In this document: positions 1-64,000 of the stretch, in pieces
Layout: the number at the start of each line of letters is the position of its first letter
How positions within the stretch are numbered: the stretch's first letter is position 1
Assembly (NCBI GenBank): GCA_038212275.1
Contig: JBBQUR010000001.1
Span: 192,001-256,000, forward strand
Origin: Planctomycetota bacterium
Lineage (GTDB): Bacteria > Planctomycetota > B15-G4
Reading direction: 5' to 3'
DNA length: 64,000 nt
Notes under the pieces: model-generated
Told to the model about the DNA's origin: nothing
The model's database searches: none
Seen by the model: the letters and a program-made list of their open reading frames with translations, nothing else
Program-made: the position numbers and the translations under genes

Positions 1-1395
1 CGCGTCGACGCGATCGACCGAGTCGATGGCCAGGTGGTGCGGCGGGAACAGTCCCGTGAAGAGCGAGGCGTGCGTCGGCAGGGTGTAGGACGCGGTGGCT
101 ACCGTGTCGGTGAAGACGGTGGACTGGCTGGCAAGCTGGTCCAGGAAGGGCGACGTCGGGCGATCGTAGCCAAGGAAGCCGAGATGATCCGCGCGCAGCG
201 TGTCGATCGAGATGAGCAGCAGCGACGGCGCGTCGGGGTGCTCGGGACCTCGGACCTTGGGTTGCCCGAACACCATCGCGGCGTCGCCGGTCACGGAGAA
301 CTCCACGGTGACGGGGCCGTCGATGCCCTCGGGCCACGGAAGCAGCCGATCCGTGAACCGCGGCGCCTGTCCTGCGGCGCACGTCCGCTCGCTGAACTGC
401 GCGATGAGATGGTTGCCAGGCTGCAGCACGATGCTCCACTCGGTCGGTGCGTCGGGCTTCACCGAAGGGCTCGGGTCGGGGCAGGTGCCCACCGCGATGT
501 CGACGGCGCCGTCCGGAACATCGAGCGGAATCGCGAGCGTCTGCCCGGGCGGGACACGGGCCGAGATGCGGTACTGGCCGGAGATGGTGAGGCCGGCGAT
601 GGCCACCGTCGCGTCGTCGGTCGGCAACTCCGAACGCGCGTCGTAGCCGAGCCGCAGCGAGGGAATGGCCGACAGCGAAACGCTGTCGATGAGCAGCGGG
701 GCGTCCAGCGTCGTGAGCATCACCAGGAAGCTCTCGGTCCTTCCGTCGGCGACCTCGACGTCCGCGAAGGTGCGGGCTTCGGCAAAGCCTGAGTCCGCGT
801 CGACGCGCCACTCGGCCTTCGGATGGAGCGTGGCCTGCAGCAGCAGACCTGCCATCGCGGTGGCCGCTCCTGCTTCGGAGAATCGTCCCTCGGCGAGATC
901 CCGGTTCTTGAGGTTGTGCGTCCACGCCAGGCTCAGGTGAGGGCAGGGTCTGCCGGCCTTCGAGGGTGAGCCTTGCAGGAACGCCGACAGCGTGTAACGC
1001 GCGCTCATCGACACGGGAACCTGGCGCACGAGAGCGCAGTCGGGAGGCAGGACGACCTCGCCGGGCCGCGCGCCGAGGCCCGGCACGTCCCCTGCCGGCA
1101 CCAGCGAGACATGGCCCTTCCCGGCCGTCCTCAGCAACCACCAATCGTCCAGCGTGTCGAGATCGTCGTCGAGGATGATCTGGCCATCGAAGGGGCGGGT
1201 CTCTCCCGTCTCGAGCTGGCGCAGCGGGAAGCGCGACGCCGCCGGTGCGATGTCGGGGCTCCGGTCGAAGGCGGTCGACAGGCCGAGCAGCGTGCAGAGC
1301 GCGAGCCGCGCCAGGAGGCGTCCGCAGCCCGTGACGTGGCGCGTGAGCGGGTCGGCCTGTGAGCAGATCTGCAACGGATGGCCTGCGTGGAGCAT
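1..1395 (-). CDS. Sulfatase-like (alkaline phosphatase superfamily) protein with long N-terminal extension; runs off the window start
   Basis: Not in the ORF track (no stop in window). Manual translation from ATG 1395 gives ...LLLISIDTLRADHLGFLGYDRPTSPFLDQLASQSTVFTDTVATASYTLPTHASLFTG..., the canonical sulfatase N-terminal block, with T-x-P-x-H at the nucleophile motif. Hydrophobic stretch near the N-terminus. Confidence 0.85.
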   Translation of the reverse strand, partial: MLHAGHPLQICSQADPLTRHVTGCGRLLARLALCTLLGLSTAFDRSPDIAPAASRFPLRQLETGETRPFDGQIILDDDLDTLDDWWLLRTAGKGHVSLVPAGDVPGLGARPGEVVLPPDCALVRQVPVSMSARYTLSAFLQGSPSKAGRPCPHLSLAWTHNLKNRDLAEGRFSEAGAATAMAGLLLQATLHPKAEWRVDADSGFAEARTFADVEVADGRTESFLVMLTTLDAPLLIDSVSLSAIPSLRLGYDARSELPTDDATVAIAGLTISGQYRISARVPPGQTLAIPLDVPDGAVDIAVGTCPDPSPSVKPDAPTEWSIVLQPGNHLIAQFSERTCAAGQAPRFTDRLLPWPEGIDGPVTVEFSVTGDAAMVFGQPKVRGPEHPDAPSLLLISIDTLRADHLGFLGYDRPTSPFLDQLASQSTVFTDTVATASYTLPTHASLFTGLFPPHHLAIDSVDRVDA

Positions 1396-1553
1396 GGCCC
1401 GGCGACTGACGCAACCTGCGCGCCAGCACGGTGTCGCGCCGGGCCTTCATGAACCGCTGGAAGCGATGATAGTGGCTCTCCGCCGACGGCGGTACTTTCC
1501 AGCCGATGCCGGGGATCGGGCCGTCGCGTGTCGCGTCCAGGCCGGCAGCCGGC

Positions 1554-3365
1554 TCAGGTCGTCGGGCTGCCCAGGAAGCGCAGGCAGGTCTCCAGAAGCC
1601 GCGCGCGGTCGACGGGCTTGGACACGTAGTCGTCGCAGCCGAAAGACAGGCACAGATCGCGGTCCGACACCATGCTGTTGGCGGTGAGCGCGACGATCGG
1701 CGCGGTGTAGCCGGCCGTGCGGAGCATGCGCGTCGCTTCGTTGCCGTCGAGCACGGGCATCTGCATGTCCATGAGAATCAGGTCGAAAGGACGCCCCTCG
1801 GACAGTGCCGCAAGTGCGAGGTCATGCGCCAGCCGGCCGTTCTCCGCAAGCACCACGTCGGTGCCGAGTCTGCGCAGCATGTGACTGATGAGGACCTGGT
1901 TGTCGCGCGTGTCCTCGGCCAGGAGCACGCGGCCGCGCAGGCGCACGGACGGTACGGGCTCCGCAGGCGGCTCGCGCGGACTCGTGGCGGCAGGCGCCGG
2001 GGAGCCGCATGCTTCTGACGGCGCGTCGAAGCTCGGCCGGATGAGCGGGACGTCGTCGAGCGCGCCGACATCCACGCACAGCGTGAAGCAGCTGCCGCGC
2101 CCCGGTTCGCTCTGCAGCAGGATGTCGCCGCCGAGCAGGCGTGCCAGTCGCCGCGAGATGGCCAGCCCGAGTCCCGTGCCTCCGAAGCGGCGTGTCGTCG
2201 AGGAGTCGGCCTGCGTGAATGGCTGGAACAGGGACGAGGCTTCCTCGCTCGTCAGGCCGATCCCGGTGTCCGTGACCAGGAAGTGCAGCTGCGGAGGACG
2301 GCCCGGCGACGCGAGGTTCCTGTCCGGCAGGCTGACACTCAGCGTCACGCCGCCCGTCGCGGTGAACTTGATCGCGTTGCCCGCGAGGTTGATCAGGATC
2401 TGGCGCAGGCGCGTCGGGTCGGTGCGGATCGTGGCGGGAATCGGCGTGCCCGCCGACAGGCTGAACGACAGGCCCTTTTCACCGGCACGCGCCTTCATGA
2501 GCGCCTCGACGTCGTGCATGAGCGCTGCGGGAGAGCACTCGGTGCACTCGACCGTCATCTTGCCGGCCTCGATCTTGGACAGGTCCAGGATGTCGTTGAT
2601 CACGGCAAGCAGGTGGTCGCCGTTGCGGCGGATGACCTGCGCGTGCATGCCGACGTCGCTGCGATGGATGTCGGGATCGGACAGCAGGTCCGCGAAACCG
2701 AGGATGGCGGTGAGCGGCGTGCGGATCTCGTGGCTCATGTTCGCCAGGAATTCCGACTTCGTCCGCGTCGCGGCCTGCGCCTCGAGCGTTGCGGCCTGCA
2801 GCAGGCGCGTGCGCTCCTCGACCATGGATTCCAGGTCGTCGGTGCGCATGCGCGCCTTGCCGAGCAGGTTGCGCTTCTCGGTGAGGGCAAGCGCGAGCTG
2901 GCACACCTCCACGGTGTCGAAGGGCTTCTTCAGGATGAGCAGCTGGTCATTCAGGCCGACGCGAGCGCGGATCTGCTCCAGCGAGTGGTCGCTGTAGGCG
3001 CTGCAGATGACCACCTGCAGGTCCGGGTCGATCTGCCAGAGGCGCGCGATGGTCTCGAGACCATCGATGCCGGGGGGCATGCGCATGTCCACGAACGCGA
3101 GCTGGTACGGCGTGCCGCACGCCATCGCCGTGCGCACGAGAACCAGTCCGGCCTCGCCCTGGCTGGCCGCATCCAGTTCGTACTCGTCGGAGCAGACAGT
3201 CGACACCGTTGCGGGCTCGTCGCCGAAGAGGCCGCTGCGCGCGGCGGCGAGTTCCTGGCGGACCGGGCTGGTCTCGGGCCGCAGGATCTTCCGGAAGTCG
3301 GCCAGGATCGACTCGTTGTCGTCGATCACGAGGATTCGTCTGCGGGTCGGGATGGGCGTGCTCAT
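1554..3365 (-). CDS. Hybrid histidine kinase/response regulator (REC-HisKA-HATPase-REC)
   Basis: ILVIDDN...FVDMRMPPGIDG receiver; FLANMSHEIRTPL H-box; NLAGNAIKFT, DTGIG, GGTGLGL boxes; C-terminal VLLAED...LILMDMQMP receiver. Confidence 0.95.
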   Translation of the reverse strand: MSTPIPTRRRILVIDDNESILADFRKILRPETSPVRQELAAARSGLFGDEPATVSTVCSDEYELDAASQGEAGLVLVRTAMACGTPYQLAFVDMRMPPGIDGLETIARLWQIDPDLQVVICSAYSDHSLEQIRARVGLNDQLLILKKPFDTVEVCQLALALTEKRNLLGKARMRTDDLESMVEERTRLLQAATLEAQAATRTKSEFLANMSHEIRTPLTAILGFADLLSDPDIHRSDVGMHAQVIRRNGDHLLAVINDILDLSKIEAGKMTVECTECSPAALMHDVEALMKARAGEKGLSFSLSAGTPIPATIRTDPTRLRQILINLAGNAIKFTATGGVTLSVSLPDRNLASPGRPPQLHFLVTDTGIGLTSEEASSLFQPFTQADSSTTRRFGGTGLGLAISRRLARLLGGDILLQSEPGRGSCFTLCVDVGALDDVPLIRPSFDAPSEACGSPAPAATSPREPPAEPVPSVRLRGRVLLAEDTRDNQVLISHMLRRLGTDVVLAENGRLAHDLALAALSEGRPFDLILMDMQMPVLDGNEATRMLRTAGYTAPIVALTANSMVSDRDLCLSFGCDDYVSKPVDRARLLETCLRFLGSPTT

Positions 3366-3368
3366 CGT

Positions 3369-5267
3369 TCAGGCCACCTTGCGCGCGAGTTGCAGGGGCA
3401 GGTCGAGACGGAAGCTGGCGCCGGTGCCGGGGCCGTCGCTGTGCGCGGAGAGCTCGCCGCCGAGTTCGCGCGCCGCATTGGCCGCGGAATGCAGGCCGAA
3501 GCCGTGGCCGTCCTGGCGCGTGGTGAACCCCTGGCGGAACAGTCCCTTCAGGTGCTCGCTGGAGATGCCCGGACCGTTGTCGGTCAACGTGATCCGCACG
3601 CGGTCTCCCGGCATGCGTGCCACGGTGATGGTCATGCGCGGGTCGGGAGTGTCCGCATCGCGCAGGGCCTGGTGCGCGTTCTTCACCAGGTTGACCAGGA
3701 TCTCGAGCAGCTTGTGCCGCCGCAGCAGCAGCCTGGGCAGCGGCTCGAAGCTGCGCACGATGGCCACCGGCGCCGCGCCCGGCAGCACGGGCGAGAGCCG
3801 CAGGGCAGCCTCGATCTGCTGGACCAGATCCAGCGGCTCGGGCTCGGCCTTCGCGCCCACGTTTTCCTGCTGTTCGTCCACGAGGGCGCGGATGTGCTCC
3901 ACGCCGCTCTCGAGCGAATGCAGTTCGGTGAGCATGCGCTCGCGCTCGTCCACGAGGCTTCTGGAGAAGGCTGCGAGAAAGGCCGGCAGGTGCCGGCCGC
4001 GGCTGTCCTCGGTGATGAAGCGTGCGAGGTCCTGCTCGTGCGTTGCGAGCGTCGTGGCGAGACGCGGGGCATCGGAGAGGCTTCCGGCGTTCACCTGTGC
4101 ATGCAGCGCGCCGGTGGACACGTTGACGCTGTTGAGCACGTTGCCCACGTTGTGCAGCACGGCGACGGCGACCTCCGCCTTGCCGTCGCGGTGCGCGCGT
4201 TCCAGCAGCTCCTCGTGGCTCCGCGCGAGTCGCTCGACCATGTCGTCGAAGGCTCGCGAGAGCAGGCCGAACTCGTCGCGGCGCTTGCTGTTCATGCGCT
4301 GCGCGAGGTCGCCGTTGCTGCCGACGGCGAAGACGTGACTGGAAAGCTCTCCCAGGGGCTTGAGGATGGCCTGACGCAGCAGGAAGAACAGGACCGCGAA
4401 CAGAAGCAGCGCCGCGACGAGCATCGACCCGAGCACGAAGGTGACGGCCTGGCGGCCCCGGGCCATCACGGCGCGAGGCAGGTCGGCGCGCACCAGCAGC
4501 GAGGGCCTTCCATCCACGGCCGGCAGCAACGTGAAGGCCAGCATCAGGTCGTCGTCCTGCGGCTGCAGGATGTCGTGCTCGCCCGAGAGCAGCGCCCCCA
4601 GCGCCTGCTGTTCCACGGGCTTCAGCGCCGTCGTCGCGAGCGTGATCGGGTCGATCGCCACCCTGGTCTGCGCGCACAGCTGCTGCACGCGTTCCGGCGT
4701 GAGCAGAACACCCATGATCAGCCAGCCGCGCATCGCTTCCTGCTTGAGGCTGTCCACGATGGGGCGGCTGGACACGAGCATGGTCCCGAGCTCGGTCGAG
4801 ACCAGTCCCTTGACACCCACCTCCGGGTCGGTGCTTGCGAGCAGCGGATGGTTCGTCGGCCAGGCCGTCGAGCCGAAGGCGCTCAGTTGCTGCGCCTCGT
4901 GATCATGGTCCGGGTGGCGGAAGCTGCAGAAGGGCACCTGGCCGTCCAGCGACTGGATGCGCACCACGTCGAAGTTGCCGTTCTCGTAGGCGGAGACCTG
5001 CAGGTTCGCGCGCACGTAATCGTCGTCGTGGTCGGCGACGAAGTGAAACGTGTCATCCCAGGACGCCCAGTCGTGGCAGAAGGAATCGAGCGTGTCGATG
5101 TCCTTCTCGAGCGCTTCGATGGCGCGCGCGAGATTCCGGTGCGACTGCTCGGCTTCCAGCTCCTGGAAACTGGGCAGCAGGATCATGCGCTGGATGCCGT
5201 ACACGCACGCGCCGAACAGCACGACCACGAAGAGCAGGCTGAGCAGAAGGTGCGTACGGATGGACAT
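3369..5267 (-). CDS. Membrane sensor histidine kinase (CHASE4-like periplasmic domain, HAMP, HATPase)
   Basis: Start MSIRTHLLLSLLF; two TM segments; DWASWDDTFHF (CHASE4-type); HAMP (RRDEFGLLSRAFDDM); LHNVGNVLN H-box; DNGPGI and GHGFGLH boxes; 3 bp from the downstream hybrid kinase. Confidence 0.9.
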   Translation of the reverse strand: MSIRTHLLLSLLFVVVLFGACVYGIQRMILLPSFQELEAEQSHRNLARAIEALEKDIDTLDSFCHDWASWDDTFHFVADHDDDYVRANLQVSAYENGNFDVVRIQSLDGQVPFCSFRHPDHDHEAQQLSAFGSTAWPTNHPLLASTDPEVGVKGLVSTELGTMLVSSRPIVDSLKQEAMRGWLIMGVLLTPERVQQLCAQTRVAIDPITLATTALKPVEQQALGALLSGEHDILQPQDDDLMLAFTLLPAVDGRPSLLVRADLPRAVMARGRQAVTFVLGSMLVAALLLFAVLFFLLRQAILKPLGELSSHVFAVGSNGDLAQRMNSKRRDEFGLLSRAFDDMVERLARSHEELLERAHRDGKAEVAVAVLHNVGNVLNSVNVSTGALHAQVNAGSLSDAPRLATTLATHEQDLARFITEDSRGRHLPAFLAAFSRSLVDERERMLTELHSLESGVEHIRALVDEQQENVGAKAEPEPLDLVQQIEAALRLSPVLPGAAPVAIVRSFEPLPRLLLRRHKLLEILVNLVKNAHQALRDADTPDPRMTITVARMPGDRVRITLTDNGPGISSEHLKGLFRQGFTTRQDGHGFGLHSAANAARELGGELSAHSDGPGTGASFRLDLPLQLARKVA

Positions 5268-5419
5268 GCCTGCAGCCCGAGGGAAAAGACTGTCCGTCCC
5301 TTCGACCGATTGTCGCGGCAAGCTTGACCGGTGCTGCGCGTAGGCATTGCGCCGCTCCCGCCGGCGTGCCCAGGGTGCGTGTTGGGCCCGATGCGCGCGG
5401 TGCACGATCCACCAGTGAC

Positions 5420-5973
5420 CTAGCAGTCGGCGCAGCCCTGGGCTCCCTGTTCGTCGGACGAACGGAGCGAGGCCAGCTCCGTCGGAGGTTCGACTCCCAG
5501 TACGCCGCGTTCGAGCGGCACCCACGCTGCAAGCACGTGGGACAGCGACGCGAGGTAGTTGCCGGCGAGCGCGGCTTCCGAGCCATCGGCCTTGCAGTAC
5601 ACGGCGGATGCGAAGGCGGGCACGGTGGCATCGCGGAGCCGGGCATCCCATGGCGCAGCGTGCCCAGCAGATCGTCGTCGCTGGGGTTGGCATTGTCGGT
5701 GGAGACGATGCGGAAGGTGCCGCTCACGAAGTTGCGCGGCTTGGGACTGAGCAGGTAGGCGGCCGGGCCGTCGCCGCGGCCGGCCTCGCCGTGGCACGTG
5801 GCGCAGTGGCGCGCGTAGAGCGTCGCACCGCTCGCCAGCACGCTGTCGTCCTAGCTGACGGACTGGCCCCGCGCCGGAGCCAGCAGCGTGGTCGTCAGGA
5901 TGATGGTCAGTCGCATGCACCCGCGCATGCTCGGCGCATGCATCCGGAACCATGACCTGCGCCATGTCCGCAT
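5420..5973 (-). pseudogene. Disrupted c-type cytochrome gene
   Basis: Signal-peptide-like segment, in-frame TAG at 5851-5853, then DDSVLASGATLYARHCATCHGEAGRGDGPAAYLLSPKPRNF...GMPGSAMPP, then a frame switch near 5621 into VPAFASAVY...ALAGNYLASL. Confidence 0.75.
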
Positions 5974-6040
5974 CGCGTTCTCCCGAACCAAGAGGCCATC
6001 TGCACAGGCCCCCTTGTCGCGCCGCGCCAAGCCCGCTTCC

Positions 6041-6054
6041 TTGACCGATGTCAA
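6041..6054. promoter_or_regulatory. FNR/DNR-type binding box TTGAC-CGAT-GTCAA
   Basis: Perfect 5-bp inverted arms with 4-bp spacer, about 70 bp upstream of the cytochrome c pseudogene start; same arms as the box at 59602. Confidence 0.75.
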
Positions 6055-6267
6055 TGTGCAGCGACACCGCCAGAGCGGCCGCGGATCGTCGGCATCGCGG
6101 GCCGTCCCGCTCGCGGCCGGCGGACGTGAGGCGTGCCAGCTGCTTGTGCGGGATGGGCCTGACGACGAAACTCGTCTGCGGAGTCGCAGCGTCGCGACGG
6201 GCGTTCGCCGTGCGAGCGTGGTCAGCTTGCGGGCGACCGCGAGTGGCAGCCCCGGGAGGATGAGTCA

Positions 6268-6864
6268 GTGAAGAGCGCGGTGTTCGTGTCCGGCCTGTGC
6301 GGCGTCGTCGCGGGTCTGCTGTTCGGGATGCTCGTGTGGGGTGGGGCGGGCGAGCCGGGCGCGCTGCCGTCCGCCGGCGTCAAGGCGGACGCCGAACTGC
6401 TCGCCACGCTGCGCGACCTGCGCGCGGCCGTCGACCGGCTGGCCGCGCGCGACGCGCTGCCGACCGGGCCCGCATCGGCCACCGCATCCGGCGCCGCCGC
6501 GCCCGCGCCGGTGCAGCCGCTGACCGCCGCGCCCTCGGCCGACGACTACCGCGTCGTGCTCGACCAGGCCGTCGCCGCGCTGCGCGAGGCGGCCAACGCG
6601 GGCAGCACCGGCTTCGCGGATCAGCCGGTGAGCCCCGATGCGGGCGACCGGTTGAAGCGGGCGTTCGCTTCCGACAAGGCGGTCTATCTCGAAATCTTCG
6701 GGTGTTCGCCGCGCGGCGTTTTCGCGAAGCTCGGCCGACCCTCATGGGTGGTACCCAACGATGGGCAAGTCGTCTGGCACTACACCGATGACGCCACGCG
6801 ACAAGACTTCGAGGTGAGGTTCATGGATGGGTATGTCTCGTCCTACTGGCTCAGGCAGCAGTGA
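6268..6864 (+). CDS. Hypothetical membrane-anchored/secreted protein with C-terminal BamE/SmpA-like small domain
   Basis: N-terminal hydrophobic helix, short coiled coil, Ala/Pro linker, then GCSPRGVFAKLGRPSWV...WHY...EVRFMDGYV pattern. Confidence 0.7.
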   Translation: MKSAVFVSGLCGVVAGLLFGMLVWGGAGEPGALPSAGVKADAELLATLRDLRAAVDRLAARDALPTGPASATASGAAAPAPVQPLTAAPSADDYRVVLDQAVAALREAANAGSTGFADQPVSPDAGDRLKRAFASDKAVYLEIFGCSPRGVFAKLGRPSWVVPNDGQVVWHYTDDATRQDFEVRFMDGYVSSYWLRQQ

Positions 6865-6984
6865 GCGTTCCGGGTCGCGCTCGATCGAGACCATGCGCAT
6901 GGCTGGATGCCCCTCTCCTGCCGGTTCCGGAGCCTCAGCTTCACCGTCGCGCTCTGAAAGCGGAGGGCGGCGTGCCGCGAAGGG

Positions 6985-7815
6985 TCACAGCGTGACGCCG
7001 AACAGTCCCTTGAGCGCGAGGCCGGCAACGATGGAAAGCACGAAGAAGGCGGCGAGGATGCCGCCCTCGCCACCGGGGAACCAGCCGAGATCCCTCTCGG
7101 GGTACTTCCAGCGGATCGTTTCCACGGGTGAGTCGCTCGGCAGGCCCTCTTCGCCCGGATAGAGGAAGCCTTCCCAGCTCTTGGTGCGCATGACCGGCAC
7201 GCGGCGGTTCTCGCCGCCCACGGCGATGCTCTTGGTCACCGCGCTGTCGCCGACGTGCACGGTGACGACGAGGTCGCCCGGCGCCTCGGTCCGCAGGCGC
7301 CACGCGATCTCGCCCCGGGCGGTGCGCACGGGTGGCGCGTCCTGCACCAGCCCCGGCGGAAGCTCCAGCGTCACGGCGGTGATCGGCACCGACAGATGCG
7401 CCGGATCGAGCTGGACCTCCAGGATTTCCACCGTGCCGACCGGAACCGGTGCGAAGGCGTATGTGGCCTCGAGCTGGAAGAGGATGGTCATCATCGGCAC
7501 GAACATGACCACCATCGGCAGCAGGTTGTGGCCGATGTACAGCGCGTTCTTCCACAGGATCTTCAGCGTTGCGGTGAAGACTCCGAGGATGTCCTCGTTG
7601 TAGAGGCGGATCTCGAGCAGGTGCACCTTGATGTCGTTCTTCGCCGCTGCGATGCCCTTCTGGTTGCTCGCGTGCTTGTAGACGATCAGCGCGACGATGC
7701 CGCCGAGAACGGACCAGAAGATGATGTCGGCCCACGGCGACCACGCGCGCTGCACGCCGAACGGGGCGAGCAGCACGCCGAAGATGGCCGAGGTGATGGC
7801 GTTGAACGTGTTCAT
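6985..7815 (-). CDS. Integral membrane protein, DUF106/EMC3/TMCO1-like (Oxa1 superfamily candidate)
   Basis: TM1 ending ALIVYK..SNQ, helical soluble segment, TM2 LLPMVVMFVPMMTILF, soluble beta-rich insert, C-terminal TM FFVLSIVAGLALKGLFGV; last gene of the operon. Confidence 0.6.
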   Translation of the reverse strand: MNTFNAITSAIFGVLLAPFGVQRAWSPWADIIFWSVLGGIVALIVYKHASNQKGIAAAKNDIKVHLLEIRLYNEDILGVFTATLKILWKNALYIGHNLLPMVVMFVPMMTILFQLEATYAFAPVPVGTVEILEVQLDPAHLSVPITAVTLELPPGLVQDAPPVRTARGEIAWRLRTEAPGDLVVTVHVGDSAVTKSIAVGGENRRVPVMRTKSWEGFLYPGEEGLPSDSPVETIRWKYPERDLGWFPGGEGGILAAFFVLSIVAGLALKGLFGVTL

Positions 7816-7828
7816 GGCATGCGGCTGC

Positions 7829-8023
7829 TCAGGAGATGTAGCCGAGTCCGCGCAGCTTGTTCTTGATGTCCTCGTCGCTCTCGGCGTCCTCGAACTGCTG
7901 CAGTTCCTTCTCGAGGATGTGCGTGATGAACTCCTCGACGGTGGCGTAACCGGCCGTGTCGGAGACCTTCTTCAGGCGCGCGATGAGGTCCTTGTCGAGC
8001 TTGACTTTGCCGCCACCGAACAT
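7829..8023 (-). CDS. Small ribbon-helix-helix (CopG-like) protein with C-terminal LRGLGYI tail
   Basis: 64 aa; KVKLDKDLIARLKKVSDTAGYATVEEFITHILEKEL RHH pattern; RBS GGGAG upstream. Confidence 0.8.
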   Translation of the reverse strand: MFGGGKVKLDKDLIARLKKVSDTAGYATVEEFITHILEKELQQFEDAESDEDIKNKLRGLGYIS

Positions 8024-8105
8024 GGTTGTCTCCCGTGAGTTGAGTTGCCGTCCGCCACCCGAGTGCGGCGGAGCGTCGTGCGTGACTTGCCTGGCTTGAA
8101 GTGTG

Positions 8106-10283
8106 TCAGCGATCGAGGATGGAGTGGCCCACCATGCCCTCGCCCGCGGGCAGCCCGAAGTGCTGCAGGAGCGTGACGGTGAGGTCGGGGAGCGCGTGGC
8201 CCGCGCGGGGCAGCTTCCGATTCACGAGCAGGATACCGGGGACGACCTCGGGAGCCATGAGGTGGCTGCCGGACCACAGGTCGTCGTTGTCCGAGAGCAC
8301 GTCCGTGCCGACGTGGCCCAGCGTCGAGGCGTCGGAGCAGTCATAGCCGGCGTTGTAGCCGACGATGACGTCCGGGGCCTCGGCGCGACGCGGTGCCGAA
8401 TAGATGTCGCGGCTGCGGTCCACGCGCAGGACGACCTGGCCGCCGTCCTTGTCGTCGCGCCATGCGAGCAGGTCGGCCGAGAGCTTCGCCATGAGCGCGT
8501 CGGCATCGGCGGGATCCACGCTGCCGCGCGCTTCGCGTCCCTTGAGGTTCAGATACAGGCCGTTGAAGCCGAGGCCGTAGACCGTCGTGCGCGTCCAGTC
8601 GATGTCGCTCGCGTCGATGTCGGGCACGCCGGAGACCACCACCTTGACCGTGCTCCCGTCGTCGAGCACGCGCTCCTCGACCTTGTCGGGCGAGGGAATG
8701 TCGCCCTCGGTCTTGTCCCCCTTGAGGAACAGGTAGCCATGCTCGCGCAACCAGCTGTTGGTGTGCGCCTGCCGCGTGTAGGGCTGGAAGCCGTGGTCCG
8801 ACATGACGATGAGCAGCGTGCCCTCGGGCAGCGCCGTGCGCACCTTGCCGAGCAGCCTGTCGCAGTTGCGGTAATGATTCTCGATGTCGAGCGAGTGCCG
8901 GGCCGCGCTGTCCTTCTCCCACGCGGGGTGGTGGGGCACGCCGGGCGTCTTCGGGTCGCCGTGGCGCCACTCCATGTGGCACTGCAGGTCGATGTCCGAG
9001 AGATACATGAAGCTGCACTTGCCGGGACCGAAGCGCTCCAGCGCGAGGTCGAGCATGCGCTCGCCGTCGGCGTGCACGAGCCCGACCTGCAGCTCGTAGT
9101 CGTCATCGTCGAAGAGGCCGTCCTTGAGGGCGTTGATCTCCTCGGGGAAGCCCTGCGTCCAGTACGGGCCGAGCGCGGCGGCGAGCGCTTCGGCGGCGCC
9201 GTCCGGCGTGGCGATCGGCTGCGCGGGCGCGGCCGGATCGATGTTCACGGGCGAAGCGTAGAGCTTGAAGCCGGGGCGCACTTCCTTGGCGTAGAAGCGC
9301 ACGATGCCGTGCAGCGACAGCATGCCCATCGGCAGCGCATCGAAACTCACGTTCAACCACTCGCTGAACTCGCCCTCGCGCACGATCGTCTCGGAGCCTC
9401 CGACCCGGATCCACAGCACATCCTCCTCGGGATCGACGTGCACGGTGAGGTCGGTGACGAGGTAGTCGTTCTTGCCCGGCAGCTGGCCCGGCTCGAGGTG
9501 GAAGATGTCCGGCGGACCGCGCAGTTTCGTGTGCACGGTGTCGGGGGTGCCGTCGAGGTCCTCGTCGTCCACGGTGACGAACTCGAGGTCGGCCTTGTGG
9601 TCCTTCAGCTTGGTGAAGGCGTCATCGGTGTACCAGGTGTACTTGCCGTACTCGCCGCGCATGTCCACCGTGCCCATGCCGGAGAGCGTCAGGGCTTCGC
9701 TGGCAGGCACCGGATAGTTGCCGGGAATGCGATAGACCTGCGTGTCCACGCCGATCTCGTGCAGGTAATCCCAGTAGGGCTTGCCGCTGCGGTTGTTGCC
9801 GACGGTCTCGCCGCCGAGCGGCAGCACGTAGCCGAAGAGATGCACCGAGCCGGGCACGTCGACGGACGGCGGCGGCGTCGCCGACGCGATTGGCCGATAC
9901 GTCGCCGGGTCGCGGTGCACGAAGTCGAAGATGCCGTGGCCGCCGGGATCCATGCCCGTCGCGAAGGTGGACCACGCGACCGGGCTCTGCGGCGGATTCA
10001 CCGTGGCGAGCGACTGGAAGGTGCCTTCCGCGGCGAGCCGCGTGAACTCGGGCATCTTGCCTTCGTCCATGAGGCGCTGAAGGATCACCGGGTCCATGCC
10101 GTCGATGCCGAGCACGAAGGCTCCGGGCTTGACGGGCGCATCGGCATCGCTCGCGCCGCGCGCCGCGGGAATCAGAGCCGACAGCAGGCCCAGAGCGGCC
10201 AGCGCGCACGCGGCGGTCGGGAGGCGCGCGCCTGCACGACGGCGCGTCCGCAGTGCTTCGAATCTGGAGCCGCGAGGCCTCAT
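8106..10283 (-). CDS. Type I phosphodiesterase/nucleotide pyrophosphatase-like (AlkP superfamily) protein, exported
   Basis: Start ATG overlaps upstream TGA (ATGA); Arg-rich n-region plus hydrophobic h-region; VLGIDGMDP, PPQSPVAWSTFATG, DLQCH, VMSDHGF, SGSH motifs. Confidence 0.9.
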   Translation of the reverse strand: MRPRGSRFEALRTRRRAGARLPTAACALAALGLLSALIPAARGASDADAPVKPGAFVLGIDGMDPVILQRLMDEGKMPEFTRLAAEGTFQSLATVNPPQSPVAWSTFATGMDPGGHGIFDFVHRDPATYRPIASATPPPSVDVPGSVHLFGYVLPLGGETVGNNRSGKPYWDYLHEIGVDTQVYRIPGNYPVPASEALTLSGMGTVDMRGEYGKYTWYTDDAFTKLKDHKADLEFVTVDDEDLDGTPDTVHTKLRGPPDIFHLEPGQLPGKNDYLVTDLTVHVDPEEDVLWIRVGGSETIVREGEFSEWLNVSFDALPMGMLSLHGIVRFYAKEVRPGFKLYASPVNIDPAAPAQPIATPDGAAEALAAALGPYWTQGFPEEINALKDGLFDDDDYELQVGLVHADGERMLDLALERFGPGKCSFMYLSDIDLQCHMEWRHGDPKTPGVPHHPAWEKDSAARHSLDIENHYRNCDRLLGKVRTALPEGTLLIVMSDHGFQPYTRQAHTNSWLREHGYLFLKGDKTEGDIPSPDKVEERVLDDGSTVKVVVSGVPDIDASDIDWTRTTVYGLGFNGLYLNLKGREARGSVDPADADALMAKLSADLLAWRDDKDGGQVVLRVDRSRDIYSAPRRAEAPDVIVGYNAGYDCSDASTLGHVGTDVLSDNDDLWSGSHLMAPEVVPGILLVNRKLPRAGHALPDLTVTLLQHFGLPAGEGMVGHSILDR

Positions 10284-12598
10284 CGCCGCTCCCGATCGCG
10301 CAGCGGTGCGCGCGCAGGTGTTCCGGATGGCGGCGCAGCGGCGGCATTCGAGGCGTCCCCGGATACGGATGCGGTCGATGCGTGAGCAGGCGGGGAGGTG
10401 CCCTCGGGGAAGATGCGTGCGCCCGGAGCCGAGCCGGACTGCGAGAGCGTGTGCGGGTCGAGCGGGCCGCGCACGGCGGCCGCGTCGCCCTCGGCCGCGA
10501 AGACCGGCTTGCCCTGCATGTACTTCGGCGCCACCTGGCCGAAGAGGGCCATGACCGACGGTGCGAGGTCCAGGATGTTCGGCGTGTCGGTGTTGATGGG
10601 CAGGTTGCTGAAGAAGACGCCGGGCACGATGCGCGGATCCACGCAGTGGTCGCCGCTCCAGCTCTTCGTGTTGTCGGTGAAGACTTCCTTCGGCACCGCG
10701 CCGGTCGCGCAGTCCCAGGAATTCCGGTAGCCGCCGTCGTAGCCGACGATGAGGTCCGGGGCATCGAGGCGGTAGGGGCCGTCGAAGAAATCCGCGGCCG
10801 CGAAGACGTCGAGGATCGCGTGCTTGCCGGTCTGCGGATCGATCAGTTCCTTCAGCCTGGCGATGAGCTCCGCCTTCAGCGCGTCGTACTCCGCGCCCTC
10901 GGTCACGATGCCGCTGGCCTCGCGGCCCTTGCGATTGATGAACATGCCGGTGAGACCGAGGCTGAAGGCCTTCGTGCGGCTCCAGTCCACGCTTTCGAAC
11001 CAGTCGCCGCTCGTCTCCTTGCCGTCCTTGAGGAACAGGTAGCCGTTTTCCTTGAGCCACGCATTGAGGTTCACGCCGCGGCGGAAATTCGTGAAGCCGT
11101 GATCGGACATCACGACGAAGGCAGTGTCGGGGTTCTCGACGACGTCCTTCCAGATGCGGCCGAGCAGGTCGTCCATGCGCTTGTAGACGTCGGCGATGGT
11201 GTTCTTGTGCTTCTCGACATCCTTGCCGTGGTTGGCCGGGTGGGTCGGGTCGAGGTAGCGGTAGAACATGTGCTGCACGCGGTCGGTCGTGTCGAAGACC
11301 GTCGTGACGAGGCCCTTCTTCGTCTTGCTCAGCGCGTCGAGGAACATCCTCTCGCGCTCCTCGGCGATGATCAGGCACTGCTCGTAGAAGGCCTGCTCGT
11401 CGATGACCCGCTCGTTGAGCGCCCAGGTGTCCTCGGCGAGGCCCAGCGTCGCGAACGGCCCGAGCTTCTTGGCGAGGTAGATCGAGTACACGCTCGGGTG
11501 GCTGATCGGCATCGCCGGGTTTTCCGGGTCGATGTGGATCGGCGTCATGTAGACGTTCACGTCCGGCTCGATCGCCATGATGTAGAAGCGCGCGATGCCC
11601 TTCACCTTGATGCCGAGGCCCGCCTTGAAGGTGAGCTGGATCCACGGCGAGTATTCGCGCAGGTTCAGGTGGAAGGGTTCGCAGTCCTCGATCTCGAAGC
11701 GCGCGCCACGCTGATCCGCGTCCACGATGAGCGTGAAGGGCACCGTCATCGACGGGTCGCCCCTCACCATGCTGTTGGTGGGGCCCAGGATGCGCGAGCG
11801 GATCTGTCCCTGCTTGTTGCGGCGCAGCACCGTCTGCTCGCCGCCCGTGAACGCCGCGTGACCCTCATGCTGCGCCGTGCTGAAGAAGCCGAAGGTGCCC
11901 TGGCTGCCGCGCAGGTCCGGCACGCACATGCCCGAGAGCAGCAGGCCGTTGAACTTCACCGGCGGGAAGGTGATGGGCACGCGCTGGATGATCGAGAAGA
12001 TGTGCTTCTCGCCGAGCAGCTTCCAGAAGGCCTGGCTTTTCTGGAGCAGCTTGATGCGCGGCTTTTCCATCGGAATCATGTACTTCCCGATGTTCAGCAC
12101 CTTCTTGGCGTTGCCGATGTCCGTGGACGACAGCATCGGCATGTAGGTGCACGGGTCGCGCGTGAGGAAGTCGTAGATGTCGTGGCGCGACGGGTCCACG
12201 CCCGTCGTGAACGACGACCACGCCACCGGCGACATCGACGGGTAGCTGGTGGCCAGCGGGCGGAAGACGCCCTTGTCCGCGAGCCTCTGGAAGTTGGGCA
12301 GCTTGCCCTCGCGCATGAGGCGCGTGGCGATGCCGGGATCCATGCCGTCGAGCCCGAGCACCACGACGCGCTTCACGCGCGCGTGCTTGAACGGGTTGCC
12401 CACGCTGACCATGCGCCAGACGAGCCGGATCGGCCAGATGAGCATCGTGCCGAAGGCGATGAAGAAGGTCAGGATGAGCGCGAAGGCCGAGCCCGCAAAG
12501 GCGAAGCCGGCACCCGGTCCGATGTACGCGTGTGCCTGCTCCCCGCCGAAGAGCACCCAGACGGCGACGAGCGCGGCGATACGCAGCAGCGGCAGCAT
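10280..12598 (-). CDS. Type I phosphodiesterase/nucleotide pyrophosphatase-like (AlkP superfamily) protein, membrane anchored
   Basis: RBS GAGGA before ATG 12598; signal peptide (AHA) then YIGPGAG and TM helix; VLGLDGMDP, PSMSPVAWSSFTTG, DRVQH, VMSDHGF, SGDH; paralogue of 8106-10283. Confidence 0.9.
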   Translation of the reverse strand: MLPLLRIAALVAVWVLFGGEQAHAYIGPGAGFAFAGSAFALILTFFIAFGTMLIWPIRLVWRMVSVGNPFKHARVKRVVVLGLDGMDPGIATRLMREGKLPNFQRLADKGVFRPLATSYPSMSPVAWSSFTTGVDPSRHDIYDFLTRDPCTYMPMLSSTDIGNAKKVLNIGKYMIPMEKPRIKLLQKSQAFWKLLGEKHIFSIIQRVPITFPPVKFNGLLLSGMCVPDLRGSQGTFGFFSTAQHEGHAAFTGGEQTVLRRNKQGQIRSRILGPTNSMVRGDPSMTVPFTLIVDADQRGARFEIEDCEPFHLNLREYSPWIQLTFKAGLGIKVKGIARFYIMAIEPDVNVYMTPIHIDPENPAMPISHPSVYSIYLAKKLGPFATLGLAEDTWALNERVIDEQAFYEQCLIIAEERERMFLDALSKTKKGLVTTVFDTTDRVQHMFYRYLDPTHPANHGKDVEKHKNTIADVYKRMDDLLGRIWKDVVENPDTAFVVMSDHGFTNFRRGVNLNAWLKENGYLFLKDGKETSGDWFESVDWSRTKAFSLGLTGMFINRKGREASGIVTEGAEYDALKAELIARLKELIDPQTGKHAILDVFAAADFFDGPYRLDAPDLIVGYDGGYRNSWDCATGAVPKEVFTDNTKSWSGDHCVDPRIVPGVFFSNLPINTDTPNILDLAPSVMALFGQVAPKYMQGKPVFAAEGDAAAVRGPLDPHTLSQSGSAPGARIFPEGTSPPAHASTASVSGDASNAAAAPPSGTPARAPLRDRERR

Positions 12599-12650
12599 GG
12601 TGATCCTCGGGAGGCATGCCGGGCTGCGCGTCGCGCTCCCGGCGGTCAGG

Positions 12651-13259
12651 TCAGTCGATGAAATGCAGTGTCCGCAGCTTTTCGCGGATGGCAAGTTCCT
12701 CGGCCTCGGGGATGTCCTCGCCGGGCGCGGCGGGGATCAGACCCTTGAGCTCGAGGTAGCGCACGATCGCGTCGGTCGATTCCTCGATGGACTCCTTGCC
12801 GGAGTCGATCTTGATTTCGGCGTGCTCGGGCGCCTCGTAAGGATCGTCCACGCCGGTGAAACCCTTGATCTCGCCTGCGCGGGCCTTCTTGTAGAGGCCC
12901 TTCACGTCGCGGGCTTCCAGCTCGTCCAGCGTGGCGTGGGTGTAGACCTCCACGAAGCTGCCGTGCAGGGCGCGGATCTCGTCGCGCACCGCCTTGTAGG
13001 GCGAGATGGCCGCGGCGATGCACACGGTGTTGTTGCGCGCCAGGAGGCCCGCCACGAAGCCGATGCGGCGGATGTTCGTGTCACGGTCTTCCTTGGAGAA
13101 ACCGAGGCCCTTGGAGAGGTTCGTGCGCACGACATCGCCGTCGAGCAGTTCCACGTTCATGCCGCGCGCGAGGATGACGCGCTGAACGCGCTTGGCGAGC
13201 GTGGTCTTGCCCGCGCCCGAGAGTCCGGTGAACCAGAGAGTGAAGCCGGTGTTGGCCAT
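12651..13259 (-). CDS. cysC: Adenylyl-sulfate (APS) kinase with C-terminal extension
   Basis: TLWFTGLSGAGKTT P-loop, LLDGDVVR, GFSKEDRDTNIRRIG, ISPY, DVKGLYKKARAGEIKGFTGVDDPYEAP. Confidence 0.97.
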   Translation of the reverse strand: MANTGFTLWFTGLSGAGKTTLAKRVQRVILARGMNVELLDGDVVRTNLSKGLGFSKEDRDTNIRRIGFVAGLLARNNTVCIAAAISPYKAVRDEIRALHGSFVEVYTHATLDELEARDVKGLYKKARAGEIKGFTGVDDPYEAPEHAEIKIDSGKESIEESTDAIVRYLELKGLIPAAPGEDIPEAEELAIREKLRTLHFID

Positions 13260-13352
13260 GAGTAGTCCGGGGGAAAGGTAGGGGATGCAGGACGGGATCG
13301 GAAATGAAACGTTGGAATCGATCCGGCCACGCGAGGGCGGATCGGGCGTGCT

Positions 13353-14336
13353 TCAGCGCACCTTGGCCTCGAGGAACGGAACCTCGAAGACCTTCTCGTG
13401 CATGATCGGGCCGTGCCCGAAGTAGCCGTGCTCGCCGAAGAGCTCGCCGTGGTCCGCCGTGACCGTGATGAAGGTGTTCTTCGGCACGATGTCGTACAGC
13501 TTCGGGAAGACCACCCGGTCCAGGTACTTGACCGTGTTGATCTGGCGCTGGCGCAGCTCGTCCAGTTTTTCCTGGTTGAAGAACTGCGGCACCTTGTCGT
13601 CCTTGATCAGCTTGCCGCCGACGACCTGGCTGTCCAGGTGCTTGAAGACGCCGTGGATGCCCGAGATGCGCGGCCAGTCCTTCGGGTCCTCGTCTGGCAG
13701 CGCGAAGGGGTAGTGCGTCTCGCCGACGTTCAGCATGTAGAAGCTGGGGCGCTCGTCGCTGAACTTCAGCGTGTCGAGCATCTTCAGCATGTCGTTGTGC
13801 TTGTCCATCAGCTGGAAGGTGTCGAAGGCGCGGTTCACGCCGGTCTTGTTGTTGAGCACCGGCAGCGAGACGCGCGCGCCCGTGATGTATCCCATCTCGC
13901 TGCGCAGGAACTCCGGCATCCACAGCGACGGCACGAGCTTCCCGAACTCCATGCCCTCGGTGCCGAAGCGCGTGTTGTAGTTGAGGAAGTCGTCCTTGTA
14001 GTACTCGGACGCGAACACGTTCTCGGGGCTGTGATGCGGCAGCAGGCCCATGAGCAGGTTGTAGTGCGACGGGCCTGTCCAGCTCGCGTAGCTCCAGCGC
14101 CGCTCGATCTTTCCACCACTGATCTTCGCGATGTTCTTCGGCTCCGCCGCCATGAACGAGTCGTAGCGGCAGGAGTCGAGCGTGATCACGATGTAGTTGT
14201 TTTTGCCCTTCGGATCCGGGCGCGACGACAGTCCGCCGGGCATCGGGCGCGGGCCGGGTCGGCCCGCGCCGGCCGCGGGGCCCCTTCCCGGTGCGGGAGC
14301 GGGCTTGCCGCCGAAGAGCTTGTCGATCAGTCCCAT
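13353..14336 (-). CDS. Cytoplasmic sulfatase-like metalloenzyme (AlkP superfamily)
   Basis: IVITLDSCRYD, ASWTGPSH, NVGETHYPF, TADHGELFGEHGYFGHG, EVPF motifs; no signal peptide. Confidence 0.85.
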   Translation of the reverse strand: MGLIDKLFGGKPAPAPGRGPAAGAGRPGPRPMPGGLSSRPDPKGKNNYIVITLDSCRYDSFMAAEPKNIAKISGGKIERRWSYASWTGPSHYNLLMGLLPHHSPENVFASEYYKDDFLNYNTRFGTEGMEFGKLVPSLWMPEFLRSEMGYITGARVSLPVLNNKTGVNRAFDTFQLMDKHNDMLKMLDTLKFSDERPSFYMLNVGETHYPFALPDEDPKDWPRISGIHGVFKHLDSQVVGGKLIKDDKVPQFFNQEKLDELRQRQINTVKYLDRVVFPKLYDIVPKNTFITVTADHGELFGEHGYFGHGPIMHEKVFEVPFLEAKVR

Positions 14337-14433
14337 CGGGAATCTCTCCTCGTGAGCGCGCCGCGGGTCGTCCGTCGGCGCGGGTGCAGTGGGGGTGTGG
14401 CGGCCGGACCGCCTGCGTTGACTTCGCCGTCGT

Positions 14434-15597
14434 TCAGGCCGGTGAGCCGGCCGATGCGGACAGCGCCGCGATCAGGATGTCGGCCACCTCCGGTCGCGTG
14501 AACTCCACGGGCGGACGCGTGCCGCTGCGCAGCATCTCGCGCACCTTCGTGCCGGAGAGCATCACCATGTCCTCGGGCAGCGTCGCCGCCGAGGTCTTGT
14601 TGGTGGCCATCGCGCCGGCCTTGCGGTCCCAGAAGGCGTTCTCGAACATCAGCGGCGTGATGCCGATCTCCTCCGCCGTGAAGCTGCGGATGAAGCTCTG
14701 CGCATCGAAGCTTCCGTAGAAGCTGCCCACGCCCGCGTGATCGCGGCCGACGATGAAGTGCGTGAATCCGTAGTTCTTGCGGATCAGCGCGTGGAAGACC
14801 GCTTCGCGCGGTCCCGCATACCGCATCGCCTGCGGATACACGGCCAGTGCGACGCGGTCCTTCGGGTAGTACTTCGCGAGCAGTGCCTTGTAGCAGTCCA
14901 TGCGCACGCGCGCCGGGACGTCGTCGCTCTTGGTCTCGCCGACGAGCGGGTGGATCACCAGGCCGTCCACGCCCTCGAGCGCGCACTTGGTGAGGTATTC
15001 GTGCGCACGGTGCACCGGGTTGCGCGTCTGGAAGGCCACGATGGTCTTCCAGCCCTTGGCCTTGAAGAGCACGCGCGTCTCGCGCGGCGAGAGGCGGAAC
15101 TCGTTCGCGAAGTCGTACTTCGGCAGGTCGAGCACCCACACCGGACCGGCAAGGTAGTCCGGGCCGATGGAGTCCAGGTACTGCACGCCGGGGTGGCTCT
15201 TGTCGGTGGTGCCGAGGCAACCCCGAGCCTCCTCGTTCTTGTCGAAGCTGTAGCGCTCTTCCAGCGTCATGATGCCGAGCAGGTTGCCGGCTTCGTCCTG
15301 CAGCGCGAGGTCGCTGCCGATGGCGTACTTCGCGTCGCCCTTGGCGGAGAGCGTGACGGGCAGCGGCCACACCACGCCGTTGGCGAGGCGGCACGTCGTC
15401 GCGACGGAGTGCAGGTCGTTGCGTCCCATGAAACCCTCGAGCGGGCTCATGGCGCCGGTGCCGAGCATCTCCAGGTCGCTGGTCTCGCGCGCGTTCAACG
15501 TCACGCGGGGGGCCTTGCGAGCTGCGGCCAGCAGCGCGTCGCGCTGTGCACCGGAGGCGATGCGGTTGATCAGGCGTCCACCATGAGCTGCGATCAT
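14434..15597 (-). CDS. sat: Sulfate adenylyltransferase (ATP sulfurylase)
   Basis: HGGRLINR, SPLEGFM, VAFQTRNPVHRAHEY, MRYAGPREA, HFIVGRDHAGVG, SGTKVR, PVEFTRPEV. Confidence 0.98.
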   Translation of the reverse strand: MIAAHGGRLINRIASGAQRDALLAAARKAPRVTLNARETSDLEMLGTGAMSPLEGFMGRNDLHSVATTCRLANGVVWPLPVTLSAKGDAKYAIGSDLALQDEAGNLLGIMTLEERYSFDKNEEARGCLGTTDKSHPGVQYLDSIGPDYLAGPVWVLDLPKYDFANEFRLSPRETRVLFKAKGWKTIVAFQTRNPVHRAHEYLTKCALEGVDGLVIHPLVGETKSDDVPARVRMDCYKALLAKYYPKDRVALAVYPQAMRYAGPREAVFHALIRKNYGFTHFIVGRDHAGVGSFYGSFDAQSFIRSFTAEEIGITPLMFENAFWDRKAGAMATNKTSAATLPEDMVMLSGTKVREMLRSGTRPPVEFTRPEVADILIAALSASAGSPA

Positions 15598-15609
15598 CGA
15601 AAGGGTCTC

Positions 15610-15852
15610 CTACAGGTATCCGAGGTTCTGGAGTTTGCGACGGATCTCGGCGATGTCTTCCTTGGAGAAGGCGTTCGTCGTGCCGTCCGGGGGGTGAGTT
15701 GATGTCTTCTGCAGCGCGCTGTCGCCGACGAGGTCGCGCAGCACGAACACGATGAAGTCCGTCGGGGACGAAAAGCCCGACTCCGCGATCACCTGCTGGA
15801 TCCGCTCGTAGAGCGGCCGCGGGATCTTGACGGTGACCTTGGGTTCGCGCAT
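15610..15852 (-). CDS. Ribbon-helix-helix (CopG-like) regulator with C-terminal LQNLGYL tail
   Basis: MREPKVTVKIPRPLYERIQQVIAESGFSSPTDFIVFVLRDLV; first gene of the sat operon. Confidence 0.85.
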   Translation of the reverse strand: MREPKVTVKIPRPLYERIQQVIAESGFSSPTDFIVFVLRDLVGDSALQKTSTHPPDGTTNAFSKEDIAEIRRKLQNLGYL

Positions 15853-16024
15853 GGACGGTGGGGCCTTCGTGCGGCGTGGGGGCGTGGAGAAAGGCGTGCG
15901 AAGCGGGGTGCCCGGCTGAGCAGGGATCGGCGGGCCGGCGGAGTGTGGAGGAGGCTGGTTCTCGGTCGGGAGTCGCGGCGAGAGCTTGGATCCGGGTTGC
16001 TCAGGGACCCGATCCGGGTCACTT

Positions 16025-16084
16025 CGCACTCCAATCACACTCCAAAAGGAGTGCGGACTATACCCGCCAGATGCGACGGCGCAA
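16025..16084 (-). promoter_or_regulatory. Sigma70-type promoter for the RHH-sat operon with overlapping candidate operator
   Basis: Minus strand TTGCGC (16084-16079) - 16 nt - TATAGT (16062-16057); CACTCC/GGAGTG repeats at 16027, 16038 and 16048 lie at and just after the predicted start site. Confidence 0.6.
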
Positions 16085-16215
16085 GCACATCCCGGGCCTG
16101 CGGGACGGTGCCTTGAGGCAAAGCGACGAGGTCCGGCCTCGCATCTCCGCGCAGGCCCCGTATTCTGCGCCATTCGGGTTTCATTCCTCCCCCTTCGGCC
16201 CCTGGAGCCATTCCG

Positions 16216-16722
16216 ATGACCATTCGCATGGCACTCGCCGGCAGCCTGCTCGTGCTGCTCGCGGCGTGCGGCACCAAGTCTCCCCAGGCATTGGTGGACG
16301 CCATCCAGGCCGACCTCAACAGCGGCAACTTTCAGGCAGCCAGCATCGGGGCGCAGTCCGCGCTTGGCCTGGAGACCATCAAGGCCGACAAGGCGCTCAC
16401 CTGGCGCGTCGAGAAGATGCAGCTGGACGCGCTGGCAGGAAGCAAGCAGAGCGCCGACATCCTTGCGAACCTCACGCGACTGCGCGCGAGCAATCCTGCG
16501 CAGGTGGATGCGGCCCTCTACGCCTCGCTTGCAGGCAAACTGAGCCAGCAGCACGAGTACCTCGGCGCGATCGACATCGTCCACGCCGGCATCGAGCAGT
16601 TCCCCGAGCAGAAGGCGCGCTTCGAGGGCGAACTCAAGAACCTCACGCTCTCCGCGAAGGCTGCCAGCGAAACCGGCGACAACGCCGCGCTCGACAAGCT
16701 CCGCAGCCTCGGATACCTGTGA
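16216..16722 (+). CDS. Lipoprotein, helical/TPR-like, ending LRSLGYL
   Basis: Lipobox LLAAC; RBS GGAG; paralogue of the next gene. Confidence 0.85.
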   Translation: MTIRMALAGSLLVLLAACGTKSPQALVDAIQADLNSGNFQAASIGAQSALGLETIKADKALTWRVEKMQLDALAGSKQSADILANLTRLRASNPAQVDAALYASLAGKLSQQHEYLGAIDIVHAGIEQFPEQKARFEGELKNLTLSAKAASETGDNAALDKLRSLGYL

Positions 16723-17237
16723 ACCGCCGCGCGGCGTCCGTGCTTGCGCTTGCGGCCATGCTGGCCGGATGCGCGGAGCCTTCCGCACAGGAGCGTGCCG
16801 ACGCCGCTCAGGCTGCGCTCAACGGCGGCAAGTTCGCAGCGGCCCGCGCCGACGCGGAAGCCGGCCTCGCCCGCGACGGGACCACGGCGGACAAGGCGCT
16901 CACCTGGCGCCTCGAGAAGCTGCGCCTCGACGCGATGGCCGGAAGCGGAGACGGCGAGGAAGTGCTCGCGAGCCTGACTCGACTCGCGGCGACTCACCCG
17001 GACAAGGTCGATGCGTCTCTGTACGTCGCGCTCACCGACAAGCTTGCACAGGAGGGCAAGTTCGTCGGCGCCATCGACGTCGCGCATGCCGGTCAGCAGA
17101 AGTTCCCCGACAGGGCGGAGTACTTCGACGAAGAGATGACCCGCCTCATGGATGCGGCGAAACGGGCCGCTGAGGGCGGCGACAACACGGCGCTCGACCA
17201 TCTCGCCGGGCTCGGCTACCTGAGCAAGCCGAAGTAG
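16719..17237 (+). CDS. Lipoprotein, helical/TPR-like, ending LAGLGYLSKPK
   Basis: GTG overlaps upstream TGA; lipobox MLAGC; shares ADKALTWRxEK, VDAxLY, GAIDxxHAG, GDNxALD with 16216-16722. Confidence 0.85.
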   Translation: MNRRAASVLALAAMLAGCAEPSAQERADAAQAALNGGKFAAARADAEAGLARDGTTADKALTWRLEKLRLDAMAGSGDGEEVLASLTRLAATHPDKVDASLYVALTDKLAQEGKFVGAIDVAHAGQQKFPDRAEYFDEEMTRLMDAAKRAAEGGDNTALDHLAGLGYLSKPK

Positions 17238-17264
17238 CAGCACCCGGAAAGTTGAAAGGCCCGG

Positions 17265-18458
17265 CTAGGCCAGCGCAGATGCCGCAAGCCATGCGGCCAG
17301 CGCGAGCGCCGCTGCGACCACCAGCGCCGCGACGATCCGACGCCGACGCTTCGAGGCCGAGTGGACGTCGCGGGCCGTCTCAGGCGCGTGCGCCTCGGTC
17401 AGCAGCTCGACCCACGCGCCCGGTGACAGCCAGCCGCTGCTCACGAGGAATTCCCCGAGGCGTACGCCTCCGGCGGCCAGCGCCGCTTCTGCCTGGCGGA
17501 CCTGCGCTGCGGTGAGGCGCTGATCGCGCTGCGCGAGTTGAAGTGCTCGCACGTCGAGCGCGCGTTGCGCGTCCGCCGGAACCGTCGTGTCGTCGCACAC
17601 GAAAAGCAGGTCCGCGGCGCCCGCGATGAGGTGCGCGCCGTCGGCGACCGGCTCGGCGTCGACCACGCGGCGCAAGCCGAGTCGCGTCGGGTTCGTCGCC
17701 GACAGGTCGGTCAGCATCCAGCGCCCGTCCGCGTACGAAAGGCGCGCCTGCAGCGCCGACACGGACGGATCGTCGATGCGCACGTCGCAGCCGGCGCCGC
17801 GCCCGAGGACGGCGCTGCTGCCTGGGATCGGAACGACCGTGGCGTGGCTGCCGATGACGACGACCATGCGCGGCCGTCCCGCCGGCGCGAGGCCTGTGCG
17901 GACGCCGCCTCGATCGGGAGCGCCGCCGCGGGGCGCGCCGGCATCGGGAGCAGCGGATGCGTGCGACGCCGGCGCGGCCGGCCGTGCCGGCGCGACGGTG
18001 GTGCCGTACGAGCCGGCCGCCTGCTGCGCCGCTGCGCCTTCCGTCGTGTCGCCGTCGTCGTCCGTCGCAGCGTCGCCGAGGCGCAGGTCCAGCACCGTGT
18101 TGCCCAGCAGCAGCTGGGTGTCTTCGCGCAGCAGCACGCTCTCGCCCTTGCGCAGAACGGCGCCGCCCGCCACTGTCGTGCCGTTCGTGCTGCCCAGATC
18201 CGTGTAGCGCCAGCGCGCGCCGCCCGAGGCGGCGTCGTCGAGCGGCTGCAGCCGGCCGTGGTGCCCCGAGACCTGGGTGTCGTCCAGCACGAGGTCGTTG
18301 TCGGGTGAGCGGCCGATGGCCAGCGTCGCCTCGAGCGTGCGCTCGGTGACGACCACGTGGTCGTGGATGACACGCAGCGTCGCGGGAACGAAGTGCTGAG
18401 GGCGCATGAGCGTGAGCCGGGGACGTCGGCCGGTCGTGGCCGCGAGGCTCGCGGCCAT
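17265..18458 (-). CDS. Double FHA-domain protein with C-terminal TM anchor (alternative start 18407)
   Basis: [24 protein letters not shown] and [23 protein letters not shown]-terminal RRRR plus hydrophobic helix. Confidence 0.85.
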
Positions 18459-18590
18459 CCGCGCCGGACGCTAGCCCCGCAGACGGCGCGGATCAAGGCG
18501 CGCGCGCGGTCTTCCCCGCAGCGTCGCGCGCGAACGGCCTCGCGAACGGCGCGGTTGACCGTGACCGCGCGCTCGCGCGACGATGGCGCG

Positions 18591-19025
18591 ATGCCCAGCA
18601 CACCCAGCCGCACGCTCGAGACCTTCGCCAACCCGCGCCCCGGGCGCGACTACGAGATCCGTTTCGATTGCCCCGAGTTCACCTGCCTTTGTCCGAAGAC
18701 GGGCCAGCCGGACTTCGCGACGATCCGCATCCGCTACGTGCCCGGCAAGCTGTGCGTGGAGCTGAAGTCGCTGAAGCTCTACCTGTGGTCCTTCCGCGCC
18801 GAAGGCCACTTCCACGAGGACGTGACCAACCGCATCCTCGACGACCTCGTGGCCGCCACCGCGCCGCGCCGCATGACGGTCGAGGGCGACTTCCTGGTGC
18901 GCGGCGGCATCCACACCGTCGTGGTTGTCGAGCATGACGGCGGCTCGCGTTCCGGCGTCGGAGGCTCGCGTCAGGCCGATGGGAAGCGCGCACGGAGCGC
19001 GGCGCGGCGCAAGTCGGCCCCGTGA
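18591..19025 (+). CDS. queF: NADPH-dependent preQ0 reductase (type I)
   Basis: [38 protein letters not shown]. Confidence 0.96.
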
Positions 19026-19474
19026 TCGCCGAGTCGCGAAGGGGGGCCTTCGCGATCACCACCGACCCGGCGCGCCTCGACATCGACGCGATCCACGCCT
19101 ACCTCACGCGGTCCTACTGGGCGGAAGGCATCGCGCGCGAACTGGTGCTGCGCTCGATCGAGAACTCGCTCTGCTTCGGACTGTTCGACGGCTCGCGGCA
19201 GATCGGCTTCGCCCGGGTCATCACCGATCACGCCACCTTCGCGTACCTGTGCGACGTCTACGTGCTGGAGGAACAGCGCGGCGCCGGCTTCGGCAAGTGG
19301 CTGATGGAGACCGTGATGTCTCACCCCGACGTGCAGGGCCTGCGCCGCTGGCTGCTCATGACCCGGGATGCGCACGGCCTGTACGCGCAGCACGGTTTTT
19401 CTCCGCTGGCGAAGCCCGGATCCGCCATGGAGATCGCGAGGCCGGGACTCTACCGCGCTCAGCGCGGCTCGTAG
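19022..19474 (+). CDS. GNAT family N-acetyltransferase
   Basis: [48 protein letters not shown]. Confidence 0.92.
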
Positions 19475-19935
19475 CTCAGGGCGGAGAGGAGCAGGCCGCC
19501 GCTGCGGTCCAGCAGGATGTTCACGGCGCGCCGCGGCACCTTGGCCACCTGGCTGCTGCGCTCGAGGCGGTAGGTCAGCGAGGTGCCGTCGGAGAGTCTG
19601 GCCGTGCCGGCGAAGCCCTGCAGCGGCGCGGCCTGCTGGCTGTAGTCCGCGATCGCGTCCGCGCTGAGGAGCAGGCGTTGAAAGTCCGCGCGCAGCGCCT
19701 CCAGATTCGGTTCCGCGACGGACAGGTGAAGGTCAAGCACCCGGTATGGGGGCCACTGGATCGAGTCATCGGCGCCCTCGAGCCAGAGCGCCTCGACGCG
19801 CGTGTCGGCGATGAGCAAGGCCGACAGGCGCCGCACGAAACCGGTGGGGAGGTGGTCCGCGCCGGGAAGCGCGCGCCGCCCTCCCGGCGTGCCTGGCCTG
19901 CCGTGCGCGTCGGAGTTTCCATGCGTCGTGGACAT
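19459..19935 (-). CDS. Hypothetical protein, possibly degenerate pol-beta nucleotidyltransferase fold
   Basis: DTRVEALWLEG...LDLHLSV resembles the DxRVxAxxLxGS...SDxDL pattern but lacks GS and the first Asp. Confidence 0.55.
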   Translation of the reverse strand: MSTTHGNSDAHGRPGTPGGRRALPGADHLPTGFVRRLSALLIADTRVEALWLEGADDSIQWPPYRVLDLHLSVAEPNLEALRADFQRLLLSADAIADYSQQAAPLQGFAGTARLSDGTSLTYRLERSSQVAKVPRRAVNILLDRSGGLLLSALSYEPR

Positions 19936-19980
19936 GTCGGCGCATGTTAGGAGCGGCGGTGCGCGCCCGGCAAGCGTCCT

Positions 19981-20075
19981 GCGCCTGCGCCTGCGCCAGC
20001 GCCAGCGCCAGCGCCAGCGCCAGCACCAGCGCCTGCACCTGCGCGTCGCCAGCGCCTGCGCGTGCGCGTGCGCGA
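19981..20075. repeat. Degenerate hexamer tandem array (GCGCC[AT])n, about 16 units
   Basis: gcgcct x2, gcgcca x5, gcacca, gcgcct, gcacct, gcgcgt... between divergent genes. Confidence 0.9.
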
Positions 20076-20108
20076 ACCGCCGCCCGCCGTGTGTTAGAAC
20101 GTCCCGCC

Positions 20109-21236
20109 ATGCAGATCCTGGTCGTGGGCGGCGGCATCATCGGGCTCTCGGTCGCGGCGCAGCTCGCGCGCGAGGGGCATGACGTGCAATTGCTCGAGCG
20201 CGAGCTTCCGGGGCAGCGCGCCAGCTGGGTCGCGGCGGGGCTGCTCACGCCGAGCAGTCCGTGGAAATACCCGCAGTCGCTCATCGACCTGTGCTTCGCC
20301 TCGGAAGCGCTGTATCCGGATTTCGTCGCCGACCTGCTGGAGCACACCGGCATCGACTCCGAGTTCGATGTGTCCGGCATGCTCTATCCGGAAGGCGCCA
20401 CGCTTTCGGCCGCGCAGGTGGCCGACGAGTCGCGTCGCCGCGCCTCGATGGGCTTCGACATGCAGCACCTGCAGCGCCCGGTGCTCGACGTGATCGCGCC
20501 TGGCCTCGCACCGGAAATCACCGGCGCCGGCTGGCAGGCCGCTTCGGCACGCGTGCGCCCGCCGCGCCTGCTGGCTGCGCTGCGGCGTCGCGCCGCGGGC
20601 CTCGGCGTCGTGATCACGTCGCATTGCGAAGTGACCGAACTGCTCGGCGGCCCGGGCGGCGTACGCGGCGTGCGCACCTCGACCGGCCAGCTGCTCGTTG
20701 CGGAGTGCGTGGTGCTCGCCGCCGGATCGTGGTCGGGCGCTCTTGCGGCCACGCTGGGCCTGGCGGTGGACGTGCGCCCGGTGCGGGGCCAGATCCTGCT
20801 GCTGCGCGGGCAACCCGGCGTGCTCGGGCCCACGCTCAACAACGGCGACAGCTATCTCGTGCCGCGCCGCGACGGCCGCATCCTCGTCGGCAGCACGATG
20901 GAAGACGTCGGCTTCGCGGCGGTCACCACGCCGGAGGCCATCGCGCGTCTGCGCGTCGTCGCCCGCGCGCTGCTGCCCGCCACCGAGGGCATGGTGGGAG
21001 AAATGGCCTGGGCGGGCCTGCGCCCAGGCACGCCCGATCGCCTGCCCTACGTCGGCACGGTGCCCGAGGTGCCGGGTCTGGTCCTCGCGACGGGGCATTT
21101 CCGCAATGGCATCCTGCTCGCGCCGATCACGGCGCTGCTCGTCGGCGACCTCGTCGCCGGGCGCACTCCGCGCATGGATCTCGGCCCGTACGCACCGCGC
21201 CCGGTCGATCCGCAGGCCGTGCTGCTCCCCGCATGA
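20109..21236 (+). CDS. thiO: Glycine oxidase ThiO-like FAD-dependent oxidoreductase
   Basis: ILVVGGGIIGLS, ASWVAAGLL, LAAGSWS, PVRGQ, YLVPRRDGRILVGST, WAGLRPGTPD, GHFRNGILLAP. Confidence 0.85.
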   Translation: MQILVVGGGIIGLSVAAQLAREGHDVQLLERELPGQRASWVAAGLLTPSSPWKYPQSLIDLCFASEALYPDFVADLLEHTGIDSEFDVSGMLYPEGATLSAAQVADESRRRASMGFDMQHLQRPVLDVIAPGLAPEITGAGWQAASARVRPPRLLAALRRRAAGLGVVITSHCEVTELLGGPGGVRGVRTSTGQLLVAECVVLAAGSWSGALAATLGLAVDVRPVRGQILLLRGQPGVLGPTLNNGDSYLVPRRDGRILVGSTMEDVGFAAVTTPEAIARLRVVARALLPATEGMVGEMAWAGLRPGTPDRLPYVGTVPEVPGLVLATGHFRNGILLAPITALLVGDLVAGRTPRMDLGPYAPRPVDPQAVLLPA

Positions 21237-21271
21237 GCTCGCGGCCGCGAGCGCCGCGCGCTGAGCAGCGC

Positions 21272-21313
21272 GCGATGAGCAACGTGCGATGAGCAACGTG
21301 CGATGAGCAACGT
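21272..21313 (+). repeat. Three perfect 14-bp tandem copies GCGATGAGCAACGT
   Basis: Units at 21272, 21286 and 21300; each contains an ATG. Confidence 0.95.
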
Positions 21314-21815
21314 GTCCCGCATGCCGGCGTCGGTGGCGCTCATGGCACTCATGGCGCTGACGGCAGTGCTCGGCGTGGGGGCGGGCGCCGCACCGACGAC
21401 CCGCCTCGGCGAAGAGCGCCTGGACCTTTCGGCGGCGACCTTCACGCGCAACGGCGTGGCCTCCGACGATCTTGCACGCGGTGCGCCCGGCACGCCCGAC
21501 GCCGGCAGCGTCGCCCTGCCGCTCAGCGAGCGCGGCGTGCGCTGGGCCATGCAATGGTCCACGCCCGAGGCCTTCAGTGCGCGCCTCGCGCTGGACTGGA
21601 ATCCCGGGCCGGACGGCGCGCTGTTCGAAGTCGTGCTCGACGGCCAGCGCCTGTCTCCCGTGCGTGACGCATGGCGGCCGTCGTCGCGCGAACTCCGCTC
21701 GGATCTCGGGGCCGCGTGGCTGGGCGCCGGCACGCACCTGCTGGAGTTCGTGGCGCGCGAACAATCGGCCGCCGCGGAGCTGCACCTGCGCGCGCTCGTG
21801 ATGGAACGCCTCTGA
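21303..21815 (+). CDS. Hypothetical secreted protein (beta-sandwich/CBM-like)
   Basis: Signal-peptide-like N-terminus; GPDGALFEVVLDGQRL...LGAAWLGAGTHLLEF pattern. Confidence 0.7.
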   Translation: MSNVSRMPASVALMALMALTAVLGVGAGAAPTTRLGEERLDLSAATFTRNGVASDDLARGAPGTPDAGSVALPLSERGVRWAMQWSTPEAFSARLALDWNPGPDGALFEVVLDGQRLSPVRDAWRPSSRELRSDLGAAWLGAGTHLLEFVAREQSAAAELHLRALVMERL

Positions 21816-21840
21816 ACGGCGTCGCTCAGAACGACGTCGC

Positions 21841-22605
21841 TCAGAACGACGTGATGTGGAAGCCGCCGTCCACGTAGAGCACCTCGCCCGTGATGCCGCG
21901 CGCGAGGTCGCTCACGAGGAAGAGCGTGGCGTCGGCGACCTCCGCCACGTCCACGTTGCGGCCCAGCGGCGAGCGCGTGCGCGCCAGCTCGAGCACCGAG
22001 GAGAAGTCGCTGATGCCGCTGGAGGCAAGCGTGCGGATCGGCCCGGCCGAGATGGCGTTCACCCGGATGTTCCGGGCGCCCAGCTCGGCGGCCAGGTAGC
22101 GCACCGAGGCCTGCAGCGACGCCTTGGCGAGACCCATCACGTTGTAGTGCGGCACGGCGCGCTCGGCGCCGAGGTAAGTCATCGTGACCAGCGATCCGCC
22201 GCGGGTCATGAGCGGCACGACCCGCTGCGCGAGCGCCGTGAGCGAGTAGCTGGAAATCTCGTGCGCCAGCGCGAAACCCTGCCGCGTGGTGCCGAGGAAT
22301 TCGCCCTCGAGTTCCTCGCGGGGCGCGAAGGCGATCGAGTGCACGGCGAAGTCCACCGTCGGCATGTGCTCGCGGATGGCGCCGAAGGCCGTGTCGAGCG
22401 CGGCGTCGCTGCCGACGTCGCAGGGCAGCGCAATGGCGCCGCCTGGAAGGCCGGCCGCGAGCTGCTTGCAGCCATCCGCAAGCCTGTCGCCCTGGTAGGT
22501 GAGGATGAGCCGTGCCCCTTGCGCCGCGGCCGCCTGTGCGCAGGCGAACGCGATACTGCGCTTGTTGGCGACGCCGAAGATGATCCCGTTGCGGCCCTGC
22601 AGCAT
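21841..22605 (-). CDS. fabI: Enoyl-ACP reductase
   Basis: GVANKRSIA, HSIAFAP, ISSYSL, TYLGAER..YNVMGLAKASL, NAISAGPIRTLA, ITGEVLYVDGG. Confidence 0.97.
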   Translation of the reverse strand: MLQGRNGIIFGVANKRSIAFACAQAAAAQGARLILTYQGDRLADGCKQLAAGLPGGAIALPCDVGSDAALDTAFGAIREHMPTVDFAVHSIAFAPREELEGEFLGTTRQGFALAHEISSYSLTALAQRVVPLMTRGGSLVTMTYLGAERAVPHYNVMGLAKASLQASVRYLAAELGARNIRVNAISAGPIRTLASSGISDFSSVLELARTRSPLGRNVDVAEVADATLFLVSDLARGITGEVLYVDGGFHITSF

Positions 22606-22688
22606 GCATCTCTCCCGGCGTGCGTTGTCGGCCGGACGGCAGACACAGCCCGCGGCGCGGCCCATTCTTCGGGAGCCGTGGGCGCGAT

Positions 22689-23702
22689 TCAATGCGCGTG
22701 CAGCTCGGCGACCTCCAGTGGCAGCTCGTCGGCGCGCACGACGCTTTCCGGCTTCCAGAAGGCGCGGCGCAGGAATGCCAGGGCCAGCGTGTGCTGCGTC
22801 AGCGGGTCGAAGGCCGAGGCCGTGAGCTGTCCGGCCTCCTGAGCGGCGCGCTCGCCGGTGCCCAGGAGCAGCGTGCCCGACGCCAGCGCATGGCGCCCCG
22901 CGGCGGAGAGTCGCACCAGCTTGCGCGCCACCTGCCCGAGATTCGTGATGCGTGCGACGACTTCCTGTCCGGGATAGCAACCCTTGGTGACGGAGACGTC
23001 GGCGTCGAAGCCGGCCTCGAGCGGAATGACGCCTCCGGCCAGCTCGCTGGCGAACCACGGGACGCCGTTCGCGAGGCGTTCGACCTGCAATGCCGCCATG
23101 CCGATCGCGCGTGCGCCGCCGTCGACGAGCTGCCCGAGCAGCGCATCGACACAGTCGGCCTGCAGCACCACGTCGACGCCCGGTGCACCGCAGAGTCGCG
23201 AGCGCACGGCGGCAAGCACCCGGTCGTCGTGCAGCAGCTCGTCCTCGCGCGGGCAGGGCAGCCCCGCGCCGGCGAGCAGCGCGTCGGCGTGCGGACCGAG
23301 CACGGACACGAAGCGGTGGCTGGCGCCCAGATCCGTCAGCACGACCTTGTCGCGCAGGATGAACATGTCCAGCAGGCGCAGCAGGCCTGCGTGCTGGCTG
23401 GCGGGAATGTCGAGCAGCAGACGCGCTTCCTCGCCGGGCCCGGCCGGCACGTGCAGCACGCGCAGGTCCGCGCGCAGCTTGCCCTTGCCGTCCATCAGCG
23501 TGGTGCCTACGGCGCGGCCCGGCTCCAGCGTCGCGACGGGCATGCTGCTGATGCGGTCGAGCCACGCAACATGGTCCGGCCCCGACACCGCGATGAGCGA
23601 GCGCACGCCGGGGCTGCAGACTGCCACGTGCGTACGCAGGGCGGTCAGGTCGTCGCGCAACGAGGCTTCGTCGGCTGAGATGGTCTGGCCGGCGTCGGTC
23701 AT
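22689..23702 (-). CDS. ygfZ: Folate-binding YgfZ/GcvT-family protein
   Basis: KGCYPGQEVVARI signature; ATG overlaps mutY stop. Confidence 0.93.
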   Translation of the reverse strand: MTDAGQTISADEASLRDDLTALRTHVAVCSPGVRSLIAVSGPDHVAWLDRISSMPVATLEPGRAVGTTLMDGKGKLRADLRVLHVPAGPGEEARLLLDIPASQHAGLLRLLDMFILRDKVVLTDLGASHRFVSVLGPHADALLAGAGLPCPREDELLHDDRVLAAVRSRLCGAPGVDVVLQADCVDALLGQLVDGGARAIGMAALQVERLANGVPWFASELAGGVIPLEAGFDADVSVTKGCYPGQEVVARITNLGQVARKLVRLSAAGRHALASGTLLLGTGERAAQEAGQLTASAFDPLTQHTLALAFLRRAFWKPESVVRADELPLEVAELHAH

Positions 23703-24823
23703 GCGTCGTGCTCCGTGGATCTGCGTGCGGCGAGCAGTTCGGGGGCCGCCGCGGCGAGGATGCGGCGGCTGGCCGTGGTGAGCGGCGTGTCCGGCGCGCA
23801 AGGCTCCATCCATAGCAGCGGTGCGCGCACGCGGCCTGTCAGTGCTTGCGATCGGAACGGCTGCACGCGGATGCGGTGATGCGTGATGCAGTGGCGCAAC
23901 GCGGGCAGCGCCTCGCCGGTCACGACGTGCAGGCCGTGGCGCTGGTAAATTTCGGCCACCAGCAGCGCAGCCAGCGAGTCCTGCTCTCCCGCTCCGTCGA
24001 TCCAGGCGGCATCAGCCGGCGCCTCGACCGCCGGCAGCTCGAGGAAGCCTGCATTCGGCGGCGCGCTGCGACGGTGCAGCAGCACGCGGCCGCCGCGTAC
24101 CGCGAGAAGCGCTGCGTGCAGCACGGCGACGGAGGCCCTGCGCGGCCGCAGCTCGGGATATCGCGCCGGGTTGCCCTCCGCGCGCGCCGCGCAGTGGACG
24201 CGCAACGGGCAGGCCGGGCAGGCAGGAGCCACGGGCCGGCACACGGTCGCGCCCAGTTCCATGAGCGCCTGGTTCCAGTCTCCGGGGCGCCGGGAGTCGA
24301 GCAGAGTCGCGGCGCGCTCGCGCAGCACCGTGCCCGTGGCTGCGGAGCGCGGGTCGCCGCGCAACGCAAGCAAGCGGCACAGCACGCGCTCCACGTTGCC
24401 GTCGATGGCGGCCACCGGCTCGCCGTATGCGATCGACGCGACGGCCGCGGCGGTGTAGCGGCCGACGCCGGGCAGCTCCAGCAGCGCGGCGTGAGTGCCG
24501 GGCAGTGCGCCGCCGGCCTCGGCCACGCGACAGGCCGCCTGGTGAAGGAAATCGGCGCGCCGGTAGTAACCCAGACCTGCCCATTCCGCGAGCAGCTCCT
24601 GACGGCTCGCGCGCGCGAGGTCAGCGGGCGCAGGCCAGCGAGCCAGGAATCGCTCCCAGTAGGGGATCGCGGCAGCGACCGTGGTCTGCTGCAGCATGAC
24701 CTCGCTCACGAGGATGGCCCAGGGATCGCGCGTGGCGCGCCACGGCAGGTCGCGGTGGCCGGCGTCCCAGTGCTCGAGCACCGCGCGCCTCACCGCATCG
24801 ATGTCGAGGGCCGGAATCGCCAT
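23699..24823 (-). CDS. mutY: A/G-specific adenine glycosylase
   Basis: RDLPWR, VSEVMLQQT, WAGLGYYRRA, LPGVGRYTAAA, DGNVERV, NQALMELGATVCRPVAPACPACPLRVHC Fe-S motif. Confidence 0.97.
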   Translation of the reverse strand: MAIPALDIDAVRRAVLEHWDAGHRDLPWRATRDPWAILVSEVMLQQTTVAAAIPYWERFLARWPAPADLARASRQELLAEWAGLGYYRRADFLHQAACRVAEAGGALPGTHAALLELPGVGRYTAAAVASIAYGEPVAAIDGNVERVLCRLLALRGDPRSAATGTVLRERAATLLDSRRPGDWNQALMELGATVCRPVAPACPACPLRVHCAARAEGNPARYPELRPRRASVAVLHAALLAVRGGRVLLHRRSAPPNAGFLELPAVEAPADAAWIDGAGEQDSLAALLVAEIYQRHGLHVVTGEALPALRHCITHHRIRVQPFRSQALTGRVRAPLLWMEPCAPDTPLTTASRRILAAAAPELLAARRSTEHDA

Positions 24824-25096
24824 GTCACAGAGCCTAGCAACCACCGCCGTCGGTGCCGCGACGCACATCGTCCCGTGCCAGGCGTGCGAGCGAGCCGGCG
24901 TCGCGCTCGGCGGGCGCGATCCGTGGGGCGTCGCCCCGGGGCGCAGCGGGTGACGGCGGCAAGCCGACGACGGTCTGGAACGTGGAGCCGCGCTAGCATG
25001 CGGCCGCTGCCTCTCCGGAGTCGCGCCGTGAACCGAATCGCTGCCACGCCGTCCCTCGCCGCGCGGCCCGCTTGCGACGCGAAATCCGCACAGGTC

Positions 25097-26362
25097 ATGC
25101 TGCCTGCACTGGCCCTGAGCGTCCTGTTCGTCCTGCTCGTCCTGCTCGTCCTGCCGGCACCTCTGCGCGCCGGCGACGAGGACTACTACATCTCGCTGCC
25201 GGCGCTGGGCGCGATTTACCGGCTGGACGCAGTCACCGGCGCGCTCACGCCGTTCTCCACGGGTTACGGCATCCCGTTCTACGGCGCGTGGTCGGTCACG
25301 GATGGCGCGCTCTACATGCCCGACCGTGACCTCGGCGTCGTGTTCAAGATCACGCCCAGCGGGCAGCGCAGCGTCTTCGCGTACGGAGGCTACCTCGCCT
25401 CGCCGGTGTCGATCGTGCAGGCGCCCGACGGCGGACTCATCGTCGCGGACATCTTCGAGCGGACGGTCGTCCGCCTGTCCTCGACGGGCGCGCAGACGCT
25501 GATTTTCGACGAAGCCGGTTCGGGCGGGCTGATCGACACGCCGGGCGGCATCGCATACGGCCCCGATGGCACGCTCTATGTCGCGAACAACTCCAGCGGC
25601 ACGATCGTCGCCATCGACGAGGCGGCGCACGCGATCTCCGTCGTGTGCTCCAGCCCGCTGCTCGCCGGGCCCGGCGGCCTGGCCGTCGACGGTTCGGGCA
25701 ATCTCTTCGTTGCGAACTACGACACGAGCGCGATCGTGCGCGTGCGCCTCGACACCGGAGCGGCCGACGTCTTCTGCGCCGACGCGTTCATGCACAATCC
25801 CAACGACGTGCGCCTCTCGCACGCCGGCGGGCTGCTCGTCACGCTGAGGAATGCCGCGCTCGTGCGCATCGACGCGCTGGGCCAGCTGAGCATCATCAAG
25901 CACGCGCGGGAACTGGGCGAGTTCGACGGCGTGGCGTCGCCCGCGGACTCTCCGCCCTGCGACGGCGCCTTCCTGCCCTACGGCGCGGGGACCGCCGGCA
26001 GTCTCGGCATCGTCCCCGAGCTGCGCGGCCTGTTCTCGCCCTGCGCCGGCGCCGCGGTGGGGCTGGAGTTCACCGGCTTTCCGGGCAATGGCTTCGGCGT
26101 GCTGGCCTGGGGTGTCGGCGCTGCCGATCTGCCGCTGAAGGGCGCACGCCTGCTGGTCGACATCGTCTCGCCCGGAGGGCTCATCGGCCTGAACTTCCCG
26201 GGCGCCGGTCCCGGCGGCGGCTCCTTGCGGCTGCCGTTCACGCTGCCCGACCTGCCGGCGATCGCGGGGCTGGACTTCTATCTGCAGGGTCTCGCGGCTG
26301 ACCCGGGCGTGCCCGGCGGAGTCTCCGCCAGCAACGGCCTGCACGAGCACGTCGGCGGCTGA
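25097..26362 (+). CDS. Secreted NHL/SMP-30-type beta-propeller protein with C-terminal beta domain
   Basis: Signal peptide; repeats PGGIAYGPDGTLYVAN, PGGLAVDGSGNLFVAN; start uncertain (24998/25029/25097). Confidence 0.8.
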   Translation: MLPALALSVLFVLLVLLVLPAPLRAGDEDYYISLPALGAIYRLDAVTGALTPFSTGYGIPFYGAWSVTDGALYMPDRDLGVVFKITPSGQRSVFAYGGYLASPVSIVQAPDGGLIVADIFERTVVRLSSTGAQTLIFDEAGSGGLIDTPGGIAYGPDGTLYVANNSSGTIVAIDEAAHAISVVCSSPLLAGPGGLAVDGSGNLFVANYDTSAIVRVRLDTGAADVFCADAFMHNPNDVRLSHAGGLLVTLRNAALVRIDALGQLSIIKHARELGEFDGVASPADSPPCDGAFLPYGAGTAGSLGIVPELRGLFSPCAGAAVGLEFTGFPGNGFGVLAWGVGAADLPLKGARLLVDIVSPGGLIGLNFPGAGPGGGSLRLPFTLPDLPAIAGLDFYLQGLAADPGVPGGVSASNGLHEHVGG

Positions 26363-26478
26363 ACGTTGCAGGGCGGGCGCCGCGCGCGTTGAATAGGCGC
26401 CGGCAGTCGCGGTCGCGCGACTGGCTTCCGGCGTGCGCGTCGCGCTGCGCCGGCTCCCCCCGACGAGAGAGAGCCTTC

Positions 26479-27036
26479 ATGTCCCCGTTCGAGATCCTGA
26501 CCCTTGCTGCACTCCTGATCGGCCTCGTGGCGCTGCTGCGCAGCGGATCGGGCGGTGCCAGAGTTGCTGCGCTGCAGACCCAGGTCGATGAGCTTAAGCG
26601 CACCGTGTCCACCCGCGAGGCGGACAACGGCGAACTCAAGGAGTCGCTGGACGGACTGCGCAAGCTGGTCGCGCTGCAGGTCGGCGGCAAGCCGGTGGAC
26701 GCGGAGATGGTCAAGGAGAATCGGCTCTTCCGCAACGCGAAGGTCGCCGAGCTGCAGGCTGCGATCGCCGCGGGCACGCCGCCGTGCGTGCTGGATGTCC
26801 GCACGCCGCAGGAGTTCGCAGGCGGCCACATCGAGGGCGCCATGCACATTCCCGTGGACGACATTTCCAAGCGCCTCAACGAAGTGCCGCGGGATGGTCG
26901 CAAGCTCTACGTGATCTGCGCGGGTGGCGGGCGCAGCGCGGCCGCAGCGACCTTCCTCAGCAACCGCGGCTACCTCAACATCCACAACGTCGAGGGCGGC
27001 ATGAGCAGCTGGCGCGACAAGGTGGTCAAGGCCTGA
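26479..27036 (+). CDS. Membrane-anchored rhodanese-domain protein
   Basis: TM plus coiled coil, then VLDVRTPQEFAGGHIEGA, VICAGGGRS, NVEGGMSSW. Confidence 0.92.
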   Translation: MSPFEILTLAALLIGLVALLRSGSGGARVAALQTQVDELKRTVSTREADNGELKESLDGLRKLVALQVGGKPVDAEMVKENRLFRNAKVAELQAAIAAGTPPCVLDVRTPQEFAGGHIEGAMHIPVDDISKRLNEVPRDGRKLYVICAGGGRSAAAATFLSNRGYLNIHNVEGGMSSWRDKVVKA

Positions 27037-27041
27037 GCGCC

Positions 27042-27917
27042 TTGCAGTCCGGCTCCGCACCGATCGCCGACGTGCGTGCGCTGCTCGCCGGGATCGGTGC
27101 GCGCCTGCCGCCCGAGCCGCTGCCCGGGCAGTCAGGCGGAGGCCATCGTCAACCGGAGAAAGTCGCCGCGGCGCCTCGAGCTCTGGCCGCGAGCGTGGAT
27201 CTCACGCTGCTGCGGCCGGAGGCTACCGCGCAGCAGATTCGCGCACTGTGCGATGCGGCGGCGGCACACGGGTGCTTCTCGGTGTGCGTGAATCCGATGT
27301 GGGTCGAACTCGCCGTCAGTTGCGCGGCCGGCCGGACGGCAGTGTGCAGCGTCGCCAGCTTTCCGCTGGGTGCGACGACGACGGCCGCCAAGCTCGCCGA
27401 GGCCTCGCTGGCAATCTCCGCCGGCGCTGCCGAGGTGGACATGGTGTCGGCCGTCGGCTGGCTCGTCGAGGGCCTGCCACGGGACGGCGGGCCGCCCGTC
27501 CCGGCGAGGCTGCTGGACTTCCAGGAGCAGGTCGCCAGGGTGATGCAGGCCGTGCGCGCGGCTGATGGCCCGGTTCCGGCGGAGCAGCGCGCGCTCAAGG
27601 TCATCCTCGAGACCTGCCTGCTCGACGATCGCCAGAAGGTCGCCGGTGCGCTGCTCGTGGCTGGCGCGCGTGCAAATTTCGTGAAGACATCGACGGGTTT
27701 TTCCACGGGCGGCGCCAGCGTGGCGGACGTGGCCTTGCTGCACGCGGCGCTCGGGGGATCCGCGCATGCGCACGGGTCCGCCAGCTCCGCGAGCAGCGCC
27801 CGCACCGCGATCAAGGCGTCGGGCGGCATCCGCGATGCTGCCGCTGCCCGGGCACTGCTCGAGGCGGGCGCGACGCGGCTCGGCTGCTCGTCGATCGCGG
27901 TGTTCGCGGCGCACTGA
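27042..27917 (+). CDS. deoC: Deoxyribose-phosphate aldolase (start uncertain, 27042 or 27072)
   Basis: VDLTLLRP, SVCVNP, SFPLG, GAAEVDMV, LKVILET, FVKTSTGF, IKASGGIR, GATRLGCS. Confidence 0.93.
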   Translation: MQSGSAPIADVRALLAGIGARLPPEPLPGQSGGGHRQPEKVAAAPRALAASVDLTLLRPEATAQQIRALCDAAAAHGCFSVCVNPMWVELAVSCAAGRTAVCSVASFPLGATTTAAKLAEASLAISAGAAEVDMVSAVGWLVEGLPRDGGPPVPARLLDFQEQVARVMQAVRAADGPVPAEQRALKVILETCLLDDRQKVAGALLVAGARANFVKTSTGFSTGGASVADVALLHAALGGSAHAHGSASSASSARTAIKASGGIRDAAAARALLEAGATRLGCSSIAVFAAH

Positions 27918-28197
27918 TCCCGGTCGGACGATTGCAATTTCCTGATCGGGTTAGAACTTCGTCGCTTCGTCGTCCTCACGGTGACGGTAGTCTCCACCTC
28001 ATTCCGGGCAGGATGGTGCGGGCTCCAGGCAGCTTCGGCGCGTCAAGCGTTTGCAGGAGGCGGGTGCATGCGGGGTGCGGTGTTGTCGGGCCGGTCGGCC
28101 GATTTCGGGACAATGAGCGCACATTCGTACGGTGCGGGCGGCAGGGGCAGCATGCGCTCCTGCGCGCCGCATCACCCGGGCCTGCGGGGCGCCTGAG

Positions 28198-29361
28198 ATG
28201 GTGCCCGTCCACGGGAGGCTGAGCGAGCAGCAGCTTTACAGCGTGCTCGCGAATGCGCCGCATCCGGTCTGGGTGAAGGACCTGGAGGGCCGTTACACCC
28301 TCGTGAACCGCGCCTTCGAGCTGGCCTTCGGGGTGCGCGAACCCGATGTGCTCGGGCGTACGGCGGACGAGATCCTGCCGGTGTCGATGGCGTCGCGAGC
28401 GCGCGACCAGGACGCGGCCGTACTGGCCACCTGTTCGAGCACTGTGTCCGAGGAGAGTACCGAGCTGGACGGCGTCGGCATCGAGGCCGTCATCGTGCGC
28501 TTTCCGATCTTCGACGAGCAGGGCGCCGTCGTCGCAGTGGGCGGGATCGCCACCGACGTCACGCGGCAGGCGCGCGCGCATCGCCAGCTCCACGAAATGC
28601 ACAGCCAGCTGCAGCAGAACCAGCGCCTGCAGTCCCTGGGTGCTCTGGCCAACGGCATCGTGCACGACTTCAACAACATCCTGCTGGCGATCTCGGGCTA
28701 CACGGAGCTGGCTCGCCGGAGCCTGCCCGCGGATCACGATGCGCAGGCGATGCTCGCGGAGGCGCTCGGAGCCGCCGGCCGCGCTCGCGAGTTGATCACG
28801 CGGCTGGCAGACTTCGGCCGGCAGGATCAGCCGCAGCGCGTTCCCCTGCCGCTGCATGACATCGTCGACGAGGCGCTGCGTCTGCTGTCGGTCACAGCCT
28901 CATCGCACGTGGCCATCCGCGGGCCGCGCCGGGTGTCGTCGTTGCAGGCCGTGCCCGCGGTGCTCGGCGACTCGACGCAACTGCTGCAGGTCGTCATGAA
29001 CCTCTGCGTGAACGCCCTGCACGCGATGCCCGACGGCGGCACGCTCGACGTGCGGATCGACGAGCGCGATGCGCCGGCCGATCATGGCATGACGCTGCAG
29101 GCCTCGTCCTGCGTGGTGCTGACGGTCTCGGACACGGGGGTCGGCATGGACGAGCGCGTGCTGGCGCATATCTTCGATCCGCACTTCACGACGAAGCCGC
29201 GCGGACAGGGCAGCGGACTCGGTCTCGCCGTCGTGCGCGGCATTGTCGAGGCCCACGCCGGCGAGATCCGCGTCGAGAGCACTCCGGGACGCGGCACGCG
29301 TTTCGAGGTGTGGCTTCCGGCGGAACCCGTCTATTCCGCCGCGAGCGACGGCGTGCACTGA
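28198..29361 (+). CDS. Cytoplasmic PAS-domain histidine kinase (orphan)
   Basis: PAS (WVKDLEGRYTLVN), GIVHDFNNIL H-box, NLCVNA, DTGVGM, FTTK, GSGLGL. Confidence 0.92.
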   Translation: MVPVHGRLSEQQLYSVLANAPHPVWVKDLEGRYTLVNRAFELAFGVREPDVLGRTADEILPVSMASRARDQDAAVLATCSSTVSEESTELDGVGIEAVIVRFPIFDEQGAVVAVGGIATDVTRQARAHRQLHEMHSQLQQNQRLQSLGALANGIVHDFNNILLAISGYTELARRSLPADHDAQAMLAEALGAAGRARELITRLADFGRQDQPQRVPLPLHDIVDEALRLLSVTASSHVAIRGPRRVSSLQAVPAVLGDSTQLLQVVMNLCVNALHAMPDGGTLDVRIDERDAPADHGMTLQASSCVVLTVSDTGVGMDERVLAHIFDPHFTTKPRGQGSGLGLAVVRGIVEAHAGEIRVESTPGRGTRFEVWLPAEPVYSAASDGVH

Positions 29362-29389
29362 GCCGGAGTTCGGCGCGCGGCGCCGCGGT

Positions 29390-31312
29390 TCACTCCACGA
29401 CGAAGCCCAGCAGCGACGTCAGGTCGCAGCGATTGCCCTGCGGTACGCCGATGGTCTGCATGTAGATCGTGAGGCCGAGCACCCCGGGCAGCGCGCCCGG
29501 CGCCGGCATGGGGAGGTTCAACACCATCTCGCCGTTGCTCGCGAACGCGGCCGGGAACAGGTCGATCTGGTCGATGAGCCACCACGGCCCGAACTTGGTG
29601 TCCAGCGGCTGCTGCGGCGCGAAGGGCGGCTGGCCAATGGCGAACGGCGTTGCGAAGGTGAGATTCGCGACTCCCGGAGTGCCGTGGGATCGCAGCTTGA
29701 GCATGCCGCCTTCCGCCACCGGTCCCAGCGCCTGGATGAAGTGGCATCCGCCGTAGAGGACGACGGTCTCGCCCGCTTCGGCGCCCGCCGTCGGGTCGCC
29801 GCCCGGAGCGCCGATGAGCATGTCCGCGAAGCCGTCGTTGTTGAGGTCGCCGGCAAAGGCCACCGCGTAGCCAGCCGTGTCCGAACTGGTCGCGCCGTAC
29901 AGGACCGTGCCACGTGCGTTGATGGCAGACAGCGCAAACGGAGTGGGCAGCGAAGGGCCTCCCTCGATCAGGTAGACCTCGCCGGAGGCGTTGAGGCCGT
30001 TGGCGTCGCCGTTCGACGCGCCGATGAGCAGGTCTGCGTAGCCGTCGCCGTTCATGTCGCCGCCGGCGGCGACCGCAGTGCCCGAGCGGTCTCCGGGCGG
30101 GCCATTGGTGGCGTCGCCGTCGATGCCCGTGAACAGCACGCCCGCGACGCTGGTGCCGACGTTTGCCGCCTCGATCGTGCCCGGAAAGCTGGTGCTGCCG
30201 TAGATCAGGTAGGAGCGGCCCGCATTGACACCCGTCCCCACGGCCGGGTCGCCCAGCGGGGCGCCTACGAGGATGTCGTCGAGGTCGTCGCCATTCACGT
30301 CGCCGGCTCCTTCGAGCTTCGCGCCGAAGGTGTCACCGCCGCTCTGGCCGTTGATGGTCACGCCTGCCGCGCCCAGCGAGGCGAGCGCAATCGTTGCCGG
30401 CAGCGTGGTGCTGCCGTAGACGATCCAGGCTCGTCCGGCGTCCGTCTTGCCGGGCAGGTCGGAGACCGGGGCGCCGATGAGCAGGTCGGGAATGAGGTCG
30501 CCGTTCACGTCGCCCGCCGCGCCCACCGCATCGCCTGACATCTCGCTCGTCGCGGTGCCGCGGATGATCACGCCGCCGGCGCCGAGAGCTGACAGTTCGA
30601 TGGTGGCCGGCAGCGACGCGCCTCCGTAGATCAGGTACGTCGCGCCCGCGAAGTTCATCGCGCCGTTCTCCGCGCCCCGCGCGCCGATGAGCATGTCGTC
30701 GAAGCCGTCGTCATTGATGTCGCCGGGCGAGGCCAGCGAGGTGCCTGCCTGGTCGGACGAATTTGCGCCGTTGATCACGACGCCGCCGGTGAACGTGGAG
30801 AGGTTGTAGGTGCCGGTCAGCGAGGCGCTGCCATAGACGAGGTAGACGCGACCGGAGCCGGTGTTGCCATTGGTCTTCGCGTTCGGCGCACCGATGAGGA
30901 AGTCGTCGAAGCCGTCGTTGTTGACGTCGCCCGCCGCGGAGACCGCGAAGCCCGTCTGCCAGCCGACGAGGCCGATGTCTTCTCCCACGAAGGTCGCGCC
31001 GCCGGAGGACAGGTTGTGCACGCCCGTGGTTCCGAGCCCGCCGTAGACGAGGTAGACGCGGCCCACGCTGTCGGCGTTCACCGTGTCCCACTCGAAGGCG
31101 CCGACCAGAAAGTCGTCGAATCCGTCGTTGTTCACGTCACCTGCGCGAGCGACGGCGGAACCGCTGCGGCTGTTGACCGCCTCGCCGCCCCAGGTCGCGC
31201 CGGAGAGGCGCAGCCACGCGAGCTCCAGGGGCTTGTTCTGCGTGGATGCCGGCTGGGCGATGAAGCCGAGCGCTGCGAGGCTGAAGGACACGATGAAGAG
31301 GCGCGGGCGCAT
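29390..31312 (-). CDS. Secreted FG-GAP (integrin-alpha-like) repeat protein
   Basis: Signal peptide; seven repeats of the type AGDVNxDGxxDxLIGAP...GxxYLIYG; C-terminal beta domain. Confidence 0.92.
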   Translation of the reverse strand: MRPRLFIVSFSLAALGFIAQPASTQNKPLELAWLRLSGATWGGEAVNSRSGSAVARAGDVNNDGFDDFLVGAFEWDTVNADSVGRVYLVYGGLGTTGVHNLSSGGATFVGEDIGLVGWQTGFAVSAAGDVNNDGFDDFLIGAPNAKTNGNTGSGRVYLVYGSASLTGTYNLSTFTGGVVINGANSSDQAGTSLASPGDINDDGFDDMLIGARGAENGAMNFAGATYLIYGGASLPATIELSALGAGGVIIRGTATSEMSGDAVGAAGDVNGDLIPDLLIGAPVSDLPGKTDAGRAWIVYGSTTLPATIALASLGAAGVTINGQSGGDTFGAKLEGAGDVNGDDLDDILVGAPLGDPAVGTGVNAGRSYLIYGSTSFPGTIEAANVGTSVAGVLFTGIDGDATNGPPGDRSGTAVAAGGDMNGDGYADLLIGASNGDANGLNASGEVYLIEGGPSLPTPFALSAINARGTVLYGATSSDTAGYAVAFAGDLNNDGFADMLIGAPGGDPTAGAEAGETVVLYGGCHFIQALGPVAEGGMLKLRSHGTPGVANLTFATPFAIGQPPFAPQQPLDTKFGPWWLIDQIDLFPAAFASNGEMVLNLPMPAPGALPGVLGLTIYMQTIGVPQGNRCDLTSLLGFVVE

Positions 31313-31523
31313 TCAAATCTCCTGCAAGTCGGGACAGTTGGCGGCGGAAGGGACATTCCCCGGCCGCGATGAGCTGCGGTCGCGCCGGCGATGCCCATCG
31401 AGGGGGCTGCACGTCAGCCTCTTCCCCCGTGCAACGGTCAGCTCTGCCGAACCCTCGCGGCCCTGCCGTGCCTGGCAGCCGTCGGGTGCACAAGCTGCGC
31501 TGCGCGCGGGCTCGATTCAATTG

Positions 31524-31555
31524 CTGTCCACAGCTTGTTCACAGATTGTGGAAAC
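31524..31555. promoter_or_regulatory. Cluster of three DnaA-box-like 9-mers
   Basis: CTGTCCACA (31524), TTGTTCACA (31535) and inverted TGTGGAAAC (31547) in a locally AT-richer intergenic region. Confidence 0.55.
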
Positions 31556-31798
31556 ATCCCGATGGGCCGATATGACTTCGTCGGAGCCAATGAATCGACG
31601 TTGCAGGGGACTGGCCGCGCCATGTTTGCACACGTGAGCAGGAGCAACGACGGCCGGGCCGGCGGCGAGTGCGCGCCCGTCCACGGCGCATCAGAAATTG
31701 GGCCGGCCGCAGGCCAGCCCGCGCGTGAAGCGGACCGTGCTGTCTCCTAACATGCGGCGCGCGGTGCGTTCGTCGCCGCCACAGTGGCGGAGGTGACG

Positions 31799-32365
31799 AT
31801 GCGGCATGGCGTCCTGCGTGTATCAGCCGGGCTTCTGCTCGGGTGTTGTCTGGCGGCCTGCGCCAGCGAGGAACTGGCGCCGAAGCGGACGGTGCAGCCG
31901 ATGGTGCCCGCCGGCATCGATGGCCTGCCAAAGGCCGTCCTCGTAGGCGATGACGTGGTGCTCGCCGACCAGCCCAGCCCCGCCCAGCTCTCGAACCTGA
32001 AGCTTGCGGGCTTCGGCACGGTGATCAACCTGCGGCCCAACAGCGAAATGACCATGCCCGAAGACCTGATCGTGCGCGCCAGCGGCCTCAACTACGTGAG
32101 CATCCCGATCAGTCCGGCCACGATGGGGCAGGCGGAAATCAATCGCTTCCTCGACGAGGTGCGCGGCGCGGAGTCGCGCAAGGAGAAGATCTTCGTGCAC
32201 TGCAGTTCCGGCAATCGATCCGCCGCGATGTGGGCCATCTACGAGATCACCGACCTGCAGGTGCCGGCCGAGGAGGCTGTCAGGCGGGCGCGTCAGGCCG
32301 GGCTCACGAGTCCAGAACTGATCGGCTTCATCGGGCAGCATGCGCGCAACATCGGCGTGTACTGA
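31799..32365 (+). CDS. Lipoprotein with PTP-like/TIGR01244-type (Blh) Cys-x5-Arg domain
   Basis: RBS GGAGGTG; lipobox LAAC; QPSPAQL, GFGTVINLRPNSE, VHCSSGNRS. Confidence 0.85.
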   Translation: MRHGVLRVSAGLLLGCCLAACASEELAPKRTVQPMVPAGIDGLPKAVLVGDDVVLADQPSPAQLSNLKLAGFGTVINLRPNSEMTMPEDLIVRASGLNYVSIPISPATMGQAEINRFLDEVRGAESRKEKIFVHCSSGNRSAAMWAIYEITDLQVPAEEAVRRARQAGLTSPELIGFIGQHARNIGVY

Positions 32366-32443
32366 GCGGCGCACGGACGGCGCCTTGCTGTGCCGCCGAG
32401 GCACCGTGCTTCGCCGCCGACGAGAGGCTCCGACAGGTCACCA

Positions 32444-33106
32444 ATGACCTCGCACCGGGTTCGAGAGCTGTCGCTGCAGTCGCCCGCAGGCGCCTTGCGT
32501 GCGCTGCACGACTCTCCGAGCGTGGAGTGGTCCGGGAGCGGACCGCGTACGGCGCTGGTCTGCCACCCGCACCCGCTGTACGGCGGAACCATGGACAACA
32601 AGGTGGTCCACAGCGTCGCCAGGGAGCTGCGCGAGCACGGCGTGCATGTGCTGCGCTTCAACTTCCGCGGTGCGGGCGGCAGCGAAGGCCTGCATGACCA
32701 GGGACGCGGCGAGGTGGACGATGCCCGCGCCGCCCTCGACGTGGCCGCCGGCCTCGCGGGCGATGCGCGCGTCGCGCCCGGCAGCGTGCTGGTGGCGGGC
32801 TTTTCCTTCGGTTCCTACGTCGGATTGACCGCGGCGCTGAACGACCCGCGTGTCGGGGAGCTGCTCGCCATCGCGCCGCCGGTGAACCACTACGACTTTT
32901 CGGAGATCGCGGCCCGGGCGCGGCGGCTCACGGTGGTCTACTCGGACGCCGACGAACTCGTTCCCGCGCCGCAGGTCGAGGCCTTCCTCGCCACCTGCGC
33001 GCACCCGCCGCGCGTCGTTCGCGTGCAAGGCAGCGGCCACCTTTTCCACGGGCACCTCGGCGACATCCGCCGGGCGGTCGCTGCGCTGCTCGAGAGCCTG
33101 GACTGA
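32444..33106 (+). CDS. Alpha/beta hydrolase
   Basis: CHPHPLYGGTMDNKVV, LRFNFRGAGGSEG, AGFSFG nucleophile elbow, DELVP, GHLF. Confidence 0.93.
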   Translation: MTSHRVRELSLQSPAGALRALHDSPSVEWSGSGPRTALVCHPHPLYGGTMDNKVVHSVARELREHGVHVLRFNFRGAGGSEGLHDQGRGEVDDARAALDVAAGLAGDARVAPGSVLVAGFSFGSYVGLTAALNDPRVGELLAIAPPVNHYDFSEIAARARRLTVVYSDADELVPAPQVEAFLATCAHPPRVVRVQGSGHLFHGHLGDIRRAVAALLESLD

Positions 33107-33195
33107 GTCCGGACTGAGCCCGGCGCCAGGAGACGGCGGAATCCCCGGCACAACGGAGCGCGGAACTCGGCGTGTCGGGCTGCTAGACTCCGGCC

Positions 33196-33714
33196 ATGCT
33201 TTTTGACCGCTGGCGTGCACAAAGGGCCATTGCGACCCGCTCCGCTCCCTCCGTCGTGAACGAACCGGCCGCGCCGGAGTTGTTCGAGGCGGTGGAGTCG
33301 ATGAAGGTCGCGGTGAGCTGCCTCGACTCCCTGGGCGACCCGAACTGGCACTACCGCTGGGAGGGGGACGTGCAACTCGTGGGGCTCGACGCCACGACGC
33401 GCTCCGTGACGGACGTGCGCCAGCGCCTGCTCAGGCTGGTCCACGAATGCGACCTGCGTCACATGCCGCGCGGACGCCGGCGCGTGCTGGCCGTCGTGCG
33501 CTGCGAGCCGCACGAGGACGAGGACCTCGCCGGCTGGGCTCTGCGCCTTGACCACGACGAAGGCGAGGTCGGCGCGTCCGACTGGCGCGCCGCGCGGCGC
33601 CGCATCGCCGTGCTGGCGATCGACGGCAGCGGCGCACACCTCCTCACCGGCGGCGACCGTCCCATCCGGGAGGCCGTGGCGACGTGGGCCGCCACGCGCG
33701 TCCGCACCGGCTGA
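33196..33714 (+). CDS. Hypothetical protein
   Basis: Host-like codon usage; first gene of an apparent four-gene operon; no recognised motif. Confidence 0.65.
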   Translation: MLFDRWRAQRAIATRSAPSVVNEPAAPELFEAVESMKVAVSCLDSLGDPNWHYRWEGDVQLVGLDATTRSVTDVRQRLLRLVHECDLRHMPRGRRRVLAVVRCEPHEDEDLAGWALRLDHDEGEVGASDWRAARRRIAVLAIDGSGAHLLTGGDRPIREAVATWAATRVRTG

Positions 33715-33716
33715 CG

Positions 33717-34766
33717 GTGTCCCGCGCGCGCGGCAGCGACGACCCCGCGCTCGACCTGTCCGACCTGCGCCACGTGCGCGCCCTGTTCTTCGACCTGCTC
33801 GGACGCAGTCCCGACTCCGACGAGCTGGAGCTGGCGCACGAAGCGAGCGCCGACTCGCTGCTGCGCCATCTCTGTGGCCTGCGCGAGTTCTGGGAACACT
33901 GGTACGAGGACGAGCTCTACTACTTCCTGCTCATCGACAACGCGCGGCCGGCGCAGGACAGCGGCGAGGACAGCCTTCCCGCGCGGCTGCAGCGCGGCGA
34001 GCTGGGCGCTCTGGCCGCCGTGCAGAACATCGTGTCGAGTTCCGCCTTTCATCGCGCCAACCCGGGCAACGACACCTTCGTCAGCGTCGTGCTCGAGCAG
34101 CTCCTCGGCATCAACGTGCAGCAGGACACCGCGTTGCTGCAGGCCGGCAAGAAGATGTACGACGGCCAGCCGTCGGCGCTCTTCGGGGAGCGCGGCGCGA
34201 GCCAGGCGGATGTCGTCGCGATCGCGTGTCGGCAGCCCGGTTTCGCGAAGCTCTTCACCGAGAGGCAGTATCGCAGGCTCGTCGGTGTCGAACCGGAGCG
34301 GCGCGCCAGCGAGGCCTGGGTCGCGGCACTGGCCGCGCAACCGACGGGCTTTCCGGAGCTGGTGCGCAGCTGGCTGTCGTCGCCCGCCTACGCGCACCGG
34401 CTGGAAACGCTGCGCGCGAAGTCCGATCTGCAATTCATCCGCGGCCTCTACGTGGACCTGCGCGGGACGCCGCCGGCACCGGCGGAGCTGCAGCGACTGC
34501 GCGGCGCGCTCTCGGTGCTTGCCGACACGGCCCCGCTGCGCTCGGTCATCGCACGCACGTTGCTCGACGGGGCCGACCTCGACCTGCCGAAGCGCGGCGA
34601 GGTGGATCCGGACGAGTTCGTGACGGCCAGCTTCCGCCGCTTCCTCGGCCGGAGACCGTCGCCGGAGGAGCTGCAGGACTTCGTGACCGTCTATGCGCAG
34701 GAAAGTTGTCTGCCTTCCACGCTCATCGCGGCCATCGTCACGCACCCGGAATACCAGTACTATTGA
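33717..34766 (+). CDS. DUF1549/DUF1553-like helical repeat protein
   Basis: Recurrent RxLxxDLxGxxPxxxEL-type motif (four copies); C-terminus IVTHPEYQYY. Confidence 0.6.
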   Translation: MSRARGSDDPALDLSDLRHVRALFFDLLGRSPDSDELELAHEASADSLLRHLCGLREFWEHWYEDELYYFLLIDNARPAQDSGEDSLPARLQRGELGALAAVQNIVSSSAFHRANPGNDTFVSVVLEQLLGINVQQDTALLQAGKKMYDGQPSALFGERGASQADVVAIACRQPGFAKLFTERQYRRLVGVEPERRASEAWVAALAAQPTGFPELVRSWLSSPAYAHRLETLRAKSDLQFIRGLYVDLRGTPPAPAELQRLRGALSVLADTAPLRSVIARTLLDGADLDLPKRGEVDPDEFVTASFRRFLGRRPSPEELQDFVTVYAQESCLPSTLIAAIVTHPEYQYY

Positions 34767-34863
34767 GGTGCGCACGCAGCCTGCCCGACGCGAGCGCGCC
34801 CTGCGCGGCGGCTCGGCCGGACGGCAGCAGCGCTGCGCCGTCGTCGCCGACAAGGAGATCGTG

Positions 34864-36114
34864 ATGAGCACTTCACGCAACGACAGCCGCGGCAGGATCC
34901 TGCCTGGCCTGGCACCGTCGACCGGCCCGCGGGCGGGCGGGTTGAGCCGGCGCGACGTGCTGAGGAGCGGGGTGATCCTCGCGGCCCTCGCCTCGCTGTC
35001 GGGCCGCGCGCGCGCCGAGTTGCTGGCGACGCTGCTGCCGTCACCCGCGCCGGGCTTCCTTGCGGGGGCGCCACGGACCCGGCGCGTGGTGCTCGTGGTG
35101 TTCGGCGGCGGCGTGCGCAGCCGCGAGACGCTGCTGTCCGACAACACGCCCAATCTGCGGCGCATCGCCGAGCAGGGCGTGACGTATCCGCTCACGCGCG
35201 TCGAGAACAACGGTCACTACGCGGCCGCACTCTCCATTTTCACCGGCGCCACCGAGAACTTCGGCATCCGCGAGAACGACCGCTCGCCGCACCCGACGCT
35301 TTTCGAGTATCTGCGCAAGGGGGGCGGGCTCTCGGCCGCGGACGTGTGGCTGTCCACCTCCGGAAGCGAGCAGGAGACCAACTATTCCTACGGCACCGAC
35401 CCGCGCTACGGCGCGGCGTACGGAGCCAACCTCATCGGCGGCGAAGGCATTTTCAATGCGGAGTTCCGCGAGCTGCTCGGCGCCTCGCGCGCACCGCCCG
35501 ACGCCGAGCGCGAGAGTCAGTTGCGCCGGCTGCGCGCGGCCGTGCGGACGCCCTTTCCGACGGAGGGCAAGGGCGGCGTCGGCAACGATCCGGAAGCCGC
35601 GGCCCGCATCGAGGCCTACATCCTCGAGGAGCTGCGCGGCGGCACTGCCGCCATCACCGGGCTGGGCAGCAACGATGCCAAGGCGCTCCGCGTCGCGCGC
35701 AATCTGCTCTCCATCTTCAAGCCACGGCTGCTCGCGGTCACGCTGCGCAACGCGGATGTCGCGCACGGTTCCTTCAACGACTACGTGAACGTCATCAAGC
35801 GCAACGACACGGAACTCGGCGCGCTCTACGACGCGATCCGTGCCGACCCGGAGCTTGCGTCGAGCACCGCGCTATTCGTGCTGCCCGAGTTCGGCCGCGA
35901 CCGCGACCTGAATGCGCGCCGGGGGCTCGACCACGGTGACGACAGCTCGGAGCTGCACCAGGTCTCGCTCGTGGCCTGGGGCCCGGACTTCCGCCAGGGC
36001 AAGGTGGTGAATCAGGAAACCCGCTCGCTGGACGTGTGCCCGACCATCGCCTCGCTCTTCGGGGTCCAGGCGAGCGGCGCGCGCGGAAGCCTGCTGCCCG
36101 GGCTCATGGCCTGA
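34864..36114 (+). CDS. Tat-exported DUF1501/AlkP-superfamily-like protein
   Basis: RBS AAGGAG; LSRRDVLR twin-arginine signal; VVLVVFGGGVR, DVAH, VLPEFGRD, LDHG, DVCPTIASLFG. Confidence 0.75.
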   Translation: MSTSRNDSRGRILPGLAPSTGPRAGGLSRRDVLRSGVILAALASLSGRARAELLATLLPSPAPGFLAGAPRTRRVVLVVFGGGVRSRETLLSDNTPNLRRIAEQGVTYPLTRVENNGHYAAALSIFTGATENFGIRENDRSPHPTLFEYLRKGGGLSAADVWLSTSGSEQETNYSYGTDPRYGAAYGANLIGGEGIFNAEFRELLGASRAPPDAERESQLRRLRAAVRTPFPTEGKGGVGNDPEAAARIEAYILEELRGGTAAITGLGSNDAKALRVARNLLSIFKPRLLAVTLRNADVAHGSFNDYVNVIKRNDTELGALYDAIRADPELASSTALFVLPEFGRDRDLNARRGLDHGDDSSELHQVSLVAWGPDFRQGKVVNQETRSLDVCPTIASLFGVQASGARGSLLPGLMA

Positions 36115-36115
36115 C

Positions 36116-39100
36116 GTGCGGGCGGCGGCCCTGTGCAGCGCGATCTGCAGGCGAAGCCCGTCTGCGCCGCGCTTGCTTGCGATTCTCGCCATCGCGCTGA
36201 TCGGTCTGGCGAGCGCCGCTCCGGCACCTGGCCCGAGGGCCGTCCGTGCGCTGCCGGCGGCCGCCCAGGTCGCGCCAGCTGGTGCTCAGCTCGTGCCAGC
36301 TGGTGCTCAGGTCGCGCAAGCTGGAGCTCAGCTCGTGCAGGCCGGTGCGCCGGTTGCGTCGGCGCCGAATCGCGCGGGAGGTGTCGGTGCGCCGGATGCC
36401 GGCTGCCGCGATTGCCACGCGGGCATCGAGGAGATGCACCCGTGGAAGGCGTTGAGCTGCGTGGATTGCCACGGCGGTGACGGCGCGGCCGTGGATGCGG
36501 CGCGCGCGCACGTCGCGCCGCGAGCCGGCTGGCCCATCGATGAGCGCGTCCTGCCGCTGGGCTTCGATCCCGCGGCACTGCGCTTCCGCAATCCGGCCGA
36601 CCTGCGGATCGTGAAGGACACCTGCGGCCAGTGCCATGCCCGCGAAGTGGATCGCGTGAGCACGAGCCTGCACGCCACGACCGCAGGCCATCTCAACGAC
36701 GGCCTCTACGAGAACGGGTTGCTGTCGAAGAAGCAGAGCAAGTACGGCGTGTTCGACAGCAACCGCGCCGGAGACGACGCGGGGCCGCACAGCCTGCAGC
36801 ATCTCGACGCGATCGAACGCCTTCGCGTCCCGTTGACGCCGGTGACGCTGGCGGATCATTTCGCGGACCTGCCGCGCAAGGCGTGCATGCAGTGCCACCT
36901 GTGGTCGTCCGGTCTGGCGGTCGAGGGGCGGCTCGGGCAGGACGGTCTTTATCGCGGGGCCGGCTGCGCCGCCTGTCACGTCGTGTACGCAGAGGACGGT
37001 CGCAGTCAGAGCGCTGACGCGCGCGCCGAGCACGCCAGCCCCGGACACCCGCTGCGGCACCAGATGACGGCTGCCCCGCCGACCTCCACCTGCACGAGCT
37101 GCCACGTCGGCGACGCGGCCATCGGCAACGGCTTCCGCGGCATGGCGCAGCTCTACCCGCAGCAGCCCGCCGGCCCGGACATCCCCGACACGACCGACCA
37201 CCTCATCGCGGGGCAGTTCTTCATCAAGGATCCCGTGCTCACGCCGCCCGACCTGCACGCCGCGGCCGGCATGGATTGCGTGGACTGCCACACGGCGCGC
37301 GATGCCATGGGCGACGGCAGCATGCCGGGCGCGATGGAGCACGCCGTCGAGATCGAGTGCAGCGATTGTCACGGCACGTTCACGTCCTACGCGACCGGCA
37401 CGACCTCGCACGGGCACAAGCTCACCAACCTGGAGCAGCGCGGCGATCTCTTCGTGCTGATGGACAAGGCCGACGGCCACACCCGCCGCGTGAAGCAGGT
37501 GAAGGACGTGCTCGATCCCGACCACCCCGACTGGAACCCGCGCGCCGCCGCCGCGATGACCTCGGAGCACGGCGGGCTCGAGTGCTACGCCTGCCACGCC
37601 GGCTGGAACACGAACTTCTTCGGCTTCCACTTCGACCGCAATCTTGGCTTCACGCAGCTGGATGCGATCACCGGGGTGCGCACGCCCGGGCGTGTCACGA
37701 CGCAGGAGCGTGTCTTCGCCTCGTTGCGGCAATTCTCGCTGGGCGTCAATCCCGAGGGCGACGTCGCACCATACGTCGTGGGCTTCTCGAGCATGGGCAC
37801 GGTGCACGGCAAGAACGGCGAACTGCTGCTCGACCAGGCGCTGCCGGCCACCGCCGCCGGTCTGTCGGGCATGACGATGGTTCACCACCAGCTGCACACC
37901 ACGCAGCCGGTGGCGCGCAGCTGCGTGGAGTGCCACCGCAGCCCGGCGACGTGGGGACTCGGGAGCGGTGACCAGTCGACGTCGTCCTTCGCGCTGTCGC
38001 GCGGACTGCTCGTCGTGGCGGGCGAGCGCGGCCTCGACACGCTGCTGCTGGACCGCGAGAACGCGCAGAACACGCTGTATCTCGCGCGCCTGCCGCTCGG
38101 AGGAGCCAGGAAGGTGGTGCTCGACAGCGACCCGATCACGGGGCGCGCGAGCACGGCCTTCGTCGTGATCGAGCACGCGGGCGTCTGCATCGTGGACCTC
38201 CGCAACCCGGCGCTGCCGGAGGTCATCGGCTTCGCGGCGGCGGGCGACGCGCGCGACTGCGCCCTGGCGGGCGACCTGCTCGTCATCGCGAACGGAAGCG
38301 GCGGACTGCGCCTCGTGGACATCTCCAACCGGCGCCTGCCGGTGCTGGTCTCGGATCTCGTGACCATGGAAGCGCGCGGGCTGGCCGTGCAGTGGCCGCG
38401 CGTGCTCGTGGCCGACGGTGCCGGCGGCCTGCTCATCGCGGACATCTCGAATCCGCGCCAGCCGACGGTGGCGGGCCAGGTGCGCCTCGCGCCGCCGGAT
38501 GCGCAGGACGACGGCGACGCGCGCGCCGTCGCGGCCAGCTTCCAGTACGGCAGGCCGCGCGGCCAGGCGCGGCGCACGCTGGCGCGCATGATCGCGGTGG
38601 TCGCGAACGGGCGCTACGGCTACTCGGTGGTGGACGTCACGGAACCCGCAGCCGCACGCTCGCTGACGGGCATCTCGACGGGCTACGCCAACGAGCTGCT
38701 GCCGGTGGACGTGACGCTCGGCATGCGCATCGACCTCGGAGACAGCAGCGGCCAGCGCCCGACGGTGGAGCGCGACGTCGCGACGCTGCTGCTCGTGGCG
38801 GCCGACGGCGAGCGCGCCGTCACGGCGCTGCTGGACGTGACCGATCCGGGGAAGCCCGTGTTTCTTTCGCGCGTGAACATCGGCAGGAACACGGGGCTGC
38901 CGCCGGCGAGTGGGCTCGCGCTGCTGCGCAGCTTCAATCCGCCCGTGCTGGTGACGCAGGTGCTCGTCGCCGGCGAGGGCGGCCTGCAATTCCAGGACGT
39001 GACGCGTCTCGACGAGGGCAGGAACGGCCCGCTGCTCCCGGGCGTGGAGGGCGCGCGCGACGTCGCGGTGGAGGCCTTCGCCTTCGACCGCATGCTGGAC

Positions 39101-40018
39101 GAAACCGGCCGGCAGCTGAAGGACATCAGTCACGACGGTGCGCGCTTCCTCACCACGGCCGAGATCCACCGCATGCTCACCGTGCCCGGCGAGCGGCTCG
39201 GCACCATCCTCGACGGTGGCAAGGTGCGCGCGGGCCTCGCCGAGGAATATGCGGACCGCGCACTGGCGGGTGGGGATGCCGCCGCGAGTCTCAACGTGCG
39301 GCGCCGCGATCGCGAGCAGGACGAGGCGATGGCGCTGCGGCTCGCCGGAGGCTTTCGCATCGCGCCCGAGGAGGACCTCGCGCGCCTCGTGCGGCACATG
39401 TCGGCACAGGACTTCGATGACAACCGGGACGGCTCCCTGTCGCGCGGCGAACTCGAGCGCCTCGTCTTCGCCGCGCTCGACGCCAACGGCAGCGGGACGC
39501 TCGATCCGCTGGAGTGGCCCCGGCATCCGGGCACCGACCCCGGGCACCTCGACAAGAACCACGATGGCGTGCTCTCGCGCTCCGAAATGGACCTCGGTCG
39601 TGACGTGACGCAGTACTTCGATCTCGATCGCGACGGCCGCGTCCAGTTTGCCGAGTGGCCCTGGGCGGTGAACGCCCGGCCGCTGCCCACGCTCTTCGCG
39701 GCCTCGGTCGCCAGCCTGCGCAAGGTGCTGGCGCGGCCCGGCTTCGACCAGCGCCGTCCGGAGCTCAACACGGTGTTCTACGGCGAACGCAGCACGCGCG
39801 AGCTGAAAGACGCGGAGCTGCAGCAGGCCATCGACCGCGCACGCGGCAATCCGCTCATCGACATCCGCGGCGACGGGGCGCCACCCGGTTTCATCGAGCG
39901 CTACGACCTGGACGGCGATGGGGCCGTGGACCTCGTCGAGTTTCCGGAGCTGCCGCGCATCGCGGACCGCTGCGACAGGAACGGCGACGGGCGCATCGAT
40001 CGGCGCGACCGGCCCTGA
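36116..40018 (+). CDS. Decaheme c-type cytochrome fused to LVIVD repeats and EF-hand repeats
   Basis: Signal peptide; ten CxxCH motifs counted; LVIVD-type repeats (GVCIVDLRNP, GLRLVDISN, GLLIADISNP); six Dx[DN]xxG loops at the C-terminus. Confidence 0.9.
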   Translation: MRAAALCSAICRRSPSAPRLLAILAIALIGLASAAPAPGPRAVRALPAAAQVAPAGAQLVPAGAQVAQAGAQLVQAGAPVASAPNRAGGVGAPDAGCRDCHAGIEEMHPWKALSCVDCHGGDGAAVDAARAHVAPRAGWPIDERVLPLGFDPAALRFRNPADLRIVKDTCGQCHAREVDRVSTSLHATTAGHLNDGLYENGLLSKKQSKYGVFDSNRAGDDAGPHSLQHLDAIERLRVPLTPVTLADHFADLPRKACMQCHLWSSGLAVEGRLGQDGLYRGAGCAACHVVYAEDGRSQSADARAEHASPGHPLRHQMTAAPPTSTCTSCHVGDAAIGNGFRGMAQLYPQQPAGPDIPDTTDHLIAGQFFIKDPVLTPPDLHAAAGMDCVDCHTARDAMGDGSMPGAMEHAVEIECSDCHGTFTSYATGTTSHGHKLTNLEQRGDLFVLMDKADGHTRRVKQVKDVLDPDHPDWNPRAAAAMTSEHGGLECYACHAGWNTNFFGFHFDRNLGFTQLDAITGVRTPGRVTTQERVFASLRQFSLGVNPEGDVAPYVVGFSSMGTVHGKNGELLLDQALPATAAGLSGMTMVHHQLHTTQPVARSCVECHRSPATWGLGSGDQSTSSFALSRGLLVVAGERGLDTLLLDRENAQNTLYLARLPLGGARKVVLDSDPITGRASTAFVVIEHAGVCIVDLRNPALPEVIGFAAAGDARDCALAGDLLVIANGSGGLRLVDISNRRLPVLVSDLVTMEARGLAVQWPRVLVADGAGGLLIADISNPRQPTVAGQVRLAPPDAQDDGDARAVAASFQYGRPRGQARRTLARMIAVVANGRYGYSVVDVTEPAAARSLTGISTGYANELLPVDVTLGMRIDLGDSSGQRPTVERDVATLLLVAADGERAVTALLDVTDPGKPVFLSRVNIGRNTGLPPASGLALLRSFNPPVLVTQVLVAGEGGLQFQDVTRLDEGRNGPLLPGVEGARDVAVEAFAFDRMLDETGRQLKDISHDGARFLTTAEIHRMLTVPGERLGTILDGGKVRAGLAEEYADRALAGGDAAASLNVRRRDREQDEAMALRLAGGFRIAPEEDLARLVRHMSAQDFDDNRDGSLSRGELERLVFAALDANGSGTLDPLEWPRHPGTDPGHLDKNHDGVLSRSEMDLGRDVTQYFDLDRDGRVQFAEWPWAVNARPLPTLFAASVASLRKVLARPGFDQRRPELNTVFYGERSTRELKDAELQQAIDRARGNPLIDIRGDGAPPGFIERYDLDGDGAVDLVEFPELPRIADRCDRNGDGRIDRRDRP
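36263..36346 (+). repeat. 4 x 21-bp in-frame tandem repeat (AQ[VL][AV][PQ]AG)
   Basis: Units at 36263, 36284, 36305 and 36326. Confidence 0.9.
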
Positions 40019-40267
40019 ACTCCGGGCATTGACCGCACGTGCCGGCGGCCGAGGTCCGCCTGCACGTCAGCTGCGATCCACCTGCAGCACGTGACCCCGG
40101 TCGCCGGCTCGGCGGACGCGCTGCGTGCTGCCATGTGGTTGCACGACCGTCGCGACCGTGGCGGCAGCGCGCAAGGGCTGCGTGCTGCACACTCTGGGAA
40201 GGGCGGATGGACGGGGTGGTTCGTGCGGCTCCGAAGCGGCCCGTCGGTACCGGGAAGGGTGAAGACT

Positions 40268-40813
40268 GTGATTCAACGCACGCTCGATCGCGCGCCGAGG
40301 CACCGGACGTGGGGCACGGCGCTGCTGCTGCTCCAGGTGGCGCTGTTCGCACTGACCGGTTGCGACGAACACGCACCCGACCTGATCGCCACCTTGAAGG
40401 GGCGCTGCGAAGGGCGCTGGGTCGTGGTGGACGCCGATCGCGCGCGCCTCCCGCTCTGCGATGTGCCGCGAGACCGGTTGGCCATCGAGCTCGCGTCGCG
40501 CGCGCCGCTGGGCGACACGCTCGTGCCCGGCGAGACCTATGCGATCGGCACGCTCGCCTGGGGTGATCGCGCGAGCGCCTTCGCGCTGGACTACCCGCTG
40601 GGCTCGCGAGACCTGTGCTGCGCCTATGCCCGCTACGTGAGCCGCGAGGTGGCTCCGTTCGGTCGTCTCGACGGCGCCGGCTTCAACCTGCTGCTGCTCA
40701 CCGCCGGAGGCCGCGACGACGACCTGCTGTGCGTGGACTTCCAGCGCACGGCTCCCGTCTCCGGCGGCTTGGAGCACATGCTGCGCTTCGAGCGCGATCC
40801 GGCCGGCGACTGA
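40268..40813 (+). CDS. Hypothetical lipoprotein (start uncertain)
   Basis: Hydrophobic stretch ending LTGC lipobox; several Cys. Confidence 0.6.
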   Translation: MIQRTLDRAPRHRTWGTALLLLQVALFALTGCDEHAPDLIATLKGRCEGRWVVVDADRARLPLCDVPRDRLAIELASRAPLGDTLVPGETYAIGTLAWGDRASAFALDYPLGSRDLCCAYARYVSREVAPFGRLDGAGFNLLLLTAGGRDDDLLCVDFQRTAPVSGGLEHMLRFERDPAGD

Positions 40814-41140
40814 ACGCCGGCGCTTGGCGATGCCATCACGGTCCTGCATCGTGTCGCGGCTGAGGCAGGCGGCGGAGTTTCGGAGGACATCGTGAGCCCC
40901 GAGGCTGTTGGCGCCGTGGAGTCCGCGCTCGGCCCGGATGGCCGCAAGTCGTTCCCCGAGTTCTTCGGCTGCTCGCCGCGCGAGGTCTCTCGGAAGCCGG
41001 GACGGCCCTCATGGGTCCGTCCCTCCGAGGCCAGGACACGCTGGACATCTCGTCGCGAGTTGCCGAGCAGGGATCGCACTCTGATCGTCGACGTCATGGA
41101 TGGCGGCGTGATCGCCTGCTACCCGAACTTCCATTGCTGA
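40814..41140 (+). pseudogene. 5'-truncated paralogue of 6268-6864
   Basis: VSPE...FFGCSPREVSRKPGRPSWV...W...VMDGGV aligns by eye to VSPD...IFGCSPRGVFAKLGRPSWV...W...FMDGYV; lacks the N-terminal anchor. Confidence 0.65.
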
Positions 41141-41307
41141 AGCTCACCTGCTGAAGCTCACCGGGCGCTCCCCTGCGACCCTCTCGCGCATGGATGTACG
41201 GGGCGGATCTCGGGTATAAAGGCCGGTCGCATCCCGGGTCGGAAAGTCGGCAGTCCGCGATCGTCCCGGCCGGGTCTGCACCCTCTCCCGCCTGACCCGG
41301 AGTCCGC

Positions 41308-42372
41308 TTGTCCGCCACGCCCTCCCATGCCGACGCAGACCGCAGCGGCGGGAGCACCGCAGGCATCGGCGGCATCGGCGGTAGCAGCGGTAGCAGCGGT
41401 AGCAGCGGTAGCAGCGGCGGCCCGGCCCTCGCCGAGCTGCGCGCGGGCGGGGTGACGGGGCCGAAGCCCGACTGGCTCAAGATCAGGCCGCCCGGCGGCG
41501 AGCGCTACACGCGCCTCAAGGGCCAGCTCCGCGAGCGCGGCCTGCACACCGTCTGCGAGGAAGCGCGCTGCCCCAACGTGGAGGAATGCTGGGGCGGCGG
41601 CACGGCGACGCTCATGCTCATGGGCGACACTTGCACGCGCGGCTGCTCCTTCTGTGCGGTGAAGACCGCGCGAGCGCCCGCGCCGCTGGACGCCGACGAG
41701 CCGGCCAAGTCCGCACAGAGCGTCGCGCTCATGGAGCTGGACTACGTCGTGCTCACCTCGGTGGACCGCGACGACCTGCCCGACGGCGGCGCTGCGCACT
41801 TCGCGGCCTCCGTGCGCGCCATTCGCGAGCGCAATCCGGCCACGCTCATCGAGGTGCTCATCCCGGACTTCCAGGGCGACGAGCGCGCGCTGGCGACGCT
41901 GGTCGCGTCGCGGCCCGATGTCGTCGCGCAGAACCTGGAGACGGTCGAGCGCCTCACGCACCCGGTGCGCGACCCGCGCGCCGGCTACCGCCAGACGCTC
42001 GAGCTGCTGGCCCGCGTGAAGCGCCTCGCTGCCAGCATGCAGACCGCCGACGCCGCACGCCACGCGCCGATGCTCACCAAGAGCAGCCTCATGCTGGGCC
42101 TCGGCGAGCGCGACGACGAGGTGCGCGCCGCCATGGCCGACCTGCGAGCCTCGGGCGTGGACTTCCTCACCTTCGGCCAGTACCTGCGGCCGACGCCGCG
42201 ACATCTCCCCGTGCAGCGCTACGTGCCGCCCGAGGAGTTTTCGCGCTGGCAGGCCGAGGGCGAAGCGATGGGCTTCCGCTACGTCGCGAGCGGTCCGCTC
42301 GTGCGCAGCAGCTACCGCGCCGGAGAGTTCGCGATCCGCGCAGTGTTCGAACAGCAACGGAGAACCGGATGA
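41308..42372 (+). CDS. lipA: Lipoyl synthase
   Basis: [56 protein letters not shown]. Confidence 0.97.
41362..41415 (+). repeat. 9-bp in-frame repeats in the lipA N-terminal extension
   Basis: GGCATCGGC x2 then GGTAGCAGC x4 ([18 protein letters not shown]). Confidence 0.9.
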
Positions 42373-43481
42373 GCACCACCGACATGTTGCAGATCCTCAC
42401 CGAGAGCGGCCGCGCCGCGCCGGGCACGGACGCCGGCCTGAGCCGGATCCAGCTCCTCGACCTTTACGAGCACATGCTGCGCACGCGCCTCATGGACGAG
42501 CGCATGCTCAACCTGCAGCGCCAGGGCCGCATCGGTTTCTATGTGCCGAGCACCGGCGAGGAGGCCTGCCAGATCGGCGCCGGCTCCGCGATCGGCAAGC
42601 GCGACTGGATCTTCCCCAGCTATCGCATGCCCGGCACGCTCATGATGTGCGGCGCCCGCATCACCGACATGGTGGCCAACTGCTTCGGCAACGAGGCGGA
42701 CCTGTGCAAGGGGCGCCAGATGCCGGTGCACTACGCGATGGCGGAGGCGCACATCGTGTCCATCTCGAGCCCGATCGGCACGCACCTCGTGCAGGCGACG
42801 GGCACCGCGATGGCGCAGAAGCTGAAGCACGACAAGGGCATCTCGTGGGCCTTCTTCGGCGACGGCGGCACCAGCAGCAACGACTTCCACTCGGGCCTGA
42901 ACTTCGCGGGCGTCGCGAAGGCGCCGGTGGTCTTCGTCTGCACCAACAACCAGTGGGCCATCTCGGTGCCGCTCTCCAAGCAGACGGCCAGCGAGACCAT
43001 CGCGTGCAAGGCCGAGGCCTACGGCATGCCCGGCGTACGCGTGGACGGCAACGACGTGCTGGCCGTGCAGCAGGCCTGCCAGCAGGCCGCCGAGCGCGCG
43101 CGGCGCGGCGACGGCCCGACGCTGCTCGAGCTGATGACCTACCGCCGCGGCCCGCACAGCTCCAGCGACGACCCGACGCGCTACCGCGGCAACGAGGCCG
43201 ACGACTGGATCAAGCGCGACCCGATCGTGCGCTATCGCAAATACCTCGAGCTGGCCGACCTGTGGAGCGACGCACAGGAGAAGGACCTGACCGAGCGCCT
43301 GAAGACGCAGATCAACGAGGCCGTCTCCACTGCGGAGAAGGCGCCGCAGCCCGCGCTCGACTCGCTGTTCTCCGATGTCTATGCCAAGGTGCCCGCGCAC
43401 CTGCGAGAGCAGTACGAAGACCTCATCCGCACCGAGGGCACCGGCCACGAGGCCGACCCCGACGCGGCCTTCCCGCTCTGA
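42369..43481 (+). CDS. 2-oxoacid dehydrogenase E1 alpha, copy 1 (pyruvate/branched-chain type)
   Basis: [25 protein letters not shown]...NNQWAIS TPP motif, [16 protein letters not shown]. Confidence 0.95.
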
Positions 43482-43614
43482 CGACTCACCGCAACGCGCA
43501 TCGCCCACCGACGCACGAACCAGCAGACACGCACGCTCACCAACTCGCACGACGGAAGCGCAACCTGCCGCTCCGCCGCCACCCCACGAACGACTGCAAC
43601 GAAACGAGAGATCG

Positions 43615-44589
43615 ATGGCTGAAATGACCCTGGTCCAGGCCGTGAACGAAGCCCTGCGCGCCGAGATGCGCGCCAACGACGACGTCGTCATCCTCGGCGA
43701 GGACGTCGGCATCAACGGCGGCGTGTTTCGCTGCACCGCCGACCTCGCGAAGGAGTTCGGCGAGGAGCGCGTGATCGACACGCCGTTGTCCGAGTCGGGC
43801 ATCATCGGCGCCGCCATCGGCATGGCGCTGTACGGCCTGCGGCCCGTGCCGGAGATCCAGTTCAGCGACTTCATCTGGCCGGCCTTCGACCAGATCACCT
43901 CCGAGCTGGCCAAGATGCGCTACCGCAGCGGCGGCCAGTTCACGTGCCCGCTCGTGATCCGCACGCCGTATGGCGGCGGCATCCGCGGCGGCCACTACCA
44001 CAGCCAGAGCCCCGAGGCCTACTTCACGCAGACGCCTGGCCTCGTCGTCGTGACGCCCAGCGACCCGTACGACGCCAAGGGCCTGCTGCGCGCGGCGATC
44101 CAGTGCGATGACCCGGTCATCTTCCTGGAGCCCAAGCGCATCTACCGCGCGCCCAAGATGGACGTGCCGGACGGCGACTACATCGTGGAGATCGGCAAGG
44201 CCGCGGTGCGCCGCGAGGGCAGCGACTTCACCATCACCTGCTACGGCGCGATGGTGGGTGTGGCCCTGGAGGCCTGCAGGAAGGCGGCCGAGCGCGGCTG
44301 GGAGGGCGAGGTGCTCGACCTGCGCACGCTGCTGCCACTGGACGAACCGGCGCTCATCGAGAGCGTCACCAAGACGGGCCGCCTCGTCACGCTGCAGGAG
44401 GCGCCGAAGTTCTGCGGCTTCTCCAGCGAACTCTCCGCGATCGTCGCCGAGAAGTGCATCGACGTGCTCGAGGCGCCGGTGAAGCGCGTCGCGGGTTTCG
44501 ACACGCCGTTCCCGTACACGCTCGAGCACGTGTACATGCCGCATGCCGACCGCGTGATGCACGCGATCGAAGCGGTGATGACCTACTGA
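43615..44589 (+). CDS. 2-oxoacid dehydrogenase E1 beta
   Basis: GEDVGINGGVFR, DTPLSESGIIG, EIQFSDF, YHSQSPEA, DPVIFLEPKRIY, DLRTLLP. Confidence 0.97.
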   Translation: MAEMTLVQAVNEALRAEMRANDDVVILGEDVGINGGVFRCTADLAKEFGEERVIDTPLSESGIIGAAIGMALYGLRPVPEIQFSDFIWPAFDQITSELAKMRYRSGGQFTCPLVIRTPYGGGIRGGHYHSQSPEAYFTQTPGLVVVTPSDPYDAKGLLRAAIQCDDPVIFLEPKRIYRAPKMDVPDGDYIVEIGKAAVRREGSDFTITCYGAMVGVALEACRKAAERGWEGEVLDLRTLLPLDEPALIESVTKTGRLVTLQEAPKFCGFSSELSAIVAEKCIDVLEAPVKRVAGFDTPFPYTLEHVYMPHADRVMHAIEAVMTY

Positions 44590-44680
44590 AACCTTGCACG
44601 CGCCCGACGTCGTGGCGCACCAGGCAATCCACTTCACAGCATGAGATGCGGCACCGGAGGCCGCGCGGGAGTTTCAAGAC

Positions 44681-46765
44681 ATGGGCAAGCGGGTCGAGTT
44701 CAAGTTGCCGGACATCGGCGAAGGCGTCGCCGAGGGCGAAGTCACCAGCTGGAAGGTCAAGGCCGGCGACGTTTTGAAGGAAGACCAGGTCATGGTCGAG
44801 GTCATGACCGACAAGGCGACCGTCGAGATCGGCTCGCCCGTGAACGGCACCGTGCTCGAGATCCGTGTGGCCGAGGGCCAGGCGGTGCCGGTGGGCGCGA
44901 TCATCATCGTGCTCGAGGAAGGCGCCACCGCGGCGGCTGCTCCTGCTGCGGCGCCGAAGCCGGCCGCTGCGCAGGCCGCACCGACCTCCGCGAAGCCCGC
45001 GGCACCGCAGGCTCCGCCGTCCGCCCCGAAGCCTGCGATGTCGCAGGCCGCAGCGCACCCGGTCGCGCCGCCCGCAGCGTCCACGCCCGCCGCCTCGCGA
45101 CCCGCGCCCGCCGCGGCGTCGTCGACCGCGAGGCCTGCTCCGTCGCCCGCAGCACCGGCCGTGACGAAGTCCGCCGCGGGCGGCGCGCGCGAGGAGATCA
45201 ACTTCGCGCTGCCCGACATCGGCGAGGGTGTCGCGGAGGGCGAGGTCACACGCTGGATGGTGAAGCCCGGCGACAAGGTGCAGGAAGATCAGCCCATCGT
45301 CGAGGTGATGACCGACAAGGCCACCGTCGAGATCGGCTCGCCCGTGGACGGCGAGGTCCTGCAACTGCTGGTGAAGGCGGGCGAGACCGTGCCGGTGGGA
45401 GCGATCCTGCTCGTGCTCGGCGCAGCTCCCGGCGTCGGCAAGCACGTCCCCGTGCCGCATGGCGGACACGCCGCCGCCGCGAAGGCCGCGCCTGCCGCGC
45501 CGGCTGCGCCTGCCGCGCCTGCCGCGCAGCTGAACTTCGAGGACGAGTCCGCGGGTGAGGACTCCGCCGAACTGGTCGGCGCCGGCGTTGCGGCGTCTCC
45601 CGTTGCGCTGTCCGACAGCGGCCTGCCCGACCGGGGCGACGGCAGCCGCCGCGTCCGCGCCGCGCCGGCCACGCGCCGGTTCGCCCGCGAGGCGGGGCTC
45701 GATGTCGCGTCACTGAACGGCAGCGGGCCCGACGGCCGCGTCCTGATGGGCGACGTGCGCGCGGCTCTCGCCGGCGCCGCTCGTCCGGCGACGACGCGGG
45801 CTCCGGGCGCGGCGCAGCCCGCACCGCGCACGGCCGCACAGCCTGCGGCACGCACCACGGCGCCTTCGGCTGCGGCACCTGCGGCTGCGTCACCGGCGGC
45901 TGCGGCGCGCACGGCTCCGAGCCAGGCAGCTCCGTCGCGTGCGGCCGCGCCGGCCTCCGCACCCGCCTCCGCGCCGGCCGCGTCGCCGGCCCGCGCGCCG
46001 GCTGCCGCTGCGCCAGTCGCCGCCGCGGCCTCCGTGGCTGCGCCGCGGCCGCATGTGCTCGCAGGCGACGAGCGCGTCCCGCTGCGAGGCCTGCGCAAGC
46101 GCATCGCTGCGCAGATGCGGCTGTCCAAGCAGACCGCGGCGCACTTCACCTACGTCGAGGAAATCGACGTCACGGAGCTGGTGAAGCTGCGGGGGGCGGC
46201 CAAGGCGCGCGCGGCGGCGGCCGGCGTGAAGCTCACCTACATGCCGTTCATCATCAAGGCGACCTGCGTCGCGCTGCGCGAATTCCCGCTGCTCAATGCC
46301 TCGCTCGACGAGGCCGCGGGCGAGCTGGTCATGCACCACAACCACAACCTCGGCATCGCGGTGGACACGCCCAACGGCCTCATCGTGCCGGTCGTGCGCA
46401 ACGCGGACCGCAAGTCCATGACGGACCTCGCGCGCGAGATGACCGAGCTGGCCGATCGCGCGCGCGCCGGCAAGACGAAGCCGGACGACATCGGCGGCGG
46501 AACCTTCACGATCACGAACGCCGGCAACATCGGCGGCCTGCTCGCGACGCCGATCATCAACGTGCCCGAGGTCGCGATCATGGGCGTGCACGCCATCCGC
46601 CGTCGCCCGTGGGTGGTGGCCGAGGAGATCGTGATCCGCGACGTCATGCTGCTTTCGCTGTCGCTCGATCACCGCGTCGTGGACGGCGCCGTCGGCGCGT
46701 ACTTCATGAACCGCGTGAAGGAGCTGCTCGAGAATCCAGGCCTCATGCTGTTCGAGCCGGCGTGA
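44681..46765 (+). CDS. Dihydrolipoamide acyltransferase E2 with two lipoyl domains
   Basis: Two LPDIGEGVAEGEV...VMTDKATVEI domains, Ala/Pro linkers, PSBD (AAPATRRFARE...GSGPDGRV), DHRVVDG active site. Confidence 0.97.
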   Translation: MGKRVEFKLPDIGEGVAEGEVTSWKVKAGDVLKEDQVMVEVMTDKATVEIGSPVNGTVLEIRVAEGQAVPVGAIIIVLEEGATAAAAPAAAPKPAAAQAAPTSAKPAAPQAPPSAPKPAMSQAAAHPVAPPAASTPAASRPAPAAASSTARPAPSPAAPAVTKSAAGGAREEINFALPDIGEGVAEGEVTRWMVKPGDKVQEDQPIVEVMTDKATVEIGSPVDGEVLQLLVKAGETVPVGAILLVLGAAPGVGKHVPVPHGGHAAAAKAAPAAPAAPAAPAAQLNFEDESAGEDSAELVGAGVAASPVALSDSGLPDRGDGSRRVRAAPATRRFAREAGLDVASLNGSGPDGRVLMGDVRAALAGAARPATTRAPGAAQPAPRTAAQPAARTTAPSAAAPAAASPAAAARTAPSQAAPSRAAAPASAPASAPAASPARAPAAAAPVAAAASVAAPRPHVLAGDERVPLRGLRKRIAAQMRLSKQTAAHFTYVEEIDVTELVKLRGAAKARAAAAGVKLTYMPFIIKATCVALREFPLLNASLDEAAGELVMHHNHNLGIAVDTPNGLIVPVVRNADRKSMTDLAREMTELADRARAGKTKPDDIGGGTFTITNAGNIGGLLATPIINVPEVAIMGVHAIRRRPWVVAEEIVIRDVMLLSLSLDHRVVDGAVGAYFMNRVKELLENPGLMLFEPA

Positions 46766-46769
46766 CGTC

Positions 46770-47879
46770 ATGACCGGCGCACCCGCACCGCTGCAGATCC
46801 TGTCGCCCAACGGCAGCGTGGACACCGCGCTGCTGCCGTCGCTGCCGCCCGACCGGATGGTGGAGCTGTACCGGCAGATGGTCATGGTGCGCATCATGGA
46901 CACGCGCATGCTGGCGCTGCAGCGCCAGGGGCGCATCGGCTTCTACGGCACGTGCAAGGGCCAGGAGGCCGCGACGGTGGGCAGCGGTGCGGCCGTCGCC
47001 GCGCGCGACTGGGTCTATCCGGCACTGCGCGAGGGCGCGGTGCTGCTCATGCGCGGTTTCCCGCTGGACCGCTACGTCGCGCAGCTCATGGGCAATGGCC
47101 ACGACGAGGCGCACGGGCGGCAGATGCCCTGCCACTTCGGGAGCCGCAAGTACCGCTTCGTCACGCTGAGCTCCGTCATCGGCACGCAGATCCCGCAGGC
47201 GATGGGCACCGCGTGGGCCGCGAAGATCCGCGGCGACGATGTCGTGACGCTGGCCTACCTCGGCGACGGCGCGACGAGCAGCACGGACTTCCATTGCGCG
47301 CTCACCTTCGCGGCCGTGCACAAGTTGCCGGTCGTCTTCCTCTGCCAGAACAATCAATTCGCGATCAGCGTGCCGTTCGCGAAGCAGACGGCGAGCGCCG
47401 GCATCGCGGTGAAGGCCGTCGCCTACGGCATGCCCGGCGTCGCGGTGGACGGCAACGACGTGCTCGCGGTGTACAGCGCCACGCGCGAGGCCGTGGACCG
47501 CGCGCGCAGCGGCGAGGGCCCGACCCTCATCGAGGCCATCACGTATCGCCTCGAAGGCCACAGCAGCAGCGACGACCCGACGCGCTACCGCGACGAGTCC
47601 GTCACGAAGTCCTGGGCCCAGCGCGATCCGATCGCGCGCTTTCGCCGCTTCCTCGAGCTGGAAGGCCTGGTCTCCGTCGCGCTGGACGAGCAGATCCAGG
47701 CCGAGCTCAAGTCCTCCATCGATGCCGCGATCAGCCAGGCCGAAGCCGGCCCCGCGCCCGACGTCGAGACGCTGTTCACCGACGTCTACGCGGAGATGCC
47801 GGCGCACATCGCCGAGCAGCGCGACGAAGTGCTGCGCGAGCAGGGCGGCGGAAGCAACTCGGGAGCATTCCCGCTCTGA
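46770..47879 (+). CDS. 2-oxoacid dehydrogenase E1 alpha, copy 2
   Basis: [25 protein letters not shown]...[18 protein letters not shown]. Confidence 0.95.
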   Translation: MTGAPAPLQILSPNGSVDTALLPSLPPDRMVELYRQMVMVRIMDTRMLALQRQGRIGFYGTCKGQEAATVGSGAAVAARDWVYPALREGAVLLMRGFPLDRYVAQLMGNGHDEAHGRQMPCHFGSRKYRFVTLSSVIGTQIPQAMGTAWAAKIRGDDVVTLAYLGDGATSSTDFHCALTFAAVHKLPVVFLCQNNQFAISVPFAKQTASAGIAVKAVAYGMPGVAVDGNDVLAVYSATREAVDRARSGEGPTLIEAITYRLEGHSSSDDPTRYRDESVTKSWAQRDPIARFRRFLELEGLVSVALDEQIQAELKSSIDAAISQAEAGPAPDVETLFTDVYAEMPAHIAEQRDEVLREQGGGSNSGAFPL

Positions 47880-48235
47880 CTCTGCCCGGATGGGGACTGA
47901 GCGTATGCGTTCCTCAGGCTTGGCCATGTTCCGCCTGCTCCTTGGGAGTGGCGCGGCAACATGTAACGGCACGAGCCAGCGCACGACATTGCCGAGTGGC
48001 AAGTCGCGCACACGGGGGGACACGCTCGTGGAGAGCGGGCTCCCCGATGCGAAGATGGCCGGCCTGCGCGCAGGCCAATCAACTGCCGGCGTGTTCTGCG
48101 TGAGTTCCACCCGATGTTTGATGCTTCTGGTATCCGCCGATCCCTGCAACTCCTGATCGAGGCCCGCTCGATCCGGCATCGTCAACACCTGAAGGTTCGC
48201 TCCGACCGTCGGCTCGGCTTCGCGGGGACTTTGCG

Positions 48236-49249
48236 ATGAGCGGAAGCGAGCCGGAGGACCGTGGCGAGGTTCTCGTCTATGAGGCCCCGGACGGGGCGGT
48301 GCGCGTGGATGTCCGGCTGGCGCGGGAGACGGTCTGGCTGAGCCAGCAGCAGATGGCCGAGTTGTTCGGCCGCGAGCGCTCGGTGATCACCAAGCACCTC
48401 CGCAACGTGTTCAAGGAGGGCGAACTGGAGCCGGCGGCAGTATGTGCAAAAATTGCACACACTGCCGCGGACCGCAAGACTTACGAGGTCGACTTCTACA
48501 ACCTCGACGCCATCCTCTCGGTTGGCTACCGCGTCAACTCGAGGCGCGGGACCCAGTTCCGCATCTGGGCCACGACGACTCTGCGGGAGCACCTGCTGCG
48601 AGGCTACACGCTTCATGAGCGGCGGCTGCGAGAGCGCGGCCTGAAGGAAGTCGAGGAGGCCGTCGACCTGCTGGCCCGCACCTTGACGACCCACGAGCTG
48701 GTCACGGACGAAGGCCGCGCGCTGCTCGATGTCATCCAGCAATACACCCGGGCTTGGCGGCTCCTGCTGGCATATGACGAGCAGCGGCTGGCCGAAGCAC
48801 CGGAGCGCCCGGTGCTCCAGACGGCGGCGCTCTCGCTCGACGACGCGCGTGCCGCCGCTGCAACCCTGCGAGCAGATCTCGCGGCACGCGGTGAAGCAGG
48901 CGAGCTCTTCGGCCAGGAGCAAGGGGACGGCCTGGCGGGACTTCTCGGCGCCATCGAGCAGACCTTCGGTGGCAAGGCGCTCTATCCCAGCGCCCAGAGG
49001 CGCGCGGCGCACCTGCTGTACTTCGTCATCAAGGACCACCCGTTCGGCGACGGCAACAAGCGCATCGGCACGCTGTTGTTCCTCGAGTACCTGCGGCGCA
49101 ACGGGTTGCTCCTTCGAACGGATGGCAGTCCGCGCCTTGCGGACAATGCGATGGTGGCGCTTGCACTACTGATCGCCGAGAGCGCCCCGCCGCAGAGAGA
49201 CCTGATGGTCCGGCTGACCTTGAACCTGCTCGGTGACGGGACTCCGTGA
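48236..49249 (+). CDS. RhuM-like N-terminal domain fused to Fic/Doc domain
   Basis: ETVWLSQQQMAELF, YNLDAILSVGYRVNSRRGTQFRIWA; HPFGDGNKRIG Fic motif. Confidence 0.93.
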   Translation: MSGSEPEDRGEVLVYEAPDGAVRVDVRLARETVWLSQQQMAELFGRERSVITKHLRNVFKEGELEPAAVCAKIAHTAADRKTYEVDFYNLDAILSVGYRVNSRRGTQFRIWATTTLREHLLRGYTLHERRLRERGLKEVEEAVDLLARTLTTHELVTDEGRALLDVIQQYTRAWRLLLAYDEQRLAEAPERPVLQTAALSLDDARAAAATLRADLAARGEAGELFGQEQGDGLAGLLGAIEQTFGGKALYPSAQRRAAHLLYFVIKDHPFGDGNKRIGTLLFLEYLRRNGLLLRTDGSPRLADNAMVALALLIAESAPPQRDLMVRLTLNLLGDGTP

Positions 49250-49566
49250 ATGAGGAAGGCGCCAGCGCTCAACTCATCCACATGCTGCCGGAGGCTGGCA
49301 TGCGGATGCGTTTTTGCCGTAACCATTGTGTCGTGCGCGCCACTTGCATGCAGCGCGTATCGGCGCGGGCATGCCGGGCACACCAGGCGCTGACCCTCGA
49401 GGCGTCGTGCATGGGCGGAGGTGGGACGATGGGACCGGATCGACCGGCAGACGTGGACTGCCAACCGAACGACGTGGATCGCCGGCTGCGACGATGGAAG
49501 TGCGCTCCCGACGATACATGGCCGCACGCATCACGCGATCGCGTGAGTCGTCGTTGCGCTGCGACC

Positions 49567-51435
49567 ATGCTGGTGATGCTGACGCTCCTGGCCGGGCAGG
49601 CTTTCGGGCAGGATGCAGACGCTCCGAGTGGGCTTCCCGGCCGCGTCGTCGATGCCGCGTGGGAGCCCGTGCCGTTCGCGAAAATCCTCGTCTGGCATCT
49701 CTCGAGTCCGGCCCCGATATGGGACCAGCTTCCGGATCCTCCTGCCGCGACGCTGACCGCGGACGAGCAGGGCGAGTTCCTGCTGCCCGCATCGGACAAA
49801 TGGCTTCTGGTCTCCGCCGAGGCCGCGGGGCTGGCGGCTGCCTTCGATCTCCGCGTCGCGCCGGGAGCGCGGCCCCGGCACACGCTCGAGTTGCAGTTGG
49901 TGGCTGAAGTTCGCTGGACAGCACACCTGACGACCGAAGGCGGCGGCCCGATCGGCGCGGGCCGCGTGTGCTTTCATCCGCGCCGCGATGGAAACGCCCA
50001 CGAGTTCACGCTGGACCCGGGCGTGCTGCGCGTCGATCGCCCGCTTCCCGATGCGACTCTGCGGGCGGATGGTTCCGCGACGGCCAGGGTGCCGGACGTT
50101 CCCTGCTTCGTCATCGTGTGCCCGGAGTTCTGCGCCGACTGGTCGGGGACGGTCAACCCGCGGACGCCGCTCGCGCTGGTGCTCCCGAGTCTCCACCGCG
50201 TTGCTGGACGCCTTGTCGATTCCGACGGGGCGCCCATCGCCGACGCCACCGTGAATGTGGGCAGCTACCGCCAGGAACAGACCGACGCATCGGGTGGGTT
50301 CAGCGTCGAGGTCGAGGCGCAGGACGGCATCGCCACGTTGCCGATCGCCGCCGCCGGTTTCGCGCAGACGTCGGCAGTGGTGGACGTGTCCGGAGGCGAC
50401 GTCTCGGGAGTCGTGCTGACACTCGCGCCCGTGGCGCCACTACGCGGCGTCATCACGAACGCGCATGGCGACCCTGTGAATGCCTGCATCGATCTGCTCC
50501 GCAAACGAAGCGCCGACGGAAGCTGGGAGCGCGTCGATCCACAGTGGTCCTTCGACTGGTGGGCGACTTCATCGGACGGCAGCTTCGCGGCCCCCGTCCC
50601 CGCGGCCGGCGAATACATGGTCTCCATCGACAATGCGAATGACGACACGGGGACGCAGCTCGTCCTGCGTACGGGAGACGAGCCGCTCGCCATCCAGCTC
50701 GGTGAAGACGAACACGGTGCGCTGGACTCACTCACCGTGCTGGCGCACGAGGCACTCGGCGGAGCACCGATCGAGCCGACGCTGCTGCAGGTGACCACGC
50801 TCTTCGGGGAGCAGCGCGCGACCCAGTCCGCCGGGCCGCAGCGTGCCTGGAGCATGAGCGTCTCCGACATCCCGCTGGGTCGCGTGAGCCTGCGTCTCGC
50901 GGCGCGCGGCCACCTCGTGCATGACGAGACCATCGAGGAGACCGAGGGTGGCGGGCGACAAGTCGCGGTGTCCATGCAGCCGGCACGCTGCGTGCGGCTT
51001 CGGCTCGTCGACGGAACTGGCAGGCCGCTCGCGCACGCGCGCGCGAGCGTCCTCGACGAGAACGGCGTCGTCGTGCCGCTGCTCGCCGGACCGGAGTCCA
51101 TCGTGGACGAAGTGCTGATGGACGAGCGAGGCGAAGCCTGCGTGGATGGCGTGCCGCTCGGCCCGGTCTCCGTGCTCGTGACGGTAATGCCTGGTGGGGA
51201 CGCTGTCGCCCGGCCGCTCGAGCAGACGGCGATGCCAGGTGGGGATTCTGTCGCCCGGACTCCCGGGGCGGCGGAGGGGGAGACGGAGGAGGCAGCGGCG
51301 CACGACGACGCAACGTACGACGCCGCGTGGCGCGCCACACGGCCGAGCGGCGTCCTGCCGGCTAGCGACGTCGCTTCCGCGGACGACACGATCGTCGTGG
51401 TGATCTCAGCGCCAGGCAACGCGCAGCGTCGCTGA
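49567..51435 (+). CDS. Secreted protein with carboxypeptidase-regulatory-like (prealbumin fold) repeats
   Basis: Signal-like MLVMLTLLAGQAFGQ; repeats GRVVDAAWEPV, GRLVDSDGAPIADATV..TDASGGF, RLVDGTGRPLA; start uncertain. Confidence 0.7.
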   Translation: MLVMLTLLAGQAFGQDADAPSGLPGRVVDAAWEPVPFAKILVWHLSSPAPIWDQLPDPPAATLTADEQGEFLLPASDKWLLVSAEAAGLAAAFDLRVAPGARPRHTLELQLVAEVRWTAHLTTEGGGPIGAGRVCFHPRRDGNAHEFTLDPGVLRVDRPLPDATLRADGSATARVPDVPCFVIVCPEFCADWSGTVNPRTPLALVLPSLHRVAGRLVDSDGAPIADATVNVGSYRQEQTDASGGFSVEVEAQDGIATLPIAAAGFAQTSAVVDVSGGDVSGVVLTLAPVAPLRGVITNAHGDPVNACIDLLRKRSADGSWERVDPQWSFDWWATSSDGSFAAPVPAAGEYMVSIDNANDDTGTQLVLRTGDEPLAIQLGEDEHGALDSLTVLAHEALGGAPIEPTLLQVTTLFGEQRATQSAGPQRAWSMSVSDIPLGRVSLRLAARGHLVHDETIEETEGGGRQVAVSMQPARCVRLRLVDGTGRPLAHARASVLDENGVVVPLLAGPESIVDEVLMDERGEACVDGVPLGPVSVLVTVMPGGDAVARPLEQTAMPGGDSVARTPGAAEGETEEAAAHDDATYDAAWRATRPSGVLPASDVASADDTIVVVISAPGNAQRR

Positions 51436-51546
51436 TGCGCAGGAGGCCGCCGGAGACGAGTCCCGCCCCGCGGCTCCGGAATGCGCTGCGCGCTGACGGC
51501 AACAGCGCGTAAAGTCACACCTCTTCGCACGCGAGAACCTGCCGCA

Positions 51547-54183
51547 GTGACCCTGCCCGTCGGCTCCAGCCTCTCCTGCTACGAGATCCTCGGTCCGCTG
51601 GGCGCGGGGGCGATGGGCGAGGTGTATCGCGCCCGGGACACGCGGCTCGAGCGCGAGGTTGCGATCAAGGTGCTGCCCGAGCACTTCGCCAGCGACGGCG
51701 AACGATTGCGGCGCTTCGAGCGCGAGGCGAAGACGCTCGCGTCGCTCAACCATCCGAACGTCGCGCAGATCTTCGGCGTGGACCAGGTCGGCGACACGTG
51801 CTTCCTCGTGCTCGAGCTGGTGCCGGGCGAGTCGCTCGAGGAGCGCCTCAAGCGCGGGCCGCTGCCGCTCGACGAAGCGCTCGACGCGTGCCGGCAGATC
51901 GCGGAGGGACTCGAGGCTGCGCACGAAGCCGGCGTGATCCATCGCGACCTCAAGCCCGCGAACATCCGCGTCACGCCCGACGGCAAGGTCAAGGTGCTCG
52001 ACTTCGGCCTGGCCAAGTCCGTGATCGTCGGCGAGCAGCACTCCTCCGACAGCGTGCTCTCGACCGAGCACGGCCGGCTTCTCGGCACGCCGACCTACAT
52101 GGTGCCGGAGCAGGCGCGCGGCCGGCACATCGACCGGCGCGTGGACATCTGGGCCTTCGGCTGCGTGCTCTACGAATGCCTGACGAGCCAGCGCGCCTTC
52201 ACGGGCGAGACGCTCACCGACGTGCTCGGCGCCGTGCTTCACACCACGCCCGACCTGGCGCGGCTCCCGGCAGGCACGCCGCGCTCCGTGCGCGAACTCC
52301 TCGCGCGCTGCCTCGAAAAGGATCCGCACAATCGATTGCGCGACATCGGAGAAGCGCGCCTCCTGCTCGGTGATCGCGCCGCGCTCGTCGCGGCGGAGGC
52401 GGCGGAGGCGTCGGCAGCGGTTGCGTCGGCAGCGGCGGCCGCTGCTGCGGCGTCCGACTCCGCGGCGCGTGGCGGCCGCGCGCCGTGGCTGCCGTGGACA
52501 CTCGCCGGTGCCACCGTGCTGGTGGCAGTCTTCTTCGGGCTGCGCGGCGGACGCCAGCCGCCGCTCCCGCTGCCGGACGCCACTCCGACGCTGACCGCCG
52601 CGACGCCGTCGCCGCGCACGTTCACCCCCCGAACCTTCGGGCCGCAGTTCGTGTGCACTGCCCGCTTTCTGCCGCACGCGCAGGGCATCGTCTACAGCTC
52701 GGCGCTCACGGGAAACCGGCCCGAGATGTTTCTGCTCCAGACGGGCGCGATGGCGCCGCAGCGCATCGCACCCGCGGGCACGGTGCTGCTCTCGATCTCG
52801 TCGAGCGGCGAGCTGGCCGTGCTCACCGACGCGACCTACTTCAACCACCGCCTGTTCGTCGGCACGCTGGCGCGCATGACGATCGACGGTGCGCCGCGCG
52901 CCCTCATCGACGAAGTGCGCGACGCCGATTGGGGCCGCGACGGCGAGCTGGCCGTCGTCCGCAGGCTGGACGGGCTCGATCAGCTTGAGTACCCGTCGGG
53001 CAAGGCGCTTTACACGACGACCGGCTACGTGAGCGAGCCGCGCGTCTCGCCCGACGGCACGCGTGTGGCCTTTCTCGATCACACCGACTGGCTCGACGAC
53101 CGGGGCTGGGTCAAGGTGGTCGACCGCGCCGGCAACGTCACGACGCTGAGCGACGAGTGCTCCGCGCTCGAAGGGCTCACGTGGGAGCCGGGCGGCGCGC
53201 GGCTGCTGTTCTCGGGAGCGCGCAGCGGTGGCTCGGCCCGCATGTCGCCGCTCTCCACGTCGGCGTCCGGCCCGGACGTGCGCGACGAGTTCGACACGCC
53301 CGGCGAGATGTTCCTGCTGGATGCCGCCGACGACGGGCGCCTGCTCGCCATCGAGGCGGACACGTTCTACGGCGTCGGGGTGCGACTGCCCGGGCGGCCC
53401 GCGGATCTCGACGTGAGCTGGCTGGACCAGTCGTGGGGCGGGCAGCTCTCGCCGGACGGGACTTCGGTCGTCTTCTCGAACGGCCACGGCGGGCCGAACT
53501 ACACCGTCGTCACGCGCAGGCTCGATGGCTCACCGATCACGACGCTCGGCGAGGGTGATGCGCGGGGCTACTCGCCCGACGGACGCTGGGTTGTCGCGCA
53601 GCTCTTCACGCCCTGCGGTCTCGTGCTCTATCCGACGGGCGCCGGCGCCGCGCGGCCGCTCGAGCGCGGGCCGCTCGAGACCATCACGGGCGCCGCGTGG
53701 TTCCCGGACGGGAAGAGCCTGCTGGTGACCGGTGCGGAGAAGGGCCGGCGGCTGCGCTGCTACCGGCAGCCCATCGATGGCGGGCCGCCCGAAGCGGTCA
53801 CGCCCGAGGGCTTCGCCGGAACCCTTTCACCGCTCGGAGACCGGATCATCTGCCGCGACGCAAAGACTGGCTGGGTCTTCTGTGCCCTCGACGGCGGCGC
53901 GGCCGTGCCGGTGCCCGGCCTCGATGCGCTCGATGACGTCGAGGCGTGGACTCCCGCAGGCGACGGCGTGTACGTGCAGCGATTCGGGGCCATTCCCGCA
54001 CGACTCGATCATGTGGACCTCGCGACCGGGACGCGCACCGCGGCCTTCGTGCTCGGGCCGGAGAGCCAGGCCGGGCTCGTGCGCGTCGTGTCCGCCGAGC
54101 GCGTGCTCGATCCGCAGCGCGCCTACGCCTACGGCTACTATCGCCGCCTGTCGCAGCTTTTCGTGGTGGAAGGCGGACGATGA
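51547..54183 (+). CDS. Hanks-type Ser/Thr kinase with C-terminal TolB/WD40-like propellers
   Basis: [46 protein letters not shown]; hydrophobic segment; SPDG repeats. Confidence 0.95.
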
Positions 54184-54205
54184 ACGCGACCAGGGAGCAT
54201 GCACC

Positions 54206-57154
54206 GTGACCAGGGACGAAGGACGCGACCGATCGTTCGCCGGGCCGCCCTCTTCGGGCGTGGATCTCCCGCCGTCGGTCCTCGATCTGGTGGGCAAGCG
54301 CACGGGCGTGGCGCCGCGCGTCATGCTGCGCGACGAGGACTCGGCCACCGTCGCGTCGCCGGTCATCGACCCCAGCTCGAAGGAAGTGGCGTCGATCCCG
54401 CTCGGCCGCAGCAACTACCAGTTCCTGGGCGAGATCGCGCGCGGCGGGATGGGCGTCATCCTCAAGGGCCACGACACGGACCTCGGCCGCGACGTCGCGG
54501 TGAAAGTGCTCGATGCGCGGCTGTCCGATCACCCCGAGGTGGTGCAGCGCTTCATCGAGGAGGCGCAGATCGGCGGGCAGCTCCAGCACCCGGGCATCGT
54601 GCCCGTGTACGAGCTGGGCACGATGAAGGACGAGCGCCCCTTCTTCATCATGAAGCTCGTGAAGGGCCGCACGCTGGCGACGCTGCTCGCCGAGCGCGAG
54701 TCGCCGGCCGCCGACACGCGCCGCATGGTGGACATCTTCGAGGCCGTTTGCCAGACGATGGCGTACGCGCACTCGCGCGGCGTCATCCACCGCGACCTGA
54801 AGCCCGCCAACATCATGGTCGGCGCCTTCGGCGAGGTGCAGGTGGTGGACTGGGGACTCGCCAAGGTGCTCGCGCGCGGCGGCACCGCCGACGAGAAGCG
54901 CGCGCGCCAGGCGCAGGTGCAGTCGCAGTTCACGGTGCTGGAGACGGTGCGCTCGAAGGAGGGCTCGGGCAGCGGCAGCGACTCGATGGTGGGCTCGGTG
55001 ATGGGTACGCCCGCGTACATGCCGCCCGAGCAGGCCTCCGGGCACGTGGACCGGCTCGACGAGCGCGCGGACGTCTTCGCACTCGGCGCGATCCTGTGCG
55101 AGACCCTCACCGGGCTGCCGCCGTACACCGGCACGCGCGACGAGATCGTCGCCGCAGCCGCGCAGGCCGAGTGCGAGCCCGCGCTCAAGCGGCTCGAAGT
55201 CTGCGGCGCGGACCCTGAGCTGCTGAAGCTCACGAAGCAGTGCCTGATGCCCGCCGCGGCGGCGCGGCCGGCCAACGCGGGCGTGGTCGCCGAGCGCGTA
55301 CACCACTACATCGTCTCCGTCGAGGAGCGCGCGCAGGCCGCGCGGGTGGAGAGCGCCGCGGCTCTCATGCGCGTCGAGCAGGAGCGCAAGGCGCGGCGGC
55401 TGACGGCGGCGCTGGCCGTGGCCGTGGTCGCCATCCTTCTGGTGGCCGGCGCGAGCTGGGCCTTCGTGCAGAGCGAGCGCACGGCCCGCGAGCACGAGCA
55501 GGCGGCGCGAGAGCGCGAGGTGGCCGAGCGCAACGCGAAGCTCTCGACCGAGGTCGGCGACGCGCTGGCCGAGGCCTCCGTGCACGAGGGCGGCGGGCGC
55601 TGGGACGAGGCGCTGCTGTCCGCGGAACGTGCCAGCGCGCTGGCGCAGGGCGGCGGCGCCGGTAGCGATCTGCTCGACCGCGTGAACGGCGTGGTGTCAC
55701 GCCTGCAGGCGGCGCGCGACCTCGCCCGCGTGGCCGCCGCACGCGACGAGGACAACCGGCAGTTGGTGGCCGAGCTGCTCGAAGCGCGGGAGCCGATCTG
55801 GGCCGACAACCGCGACGATCCGGCGCGCGCGGAGGCGTCCTTCGAGGCCGTCTTCCGCATGCACGGCATCGACATCGACGCGGGCACGCCGCAGGACGTC
55901 GCATCGCTGCTGGTCGCGCGCGGCCTGGGCTCGGAGATCGCGCTCTTCCTCGACTCGCTCACCGCGCTGCGCCGCCAGACCGGCGACACGGCGGGCACCG
56001 ACCGTGCGCTGGACGTCGCGCACGCCGTGGATCCCGACCCGCTGCGCGCCGATCTGCGCGAGGCGCTCGCCGCGCGCGAGCTCGGCATCCTGAACGACAT
56101 CGTGGCCTCGGGCTTCCGCGACCAGCCACCGATCACGATCGAGCTGCTCGGCGCGGCGCTCCAGCAACTCGGCCAGCGCGAAGCCGCGCGCGGCGTCTAT
56201 CGCGCGGGCATCGACCGCTTCCCGGGAGACTTCTCGCTGCAGTACCGGCTGGGGCGGCTGCTCACGCCGCCAGAACTGACCACGGGACCGCGCGACGAGA
56301 TGGACGAGGCCGCCGAGTGCTACCGCGCCGCGCTCGCGCTGCGCCCCGACAGCACGGTGGTGCGCTACTACCTCGGGCGCATCTTCTTCAAGCTCGACCG
56401 CTCCGAGCGGGCCATCGAGCAATACCTGGTGGCGCTGCAGCAGCGCCCGGATGACGGCACCTTCCTGTTCAACCTCGCGGCCAGTCGCTTCAAGCTCGGC
56501 GAGGTCGAGCCGGCGCTGGAGACATTCCGCACGCTCGTGGATCGCAAGGATCCCGACTGGCTCGAGGGCTGGTCGGCGCACCTGATCGGGAAGTGCCTGC
56601 TTGCACTCGGCAGGCCGGGAGAAGCCATCGTGGCCGCCGAGCGAGCGGTGCGCGTGTTGCCGGGCCAGGCCCCGCTGGTCGGGGGGCTGCTCGATGCCGT
56701 CTTCGCCGGAGGCACGGTCGAGCAGCAGCGGCGCGTGATCGACGACACGCTCGCGCAGTTTCCCGTTGACTCCAACATGCTGGACAACGTGGCCTGGAGC
56801 CTGGCCAAGTCGAAGGATGCAGCCCTGCACGACACGGGCGAAGCGATCGCGCTCGCGCGCCGCTCGATCGAGCTGAACGACGCGTTCTCGGCGTGGAACA
56901 CGCTGGGCGTCGCGCTGTACTACGCGGGCGATTTCGCCGGAGCCATCGACGCGATGCAGCGCTCGGTGCGGATGCAGGGCGCCGGCAGCATCAGCGACTG
57001 GCTCTTCCTGGCGATGGCCCACAAGCGCCTCGGGCACGACACCGAGGCGCAAGTCTGGTACGACCGCTCGGTGGACTGGATGGCGGGCCAGGTCGGCATC
57101 GACCCGGACACCGCGCGCTTCCGCGCCGAGGCCGACGCGCTGCTGGCGCCGTGA
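54206..57154 (+). CDS. Hanks-type Ser/Thr kinase with C-terminal TPR domain
   Basis: [39 protein letters not shown]; hydrophobic helix; TPR motifs ([19 protein letters not shown]). Confidence 0.95.
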
Positions 57155-57232
57155 GGCGGCGGGCCGGGCCGTGCAAGTCTGTCGCTGCGGATTCGAGCGA
57201 GGAGCAGGCGGCGCGGCGTGGAGATGGAGCCG

Positions 57233-58378
57233 ATGAACAAGCCGACGACTCGGCCGCTGCGTGTGGTCGTCATCGGCGCCGGGATCGGCGGGCTGGCGTG
57301 CGCCATCGCGCTGCGGCAGGTCGGGCACGACGTCGCCGTGTTCGAGCGTGCGGACGAGCTGCGCGAGGCGGGCGCCGGGCTCACGCTCTGGAGCAACGCG
57401 ATCCGCTGCGCGCGGCAACTCGGCCTCGAGCGCGCGCTGCTCGACGCGGGGGCGGAACTGCGGCGCGCCGAGATCCGCGCGTCCGGCGGCAGGCTGCTCG
57501 CGGCGACGTCCGTCGCCGATCTGTCGCGGGAGCTCGGCGCCCCGAGCCTGGCGATCGCGCGCGCCGATCTGCAGGCCGTGCTCCTGGGGGCGCTCCCGCG
57601 CGACGTCGTGACGCTCGGCGCCCGCTGCGTGCGCCTCGATGACGGCGTGCACTTCGCGAACGGCAGCACGGAACGAGGTGACGTCGTCGTCGGCGCGGAC
57701 GGCGTGCACTCCGTCGTGCGCGCGCAGCTCCACGGCGAGCAGCCGTTGCGCGAGGCGGGGTACACGTGCTGGCGCGCGCTGCTGCCGTTCGAACACGCGC
57801 GCCTGCCGCCGGGCCTGGCCTTCGAGACGTGGGGGCGCGGTGCGCGCTTCGGCGCCGTCGGCGTGGGACGCGGCCGCGTGTACTGGTTCGCCACGGCCAA
57901 CGCGGCGCCCGGAGGCCGCGACGGCGACGTGCGCGCCGAGTTGCTCGCACGCTTCGGTGCCTGGCACGAGCCGATCGGCGCGCTGCTGGAGGCCACGGAT
58001 CCCGCCACGGTGCAGCGCCTCGATATCGCGGATCGCCCGCCTCTGGCCGCGTGGGGCCGCGACGCGGTCACGCTGCTGGGCGACGCCGCGCATGCCACGA
58101 CGCCCAATCTCGGTCAGGGCGCATGCCTCGCCTTCGAGGACGCGATCGTGCTGCGCGATGCGCTCGCGCTCGACGTCCCGACTGCCGATGCGCTGCGGCG
58201 CTACGAGGCGACGCGCAACCCGCGCGCCGCCTTCATCATCCGGCGCTCGCGCGCGCTCGGGCGCGTCGGTCAGCTCCGCCAGCCGCTGCTGTGCGCGGCG
58301 CGAGACCTGGGGCTGCGCCTGACGCCCGCGGCTGTCCTGCGCCGCGGCATGCTGGCCGCGCTCGCGGGAGGCCCGTGA
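57233..58378 (+). CDS. FAD-dependent monooxygenase (UbiH/salicylate hydroxylase-like)
   Basis: VVIGAGIGGL, VGADGVHSVVR, LLGDAAHATTPNLGQGA; start 57218-57233. Confidence 0.92.
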   Translation: MNKPTTRPLRVVVIGAGIGGLACAIALRQVGHDVAVFERADELREAGAGLTLWSNAIRCARQLGLERALLDAGAELRRAEIRASGGRLLAATSVADLSRELGAPSLAIARADLQAVLLGALPRDVVTLGARCVRLDDGVHFANGSTERGDVVVGADGVHSVVRAQLHGEQPLREAGYTCWRALLPFEHARLPPGLAFETWGRGARFGAVGVGRGRVYWFATANAAPGGRDGDVRAELLARFGAWHEPIGALLEATDPATVQRLDIADRPPLAAWGRDAVTLLGDAAHATTPNLGQGACLAFEDAIVLRDALALDVPTADALRRYEATRNPRAAFIIRRSRALGRVGQLRQPLLCAARDLGLRLTPAAVLRRGMLAALAGGP

Positions 58379-58408
58379 GCCCCACTGCGAGCGCGGCCGG
58401 TGCGCACA

Positions 58409-58738
58409 TCACCTGCGGTGCACGGCTGTTCCGGTGAGCTTGAACTGGTAGCCGTTCAGCACCCAGGCCCAGAACCAGTCTTCCTGGATGGTGATGTCGG
58501 TCAGGCGCGTGGTGCCCGGTTCCGACGCCACCGCCATCGAGTAGGCGTCGTTGAAGCGCTCGTTCTGGTTGATGGGGATGAACCCGAACAGCATGACGCC
58601 GGTGCACTCGCCGGTGACGGTGCCGCCTGCGGCCTCATCGGGGCCGACGGGTGTTGTGGGGATGCGGAGCGGTACGCCCCTGCAGCCCGCGAGGGCCACG
58701 AGAAGCAGGCACGGCAGCAGAAAGCGGCGCTTGGACAT
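58409..58738 (-). CDS. Small lipoprotein (TRL-like)
   Basis: MSKRRFLLPCLLLVALAGC lipobox; GECTGVMLFGFIP...LTDITI...LTGTAV pattern; RBS GGGAG. Confidence 0.75.
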   Translation of the reverse strand: MSKRRFLLPCLLLVALAGCRGVPLRIPTTPVGPDEAAGGTVTGECTGVMLFGFIPINQNERFNDAYSMAVASEPGTTRLTDITIQEDWFWAWVLNGYQFKLTGTAVHRR

Positions 58739-58864
58739 GATTCGACTTCTCCCTTTTCGTGGCGGGTTCACGTGCATCCACGTGCAGCGGTGATCTTGGG
58801 CGAGCGTAGCACGCCGCCACTTCCGTCGTTGGTATCGCTGCGTGGTGCAGGCACAATCCGGCGC

Positions 58865-59566
58865 ATGCCACGTGCAACTGATTTTCGAAACGACCTCGCG
58901 GCGCTGCCGCATTTCCGTGGACTGCCGCCCGCGCTGCTGGAGCGCGTGGCGGAGCTGGCCCGGCTCATCACGCTGCGCCGCGGTGAGGCCGTGTTCCGCG
59001 AGCGGCAACGCTGCGACGGCTTCTATTTCGTGCAGCGCGGGCTCGTGAAGGTCTTCCGCCTGGCGCCGGACGGCCGTGAGCAGGTCGTGCACCTCGTCGG
59101 CGCCGGGCACAGTTTCGCGGAGGCGGCGCTGTTCCACTTCGGCGTGTTCCCGGCCTCCGCGGCGGCGGCCGCGACCGGCACGCGCGTCGTGCGCATCGAT
59201 GGCCCGCGCTTTCTGAAGCTGCTTCAGGCGGAGCCGTCGCTGGCCACGTCGATGCTCGGCTCGTTGAGCGGCTGGATGCACACGCTGCTGGATCGCATCG
59301 AGGTTCTCACGCTCATCTCGGCCGGCTCGCGGCTGTCCACTTATCTGCTGCGGCTGCCCGCTACCACGGTGCGTGGCGACCTCGTCGTGGAACTGCCGGT
59401 GGCCAAGCGCTTGCTGGCGAGCGAGCTGTCGATCACGCCCGAGACGCTGTCCCGCCAGCTCGCGCGCTGGCGCGAGCGCGGACTCATCCGCGTCGAGGGC
59501 AAGCGCGTCGTGCTGCTCGACACGCAGACGCTGGAAGCCCTGGCTGACAGCTCGCAGCCCGACTGA
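58865..59566 (+). CDS. Crp/Fnr-family regulator (DNR/NnrR/HcpR-like, no Fe-S Cys cluster)
   Basis: GLVKVFRLAPDGREQVV, FAEAALF, HTH LASELSITPETLSR; adjacent to the NO reductase module. Confidence 0.92.
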   Translation: MPRATDFRNDLAALPHFRGLPPALLERVAELARLITLRRGEAVFRERQRCDGFYFVQRGLVKVFRLAPDGREQVVHLVGAGHSFAEAALFHFGVFPASAAAAATGTRVVRIDGPRFLKLLQAEPSLATSMLGSLSGWMHTLLDRIEVLTLISAGSRLSTYLLRLPATTVRGDLVVELPVAKRLLASELSITPETLSRQLARWRERGLIRVEGKRVVLLDTQTLEALADSSQPD

Positions 59567-59601
59567 TACCCGGCGCGGGCTCCGGTGCGGCGGGACCGGA
59601 C

Positions 59602-59615
59602 TTGACGCCGGTCAA
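59602..59615. promoter_or_regulatory. FNR/DNR-type box TTGAC-GCCG-GTCAA
   Basis: Palindromic arms (extend to CTTGAC...GTCAAG) between the Crp/Fnr gene and the hemerythrin-qNOR genes. Confidence 0.85.
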
Positions 59616-59719
59616 GGTTCTGCGCGCGCGGATGGGCGATGTTGCTTCCGTGGTCGACGGCGGACACGGCGAGACAGATCTCGCGCTTCCCGTCCGGACG
59701 ACCCGCACGGAGGTTCGCC

Positions 59720-60292
59720 ATGTCCACTGTCCACCCAAGCCAGGCTCTTCCGCAGGGCGCCCCGGCCGCTGCCGGCGCCACGTGCTGCGGTCACCACGAT
59801 GCCTTCGAGATCCTGCACGACTGCCACGAGCACATCGGCGAGCGTCTCGCGCGCCTCGACGCGCTGGCTCGCGAGGTCGGCCGCGACGGTGTGCTCGGAG
59901 AGAAGCAGCTCGCAAACCTGTGCGAGCTGCTGGCGTTCTTCGACACAGCCATTCCCGTCCACTCCGCCGACGAGGAGCAGACACTGTTCCCGCGACTGCG
60001 CGAAGCGCTGGGCGATTGTTCCGGCGGCACGCCGATGGACTGCATGGAGCATGAACACGTGCAGCACCAGGCGATGATGCGCCGCCTCAAGCAGGCCGTC
60101 GTCCAGCGCGATGTGACCGGGCTCGCACGCGCCGCCGCGGCGATCGTGGCCGCGTACCGCGATCACATCGGCAAGGAGGAGTCGATCCTCTACCCCATGG
60201 CCCGGGAGCTGCTGACCGAACGGCCGGTCATCGACGCGATGACGGGCGAGATGCGAGCGCGGCGGGCCGCGCTCGGCCTGGGCGGCTGCTGA
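59720..60292 (+). CDS. Hemerythrin-domain protein
   Basis: RBS GGAGG; CHEHI, HSADEEQTLFP, EHEH, HIGKEESILYP. Confidence 0.9.
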   Translation: MSTVHPSQALPQGAPAAAGATCCGHHDAFEILHDCHEHIGERLARLDALAREVGRDGVLGEKQLANLCELLAFFDTAIPVHSADEEQTLFPRLREALGDCSGGTPMDCMEHEHVQHQAMMRRLKQAVVQRDVTGLARAAAAIVAAYRDHIGKEESILYPMARELLTERPVIDAMTGEMRARRAALGLGGC

Positions 60293-60314
60293 GTTCTCGG
60301 GGAGATCGCTGACC

Positions 60315-62708
60315 ATGAATGATTCGATCGAGGATGCCCGGCCGCTCAACAAGTGGTGGCGCCATGCCGCCGTGCTGGTGGCCATCGGCGGCTTCGCCGT
60401 GCTTTCCTTCGTGACGGTGCGCACGTATCGCGACGCGCCGCCGATCCCGGGGCACGTGCTGGATGCCGACGGCGCGCCGCTCTTCAGCGGTGACGACGTG
60501 CTCGCGGGCCAGGACGTCTTCCTGCAGTACGCGCTCATGGAGCACGGCTCGCTGTGGGGGCACGGCGCCTACCTCGGTCCCGACTACAGCGCGACCTACC
60601 TGCACCGCACGACGGAGGTCACGCGCGACGGCCTGGCCCGGGCGCGCTTCGGCAAGGACTACGCGCAGCTCGACGCGGAGCAGCAGTATGCGGTGGCCGA
60701 GGCCGTGCGCGTCGAGCTGAAGCAGAACCGCTACGACGCGGCCACCGACACGCTGCGCTTCACCGCCGGCGAGGCGGCCTCGTTCGTCGCGCAGAAGTTC
60801 GAGTGGCGCGCCTACTTCGGCAGCGACACGGCGCCGCCCGGCCTGCCCCCGCGATTCATCGACGACATGGCGAAGACCGACGCGCTCACCGCGTACTTCG
60901 CGTGGGCCGCGTGGGCGACTGTCGCGCCGCGGCCGGGCACGGAGGCGTCCTACACGAACAACTGGCCGTACGAGCCGGCCGCTGGCAACACGCCCTCGAC
61001 GGCCAGCTACTTCTGGAGCGCGATGTCGCTGCTCACGCTGCTCGGCGGCCTCGGCGCGGTGCTGTTCGCGATGGGGCGCTTCCCGTTCCTCGGCTGGCAG
61101 CGGCCCAGCGTCTCGGGGCCGCTCGCCGAGAACCGCATGCTGCGCTGGGTGCTCACGCCCAGCCAGCGGGTCGTCGGGTTGTTCCTCGCCGTCGTCGCGC
61201 TGCTGTTCCTGCTGCAGGCGCTCTGCGGCGGCGCGCTGGCGCACTACCGGGTGGAGCCCGGCGCCTTCTACGGCTTCGACCTCGCGAAGTGGCTGCCCTA
61301 CAACCTGCTGCGCACCTGGCACCTGCAGCTCGCGGTCTTCTGGATCGCGACGGCGTGGGTGGCCGGCGGGCTGTTCCTCGCGCCGATCCTCGCGGGCGGC
61401 GCCGGCAGCACCGGTGGCGCGGAGGCCCGCCACGAACCGAAGGGCCAGCGCCTCGGCTCGCTCATCCTGCTCGGCGCGCTCGCGATCGTGGTCTTCGGCA
61501 GCCTCTTCGGCGAATACCTCGGCATCAACGACAAGCTCGGATCGCTGTGGTTCTGGTTCGGTCACCAGGGCAGCGAATACCTGGACCTCGGCCGCTTCTG
61601 GCAGGTGTTGCTGGCGACCGGCCTCGTGCTCTGGCTCTTCCTGATGTTCCGCGCGCTGCGCCCCGCGCTCCGCCGGCCCGGGCAGAGCGACCTCGCACCG
61701 CTGTTCCTCTACGTCGCCGTCGCGATCCCGCTCTTCTATGTGCCGGCGCTCTTCTACGGCCCGCACGACAACTTCGCGGTCATCGACAACTGGCGCTTCT
61801 GGATCATCCACCTCTGGGTGGAGGGATTCTTCGAGCTCTTCGCGACGGTGCTCGTCGCGGTCATGTTCTTCGTGCTTGGCCTGGTCACGGCGAAGAGCGC
61901 GACGCGGGTCGTGTATCTGGACGCGATCCTCTACCTGGGCGCGGGCGTCATCGGCACAGGGCACCACTGGTACTTCACCGGGCAGGGCACGCTGAACATG
62001 GCGCTGGCCTCCTGCTTCTCGGCGATGGAGGTCGTGCCGCTCACGCTGCTCACGCTGGACGCCTGGGAGTTCATGCGCCTGCGCGGCGGCGGGGCGGGTG
62101 CGGCAGGTGGGGCAAGAGCGGTGAGCACGACGGGTGCGAGCGGGACAACCGGTGCGGCCGGTGCGCCGCTTGAGGCGGGTCACGCCGGCGCGCTGCGCCA
62201 GAAGTGGGCCATCATGTTCCTCATCGCGGTCGGCTTCTGGAACTTCGTCGGCGCGGGCGTCTTCGGCTTCCTCATCAATCTGCCCATCGTGTCCTACTTC
62301 GAGATGGGCACGACGCTGACCACCAACCACGGGCACGCCGCGATGTTCGGCGTGTTCGGAATGCTCGCGCTCGCGGTGGTCGTGTTCTGTCTGCGCGCGA
62401 TCGCCGACGACCGCACCTGGCAGCGCAACGAGAAACTGCTGCGCACGGGCTTCTGGGGCCTCAACATCGGCCTGGCGCTCATGATGCTGCTCGACCTGTT
62501 CCCGGCCGGCGTGCTCCAGCTCTGGCAGTCCATCCGGTACGGCTACTTCGCCGCGCGCGAACTCACCTTCACGATGCAGGGCCTGTTCCACACGCTGGAG
62601 TGGGTGCGCGTCGGCGCCGACACGGTGTTCCTGCTCGCAGGCGTCGTGCCGCTGGTGCTGTTCACGTTCCGGATCGTGCTTGCGAGGCGCGTGCCATCTC
62701 CCAGCTGA
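60315..62708 (+). CDS. norB: Quinol-dependent nitric oxide reductase (qNOR)
   Basis: GSLWGHGAYLGPDY, SYTNNWP, RTWHLQ, WFGHQGSEYLDLGRFWQ, HLWVEGFFE, GTGHHWY, NHGHAAMFGVFG. Confidence 0.96.
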   Translation: MNDSIEDARPLNKWWRHAAVLVAIGGFAVLSFVTVRTYRDAPPIPGHVLDADGAPLFSGDDVLAGQDVFLQYALMEHGSLWGHGAYLGPDYSATYLHRTTEVTRDGLARARFGKDYAQLDAEQQYAVAEAVRVELKQNRYDAATDTLRFTAGEAASFVAQKFEWRAYFGSDTAPPGLPPRFIDDMAKTDALTAYFAWAAWATVAPRPGTEASYTNNWPYEPAAGNTPSTASYFWSAMSLLTLLGGLGAVLFAMGRFPFLGWQRPSVSGPLAENRMLRWVLTPSQRVVGLFLAVVALLFLLQALCGGALAHYRVEPGAFYGFDLAKWLPYNLLRTWHLQLAVFWIATAWVAGGLFLAPILAGGAGSTGGAEARHEPKGQRLGSLILLGALAIVVFGSLFGEYLGINDKLGSLWFWFGHQGSEYLDLGRFWQVLLATGLVLWLFLMFRALRPALRRPGQSDLAPLFLYVAVAIPLFYVPALFYGPHDNFAVIDNWRFWIIHLWVEGFFELFATVLVAVMFFVLGLVTAKSATRVVYLDAILYLGAGVIGTGHHWYFTGQGTLNMALASCFSAMEVVPLTLLTLDAWEFMRLRGGGAGAAGGARAVSTTGASGTTGAAGAPLEAGHAGALRQKWAIMFLIAVGFWNFVGAGVFGFLINLPIVSYFEMGTTLTTNHGHAAMFGVFGMLALAVVVFCLRAIADDRTWQRNEKLLRTGFWGLNIGLALMMLLDLFPAGVLQLWQSIRYGYFAARELTFTMQGLFHTLEWVRVGADTVFLLAGVVPLVLFTFRIVLARRVPSPS

Positions 62709-62738
62709 TCTACCCGACAGGCGCCCGCCGGATTGTCC

Positions 62739-63632
62739 TCAATCCGGCTCGCCCTCCGGCGAGGCGTCCTCGCTCTCGCGCGCATCGGTCCACGTGGCAA
62801 AGGCGCGCGCGAACTGTGCGCCGGTGAAGACGATGATCGACGCGAAGTAGACCCAGACGAGCAGTACGACGAGCGAACCGGCCGCGCCGTAGGCCGAGAC
62901 CACGGCCGCGTGCCCGACGTACTGGCCGATGGCCCAGGCTCCGGCCAGGAAGAGTCCGGAGGTCAGCAGCGCACCGCTCCACGCCTCGCGCCAGGTCACG
63001 CGCGCCTCCGGCAGCCACTTGAAGAGCAGTGCGAAGAGTGTGGTCGTCACCGCGAAGGACGAGGAGAGGCGCAGCGCGAGGCTGACCCCGGCGCTGGCGC
63101 CGACGAGCTCGTCGAGTCCCGAACCCAGCGCGGACACGATGGTGTTCACGAGCATGGACGCCAGCAGCAGCACGCCGAGGCAGAAGACCATGGCCATGGA
63201 GACCAGCCGCGTACGCAGGTAGCGGATCGCGCCCTGCTTCGGGCCCGGCCGCACGCCCCAGATGAGGTTGAGGCCGTCCTGCAGCTGCGCGAAGACGGCC
63301 GATGCGCCCAGCACGAGCATCGCGAGGCCCACTCCCGATGCCCACAGGCCGGCGGACGAGGCGTGCTGCTCCTGCGCCAGCGTGCGCACCAGCGCAGCGC
63401 CATCGGGCCCCAGCGCATCCGAGACCTGCTGCACGACATGCTCCTGCACCAGGTCGCCATCCACGATGAGCCCGGTGACCGCAAAGGTGATGACCACCAG
63501 CGGCGCGAGCGACAGCGCGGAGTAGTACGCCAGCGCCGCCGACATCTGCGGCACGCGGTTCGCCACGAGCCCGCTCACCGTCCCGTACACGACTCCCAGT
63601 GCGCTGTCCGGCGGCGGATTCCTCCAGTTCAT
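62739..63632 (-). CDS. YihY/BrkB-family inner membrane protein
   Basis: SAALAYYSALSLAP, LNLIWGV, YGAAGSLVVLLVWVY, GAQF. Confidence 0.93.
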   Translation of the reverse strand: MNWRNPPPDSALGVVYGTVSGLVANRVPQMSAALAYYSALSLAPLVVITFAVTGLIVDGDLVQEHVVQQVSDALGPDGAALVRTLAQEQHASSAGLWASGVGLAMLVLGASAVFAQLQDGLNLIWGVRPGPKQGAIRYLRTRLVSMAMVFCLGVLLLASMLVNTIVSALGSGLDELVGASAGVSLALRLSSSFAVTTTLFALLFKWLPEARVTWREAWSGALLTSGLFLAGAWAIGQYVGHAAVVSAYGAAGSLVVLLVWVYFASIIVFTGAQFARAFATWTDARESEDASPEGEPD

Positions 63633-63666
63633 GGAGCGGATGATAACGTCGTGTCGCGGCTGGCGT

Positions 63667-64000
63667 TCAGCGAGGCGCGGCCACGGGAACGAACCGGCAG
63701 CAGCCGAACATGCGCCGCGCCCAGGCGTCGAAGCGCTCGCCGTCGTCGAAGGCGCGCCCGGGATCGAAGCGCAGCGGGTCCACCAGGATCACCGGGTCCC
63801 GCATGCCGATCGCGCGGTCCACTGCCTCAAACAGGACCGCGGCGAAGTCGTGATCGCGAAGCCAGGCGAGTTGCAGCGCCTCCCAGCCTCGCTCCCCGCG
63901 CCGCTCCGGAACCACGTGCTGCGGGCCCAGCAGCACGAAGGCATCAGCGCCCGCGGGGAGTCCCGAGCCGGCCTGCACGTAGCGCACCGCATGGTCCGGG
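63667..64000 (-). CDS. Hypothetical protein, 3' part (start probably beyond the window)
   Basis: Open minus-strand frame with host-like codons ending at TGA 63667-63669. Confidence 0.5.
   Translation of the reverse strand, partial: PDHAVRYVQAGSGLPAGADAFVLLGPQHVVPERRGERGWEALQLAWLRDHDFAAVLFEAVDRAIGMRDPVILVDPLRFDPGRAFDDGERFDAWARRMFGCCRFVPVAAPR

Follow-up and report, generated by a model that had tools for sequence, protein, structure and literature searches.

A Leu-x-x-Leu-Gly-Tyr tail, probably a docking tag, shared by AlkP-superfamily enzymes and small proteins of a planctomycetal sulfate-activation locus

An acidic stretch or linker, a short helix and a closing Gly-Tyr-hydrophobic sequence (core pattern Leu-x-x-Leu-Gly-Tyr) make up a tail that, in a Planctomycetota bacterium, Thr-nucleophile, non-sulfatase enzymes of the AlkP superfamily usually carry at their C-terminal end. 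The same LGY tail closes small proteins of other folds encoded beside AlkP enzymes that lack it. It is probably a docking tag. Literature searches found no published description of either the tail or the gene cluster, which lies in a 64,000-nucleotide stretch of contig JBBQUR010000001.1, the window of this analysis.

AlkP enzymes and membrane protein of the locus

AlkP2 (positions 10280-12598, minus strand) and AlkP1 (8106-10283, minus strand) both match PF01663 (E = 2e-31 and 110.3 bits for AlkP2, E = 1.3e-29 and 104.3 bits for AlkP1, cut-off 23), each match being split into two stretches around a large insertion. Both contain an internal WL(K/R)E(N/H)GYLFL element, and the ATG of AlkP1 overlaps the AlkP2 stop codon. 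AlkP1 has an N-terminal signal peptide and is therefore predicted to be periplasmic; its orthologs have Sec or lipoprotein signals, several of them the latter. The AlkP2 start is placed at Met33 of the 10280-12694 ORF, where ortholog alignments begin. Its N-terminal region combines a segment resembling a signal peptide with the invariant motif YIGPGAG and one transmembrane helix, and since a Lys/Arg-rich stretch comes after that helix, a cytoplasmic catalytic domain is predicted. Residues D60, S99, D475, and H476 are invariant in a 41-sequence alignment of AlkP2, and we take them to be the putative catalytic metal ligands and nucleophile.

AlkP3 (13353-14336, minus strand) is a 327-aa minimal sulfatase fold with a weak PF00884 match (E = 3.1e-7). 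It features the Thr-type motif SWTGPSH, ends before the C-terminal subdomain and has no signal peptide; it is predicted to be a cytoplasmic enzyme. A match to the STM4013 family reaches 62.7 bits where the cut-off is 250. Of 40 relatives, 25 have an AlkP3 ortholog (E = 3.7e-106 or better), and the ends of these orthologs are invariant and tail-less. A comparison of C-termini agrees with the sequence-only reading that AlkP1, AlkP2, and AlkP3 all lack the tail.

The gene for memb276 (6985-7815, minus strand), a polytopic membrane protein that likewise has no tail, follows RHH_A in 80 of 80 related loci; the protein belongs to no Pfam or NCBIfam family. Its AF2 model (pLDDT 93) runs in the order helix, transmembrane segment, helical hairpin, transmembrane segment, β domain, transmembrane segment. 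The best partial PDB matches are Ig/filamin-like, at E = 0.006 or worse, and none is significant. With AlkP2 predicted to face the cytoplasm, AlkP1 predicted as an exported lipoprotein and memb276 polytopic, the membrane-spanning layout proposed earlier is plausible.

Tailed proteins of the locus

RHH_A (7829-8023, minus strand) is a putative 64-aa ribbon-helix-helix protein in which an acidic linker leads into the tail KLRGLGYIS (C-terminus EDIKNKLRGLGYIS). Its 80-aa paralog RHH_B (15610-15852, minus strand; 30% identity) closes with RRKLQNLGYL (C-terminus EDIAEIRRKLQNLGYL). Neither has a Pfam match; RHH_A matches the NikR N-terminal domain weakly (E = 1e-3, 19 bits, far below the cut-off), and some sources name its orthologs as CopG/Arc/MetJ family members. 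An operator-like array of ~11-bp repeats at helical-turn spacing, CGCACTCCAA, TCACACTCCAA, and the inverted GGAGTGCG (16024-16056, strand not applicable), lies where the promoters of RHH_B and LipoA diverge; of 13 other loci, 12 also have GCACTCC/GGAGTG repeats upstream of RHH_B. Conservation of this array makes it probable that the RHH proteins do bind DNA.

LipoA (16216-16722, plus strand) is a helical lipoprotein with the lipobox LLAAC and the tail LRSLGYL (C-terminus AALDKLRSLGYL), for which protein family profile searches found no family match. Its tandem paralog LipoB (16719-17237, plus strand) has the lipobox MLAGC, the tail LAGLGYLSKPK (C-terminus TALDHLAGLGYLSKPK), and a TPR_14 match below threshold (E = 0.0016). 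The lipoprotein gene is single-copy in most relatives.

The ORF translations confirm the five tails as first quoted, namely those of the two RHH proteins, the two lipoproteins and, as a variant, the APS kinase CysC. Canonical tails follow the hydrophobic pattern L..LGY[ILV], in which about five positions are constrained and the Gly-Tyr, with acidic residues before it, is invariant. Orthologs keep them. The RHH_A tail is present in 7 of 7 same-family loci and in 80 of 80 loci across phyla, where the proteins are 66-98% identical and the acidic linker before the tail varies. RHH_B retains it in 9 of 9 loci and in 12 of 13 of a second set, the exception ending LQKLGSL, and the lipoprotein tails are conserved in 9 of 9. 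Across the RHH family, 121 of 149 representatives end with the tail. The locus genes also co-occur in order in other genomes, so that both the conservation and the synteny expected from the sequence-only reading are found.

Distribution of the tail in the genome

The ORFs of the 4.65-Mb genome hold 59 occurrences of L..LGY, 19 of which lie within 10 residues of the C-terminus, where ~2-3 would be expected (enrichment set of 12,611 high-GC3 ORFs; expectation from a measured 2.4e-5 per residue). Among all 44,411 ORFs of at least 50 aa, 19 end in the motif; one of these has low GC3 and for that reason is probably non-coding. Beyond the locus there are 15 tailed ORFs, every one a PF00884 member, and therefore the only four tailed proteins on other folds fall within a single 9.4-kb span, adjoining the three tail-less AlkP enzymes. 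The earlier claim that the tail is portable across unrelated folds is thus supported.

A motif this short could also be a self-contained capping or oligomerization element that has no shared partner, stabilizes or dimerizes its own carrier, and spread by convergence or short-segment transfer. Similar sequences do occur elsewhere: ..VRGLGYR. ends OmpR-type regulators, LEKLGYIG forms the regular final helix in certain APS kinases, and the internal element of AlkP1 and AlkP2 may be counted with them. We nevertheless regard this explanation as distinctly improbable, given the clustering of all four other-fold carriers beside AlkP enzymes, the invariance of the RHH_A tail behind a variable linker, and a CysC tail that was gained only in this locus context.

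In cis, the tail is found after the catalytic domain at 34 of the 50 PF00884 places in the genome and on three PF01663 lipoproteins, so the earlier statement that sulfatase/NPP-like enzymes carry it proves right here. The Cys-type sulfatases (CxPxR/CxAxR motif; 6 of the 50 places) include no tailed member. Among database homologs of one tailed enzyme, P0121, 94 of 120 have the tail within 25 residues of the end. Most tail carriers have lipoprotein or Sec signals. Alignment of a tailed enzyme with choline sulfatase puts a Thr (SWTRPAM) at the Cys position, and T.P[SAT]. motifs are seen in most tailed genes. Identity as type I formylglycine sulfatases was rejected for the tailed PF00884 enzymes and for AlkP3, in which the C/S-x-P/A-x-R motif is missing and Thr stands instead.

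The AF2 monomer model of P0121 (mean pLDDT 94) shows the sulfatase/AlkP α/β fold with a C-terminal subdomain. Its best structural matches are 6hr5 (Z = 39.2, 353 residues aligned, rmsd 2.5) and 4upl (Z = 38.0), and among solved structures its nearest relatives are choline sulfatase, phosphonate monoester hydrolases and dimeric arylsulfatases. For most sulfatases of known structure the alignment stops at about residue 441. Residues 441-470, including the helix at 455-463, have a pLDDT of 75-87, far above the level of a free tail, and the model thus suggests that the cis tail is packed.

Placement of the Tyr is fixed (1-2 residues from the C-terminus) only in the RHH proteins; the distance ranges from 0 to ~200 residues in the enzymes of this genome and reaches up to 169 in database homologs. 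Downstream of the LGY helix, the enzymes have nothing, low-complexity sequence, TPR-like repeats or another region of ~155 aa. Such variability is as compatible with a module boundary as with a docking tag.

Composition and spread of the module

Sequence comparison indicates that the locus is a composite of two or three joined modules. The conserved core consists of AlkP2, AlkP1, RHH_A, and memb276, to which the RHH_B-Sat-AlkP3-CysC genes and the lipoprotein are add-ons; most core loci lack Sat, CysC, AlkP3, and RHH_B, and the core has no TPR gene. It occurs in at least 511 species-level genomes from several phyla, including Planctomycetota, Acidobacteriota, and Myxococcota, and one carrier is the cultured strain Rohdeia mirabilis Pla163. 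The idea of a single operon-encoded machine is not borne out, since the core is separable and the PAPS genes are accessory.

AlkP2 and RHH_A form one reading frame in all four members of the P0365 cluster, and in two metagenome contigs that are 73% and 83% identical to P0365. In each case the tail is kept and memb276 comes next. This clade, with an AlkP2-RHH_A fusion that retains the tail, is new here. Because the fusions retain it, simple tethering to AlkP2 cannot be the whole role of the tail. Tailed enzymes are also present in three of four same-order genomes examined (91-94% complete), in none of which RHH_A was found and which hold only AlkP2 paralogs at 38-40% identity. Since tailed enzymes thus occur where the core module was not found, the AlkP enzymes of the module cannot be the general tail receptor.

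Sulfate activation and the PAPS link

Sat (14434-15597, minus strand) is an ATP sulfurylase (PF01747, E = 6.7e-90, plus PF14306) and CysC (12651-13259, minus strand) an APS kinase (PF01583, E = 8.9e-62), each encoded once in the genome. Neither a PAPS reductase (PF01507) nor a sulfite reductase (PF01077) is found in the genome, which is 91% complete, and the view that this gene pair is non-assimilatory stands.

CysC is lengthened by 27 aa of acidic sequence whose last residues, LRTLHFID, represent a variant tail (C-terminus EELAIREKLRTLHFID). All nine same-family loci have the acidic extension, which ends L.xL[NQKS]F in eight and in the canonical RLKSLGYL in one, and CysC from nine other Planctomycetota loci has no extension at all. 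The canonical LGYL is found in loci L039 and L109, the F-variant in the family of the locus under study. On this sequence evidence the CysC tail is a gain of separate lineages, and it is seen only inside this locus context. The original claim of a CysC tail therefore holds for its presence, as a variant, but the tail is not general, being confined to a few lineages.

Among the related loci, 22 of 80 contain Sat/CysC, 35 of 80 have a small PF13469-like sulfotransferase adjacent, and 55 of 80 have either. The PAPS consumer encoded beside the core in those loci is an ordinary P-loop sulfotransferase. No sulfotransferase is present among the 45 window ORFs scanned, and the single PF13469/PF00685 gene of this genome, a canonical sulfotransferase, lies on contig C2, unlinked to the locus. 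Rhizobial nodP/nodQ/nodH is a dedicated sulfation module, and the locus resembles it in encoding a dedicated ATP sulfurylase and APS kinase that do not serve cysteine assimilation. Unlike that module, the window has no sulfotransferase, and what is conserved alongside is a pair of PF01663 enzymes together with an RHH protein and a membrane protein that has no assigned function.

The sequence-only reading went further and proposed that the tails assemble CysC, the regulators and the lipoproteins on the three AlkP enzymes, yielding a PAPS-channeling, envelope-spanning machine in which AlkP folds carry the sulfuryl group. The frequency of PAPS-related genes in related loci, the absence of detectable PAPS and sulfite reductases and the predicted inside/outside layout of AlkP2, AlkP1, and memb276 all fit. 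Against them stand the absence of Sat, CysC, AlkP3, and RHH_B from most core loci, the ordinary sulfotransferase that consumes PAPS beside the core and in this genome lies elsewhere, and the fact that nothing points to sulfuryl transfer by AlkP1, AlkP2, or AlkP3. Because the CysC tail is specific to a few lineages, the channeling machine is speculation, and we find it highly doubtful.

Alternatively, the tail might be a recognition site, with its carriers as substrates, for proteolysis or for modification (sulfation, phosphorylation or nucleotidylation by locus enzymes) at the invariant Tyr. The invariant Gly-Tyr with acidic residues before it, PAPS synthesis in the locus and the small sulfotransferases of related loci are what one would look for, and AlkP-superfamily enzymes act through covalent intermediates. 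However, Phe, which is not modifiable in this way, replaces Tyr in CysC of eight of nine same-family loci, most carriers lie in the periplasm, away from the cytoplasmic PAPS, and L..LGY[ILV] resembles a buried packing motif. A modification site is accordingly very improbable indeed.

Docking on AlkP folds

The explanation we tentatively favor, at somewhat less than an even chance, is that a native cis arm has been grafted onto small proteins and docks them on the tail-less AlkP enzymes of the module. The LGY peptide would be the native C-terminal arm of a large group of Thr/Ser-nucleophile AlkP-superfamily envelope enzymes, packing onto the AlkP-fold core of its own or a partner protomer. Grafted onto non-enzyme proteins of the AlkP2-(AlkP1)-RHH_A-memb276 module, with its add-on PAPS genes, it would dock each tagged protein on a tail-less AlkP enzyme found in its own compartment. 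The partner of RHH_A, of RHH_B and of the CysC of some lineages would be cytoplasmic AlkP2 or AlkP3, and that of the lipoprotein periplasmic AlkP1. RHH docking would make operator binding responsive to the state of a membrane enzyme, and the AlkP enzymes probably modify an envelope component in a PAPS-consuming pathway.

Trans docking on AlkP folds is plausible on several grounds. The tail is tied to AlkP enzymes in cis, all four other-fold carriers lie beside tail-less AlkP enzymes, Rosetta-stone fusions join AlkP2 to RHH_A, and CysC acquired the tail in separate lineages. The compartments match as well, because AlkP1 is predicted to be exported, AlkP2 is predicted to lie at the cytoplasmic face, and RHH_A, RHH_B, CysC, and AlkP3 all lack signal peptides. 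Docking of this kind also has a parallel among the solved relatives: in one published account, choline sulfatase, phosphonate monoester hydrolase and dimeric arylsulfatase relatives have C-terminal extensions that dock onto a different protomer's core (PMC5870055). The tailed enzymes share the fold of 6fny/6g5z, 2vqr, and 4upi/4upl (Foldseek E ~1e-25, VIA Z 33-38), though with Thr in place of the formylglycine Cys. The oligomerization arms of those enzymes are long, family-specific and restricted to enzymes, whereas the LGY tail has ~12 residues and is common to two AlkP families, RHH regulators, lipoproteins and an APS kinase. Docking on the module enzymes is weakened by the PF01663 membership and large insertion of AlkP1 and AlkP2, most cis carriers being PF00884, by the nine Planctomycetota loci in which CysC is tail-less, and by tailed enzymes where the core module was not found. 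Tail retention in the AlkP2-RHH fusions and the varied sequence after the LGY helix weaken it further.

The tail might instead bind a common non-AlkP receptor that gathers the tagged proteins, such as a TPR/helical-repeat scaffold or a periplasmic Ig-like domain, for instance that of memb276. Tailed enzyme C1:47648 runs directly from the LGY helix into TPR-like repeats, the tailed lipoproteins are helical-repeat proteins (by the TPR_14 match below threshold), and the β domain of memb276 resembles filamin-type Ig repeats, some of them in peptide complexes, although the matches are weak (E = 0.006 or worse). Tailed enzymes in genomes where the core was not found point the same way. Yet RHH proteins and CysC belong to the cytoplasm and lipoproteins and enzymes to the periplasm, so that one soluble receptor cannot serve both; the conserved core is without a TPR gene, and C1:47648 is the only tailed enzyme examined in this genome with TPR-like sequence after the helix. 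A clamp on the free C-terminal carboxylate is also unlikely, because the Tyr may lie anywhere from 0 to ~200 residues from the end. Overall, a common receptor appears unlikely.

Short docking or cargo tags are well known, among them the SSB C-terminal tip, the Hsp70 EEVD that pairs with TPR, and encapsulation peptides. The LGY tail resembles them in placing a short hydrophobic motif after an acidic, flexible linker on unrelated folds, but differs in having carriers in both cytoplasm and periplasm and in not needing to end the protein. An EEVD-type peptide for a TPR clamp was rejected, the extreme C-terminal position not being kept, as was an encapsulation or cargo-loading peptide, since Pfam finds no shell family among the 45 window ORFs and most carriers are exported.

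The regulatory part of the docking proposal is analogous to a split PutA. In PutA, an N-terminal RHH DNA-binding domain is fused to a membrane-associating proline dehydrogenase; here, too, an RHH would be tied to a membrane-associated enzyme, as in the AlkP2-RHH_A fusions, and an operator-like array is present. In contrast to PutA, the RHH mostly stands alone as a 64-aa protein, or else is fused C-terminally, and it has the extra tail; switching is a proposal. A more ambitious version makes the tail a general AlkP tag that plugs RHH_A, the lipoprotein and some APS kinases into a PAPS-dependent, membrane-spanning machine for envelope modification. AlkP2 would act inside, AlkP1 outside and memb276 as an insertase-like membrane protein; transcription would read enzyme occupancy, and the AlkP enzymes would participate in a new sulfation-linked chemistry. 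We rate this version as rather improbable.

Implications

The LGY tag carries no annotation at present. The tailed envelope enzymes are almost entirely uncharacterized and are routinely misannotated as sulfatases despite missing the sulfatase nucleophile. Should the tail prove to be a docking tag, regulators and accessory proteins would have in it a simple, transferable means of attachment to a very large family of envelope enzymes. The core module, for all its occurrence in at least 511 species-level genomes and its tie to PAPS in 55 of 80 loci, is undescribed. It may open the way into an unstudied, sulfation-linked envelope pathway and offer a case of enzyme-coupled gene control by an RHH protein, for which the natural fusions would serve as guides.

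Organization and conservation of the locus

The locus consists of a tight run of minus-strand genes in the order RHH_B, Sat, AlkP3, CysC, AlkP2, AlkP1, RHH_A, and memb276 (15852 to 6985), with two lipoprotein genes, LipoA and LipoB (16216-17237), lying divergently on the plus strand. The ATG of AlkP1 overlaps the AlkP2 stop codon. Pfam and NCBIfam identify an ATP sulfurylase (Sat), an APS kinase (CysC), two PF01663 enzymes (AlkP1 and AlkP2), and one weak PF00884 match (AlkP3). The 64-residue RHH_A protein gives only faint NikR-N matches in these databases, and LipoA and LipoB match no family in either. The lipoprotein gene is duplicated in tandem in the window, with a 4-nt overlap; most relatives carry a single copy, and two matches are present in the related locus L048. 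Window positions 1-1446 (minus strand) hold the N-terminal part of one of two paralogous LGY-tailed, Thr-type sulfatase-like genes, which are located just upstream of the window (genome C1:188201-193446) and both end in ..LIELGYVEAAR. Two histidine kinases, a hybrid kinase (1554-3365) and a CHASE4-HAMP kinase (3369-5321), separate this pair from the locus.

The whole locus is syntenic among genomes of the same family and complete in seven fetched loci. Rather than being lost in orthologues, the tail is retained in these same-family loci by RHH_A (7/7), RHH_B (9/9), and the lipoprotein (9/9). Scanning a single genome for each species yielded at least 511 RHH_A loci, the best 80 of which were compared. 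Judged by record title, these belong to Planctomycetota, Acidobacteriota, Myxococcota, Thermodesulfobacteriota, Eiseniibacteriota, and others, and include the cultured Rohdeia mirabilis Pla163. All 80 encode a tailed RHH_A followed by memb276; an AlkP1-type gene precedes RHH_A in 78, and two tandem AlkP genes precede it in 75, the exceptions being cut by contig ends. RHH_A is 66-98% identical across phyla, a conservation far above that of the enzymes, and the tail terminates 121 of 149 RHH-family representatives. AlkP2, AlkP1, RHH_A, and memb276 form the core; the accessory components are Sat, CysC, AlkP3, RHH_B, and the lipoprotein.

The C-terminal tail and its usual carriers

The C-termini of five locus proteins exactly match those quoted in the sequence-only reading. 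The tail, an L..LGY motif behind an acidic stretch, is placed at C-termini more often than by chance: among 12,611 high-GC3 ORFs of the 4.65-Mb assembly, 19 of 59 occurrences fall within 10 residues of the end, where approximately 2-3 are expected. Outside the locus, every tailed ORF contains PF00884 (15/15). Genome-wide, only four proteins carry the tail on other folds, and all belong to this locus (RHH_A, RHH_B, LipoA, and LipoB). These counts rest on the strict motif or on Pfam-defined sets; a loose pattern ([LIVM]..[LIVMA]GY anywhere in the last 60 residues) also catches unrelated proteins. Among the latter are OmpR-type response regulators, which end in ..TVRGLGYR.. and are a likely source of false positives in automated searches.

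The genome contains 55 PF00884 matches, and 50 places were examined. Of these, 34 have [LIVM]xx[LIVMA]GY beyond the catalytic domain and a further one has LNY. Three PF01663 lipoproteins in the genome are also tailed, bearing out for this genome the statement of the sequence-only reading that many sulfatase/NPP-like proteins carry such a tail in cis. All six genes whose sulfatase motif is of the Cys type (CxPxR/CxAxR) lack the tail. Tailed PF00884 carriers, many with lipoprotein signals, start with ..IDTLRAD.. and have Thr at the position of the formylglycine Cys of choline sulfatase, and so are not strictly sulfatases. For one tailed enzyme, 120 database homologues were compared, and in 94 the tail lies within 25 residues of the end. 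The LGY helix is terminal or is followed by low-complexity sequence, TPR-like repeats (one case here), or another region. One LGY-tailed sulfatase-like gene (C2:216085-217518, minus strand) is broken by an in-frame TAG, which probably marks a pseudogene or an error in sequencing.

Model of a tailed enzyme

The AF2 model of a tailed enzyme has a pLDDT of 94 (72-row alignment), with values of 75-87 for residues 441-470, which include a helix at 455-463. Structure comparison places the fold with sulfatases, phosphonate monoester hydrolases, and choline sulfatase, and for most of these solved structures the alignment stops at about residue 441 of the model. C-terminal extensions of these solved relatives dock on the core of another protomer (PMC5870055). 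The confidence of the model suggests that the tail may dock in cis.

Other roles for the tail were considered. Readings as an HbYX motif, a PDZ ligand, or a C-terminal degron were dropped because the number of residues past the Tyr varies, and a membrane-targeting helix was discarded because the tail is short and preceded by an acidic stretch. AlkP1 and AlkP2 (8106-12598, minus strand) are tail-less and contain a tail-like internal element past the SDHGF motif (NAWLKENGYLFLK in AlkP2 and NSWLREHGYLFLK in AlkP1). The corresponding element of a third paralogue (C1:97555-99597) reads ALAELGYLVFL.

Association with activated sulfate

Sat and APS kinase are each encoded once in the genome, in both cases inside the locus. 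Searches of the 91% complete genome turned up neither a PAPS reductase nor a sulfite reductase, in agreement with the earlier view that this is not a cysteine assimilation operon. The window contains no sulfotransferase; one is encoded elsewhere in the genome (contig C2) and lacks the tail. Among the best 80 loci, a small PF13469-like sulfotransferase is encoded adjacent to the core in 35 and Sat/CysC in 22; at least one of the two is present in 55. These sulfotransferases (L056:4003-4611, minus strand, and 34 other loci) are approximately 200 residues long, with a P-loop SGLPRSGTS and no LGY tail. In Acidobacteriota the gene lies divergently on the upstream side of AlkP2; in Myxococcota-type loci its position is directly downstream of memb276.

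The CysC terminus differs between loci. CysC of the window family has an acidic extension ending in L.xL[NQKS]F; L039 and the Acidobacteriota locus L109 have a canonical ..LGYL extension, and nine other Planctomycetota loci have none. The extension is thus a real cousin of the tail that has been repeatedly gained, and not a constant of the system. Given its absence from those nine loci, the proposal that tails assemble APS kinase, regulators, and lipoproteins on the AlkP enzymes as a PAPS-channelling sulfation machine is unsupported. The observation underlying the sequence-only reading stands, and its interpretation survives in part, without that machine.

Topology and memb276

Sec or lipoprotein signals mark the AlkP1 orthologues. 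The AlkP2 sequence combines a signal-like segment with an invariant YIGPGAG motif and a transmembrane helix followed by Lys/Arg, an arrangement that would place its catalytic domain in the cytoplasm. The memb276 protein (6985-7815, minus strand) is modeled with a pLDDT of 93 as a transmembrane helix, a helical hairpin, a second transmembrane helix, a β-domain, and a final transmembrane helix; the charge distribution predicts a cytoplasmic hairpin and a periplasmic β-domain. It matches no Pfam or NCBIfam family. When all 41 members were scanned at E up to 1, EMC3_TMCO1 appeared in only two (E 0.12). Foldseek returned no PDB match at E 0.001 or better, and VIA wide gave only helical-hairpin matches with Z of 7-8, below the level meaningful for helical proteins. 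Two weak, non-significant leads hint at an EMC3/TMCO1 (Oxa1-type) relative: an EMC3_TMCO1-containing Atlas cluster (score 0.86, a lead only) and chain 8 of the multipass-translocon entry 7tut (Z 7.6 over 133 aligned residues, again below the meaningful level for helical proteins). memb276 could be an insertase-like partner of the unusual N-out anchor of AlkP2.

RHH proteins and a proposed docking partner

An operator-like array of ~11-bp direct and inverted repeats (CGCACTCCAA, TCACACTCCAA, and GGAGTGCG) lies upstream of RHH_B, between RHH_B and LipoA (16024-16056). Of 13 other loci, 12 have related repeats, with the consensus GCACTCCAATCGGAGTGTCATTGGAGTGC, upstream of RHH_B; inspection by eye revealed no operator upstream of AlkP2 among 24 core-only loci.

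AlkP2 and RHH_A form a single reading frame in all four members of the P0365 cluster; these members share 99% identity and are distinguished only by their called starts. The same frame is present in two metagenome contigs (L154:7830-10298 and L155:219-2675), at 73% and 83% identity to P0365. These fusions of ~820 residues have different linkers and no intervening AlkP1, end in ..LQGLGY[LI]S, and are followed by memb276. We regard only this clade as real fusions; P0257 and P0260 were set aside as single records with odd junctions that could be run-on calls. An unfused, minimal AlkP2-RHH_A-memb276 trio occurs in L157 and L193.

Complex prediction covering the AlkP2 catalytic domain (residues 40-700), memb276, and, as partner, the last 30 residues of RHH_A gave scores of 0.12 and 0.03 against a mark of 0.32, values that are uninformative on binding. 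Four genomes of the same order (91-94% complete) have no RHH_A match, and their AlkP2 paralogues are only 38-40% identical. LGY-tailed Thr-type ORFs are found in three of these four (7 of 16 ORFs by a crude filter), so the core-module enzymes cannot be the universal tail receptor. That receptor must be the AlkP cores of the tailed enzymes themselves or another common factor. The likeliest reading, which we put forward tentatively, is that the tail is an arm of AlkP enzymes that was transplanted onto small proteins and would dock them on AlkP-fold partners. The literature searches made here returned no description of the LGY motif or of the core cluster. RHH_A and AlkP2 constitute the best-supported tail/AlkP pair, and the P0365-type fusions provide added evidence for this couple.

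Follow-up and report, generated by a model that had tools for sequence, protein, structure and literature searches.

What would a membrane protein of an archaeal and eukaryotic type be doing in a bacterial enzyme operon? Three papers (PMC5868721, PMC8887752, PMC7618853) assign the three-TM DUF106/EMC3 type to archaea and eukaryotes and the five-TM YidC type to bacteria. The question is raised by a gene of a Planctomycetota bacterium, located in a window of 64,000 nucleotides (the whole stretch of DNA analysed here). Its product, hereafter the target, had been proposed from the letters of the DNA to be an insertase or membrane scaffold specific to its operon, plausibly serving the enzyme encoded at 10280-12598 (the original prediction). 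In our best reading, four genes form a fixed module, of which the target is the membrane-integral subunit; the other three encode two NPP-type enzymes (NPP_A and NPP_B) and a tailed, ribbon-helix-helix-like (RHH-like) protein.

The target gene and its family

The features of the target and of its operon are collected in Table 1. All strings quoted in the original prediction (IIFWSVLGGIVALIVYK, SNQK, LPMVVMFVP and LALKGLFGV) were found in the 276-codon open reading frame. That this is a real gene is indicated by 594 homologues at E ≤ 1e-3 among 4530 candidate proteins; the 120 matches listed share 58-100% identity with the target and are 270-286 aa long. The family comprises 1781 cluster representatives (50% clustering, E ≤ 1e-3), and, judging by record titles, its members come from Planctomycetota, Myxococcota or ‘Deltaproteobacteria’, Aminicenantes, Thermoanaerobaculia and other groups. 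Within the window the gene does close the operon, as had been claimed, the next open reading frame (6268-6864) being on the opposite strand. A scan for promoters and terminators remained at chance level, with no convincing terminator (six terminator-like sites versus 5.5 expected). Among the sequencing runs listed as containing this stretch or part of it, six are of DNA and none is of RNA.

Table 1. Positions in the window of the target gene, the segments of its product and the neighbouring genes of the operon.
Feature	Position	Strand	Evidence
Target gene: 276-aa DUF106/Ylp1-like (Oxa1-superfamily) membrane protein	6985..7815	(-)	ORF and translation, homologues, family-profile matches; stop codon included
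N-terminal amphipathic helix, residues 2-19	7759..7812	(-)	Helix in both models; N5, P18, F19 conserved (≥80% of 60)
TM1, residues 26-49	7669..7740	(-)	Helix in both models; S35, L43 conserved; aligns to MJ0480 TM1
Basic helical hairpin, residues 50-84	7564..7668	(-)	Model helices 52-71, 76 onward; predicted cytoplasmic
TM2, residues 85-119	7459..7563	(-)	N90, Y93, P100, P107, Q114 conserved; aligns to MJ0480 TM2
Ig-like beta-sandwich insert, residues 120-246 (~125 residues)	7078..7458	(-)	Strands 129-236, pLDDT about 90-96
TM3, residues 247-270	7006..7077	(-)	Helix 249-268; S261, K269 conserved; weak alignment to MJ0480 172-197
64-aa RHH-like protein, C-terminal tail GLGYIS	7829..8023	(-)	Stop 13 nt before target ATG
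NPP_B, NPP-type alkaline-phosphatase-superfamily enzyme, N-terminal signal peptide	8106..10283	(-)	PF01663 E 8e-30
NPP_A, NPP-type enzyme: signal-peptide-like segment, AxA, YIGPGAG helix, basic stretch	10280..12598	(-)	PF01663 E 2e-31
cysC (APS kinase), C-terminal amphipathic tail ...EKLRTLHFID	12651..13259	(-)	PF01583 E 9e-62, residues 5-152 of 202
Sulfatase-family protein, STM4013-like	13353..14336	(-)	PF00884 E 3e-7; NF038075 E 3.6e-17, below cut-off
sat (ATP sulfurylase)	14434..15597	(-)	PF01747 E 7e-90; PF14306 E 1.5e-45
Upstream RHH-like protein ending ...RRKLQNLGYL	15610..15855	(-)	Weak RHH_1 match E 0.11

Homology to the DUF106/EMC3 branch

The homology of the target was established with family profiles. 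A profile built from 60 diverse relatives (alignment A2) matched the archaeal protein MJ0480 (PDB 5c8j) over residues 6-121 at E 3e-8, with no other sequence below E 0.99, and a subclade profile (A5) matched it at E 4.1e-11 as the sole match at E ≤ 10; in both cases the PDB search set comprised 177,635 sequences. The reverse direction gave the same association: the Pfam model PF01956 was found in nine of the 60 A2 members at E ≤ 0.1, and one relative (P0149) passed its cut-off, with 28.6 bits against 27.1. Eleven of the 120 listed relatives carry the JGI name ‘DUF106 family’. In the ESM Atlas, rank 2 was a bacterial cluster with PF01956 in 17% of its members and rank 3 an archaeal PF01956 cluster (score 0.77), the latter being a lead only. 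The target itself gave no match to PF01956 at E ≤ 1, so that its membership rests on the family profile, and searches with the single protein (Pfam, NCBIfam, PDB) returned nothing useful. Across the whole genome PF01956 had no match at E ≤ 0.01, while it matched three of the 14 control genomes, all archaea. The target did not match PF02096 (YidC/Oxa1/Alb3) either, and it has three TM helices instead of the five-TM core.

Structural comparison gave a weaker signal. When the whole model was searched, the only match among those listed with an rmsd below 5 Å that spanned all three TM helices was 7tut chain 8 (Z 7.6, rmsd 3.9, 137 aligned), a chain of the multipass translocon that, from its length, we take to be TMCO1. 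Residues 1-125 aligned to the same chain with Z 7.2, rmsd 3.2, 105 aligned residues and a TM-score of 0.63. Unrelated helical hairpins reach Z 7-8.5, the top scores of these searches being 8.0-8.5, and both values fall within that background. Chains of EMC3, Get1, YidC and MJ0480 were absent among the matches listed for the whole model and for residues 1-125. Three different searches with residues 1-125 left every listed chain of the Oxa1 superfamily within the hairpin background.

A resemblance arising by chance, or from compositional bias between hydrophobic proteins, would be consistent with these Z-scores and with the lack of a Pfam or PDB match for the target alone. Against it stand the agreement of two profiles on MJ0480 only, the reverse matches of PF01956 and the fact that the MJ0480 alignment covers not only the TM helices but also the soluble hairpin; this reading is already close to refuted. 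The DUF106/EMC3-type homology of the original prediction was borne out: judged by its family profiles, the target belongs, as a bacterial representative, to the Oxa1-superfamily branch of archaea and the ER, which includes DUF106/Ylp1, EMC3, TMCO1 and Get1.

Predicted architecture

The AlphaFold2 model of the target (mean pLDDT 85.5, pTM 0.71) contains helices at residues 2-15, 26-49 (TM1), 52-71, 76-119 (from the hairpin into TM2) and 249-268 (TM3), and a beta domain at about 129-236, between TM2 and TM3. A second model, of residues 1-125 folded alone, reached a pLDDT of 90.5. The predicted layout runs from an outer N-terminus through TM1, a basic cytoplasmic hairpin, TM2, a periplasmic Ig-like sandwich and TM3 to a short cytoplasmic end. 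The N-terminal amphipathic helix is predicted to lie on the periplasmic face, as suggested by the family topology, and the Ig-like insert would likewise be periplasmic. At the level of prediction, the three-TM layout with a cytosolic hairpin claimed earlier agrees both with the model and with the net basic charge of the TM1-TM2 loop (mean K+R 6.8 versus D+E 3.8 in 60 sequences).

A residue was counted as conserved when 80% or more of the 60 relatives in A2 kept it. By this measure the hairpin is the most densely conserved segment of the target (eight of 37 positions: S50, Q52, I55, K59, E68, R70, L71 and D74). Its helices have a pLDDT of 93-98 in the N-terminal model, and the family profiles align it with its counterpart in MJ0480. 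Polar residues are conserved inside the TM segments as well (S35, N90, Y93, Q114, S261 and K269), and H252 and W253 of TM3 are present in most relatives. Members of this branch of the superfamily have a lipid-exposed hydrophilic groove in the cytoplasmic leaflet, which the polar residues may line. The “soluble insert” of the original prediction is there, and can be refined to an Ig-like beta-sandwich on the basis of the model and of weak Foldseek matches; with the whole model, the best of these were the S-layer protein SbsC and filamin domains, both Ig-like, all at E values of at least 4.4e-3. The clusters matched by the beta domain alone in the ESM Atlas were all bacterial, had no Pfam family in common and scored below 0.9.

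Gene neighbourhood and distribution

The target family is part of a fixed gene order. In all 76 loci where the DNA upstream of the family gene extends for 450 nt or more, the tailed 64-aa gene lies directly upstream. Further upstream come an NPP-type gene with an export signal in the NPP_B position (63/63) and then a second one, with the signal-like segment and YIGPGAG helix of NPP_A, in 54 out of 57. Three loci (L078, L079 and L080) keep the tailed gene and the NPP_B-position gene with no adjacent NPP_A, and even a diverged family copy (G040) keeps the cassette. Loci L083-L086 represent a second bacterial subfamily. This synteny supports the operon specificity that had been proposed. As regards the enzyme at 10280-12598, linkage to the module holds, and a role purely for that enzyme is disfavoured. 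The linkage of the target is tighter to the tailed protein and the exported NPP_B than to NPP_A.

The GLGYIS tail ends all 69 distinct sequences of the 64-aa protein family, whose member here weakly resembles the N-terminal domain of NikR (E 1e-3). The ATG of NPP_B overlaps the stop codon of NPP_A (ATGA), and the N-termini of 60 NPP_B orthologues carry a signal peptide, a lipobox-like signal or a signal anchor. All 53 NPP_A N-termini listed have Y[IV]GPG after a hydrophobic segment, mostly with AxA before it, and then a helix and a basic stretch. The catalytic domain of NPP_A is predicted to be cytoplasmic, held by the signal-like segment and the YIGPGAG helix. The enzyme had been described as “N-out anchored”; the YIGPG anchor is present, although it is not a simple N-out helix, since the preceding signal-peptide-like segment points either to a hairpin or to an anchor that is cleaved.

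Through sat and cysC, the module of the genome analysed here is coupled to PAPS synthesis. Sulfation-related genes occur in a minority of the 44 loci with at least 9 kb of upstream DNA (sat in 10, cysC in 12 and a sulfatase-like gene in 16), and at one locus (L046) a sulfotransferase lies directly downstream. A tail similar to that of the cysC product is present in nine of 13 cysC genes of related loci, and the tail of the upstream RHH-like protein is kept in the 12 orthologues found.

Within a sample of 151 genomes of the phylum, the target family was found in 26, with a strong match in 20. The YIGPGAG DNA pattern is present in 17 of these 20 versus two of the 131 others, a co-occurrence in line with the phylogenetic profile that the original prediction had suggested examining. 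In 13 of the 17 the pattern lies about 4-5 kb from the family gene on the same contig; in one genome (G004) the site is 19 kb away, and two genomes (G003, G057) have the pattern without the target family. The genome analysed here also encodes a separate, canonical YidC (PF02096 E 3.8e-46, C4:84694-85290), as had been expected, and because this normal YidC is present the target is not the general insertase of the cell.

Bacteria with two YidC paralogues exist, and the target keeps the core features of the superfamily; it might then be a second general-purpose insertase, like the Gram-positive YidC2, that adjoins these genes by chance. The strict synteny across distant lineages, the patchy distribution and the co-occurrence with the YIGPGAG enzyme make this very unlikely. 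The tailed protein and the phosphatase-like enzyme are constant neighbours of the target, which indicates instead that it probably serves one specialised membrane machine. Neither a bacterial DUF106-type family nor the four-gene module was found described in the literature searched outside subscription journals. The target marks an unstudied membrane module of four genes, with enzymes predicted on both membrane faces and a recurrent link to PAPS synthesis.

Comparison with known systems

MJ0480/Ylp1 of Methanocaldococcus jannaschii, an archaeal DUF106 protein (PF01956), is the only significant PDB sequence match of the target family. Its elements follow one another as in the target (N-terminal helix, TM1, cytosolic hairpin, TM2, outer loop, TM3), and its core is of about equal length. 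In contrast, the target is bacterial, has an Ig-like domain of ~125 residues in the TM2-TM3 loop, is the product of an enzyme-cassette gene and not of a housekeeping gene, coexists with YidC and escapes detection by PF01956. A further difference concerns the archaeal YidC, which according to a preprint (bioRxiv 10.1101/2020.12.20.422553) has an EMC6/Elp1-like partner, whereas no gene for such a partner is found in the target cassette.

In PMC5868721, EMC3, TMCO1 and Get1 are described as having a three-TM core and a cytosolic coiled coil. The target resembles them in its predicted three-TM core and cytosolic hairpin, and its best full-length structural alignment, although within background, is to 7tut chain 8; like EMC3 and Get1, it seems to be part of a multi-subunit assembly. 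However, the target family profiles gave no sequence-level match to these proteins in the PDB, and EMC3, TMCO1 and Get1 associate with membrane-biogenesis subunits or the Get3 ATPase, not with enzymes.

YidC (PF02096) belongs to the same superfamily. The proteins that it inserts on its own are small hairpins or N-out anchors, which the N-terminus of NPP_A resembles, and Cox18 is an earlier example of a paralogue restricted to particular clients. The P1 domain of Gram-negative YidC is likewise a periplasmic beta-sandwich, but the beta domain of the target sits in a different loop, and the target differs in its three, not five, core TM helices.

The target family provides a bacterial setting for studying the three-TM Oxa1 fold. 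A 2025 review (PMC7618853) calls it unresolved which core is ancestral, a question on which a bacterial three-TM family of this size bears.

Proposed role and alternatives

The reading that we prefer, with a probability of roughly 0.45, is that the target is a module-specific subunit of the Oxa1 superfamily that combines an insertase or holdase activity with that of a scaffold. It would insert NPP_A by its short hydrophobic hairpin or anchor and stay bound to that segment afterwards, in the way YidC handles small hairpin proteins. The contacts, all of which we infer, would involve NPP_B at the periplasmic Ig-like domain and a cytosolic partner, possibly the GLGYIS-tailed protein, docked at the conserved hairpin. 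The outcome would be a membrane-spanning complex of the target, NPP_A, NPP_B and the cytosolic partner. It may be added that YidC could insert NPP_A by itself, which counts against reading the target as an insertase.

Several of the same observations fit a descendant of an Oxa1-type insertase that has ceased to insert proteins. Its hairpin and Ig-like domain would then do no more than link NPP_A (or the tailed protein) on the cytoplasmic side with NPP_B in the periplasm. The hairpin is where conservation peaks, the periplasmic domain is conserved and well folded in the model, gene order is fixed for the tailed protein and the NPP_B position even without an adjacent NPP_A, and YidC is available for insertion. 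Such a pure scaffold is nevertheless somewhat unlikely, as the polar TM residues S35, N90, Y93, Q114 and S261 are conserved in the manner of a working hydrophilic groove and the anchor of NPP_A resembles a typical small-hairpin client.

Insertases can scramble lipids, and the groove of the target might instead pass an amphiphilic substrate or product between the enzymes on the two sides of the membrane; its head group would be lipid-linked, phosphorylated or sulfated. Two intact paralogous enzymes predicted on opposite membrane faces would suit such a conduit or scramblase, as would the recurrence of sulfation genes and the sulfotransferase at one locus. We consider it improbable, given that most loci lack sulfation genes, that no sequence feature points to lipid binding and that the argument is inferential throughout. 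An elaboration, which must be regarded as a long shot, is that an archaeal-type Oxa1 fold was recruited in bacteria not as an insertase but to form the centre of an enzyme machine that spans the membrane, its groove passing an amphiphilic, phosphorylated or sulfated intermediate from NPP_A to NPP_B and the GLGYIS-type tails recruiting sulfate-activating enzymes to the hairpin.

A further point against the preferred reading of a module-specific insertase or holdase and scaffold is the high conservation of the hairpin and the Ig-like domain, which would be expected of a permanent subunit no less than of a catalyst.

Conservation and homology of the target protein

The target gene closes an operon (see table) in which it follows genes for two paralogous NPP-type enzymes of the alkaline-phosphatase superfamily (NPP_A and NPP_B) and for a 64-aa RHH-like small protein; these four genes are treated here as a cassette. 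It encodes 276 residues, and every sequence string quoted in the original prediction is present in its translation. The gene is conserved: among 4530 candidates, 594 proteins matched at E≤1e-3, and a search without word index over 50% cluster representatives retrieved 1781 at E≤1e-3; tightening the threshold to 1e-10 and 1e-30 left 1079 and 95, respectively. The 120 homologues listed (270-286 aa, identity 58-100%) are called “hypothetical” in those sources that give names, and none carries a precomputed Pfam domain.

Features of the operon, of the modelled target protein and of the second bacterial subfamily
Feature	Position	Strand	Remarks
RHH-like gene	15610-15855	-	first in operon
upstream RHH tail, ...RRKLQNLGYL	15610-15660	-	recurs in all orthologues seen
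sat	14434-15597	-	second in operon
sulfatase-family gene	13353-14336	-	between sat and cysC; resembles STM4013/SEN3800 family (NF038075, E 3.6e-17, far below cut-off)
cysC	12651-13259	-	fourth in operon
cysC tail, ...EKLRTLHFID	12651-12735	-	recurs in 9/13 cysC genes of related loci
NPP_A	10280-12598	-	fifth in operon
NPP_B	8106-10283	-	sixth in operon
64-aa RHH-like small gene	7829-8023	-	seventh in operon
small RHH tail, ...KLRGLGYIS	7829-7870	-	recurs in all orthologues seen
target	6985-7815	-	last in operon order
N-terminal helix	residues 2-15		AlphaFold2 model of target
TM1 helix	residues 26-49		AlphaFold2 model of target
hairpin helices	residues 52-71 and 76-119		AlphaFold2 model of target; second one running on as TM2
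beta domain	strands between residues 129 and 236		AlphaFold2 model of target; pLDDT about 90-96
TM3 helix	residues 249-268		AlphaFold2 model of target
second-subfamily gene	L083:4880-5707
second-subfamily gene	L084:2561-3379
second-subfamily gene	L085:7786-8619
second-subfamily gene	L086:5337-6182

The target sequence alone gave no match in Pfam, NCBIfam or PDB. A profile of 60 relatives matched MJ0480, the archaeal DUF106 “YidC-like protein” of PDB 5c8j, at E 3e-8 over residues 6-121, with a weak second stretch pairing TM3 and the next PDB sequence only at E 0.99. A second profile, built from 44 sequences of the subclade around one relative (P0149), matched MJ0480 at E 4.1e-11 and no other PDB sequence at E≤10. 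The Pfam family PF01956 (EMC3_TMCO1) matched nine of 60 diverse relatives at E≤0.1 and four of 56 scanned individually at E≤0.01, and P0149 itself scored 28.6 bits against a curated cut-off of 27.1. The 120 listed relatives of P0149 include nine with precomputed PF01956 and eleven that JGI names “uncharacterized membrane protein (DUF106 family)”; the DUF106 label has already been given to some family members by automatic annotation. In the ESM Atlas, rank 2 went to a bacterial cluster, 17% of whose members have PF01956, and rank 3 to an archaeal PF01956 cluster (score 0.77), the latter being a lead only. When run against whole genomes, the PF01956 model found no match in that of the target and matched three of 14 control genomes, all archaea, and the target copy itself is beyond the reach of this model. 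We conclude that the family is homologous to DUF106/Ylp1, in line with the DUF106/EMC3-type assignment of the original prediction. A chance similarity to DUF106 fits poorly with this picture and is hardly credible.

The Oxa1 superfamily was defined in PMC5868721, where DUF106 is described as archaeal and eukaryotic; PMC8887752 and PMC7618853 give the same distribution, and the latter calls the number of TM segments in the ancestor, three or five, unclear. According to bioRxiv 10.1101/2020.12.20.422553, the archaeal YidC set was drawn from PF01956, with the exclusion of non-archaeal members labelled EMC3 and TMCO1, and an EMC6-like partner is predicted at the distal face of the last helix of archaeal YidC. 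In the literature covered, which leaves out subscription journals, no paper was found on a bacterial DUF106-type family or on the NPP cassette.

Predicted architecture

An AlphaFold2 model of the target based on 33 relatives (mean pLDDT 85.5, pTM 0.71) comprises three TM helices, a helical hairpin between the first two and a beta domain ahead of the third. Residues 1-125, modelled separately with 88 sequences, gave an identical set of helices (pLDDT 90.5). In 60 diverse relatives, 29-62% identical to the target, the TM1-TM2 loop is net basic (mean K+R 6.8 vs. D+E 3.8), and by the positive-inside rule it is therefore predicted to be cytoplasmic, which would place the N-terminus and the beta domain outside.

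Positions kept in at least 80% of these 60 relatives are found in TM1 (S35, L43), in the hairpin (S50, Q52, I55, K59, E68, R70, L71, D74), in TM2 (Y93, P100, P107, Q114) and in TM3 (S261 and W253, the latter being I in the target itself), while about three quarters of the relatives keep N90 (46/60) and K269 (45/60). The hairpin is the segment with the densest conservation (8/37 positions). The beta domain gave only weak Ig-like structure matches, the best to the S-layer protein SbsC (E 4.4e-3), and others to filamin repeats.

The whole model, compared with 48,161 representative chains, found chain 8 of the ribosome-bound multipass translocon 7tut at rank 19 (Z 7.6, rmsd 3.9 Å, 137 aligned residues, model positions 21-276 against chain positions 1-166), below a series of unrelated helical hairpins that reach Z 8.5; it was the only listed chain with rmsd below 5 Å that extends past the hairpin to TM3. 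Judged partly by its length, this chain is probably TMCO1. With the 1-125 model, Foldseek returned nothing at E≤0.001; 7tut_8 was second (probability 0.90, TM-score 0.63, rmsd 3.2 over 114 columns), and no other listed hit had a TM-score above 0.42. Two VIA searches with the same model placed 7tut_8 level with many hairpins (Z 7.2, rmsd 3.2, 105 aligned). Chains of EMC3, Get1, YidC and MJ0480 were absent from the rows shown. The structural similarity of the modelled target to the Oxa1 superfamily is suggestive, not decisive.

Partner proteins and proposed role

N-termini were printed for the 53 of 73 NPP_A-type ORFs whose alignments start early enough. All 53 have a hydrophobic signal-like segment and, in most, A-x-A, followed by Y[IV]GPG, a hydrophobic helix of ~30 residues, an R/K-rich stretch and the catalytic domain. 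With this layout the catalytic domain is predicted to be cytoplasmic both if the first segment is cleaved off and if it folds into a hairpin. In the window, the 5′ end of NPP_A (12430-12598) encodes a signal-peptide-like segment ending AHA, to which YIGPGAG is joined directly; a long hydrophobic helix rich in glycine comes next, and all 53 printed orthologues keep this junction. The 60 printed NPP_B N-termini, none of which has the YIGPG motif, carry a signal peptide, a signal plus Cys (lipobox-like by eye) or a signal anchor, from which NPP_B is predicted to be exported. Metal-binding and nucleophile positions appear to be kept in both enzymes, judged by eye from the window sequences against NPP motifs (for example GxDGxD, the Ser in P-x-x-S-P-V-A-W, and DHG).

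No other member of the cassette is as conserved as the small protein, which has 13 invariant columns among 34 aligned sequences and GLGYIS at the end of all 69 distinct sequences. As to its family, it gave nothing beyond a weak match to the NikR N-terminal domain (E 1e-3). Similar tails, each an acidic linker plus an amphipathic segment, end three proteins of the operon (see table).

We propose, with a probability of roughly 0.45, that the target is a module-specific subunit of Oxa1 type. It would insert the short hydrophobic hairpin or anchor of NPP_A and then keep hold of it, its Ig-like domain would reach NPP_B, and its conserved hairpin would be available to a partner in the cytosol, perhaps the GLGYIS tail. 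A bolder and rather improbable idea is that an amphiphilic intermediate would pass between NPP_A and NPP_B through the putative groove of the target.

Gene neighbourhood

The stop codon of NPP_A and the ATG of NPP_B overlap as ATGA (10280-10283), which suggests translational coupling, and 13 nt separate the small-gene stop from the target ATG. Synteny was followed by tblastn with the window proteins in 80 related loci taken from public genomes. In 76/76 loci with at least 450 nt upstream the small gene immediately precedes the target, and an NPP-type gene lies ahead of it in all 63 loci with at least 2.6 kb; this gene is nearest to NPP_B in 58, while in five distant loci both paralogues are nearer to NPP_A. 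Where 4.9 kb or more was available (57 loci), this NPP gene is itself preceded by another, of NPP_A type, in 54. The remaining three loci (L078, L079, L080) retain the trio of NPP_B, small gene and target without an adjacent NPP_A; together with a further locus (G004:C8 = L088) they represent one clade in which NPP_A lies away from this trio. On homology and operon specificity the original prediction was largely right; any insertase activity of the target is putative.

The main rival, somewhat less likely, is that the target is a pure scaffold. Three points speak for it: the linkage of the target, which is closer with NPP_B and the small gene than with NPP_A, the strong conservation of its soluble parts, and the availability of YidC in the host.

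The sulfate-activation genes are less constant than the NPP and small-gene neighbours: where 9 kb or more of upstream DNA was available (44 loci), 16 have the sulfatase-like gene, 12 cysC, 12 the upstream RHH gene and 10 sat. A flank scan of seven loci (55 ORFs), picked for clean-looking ORF calls, showed a PAPS-type sulfotransferase immediately downstream of the target in L046 (10823-11431), an arylsulfotransferase upstream in L069 (1894-3786) and a third, shorter NPP-type gene in L063 (4376-5671) and L082 (10719-12155). Downstream of the operon in the window, two long ORFs (1554-5693, -) read in translation like a hybrid histidine kinase/response regulator and a sensor histidine kinase.

Distribution in the phylum

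The target is not the housekeeping insertase. The host genome (91% complete, 40 contigs) has one copy of the target family and, on another contig, a canonical YidC (PF02096, E 3.8e-46, 630-codon open frame). That the target acts as a general second insertase beside it fits poorly and is very unlikely. Of 151 genomes sampled evenly across the phylum, 26 match the family at E≤1e-5, 20 of them, as counted from the listed rows, with strong matches (E below 1e-60), and its occurrence tracks taxonomic families (f1 4/4, f6 3/3, f20 2/2).

The DNA pattern for YIGPGAG was found in 19/151 genomes and its reversed control in 0/151. Profiling with this motif, as the original prediction had suggested, revealed co-occurrence: 17 of the 20 strong-match genomes have the pattern, related genomes among them not being independent. 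In 13 of the 17 the pattern and the gene share a contig and are some 4-5 kb apart; in one (G004) they share a contig at 19 kb, and in three the pattern is on a different contig. The three strong matches without it (G033, G063, G088), which possibly use a variant motif, are all of family f34. Two genomes, G003 (100% complete) and G057 (89% complete), have the pattern and no target-family match.

No cassette genes were found near the four weakest family matches (G016, G046, G076, G101), whose proteins of 273-282 aa have the 3-TM plus beta-insert layout of the target. Beside a diverged copy in G040 (E 1.7e-30) the small gene and both NPP genes are retained. PF01956 matches all four proteins of this second subfamily (E 1.3e-6 to 3.9e-4), one of them above the cut-off (28.7 bits). 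In 4/4 cases the gene directly follows one for a ~945-aa protein with PPDK_N and PEP-utilizer domains, itself preceded by a gene for a PQQ-type beta-propeller protein; genes for FG-GAP proteins lie close by. Fixed gene sets with a bacterial DUF106-type protein are therefore of at least two kinds.
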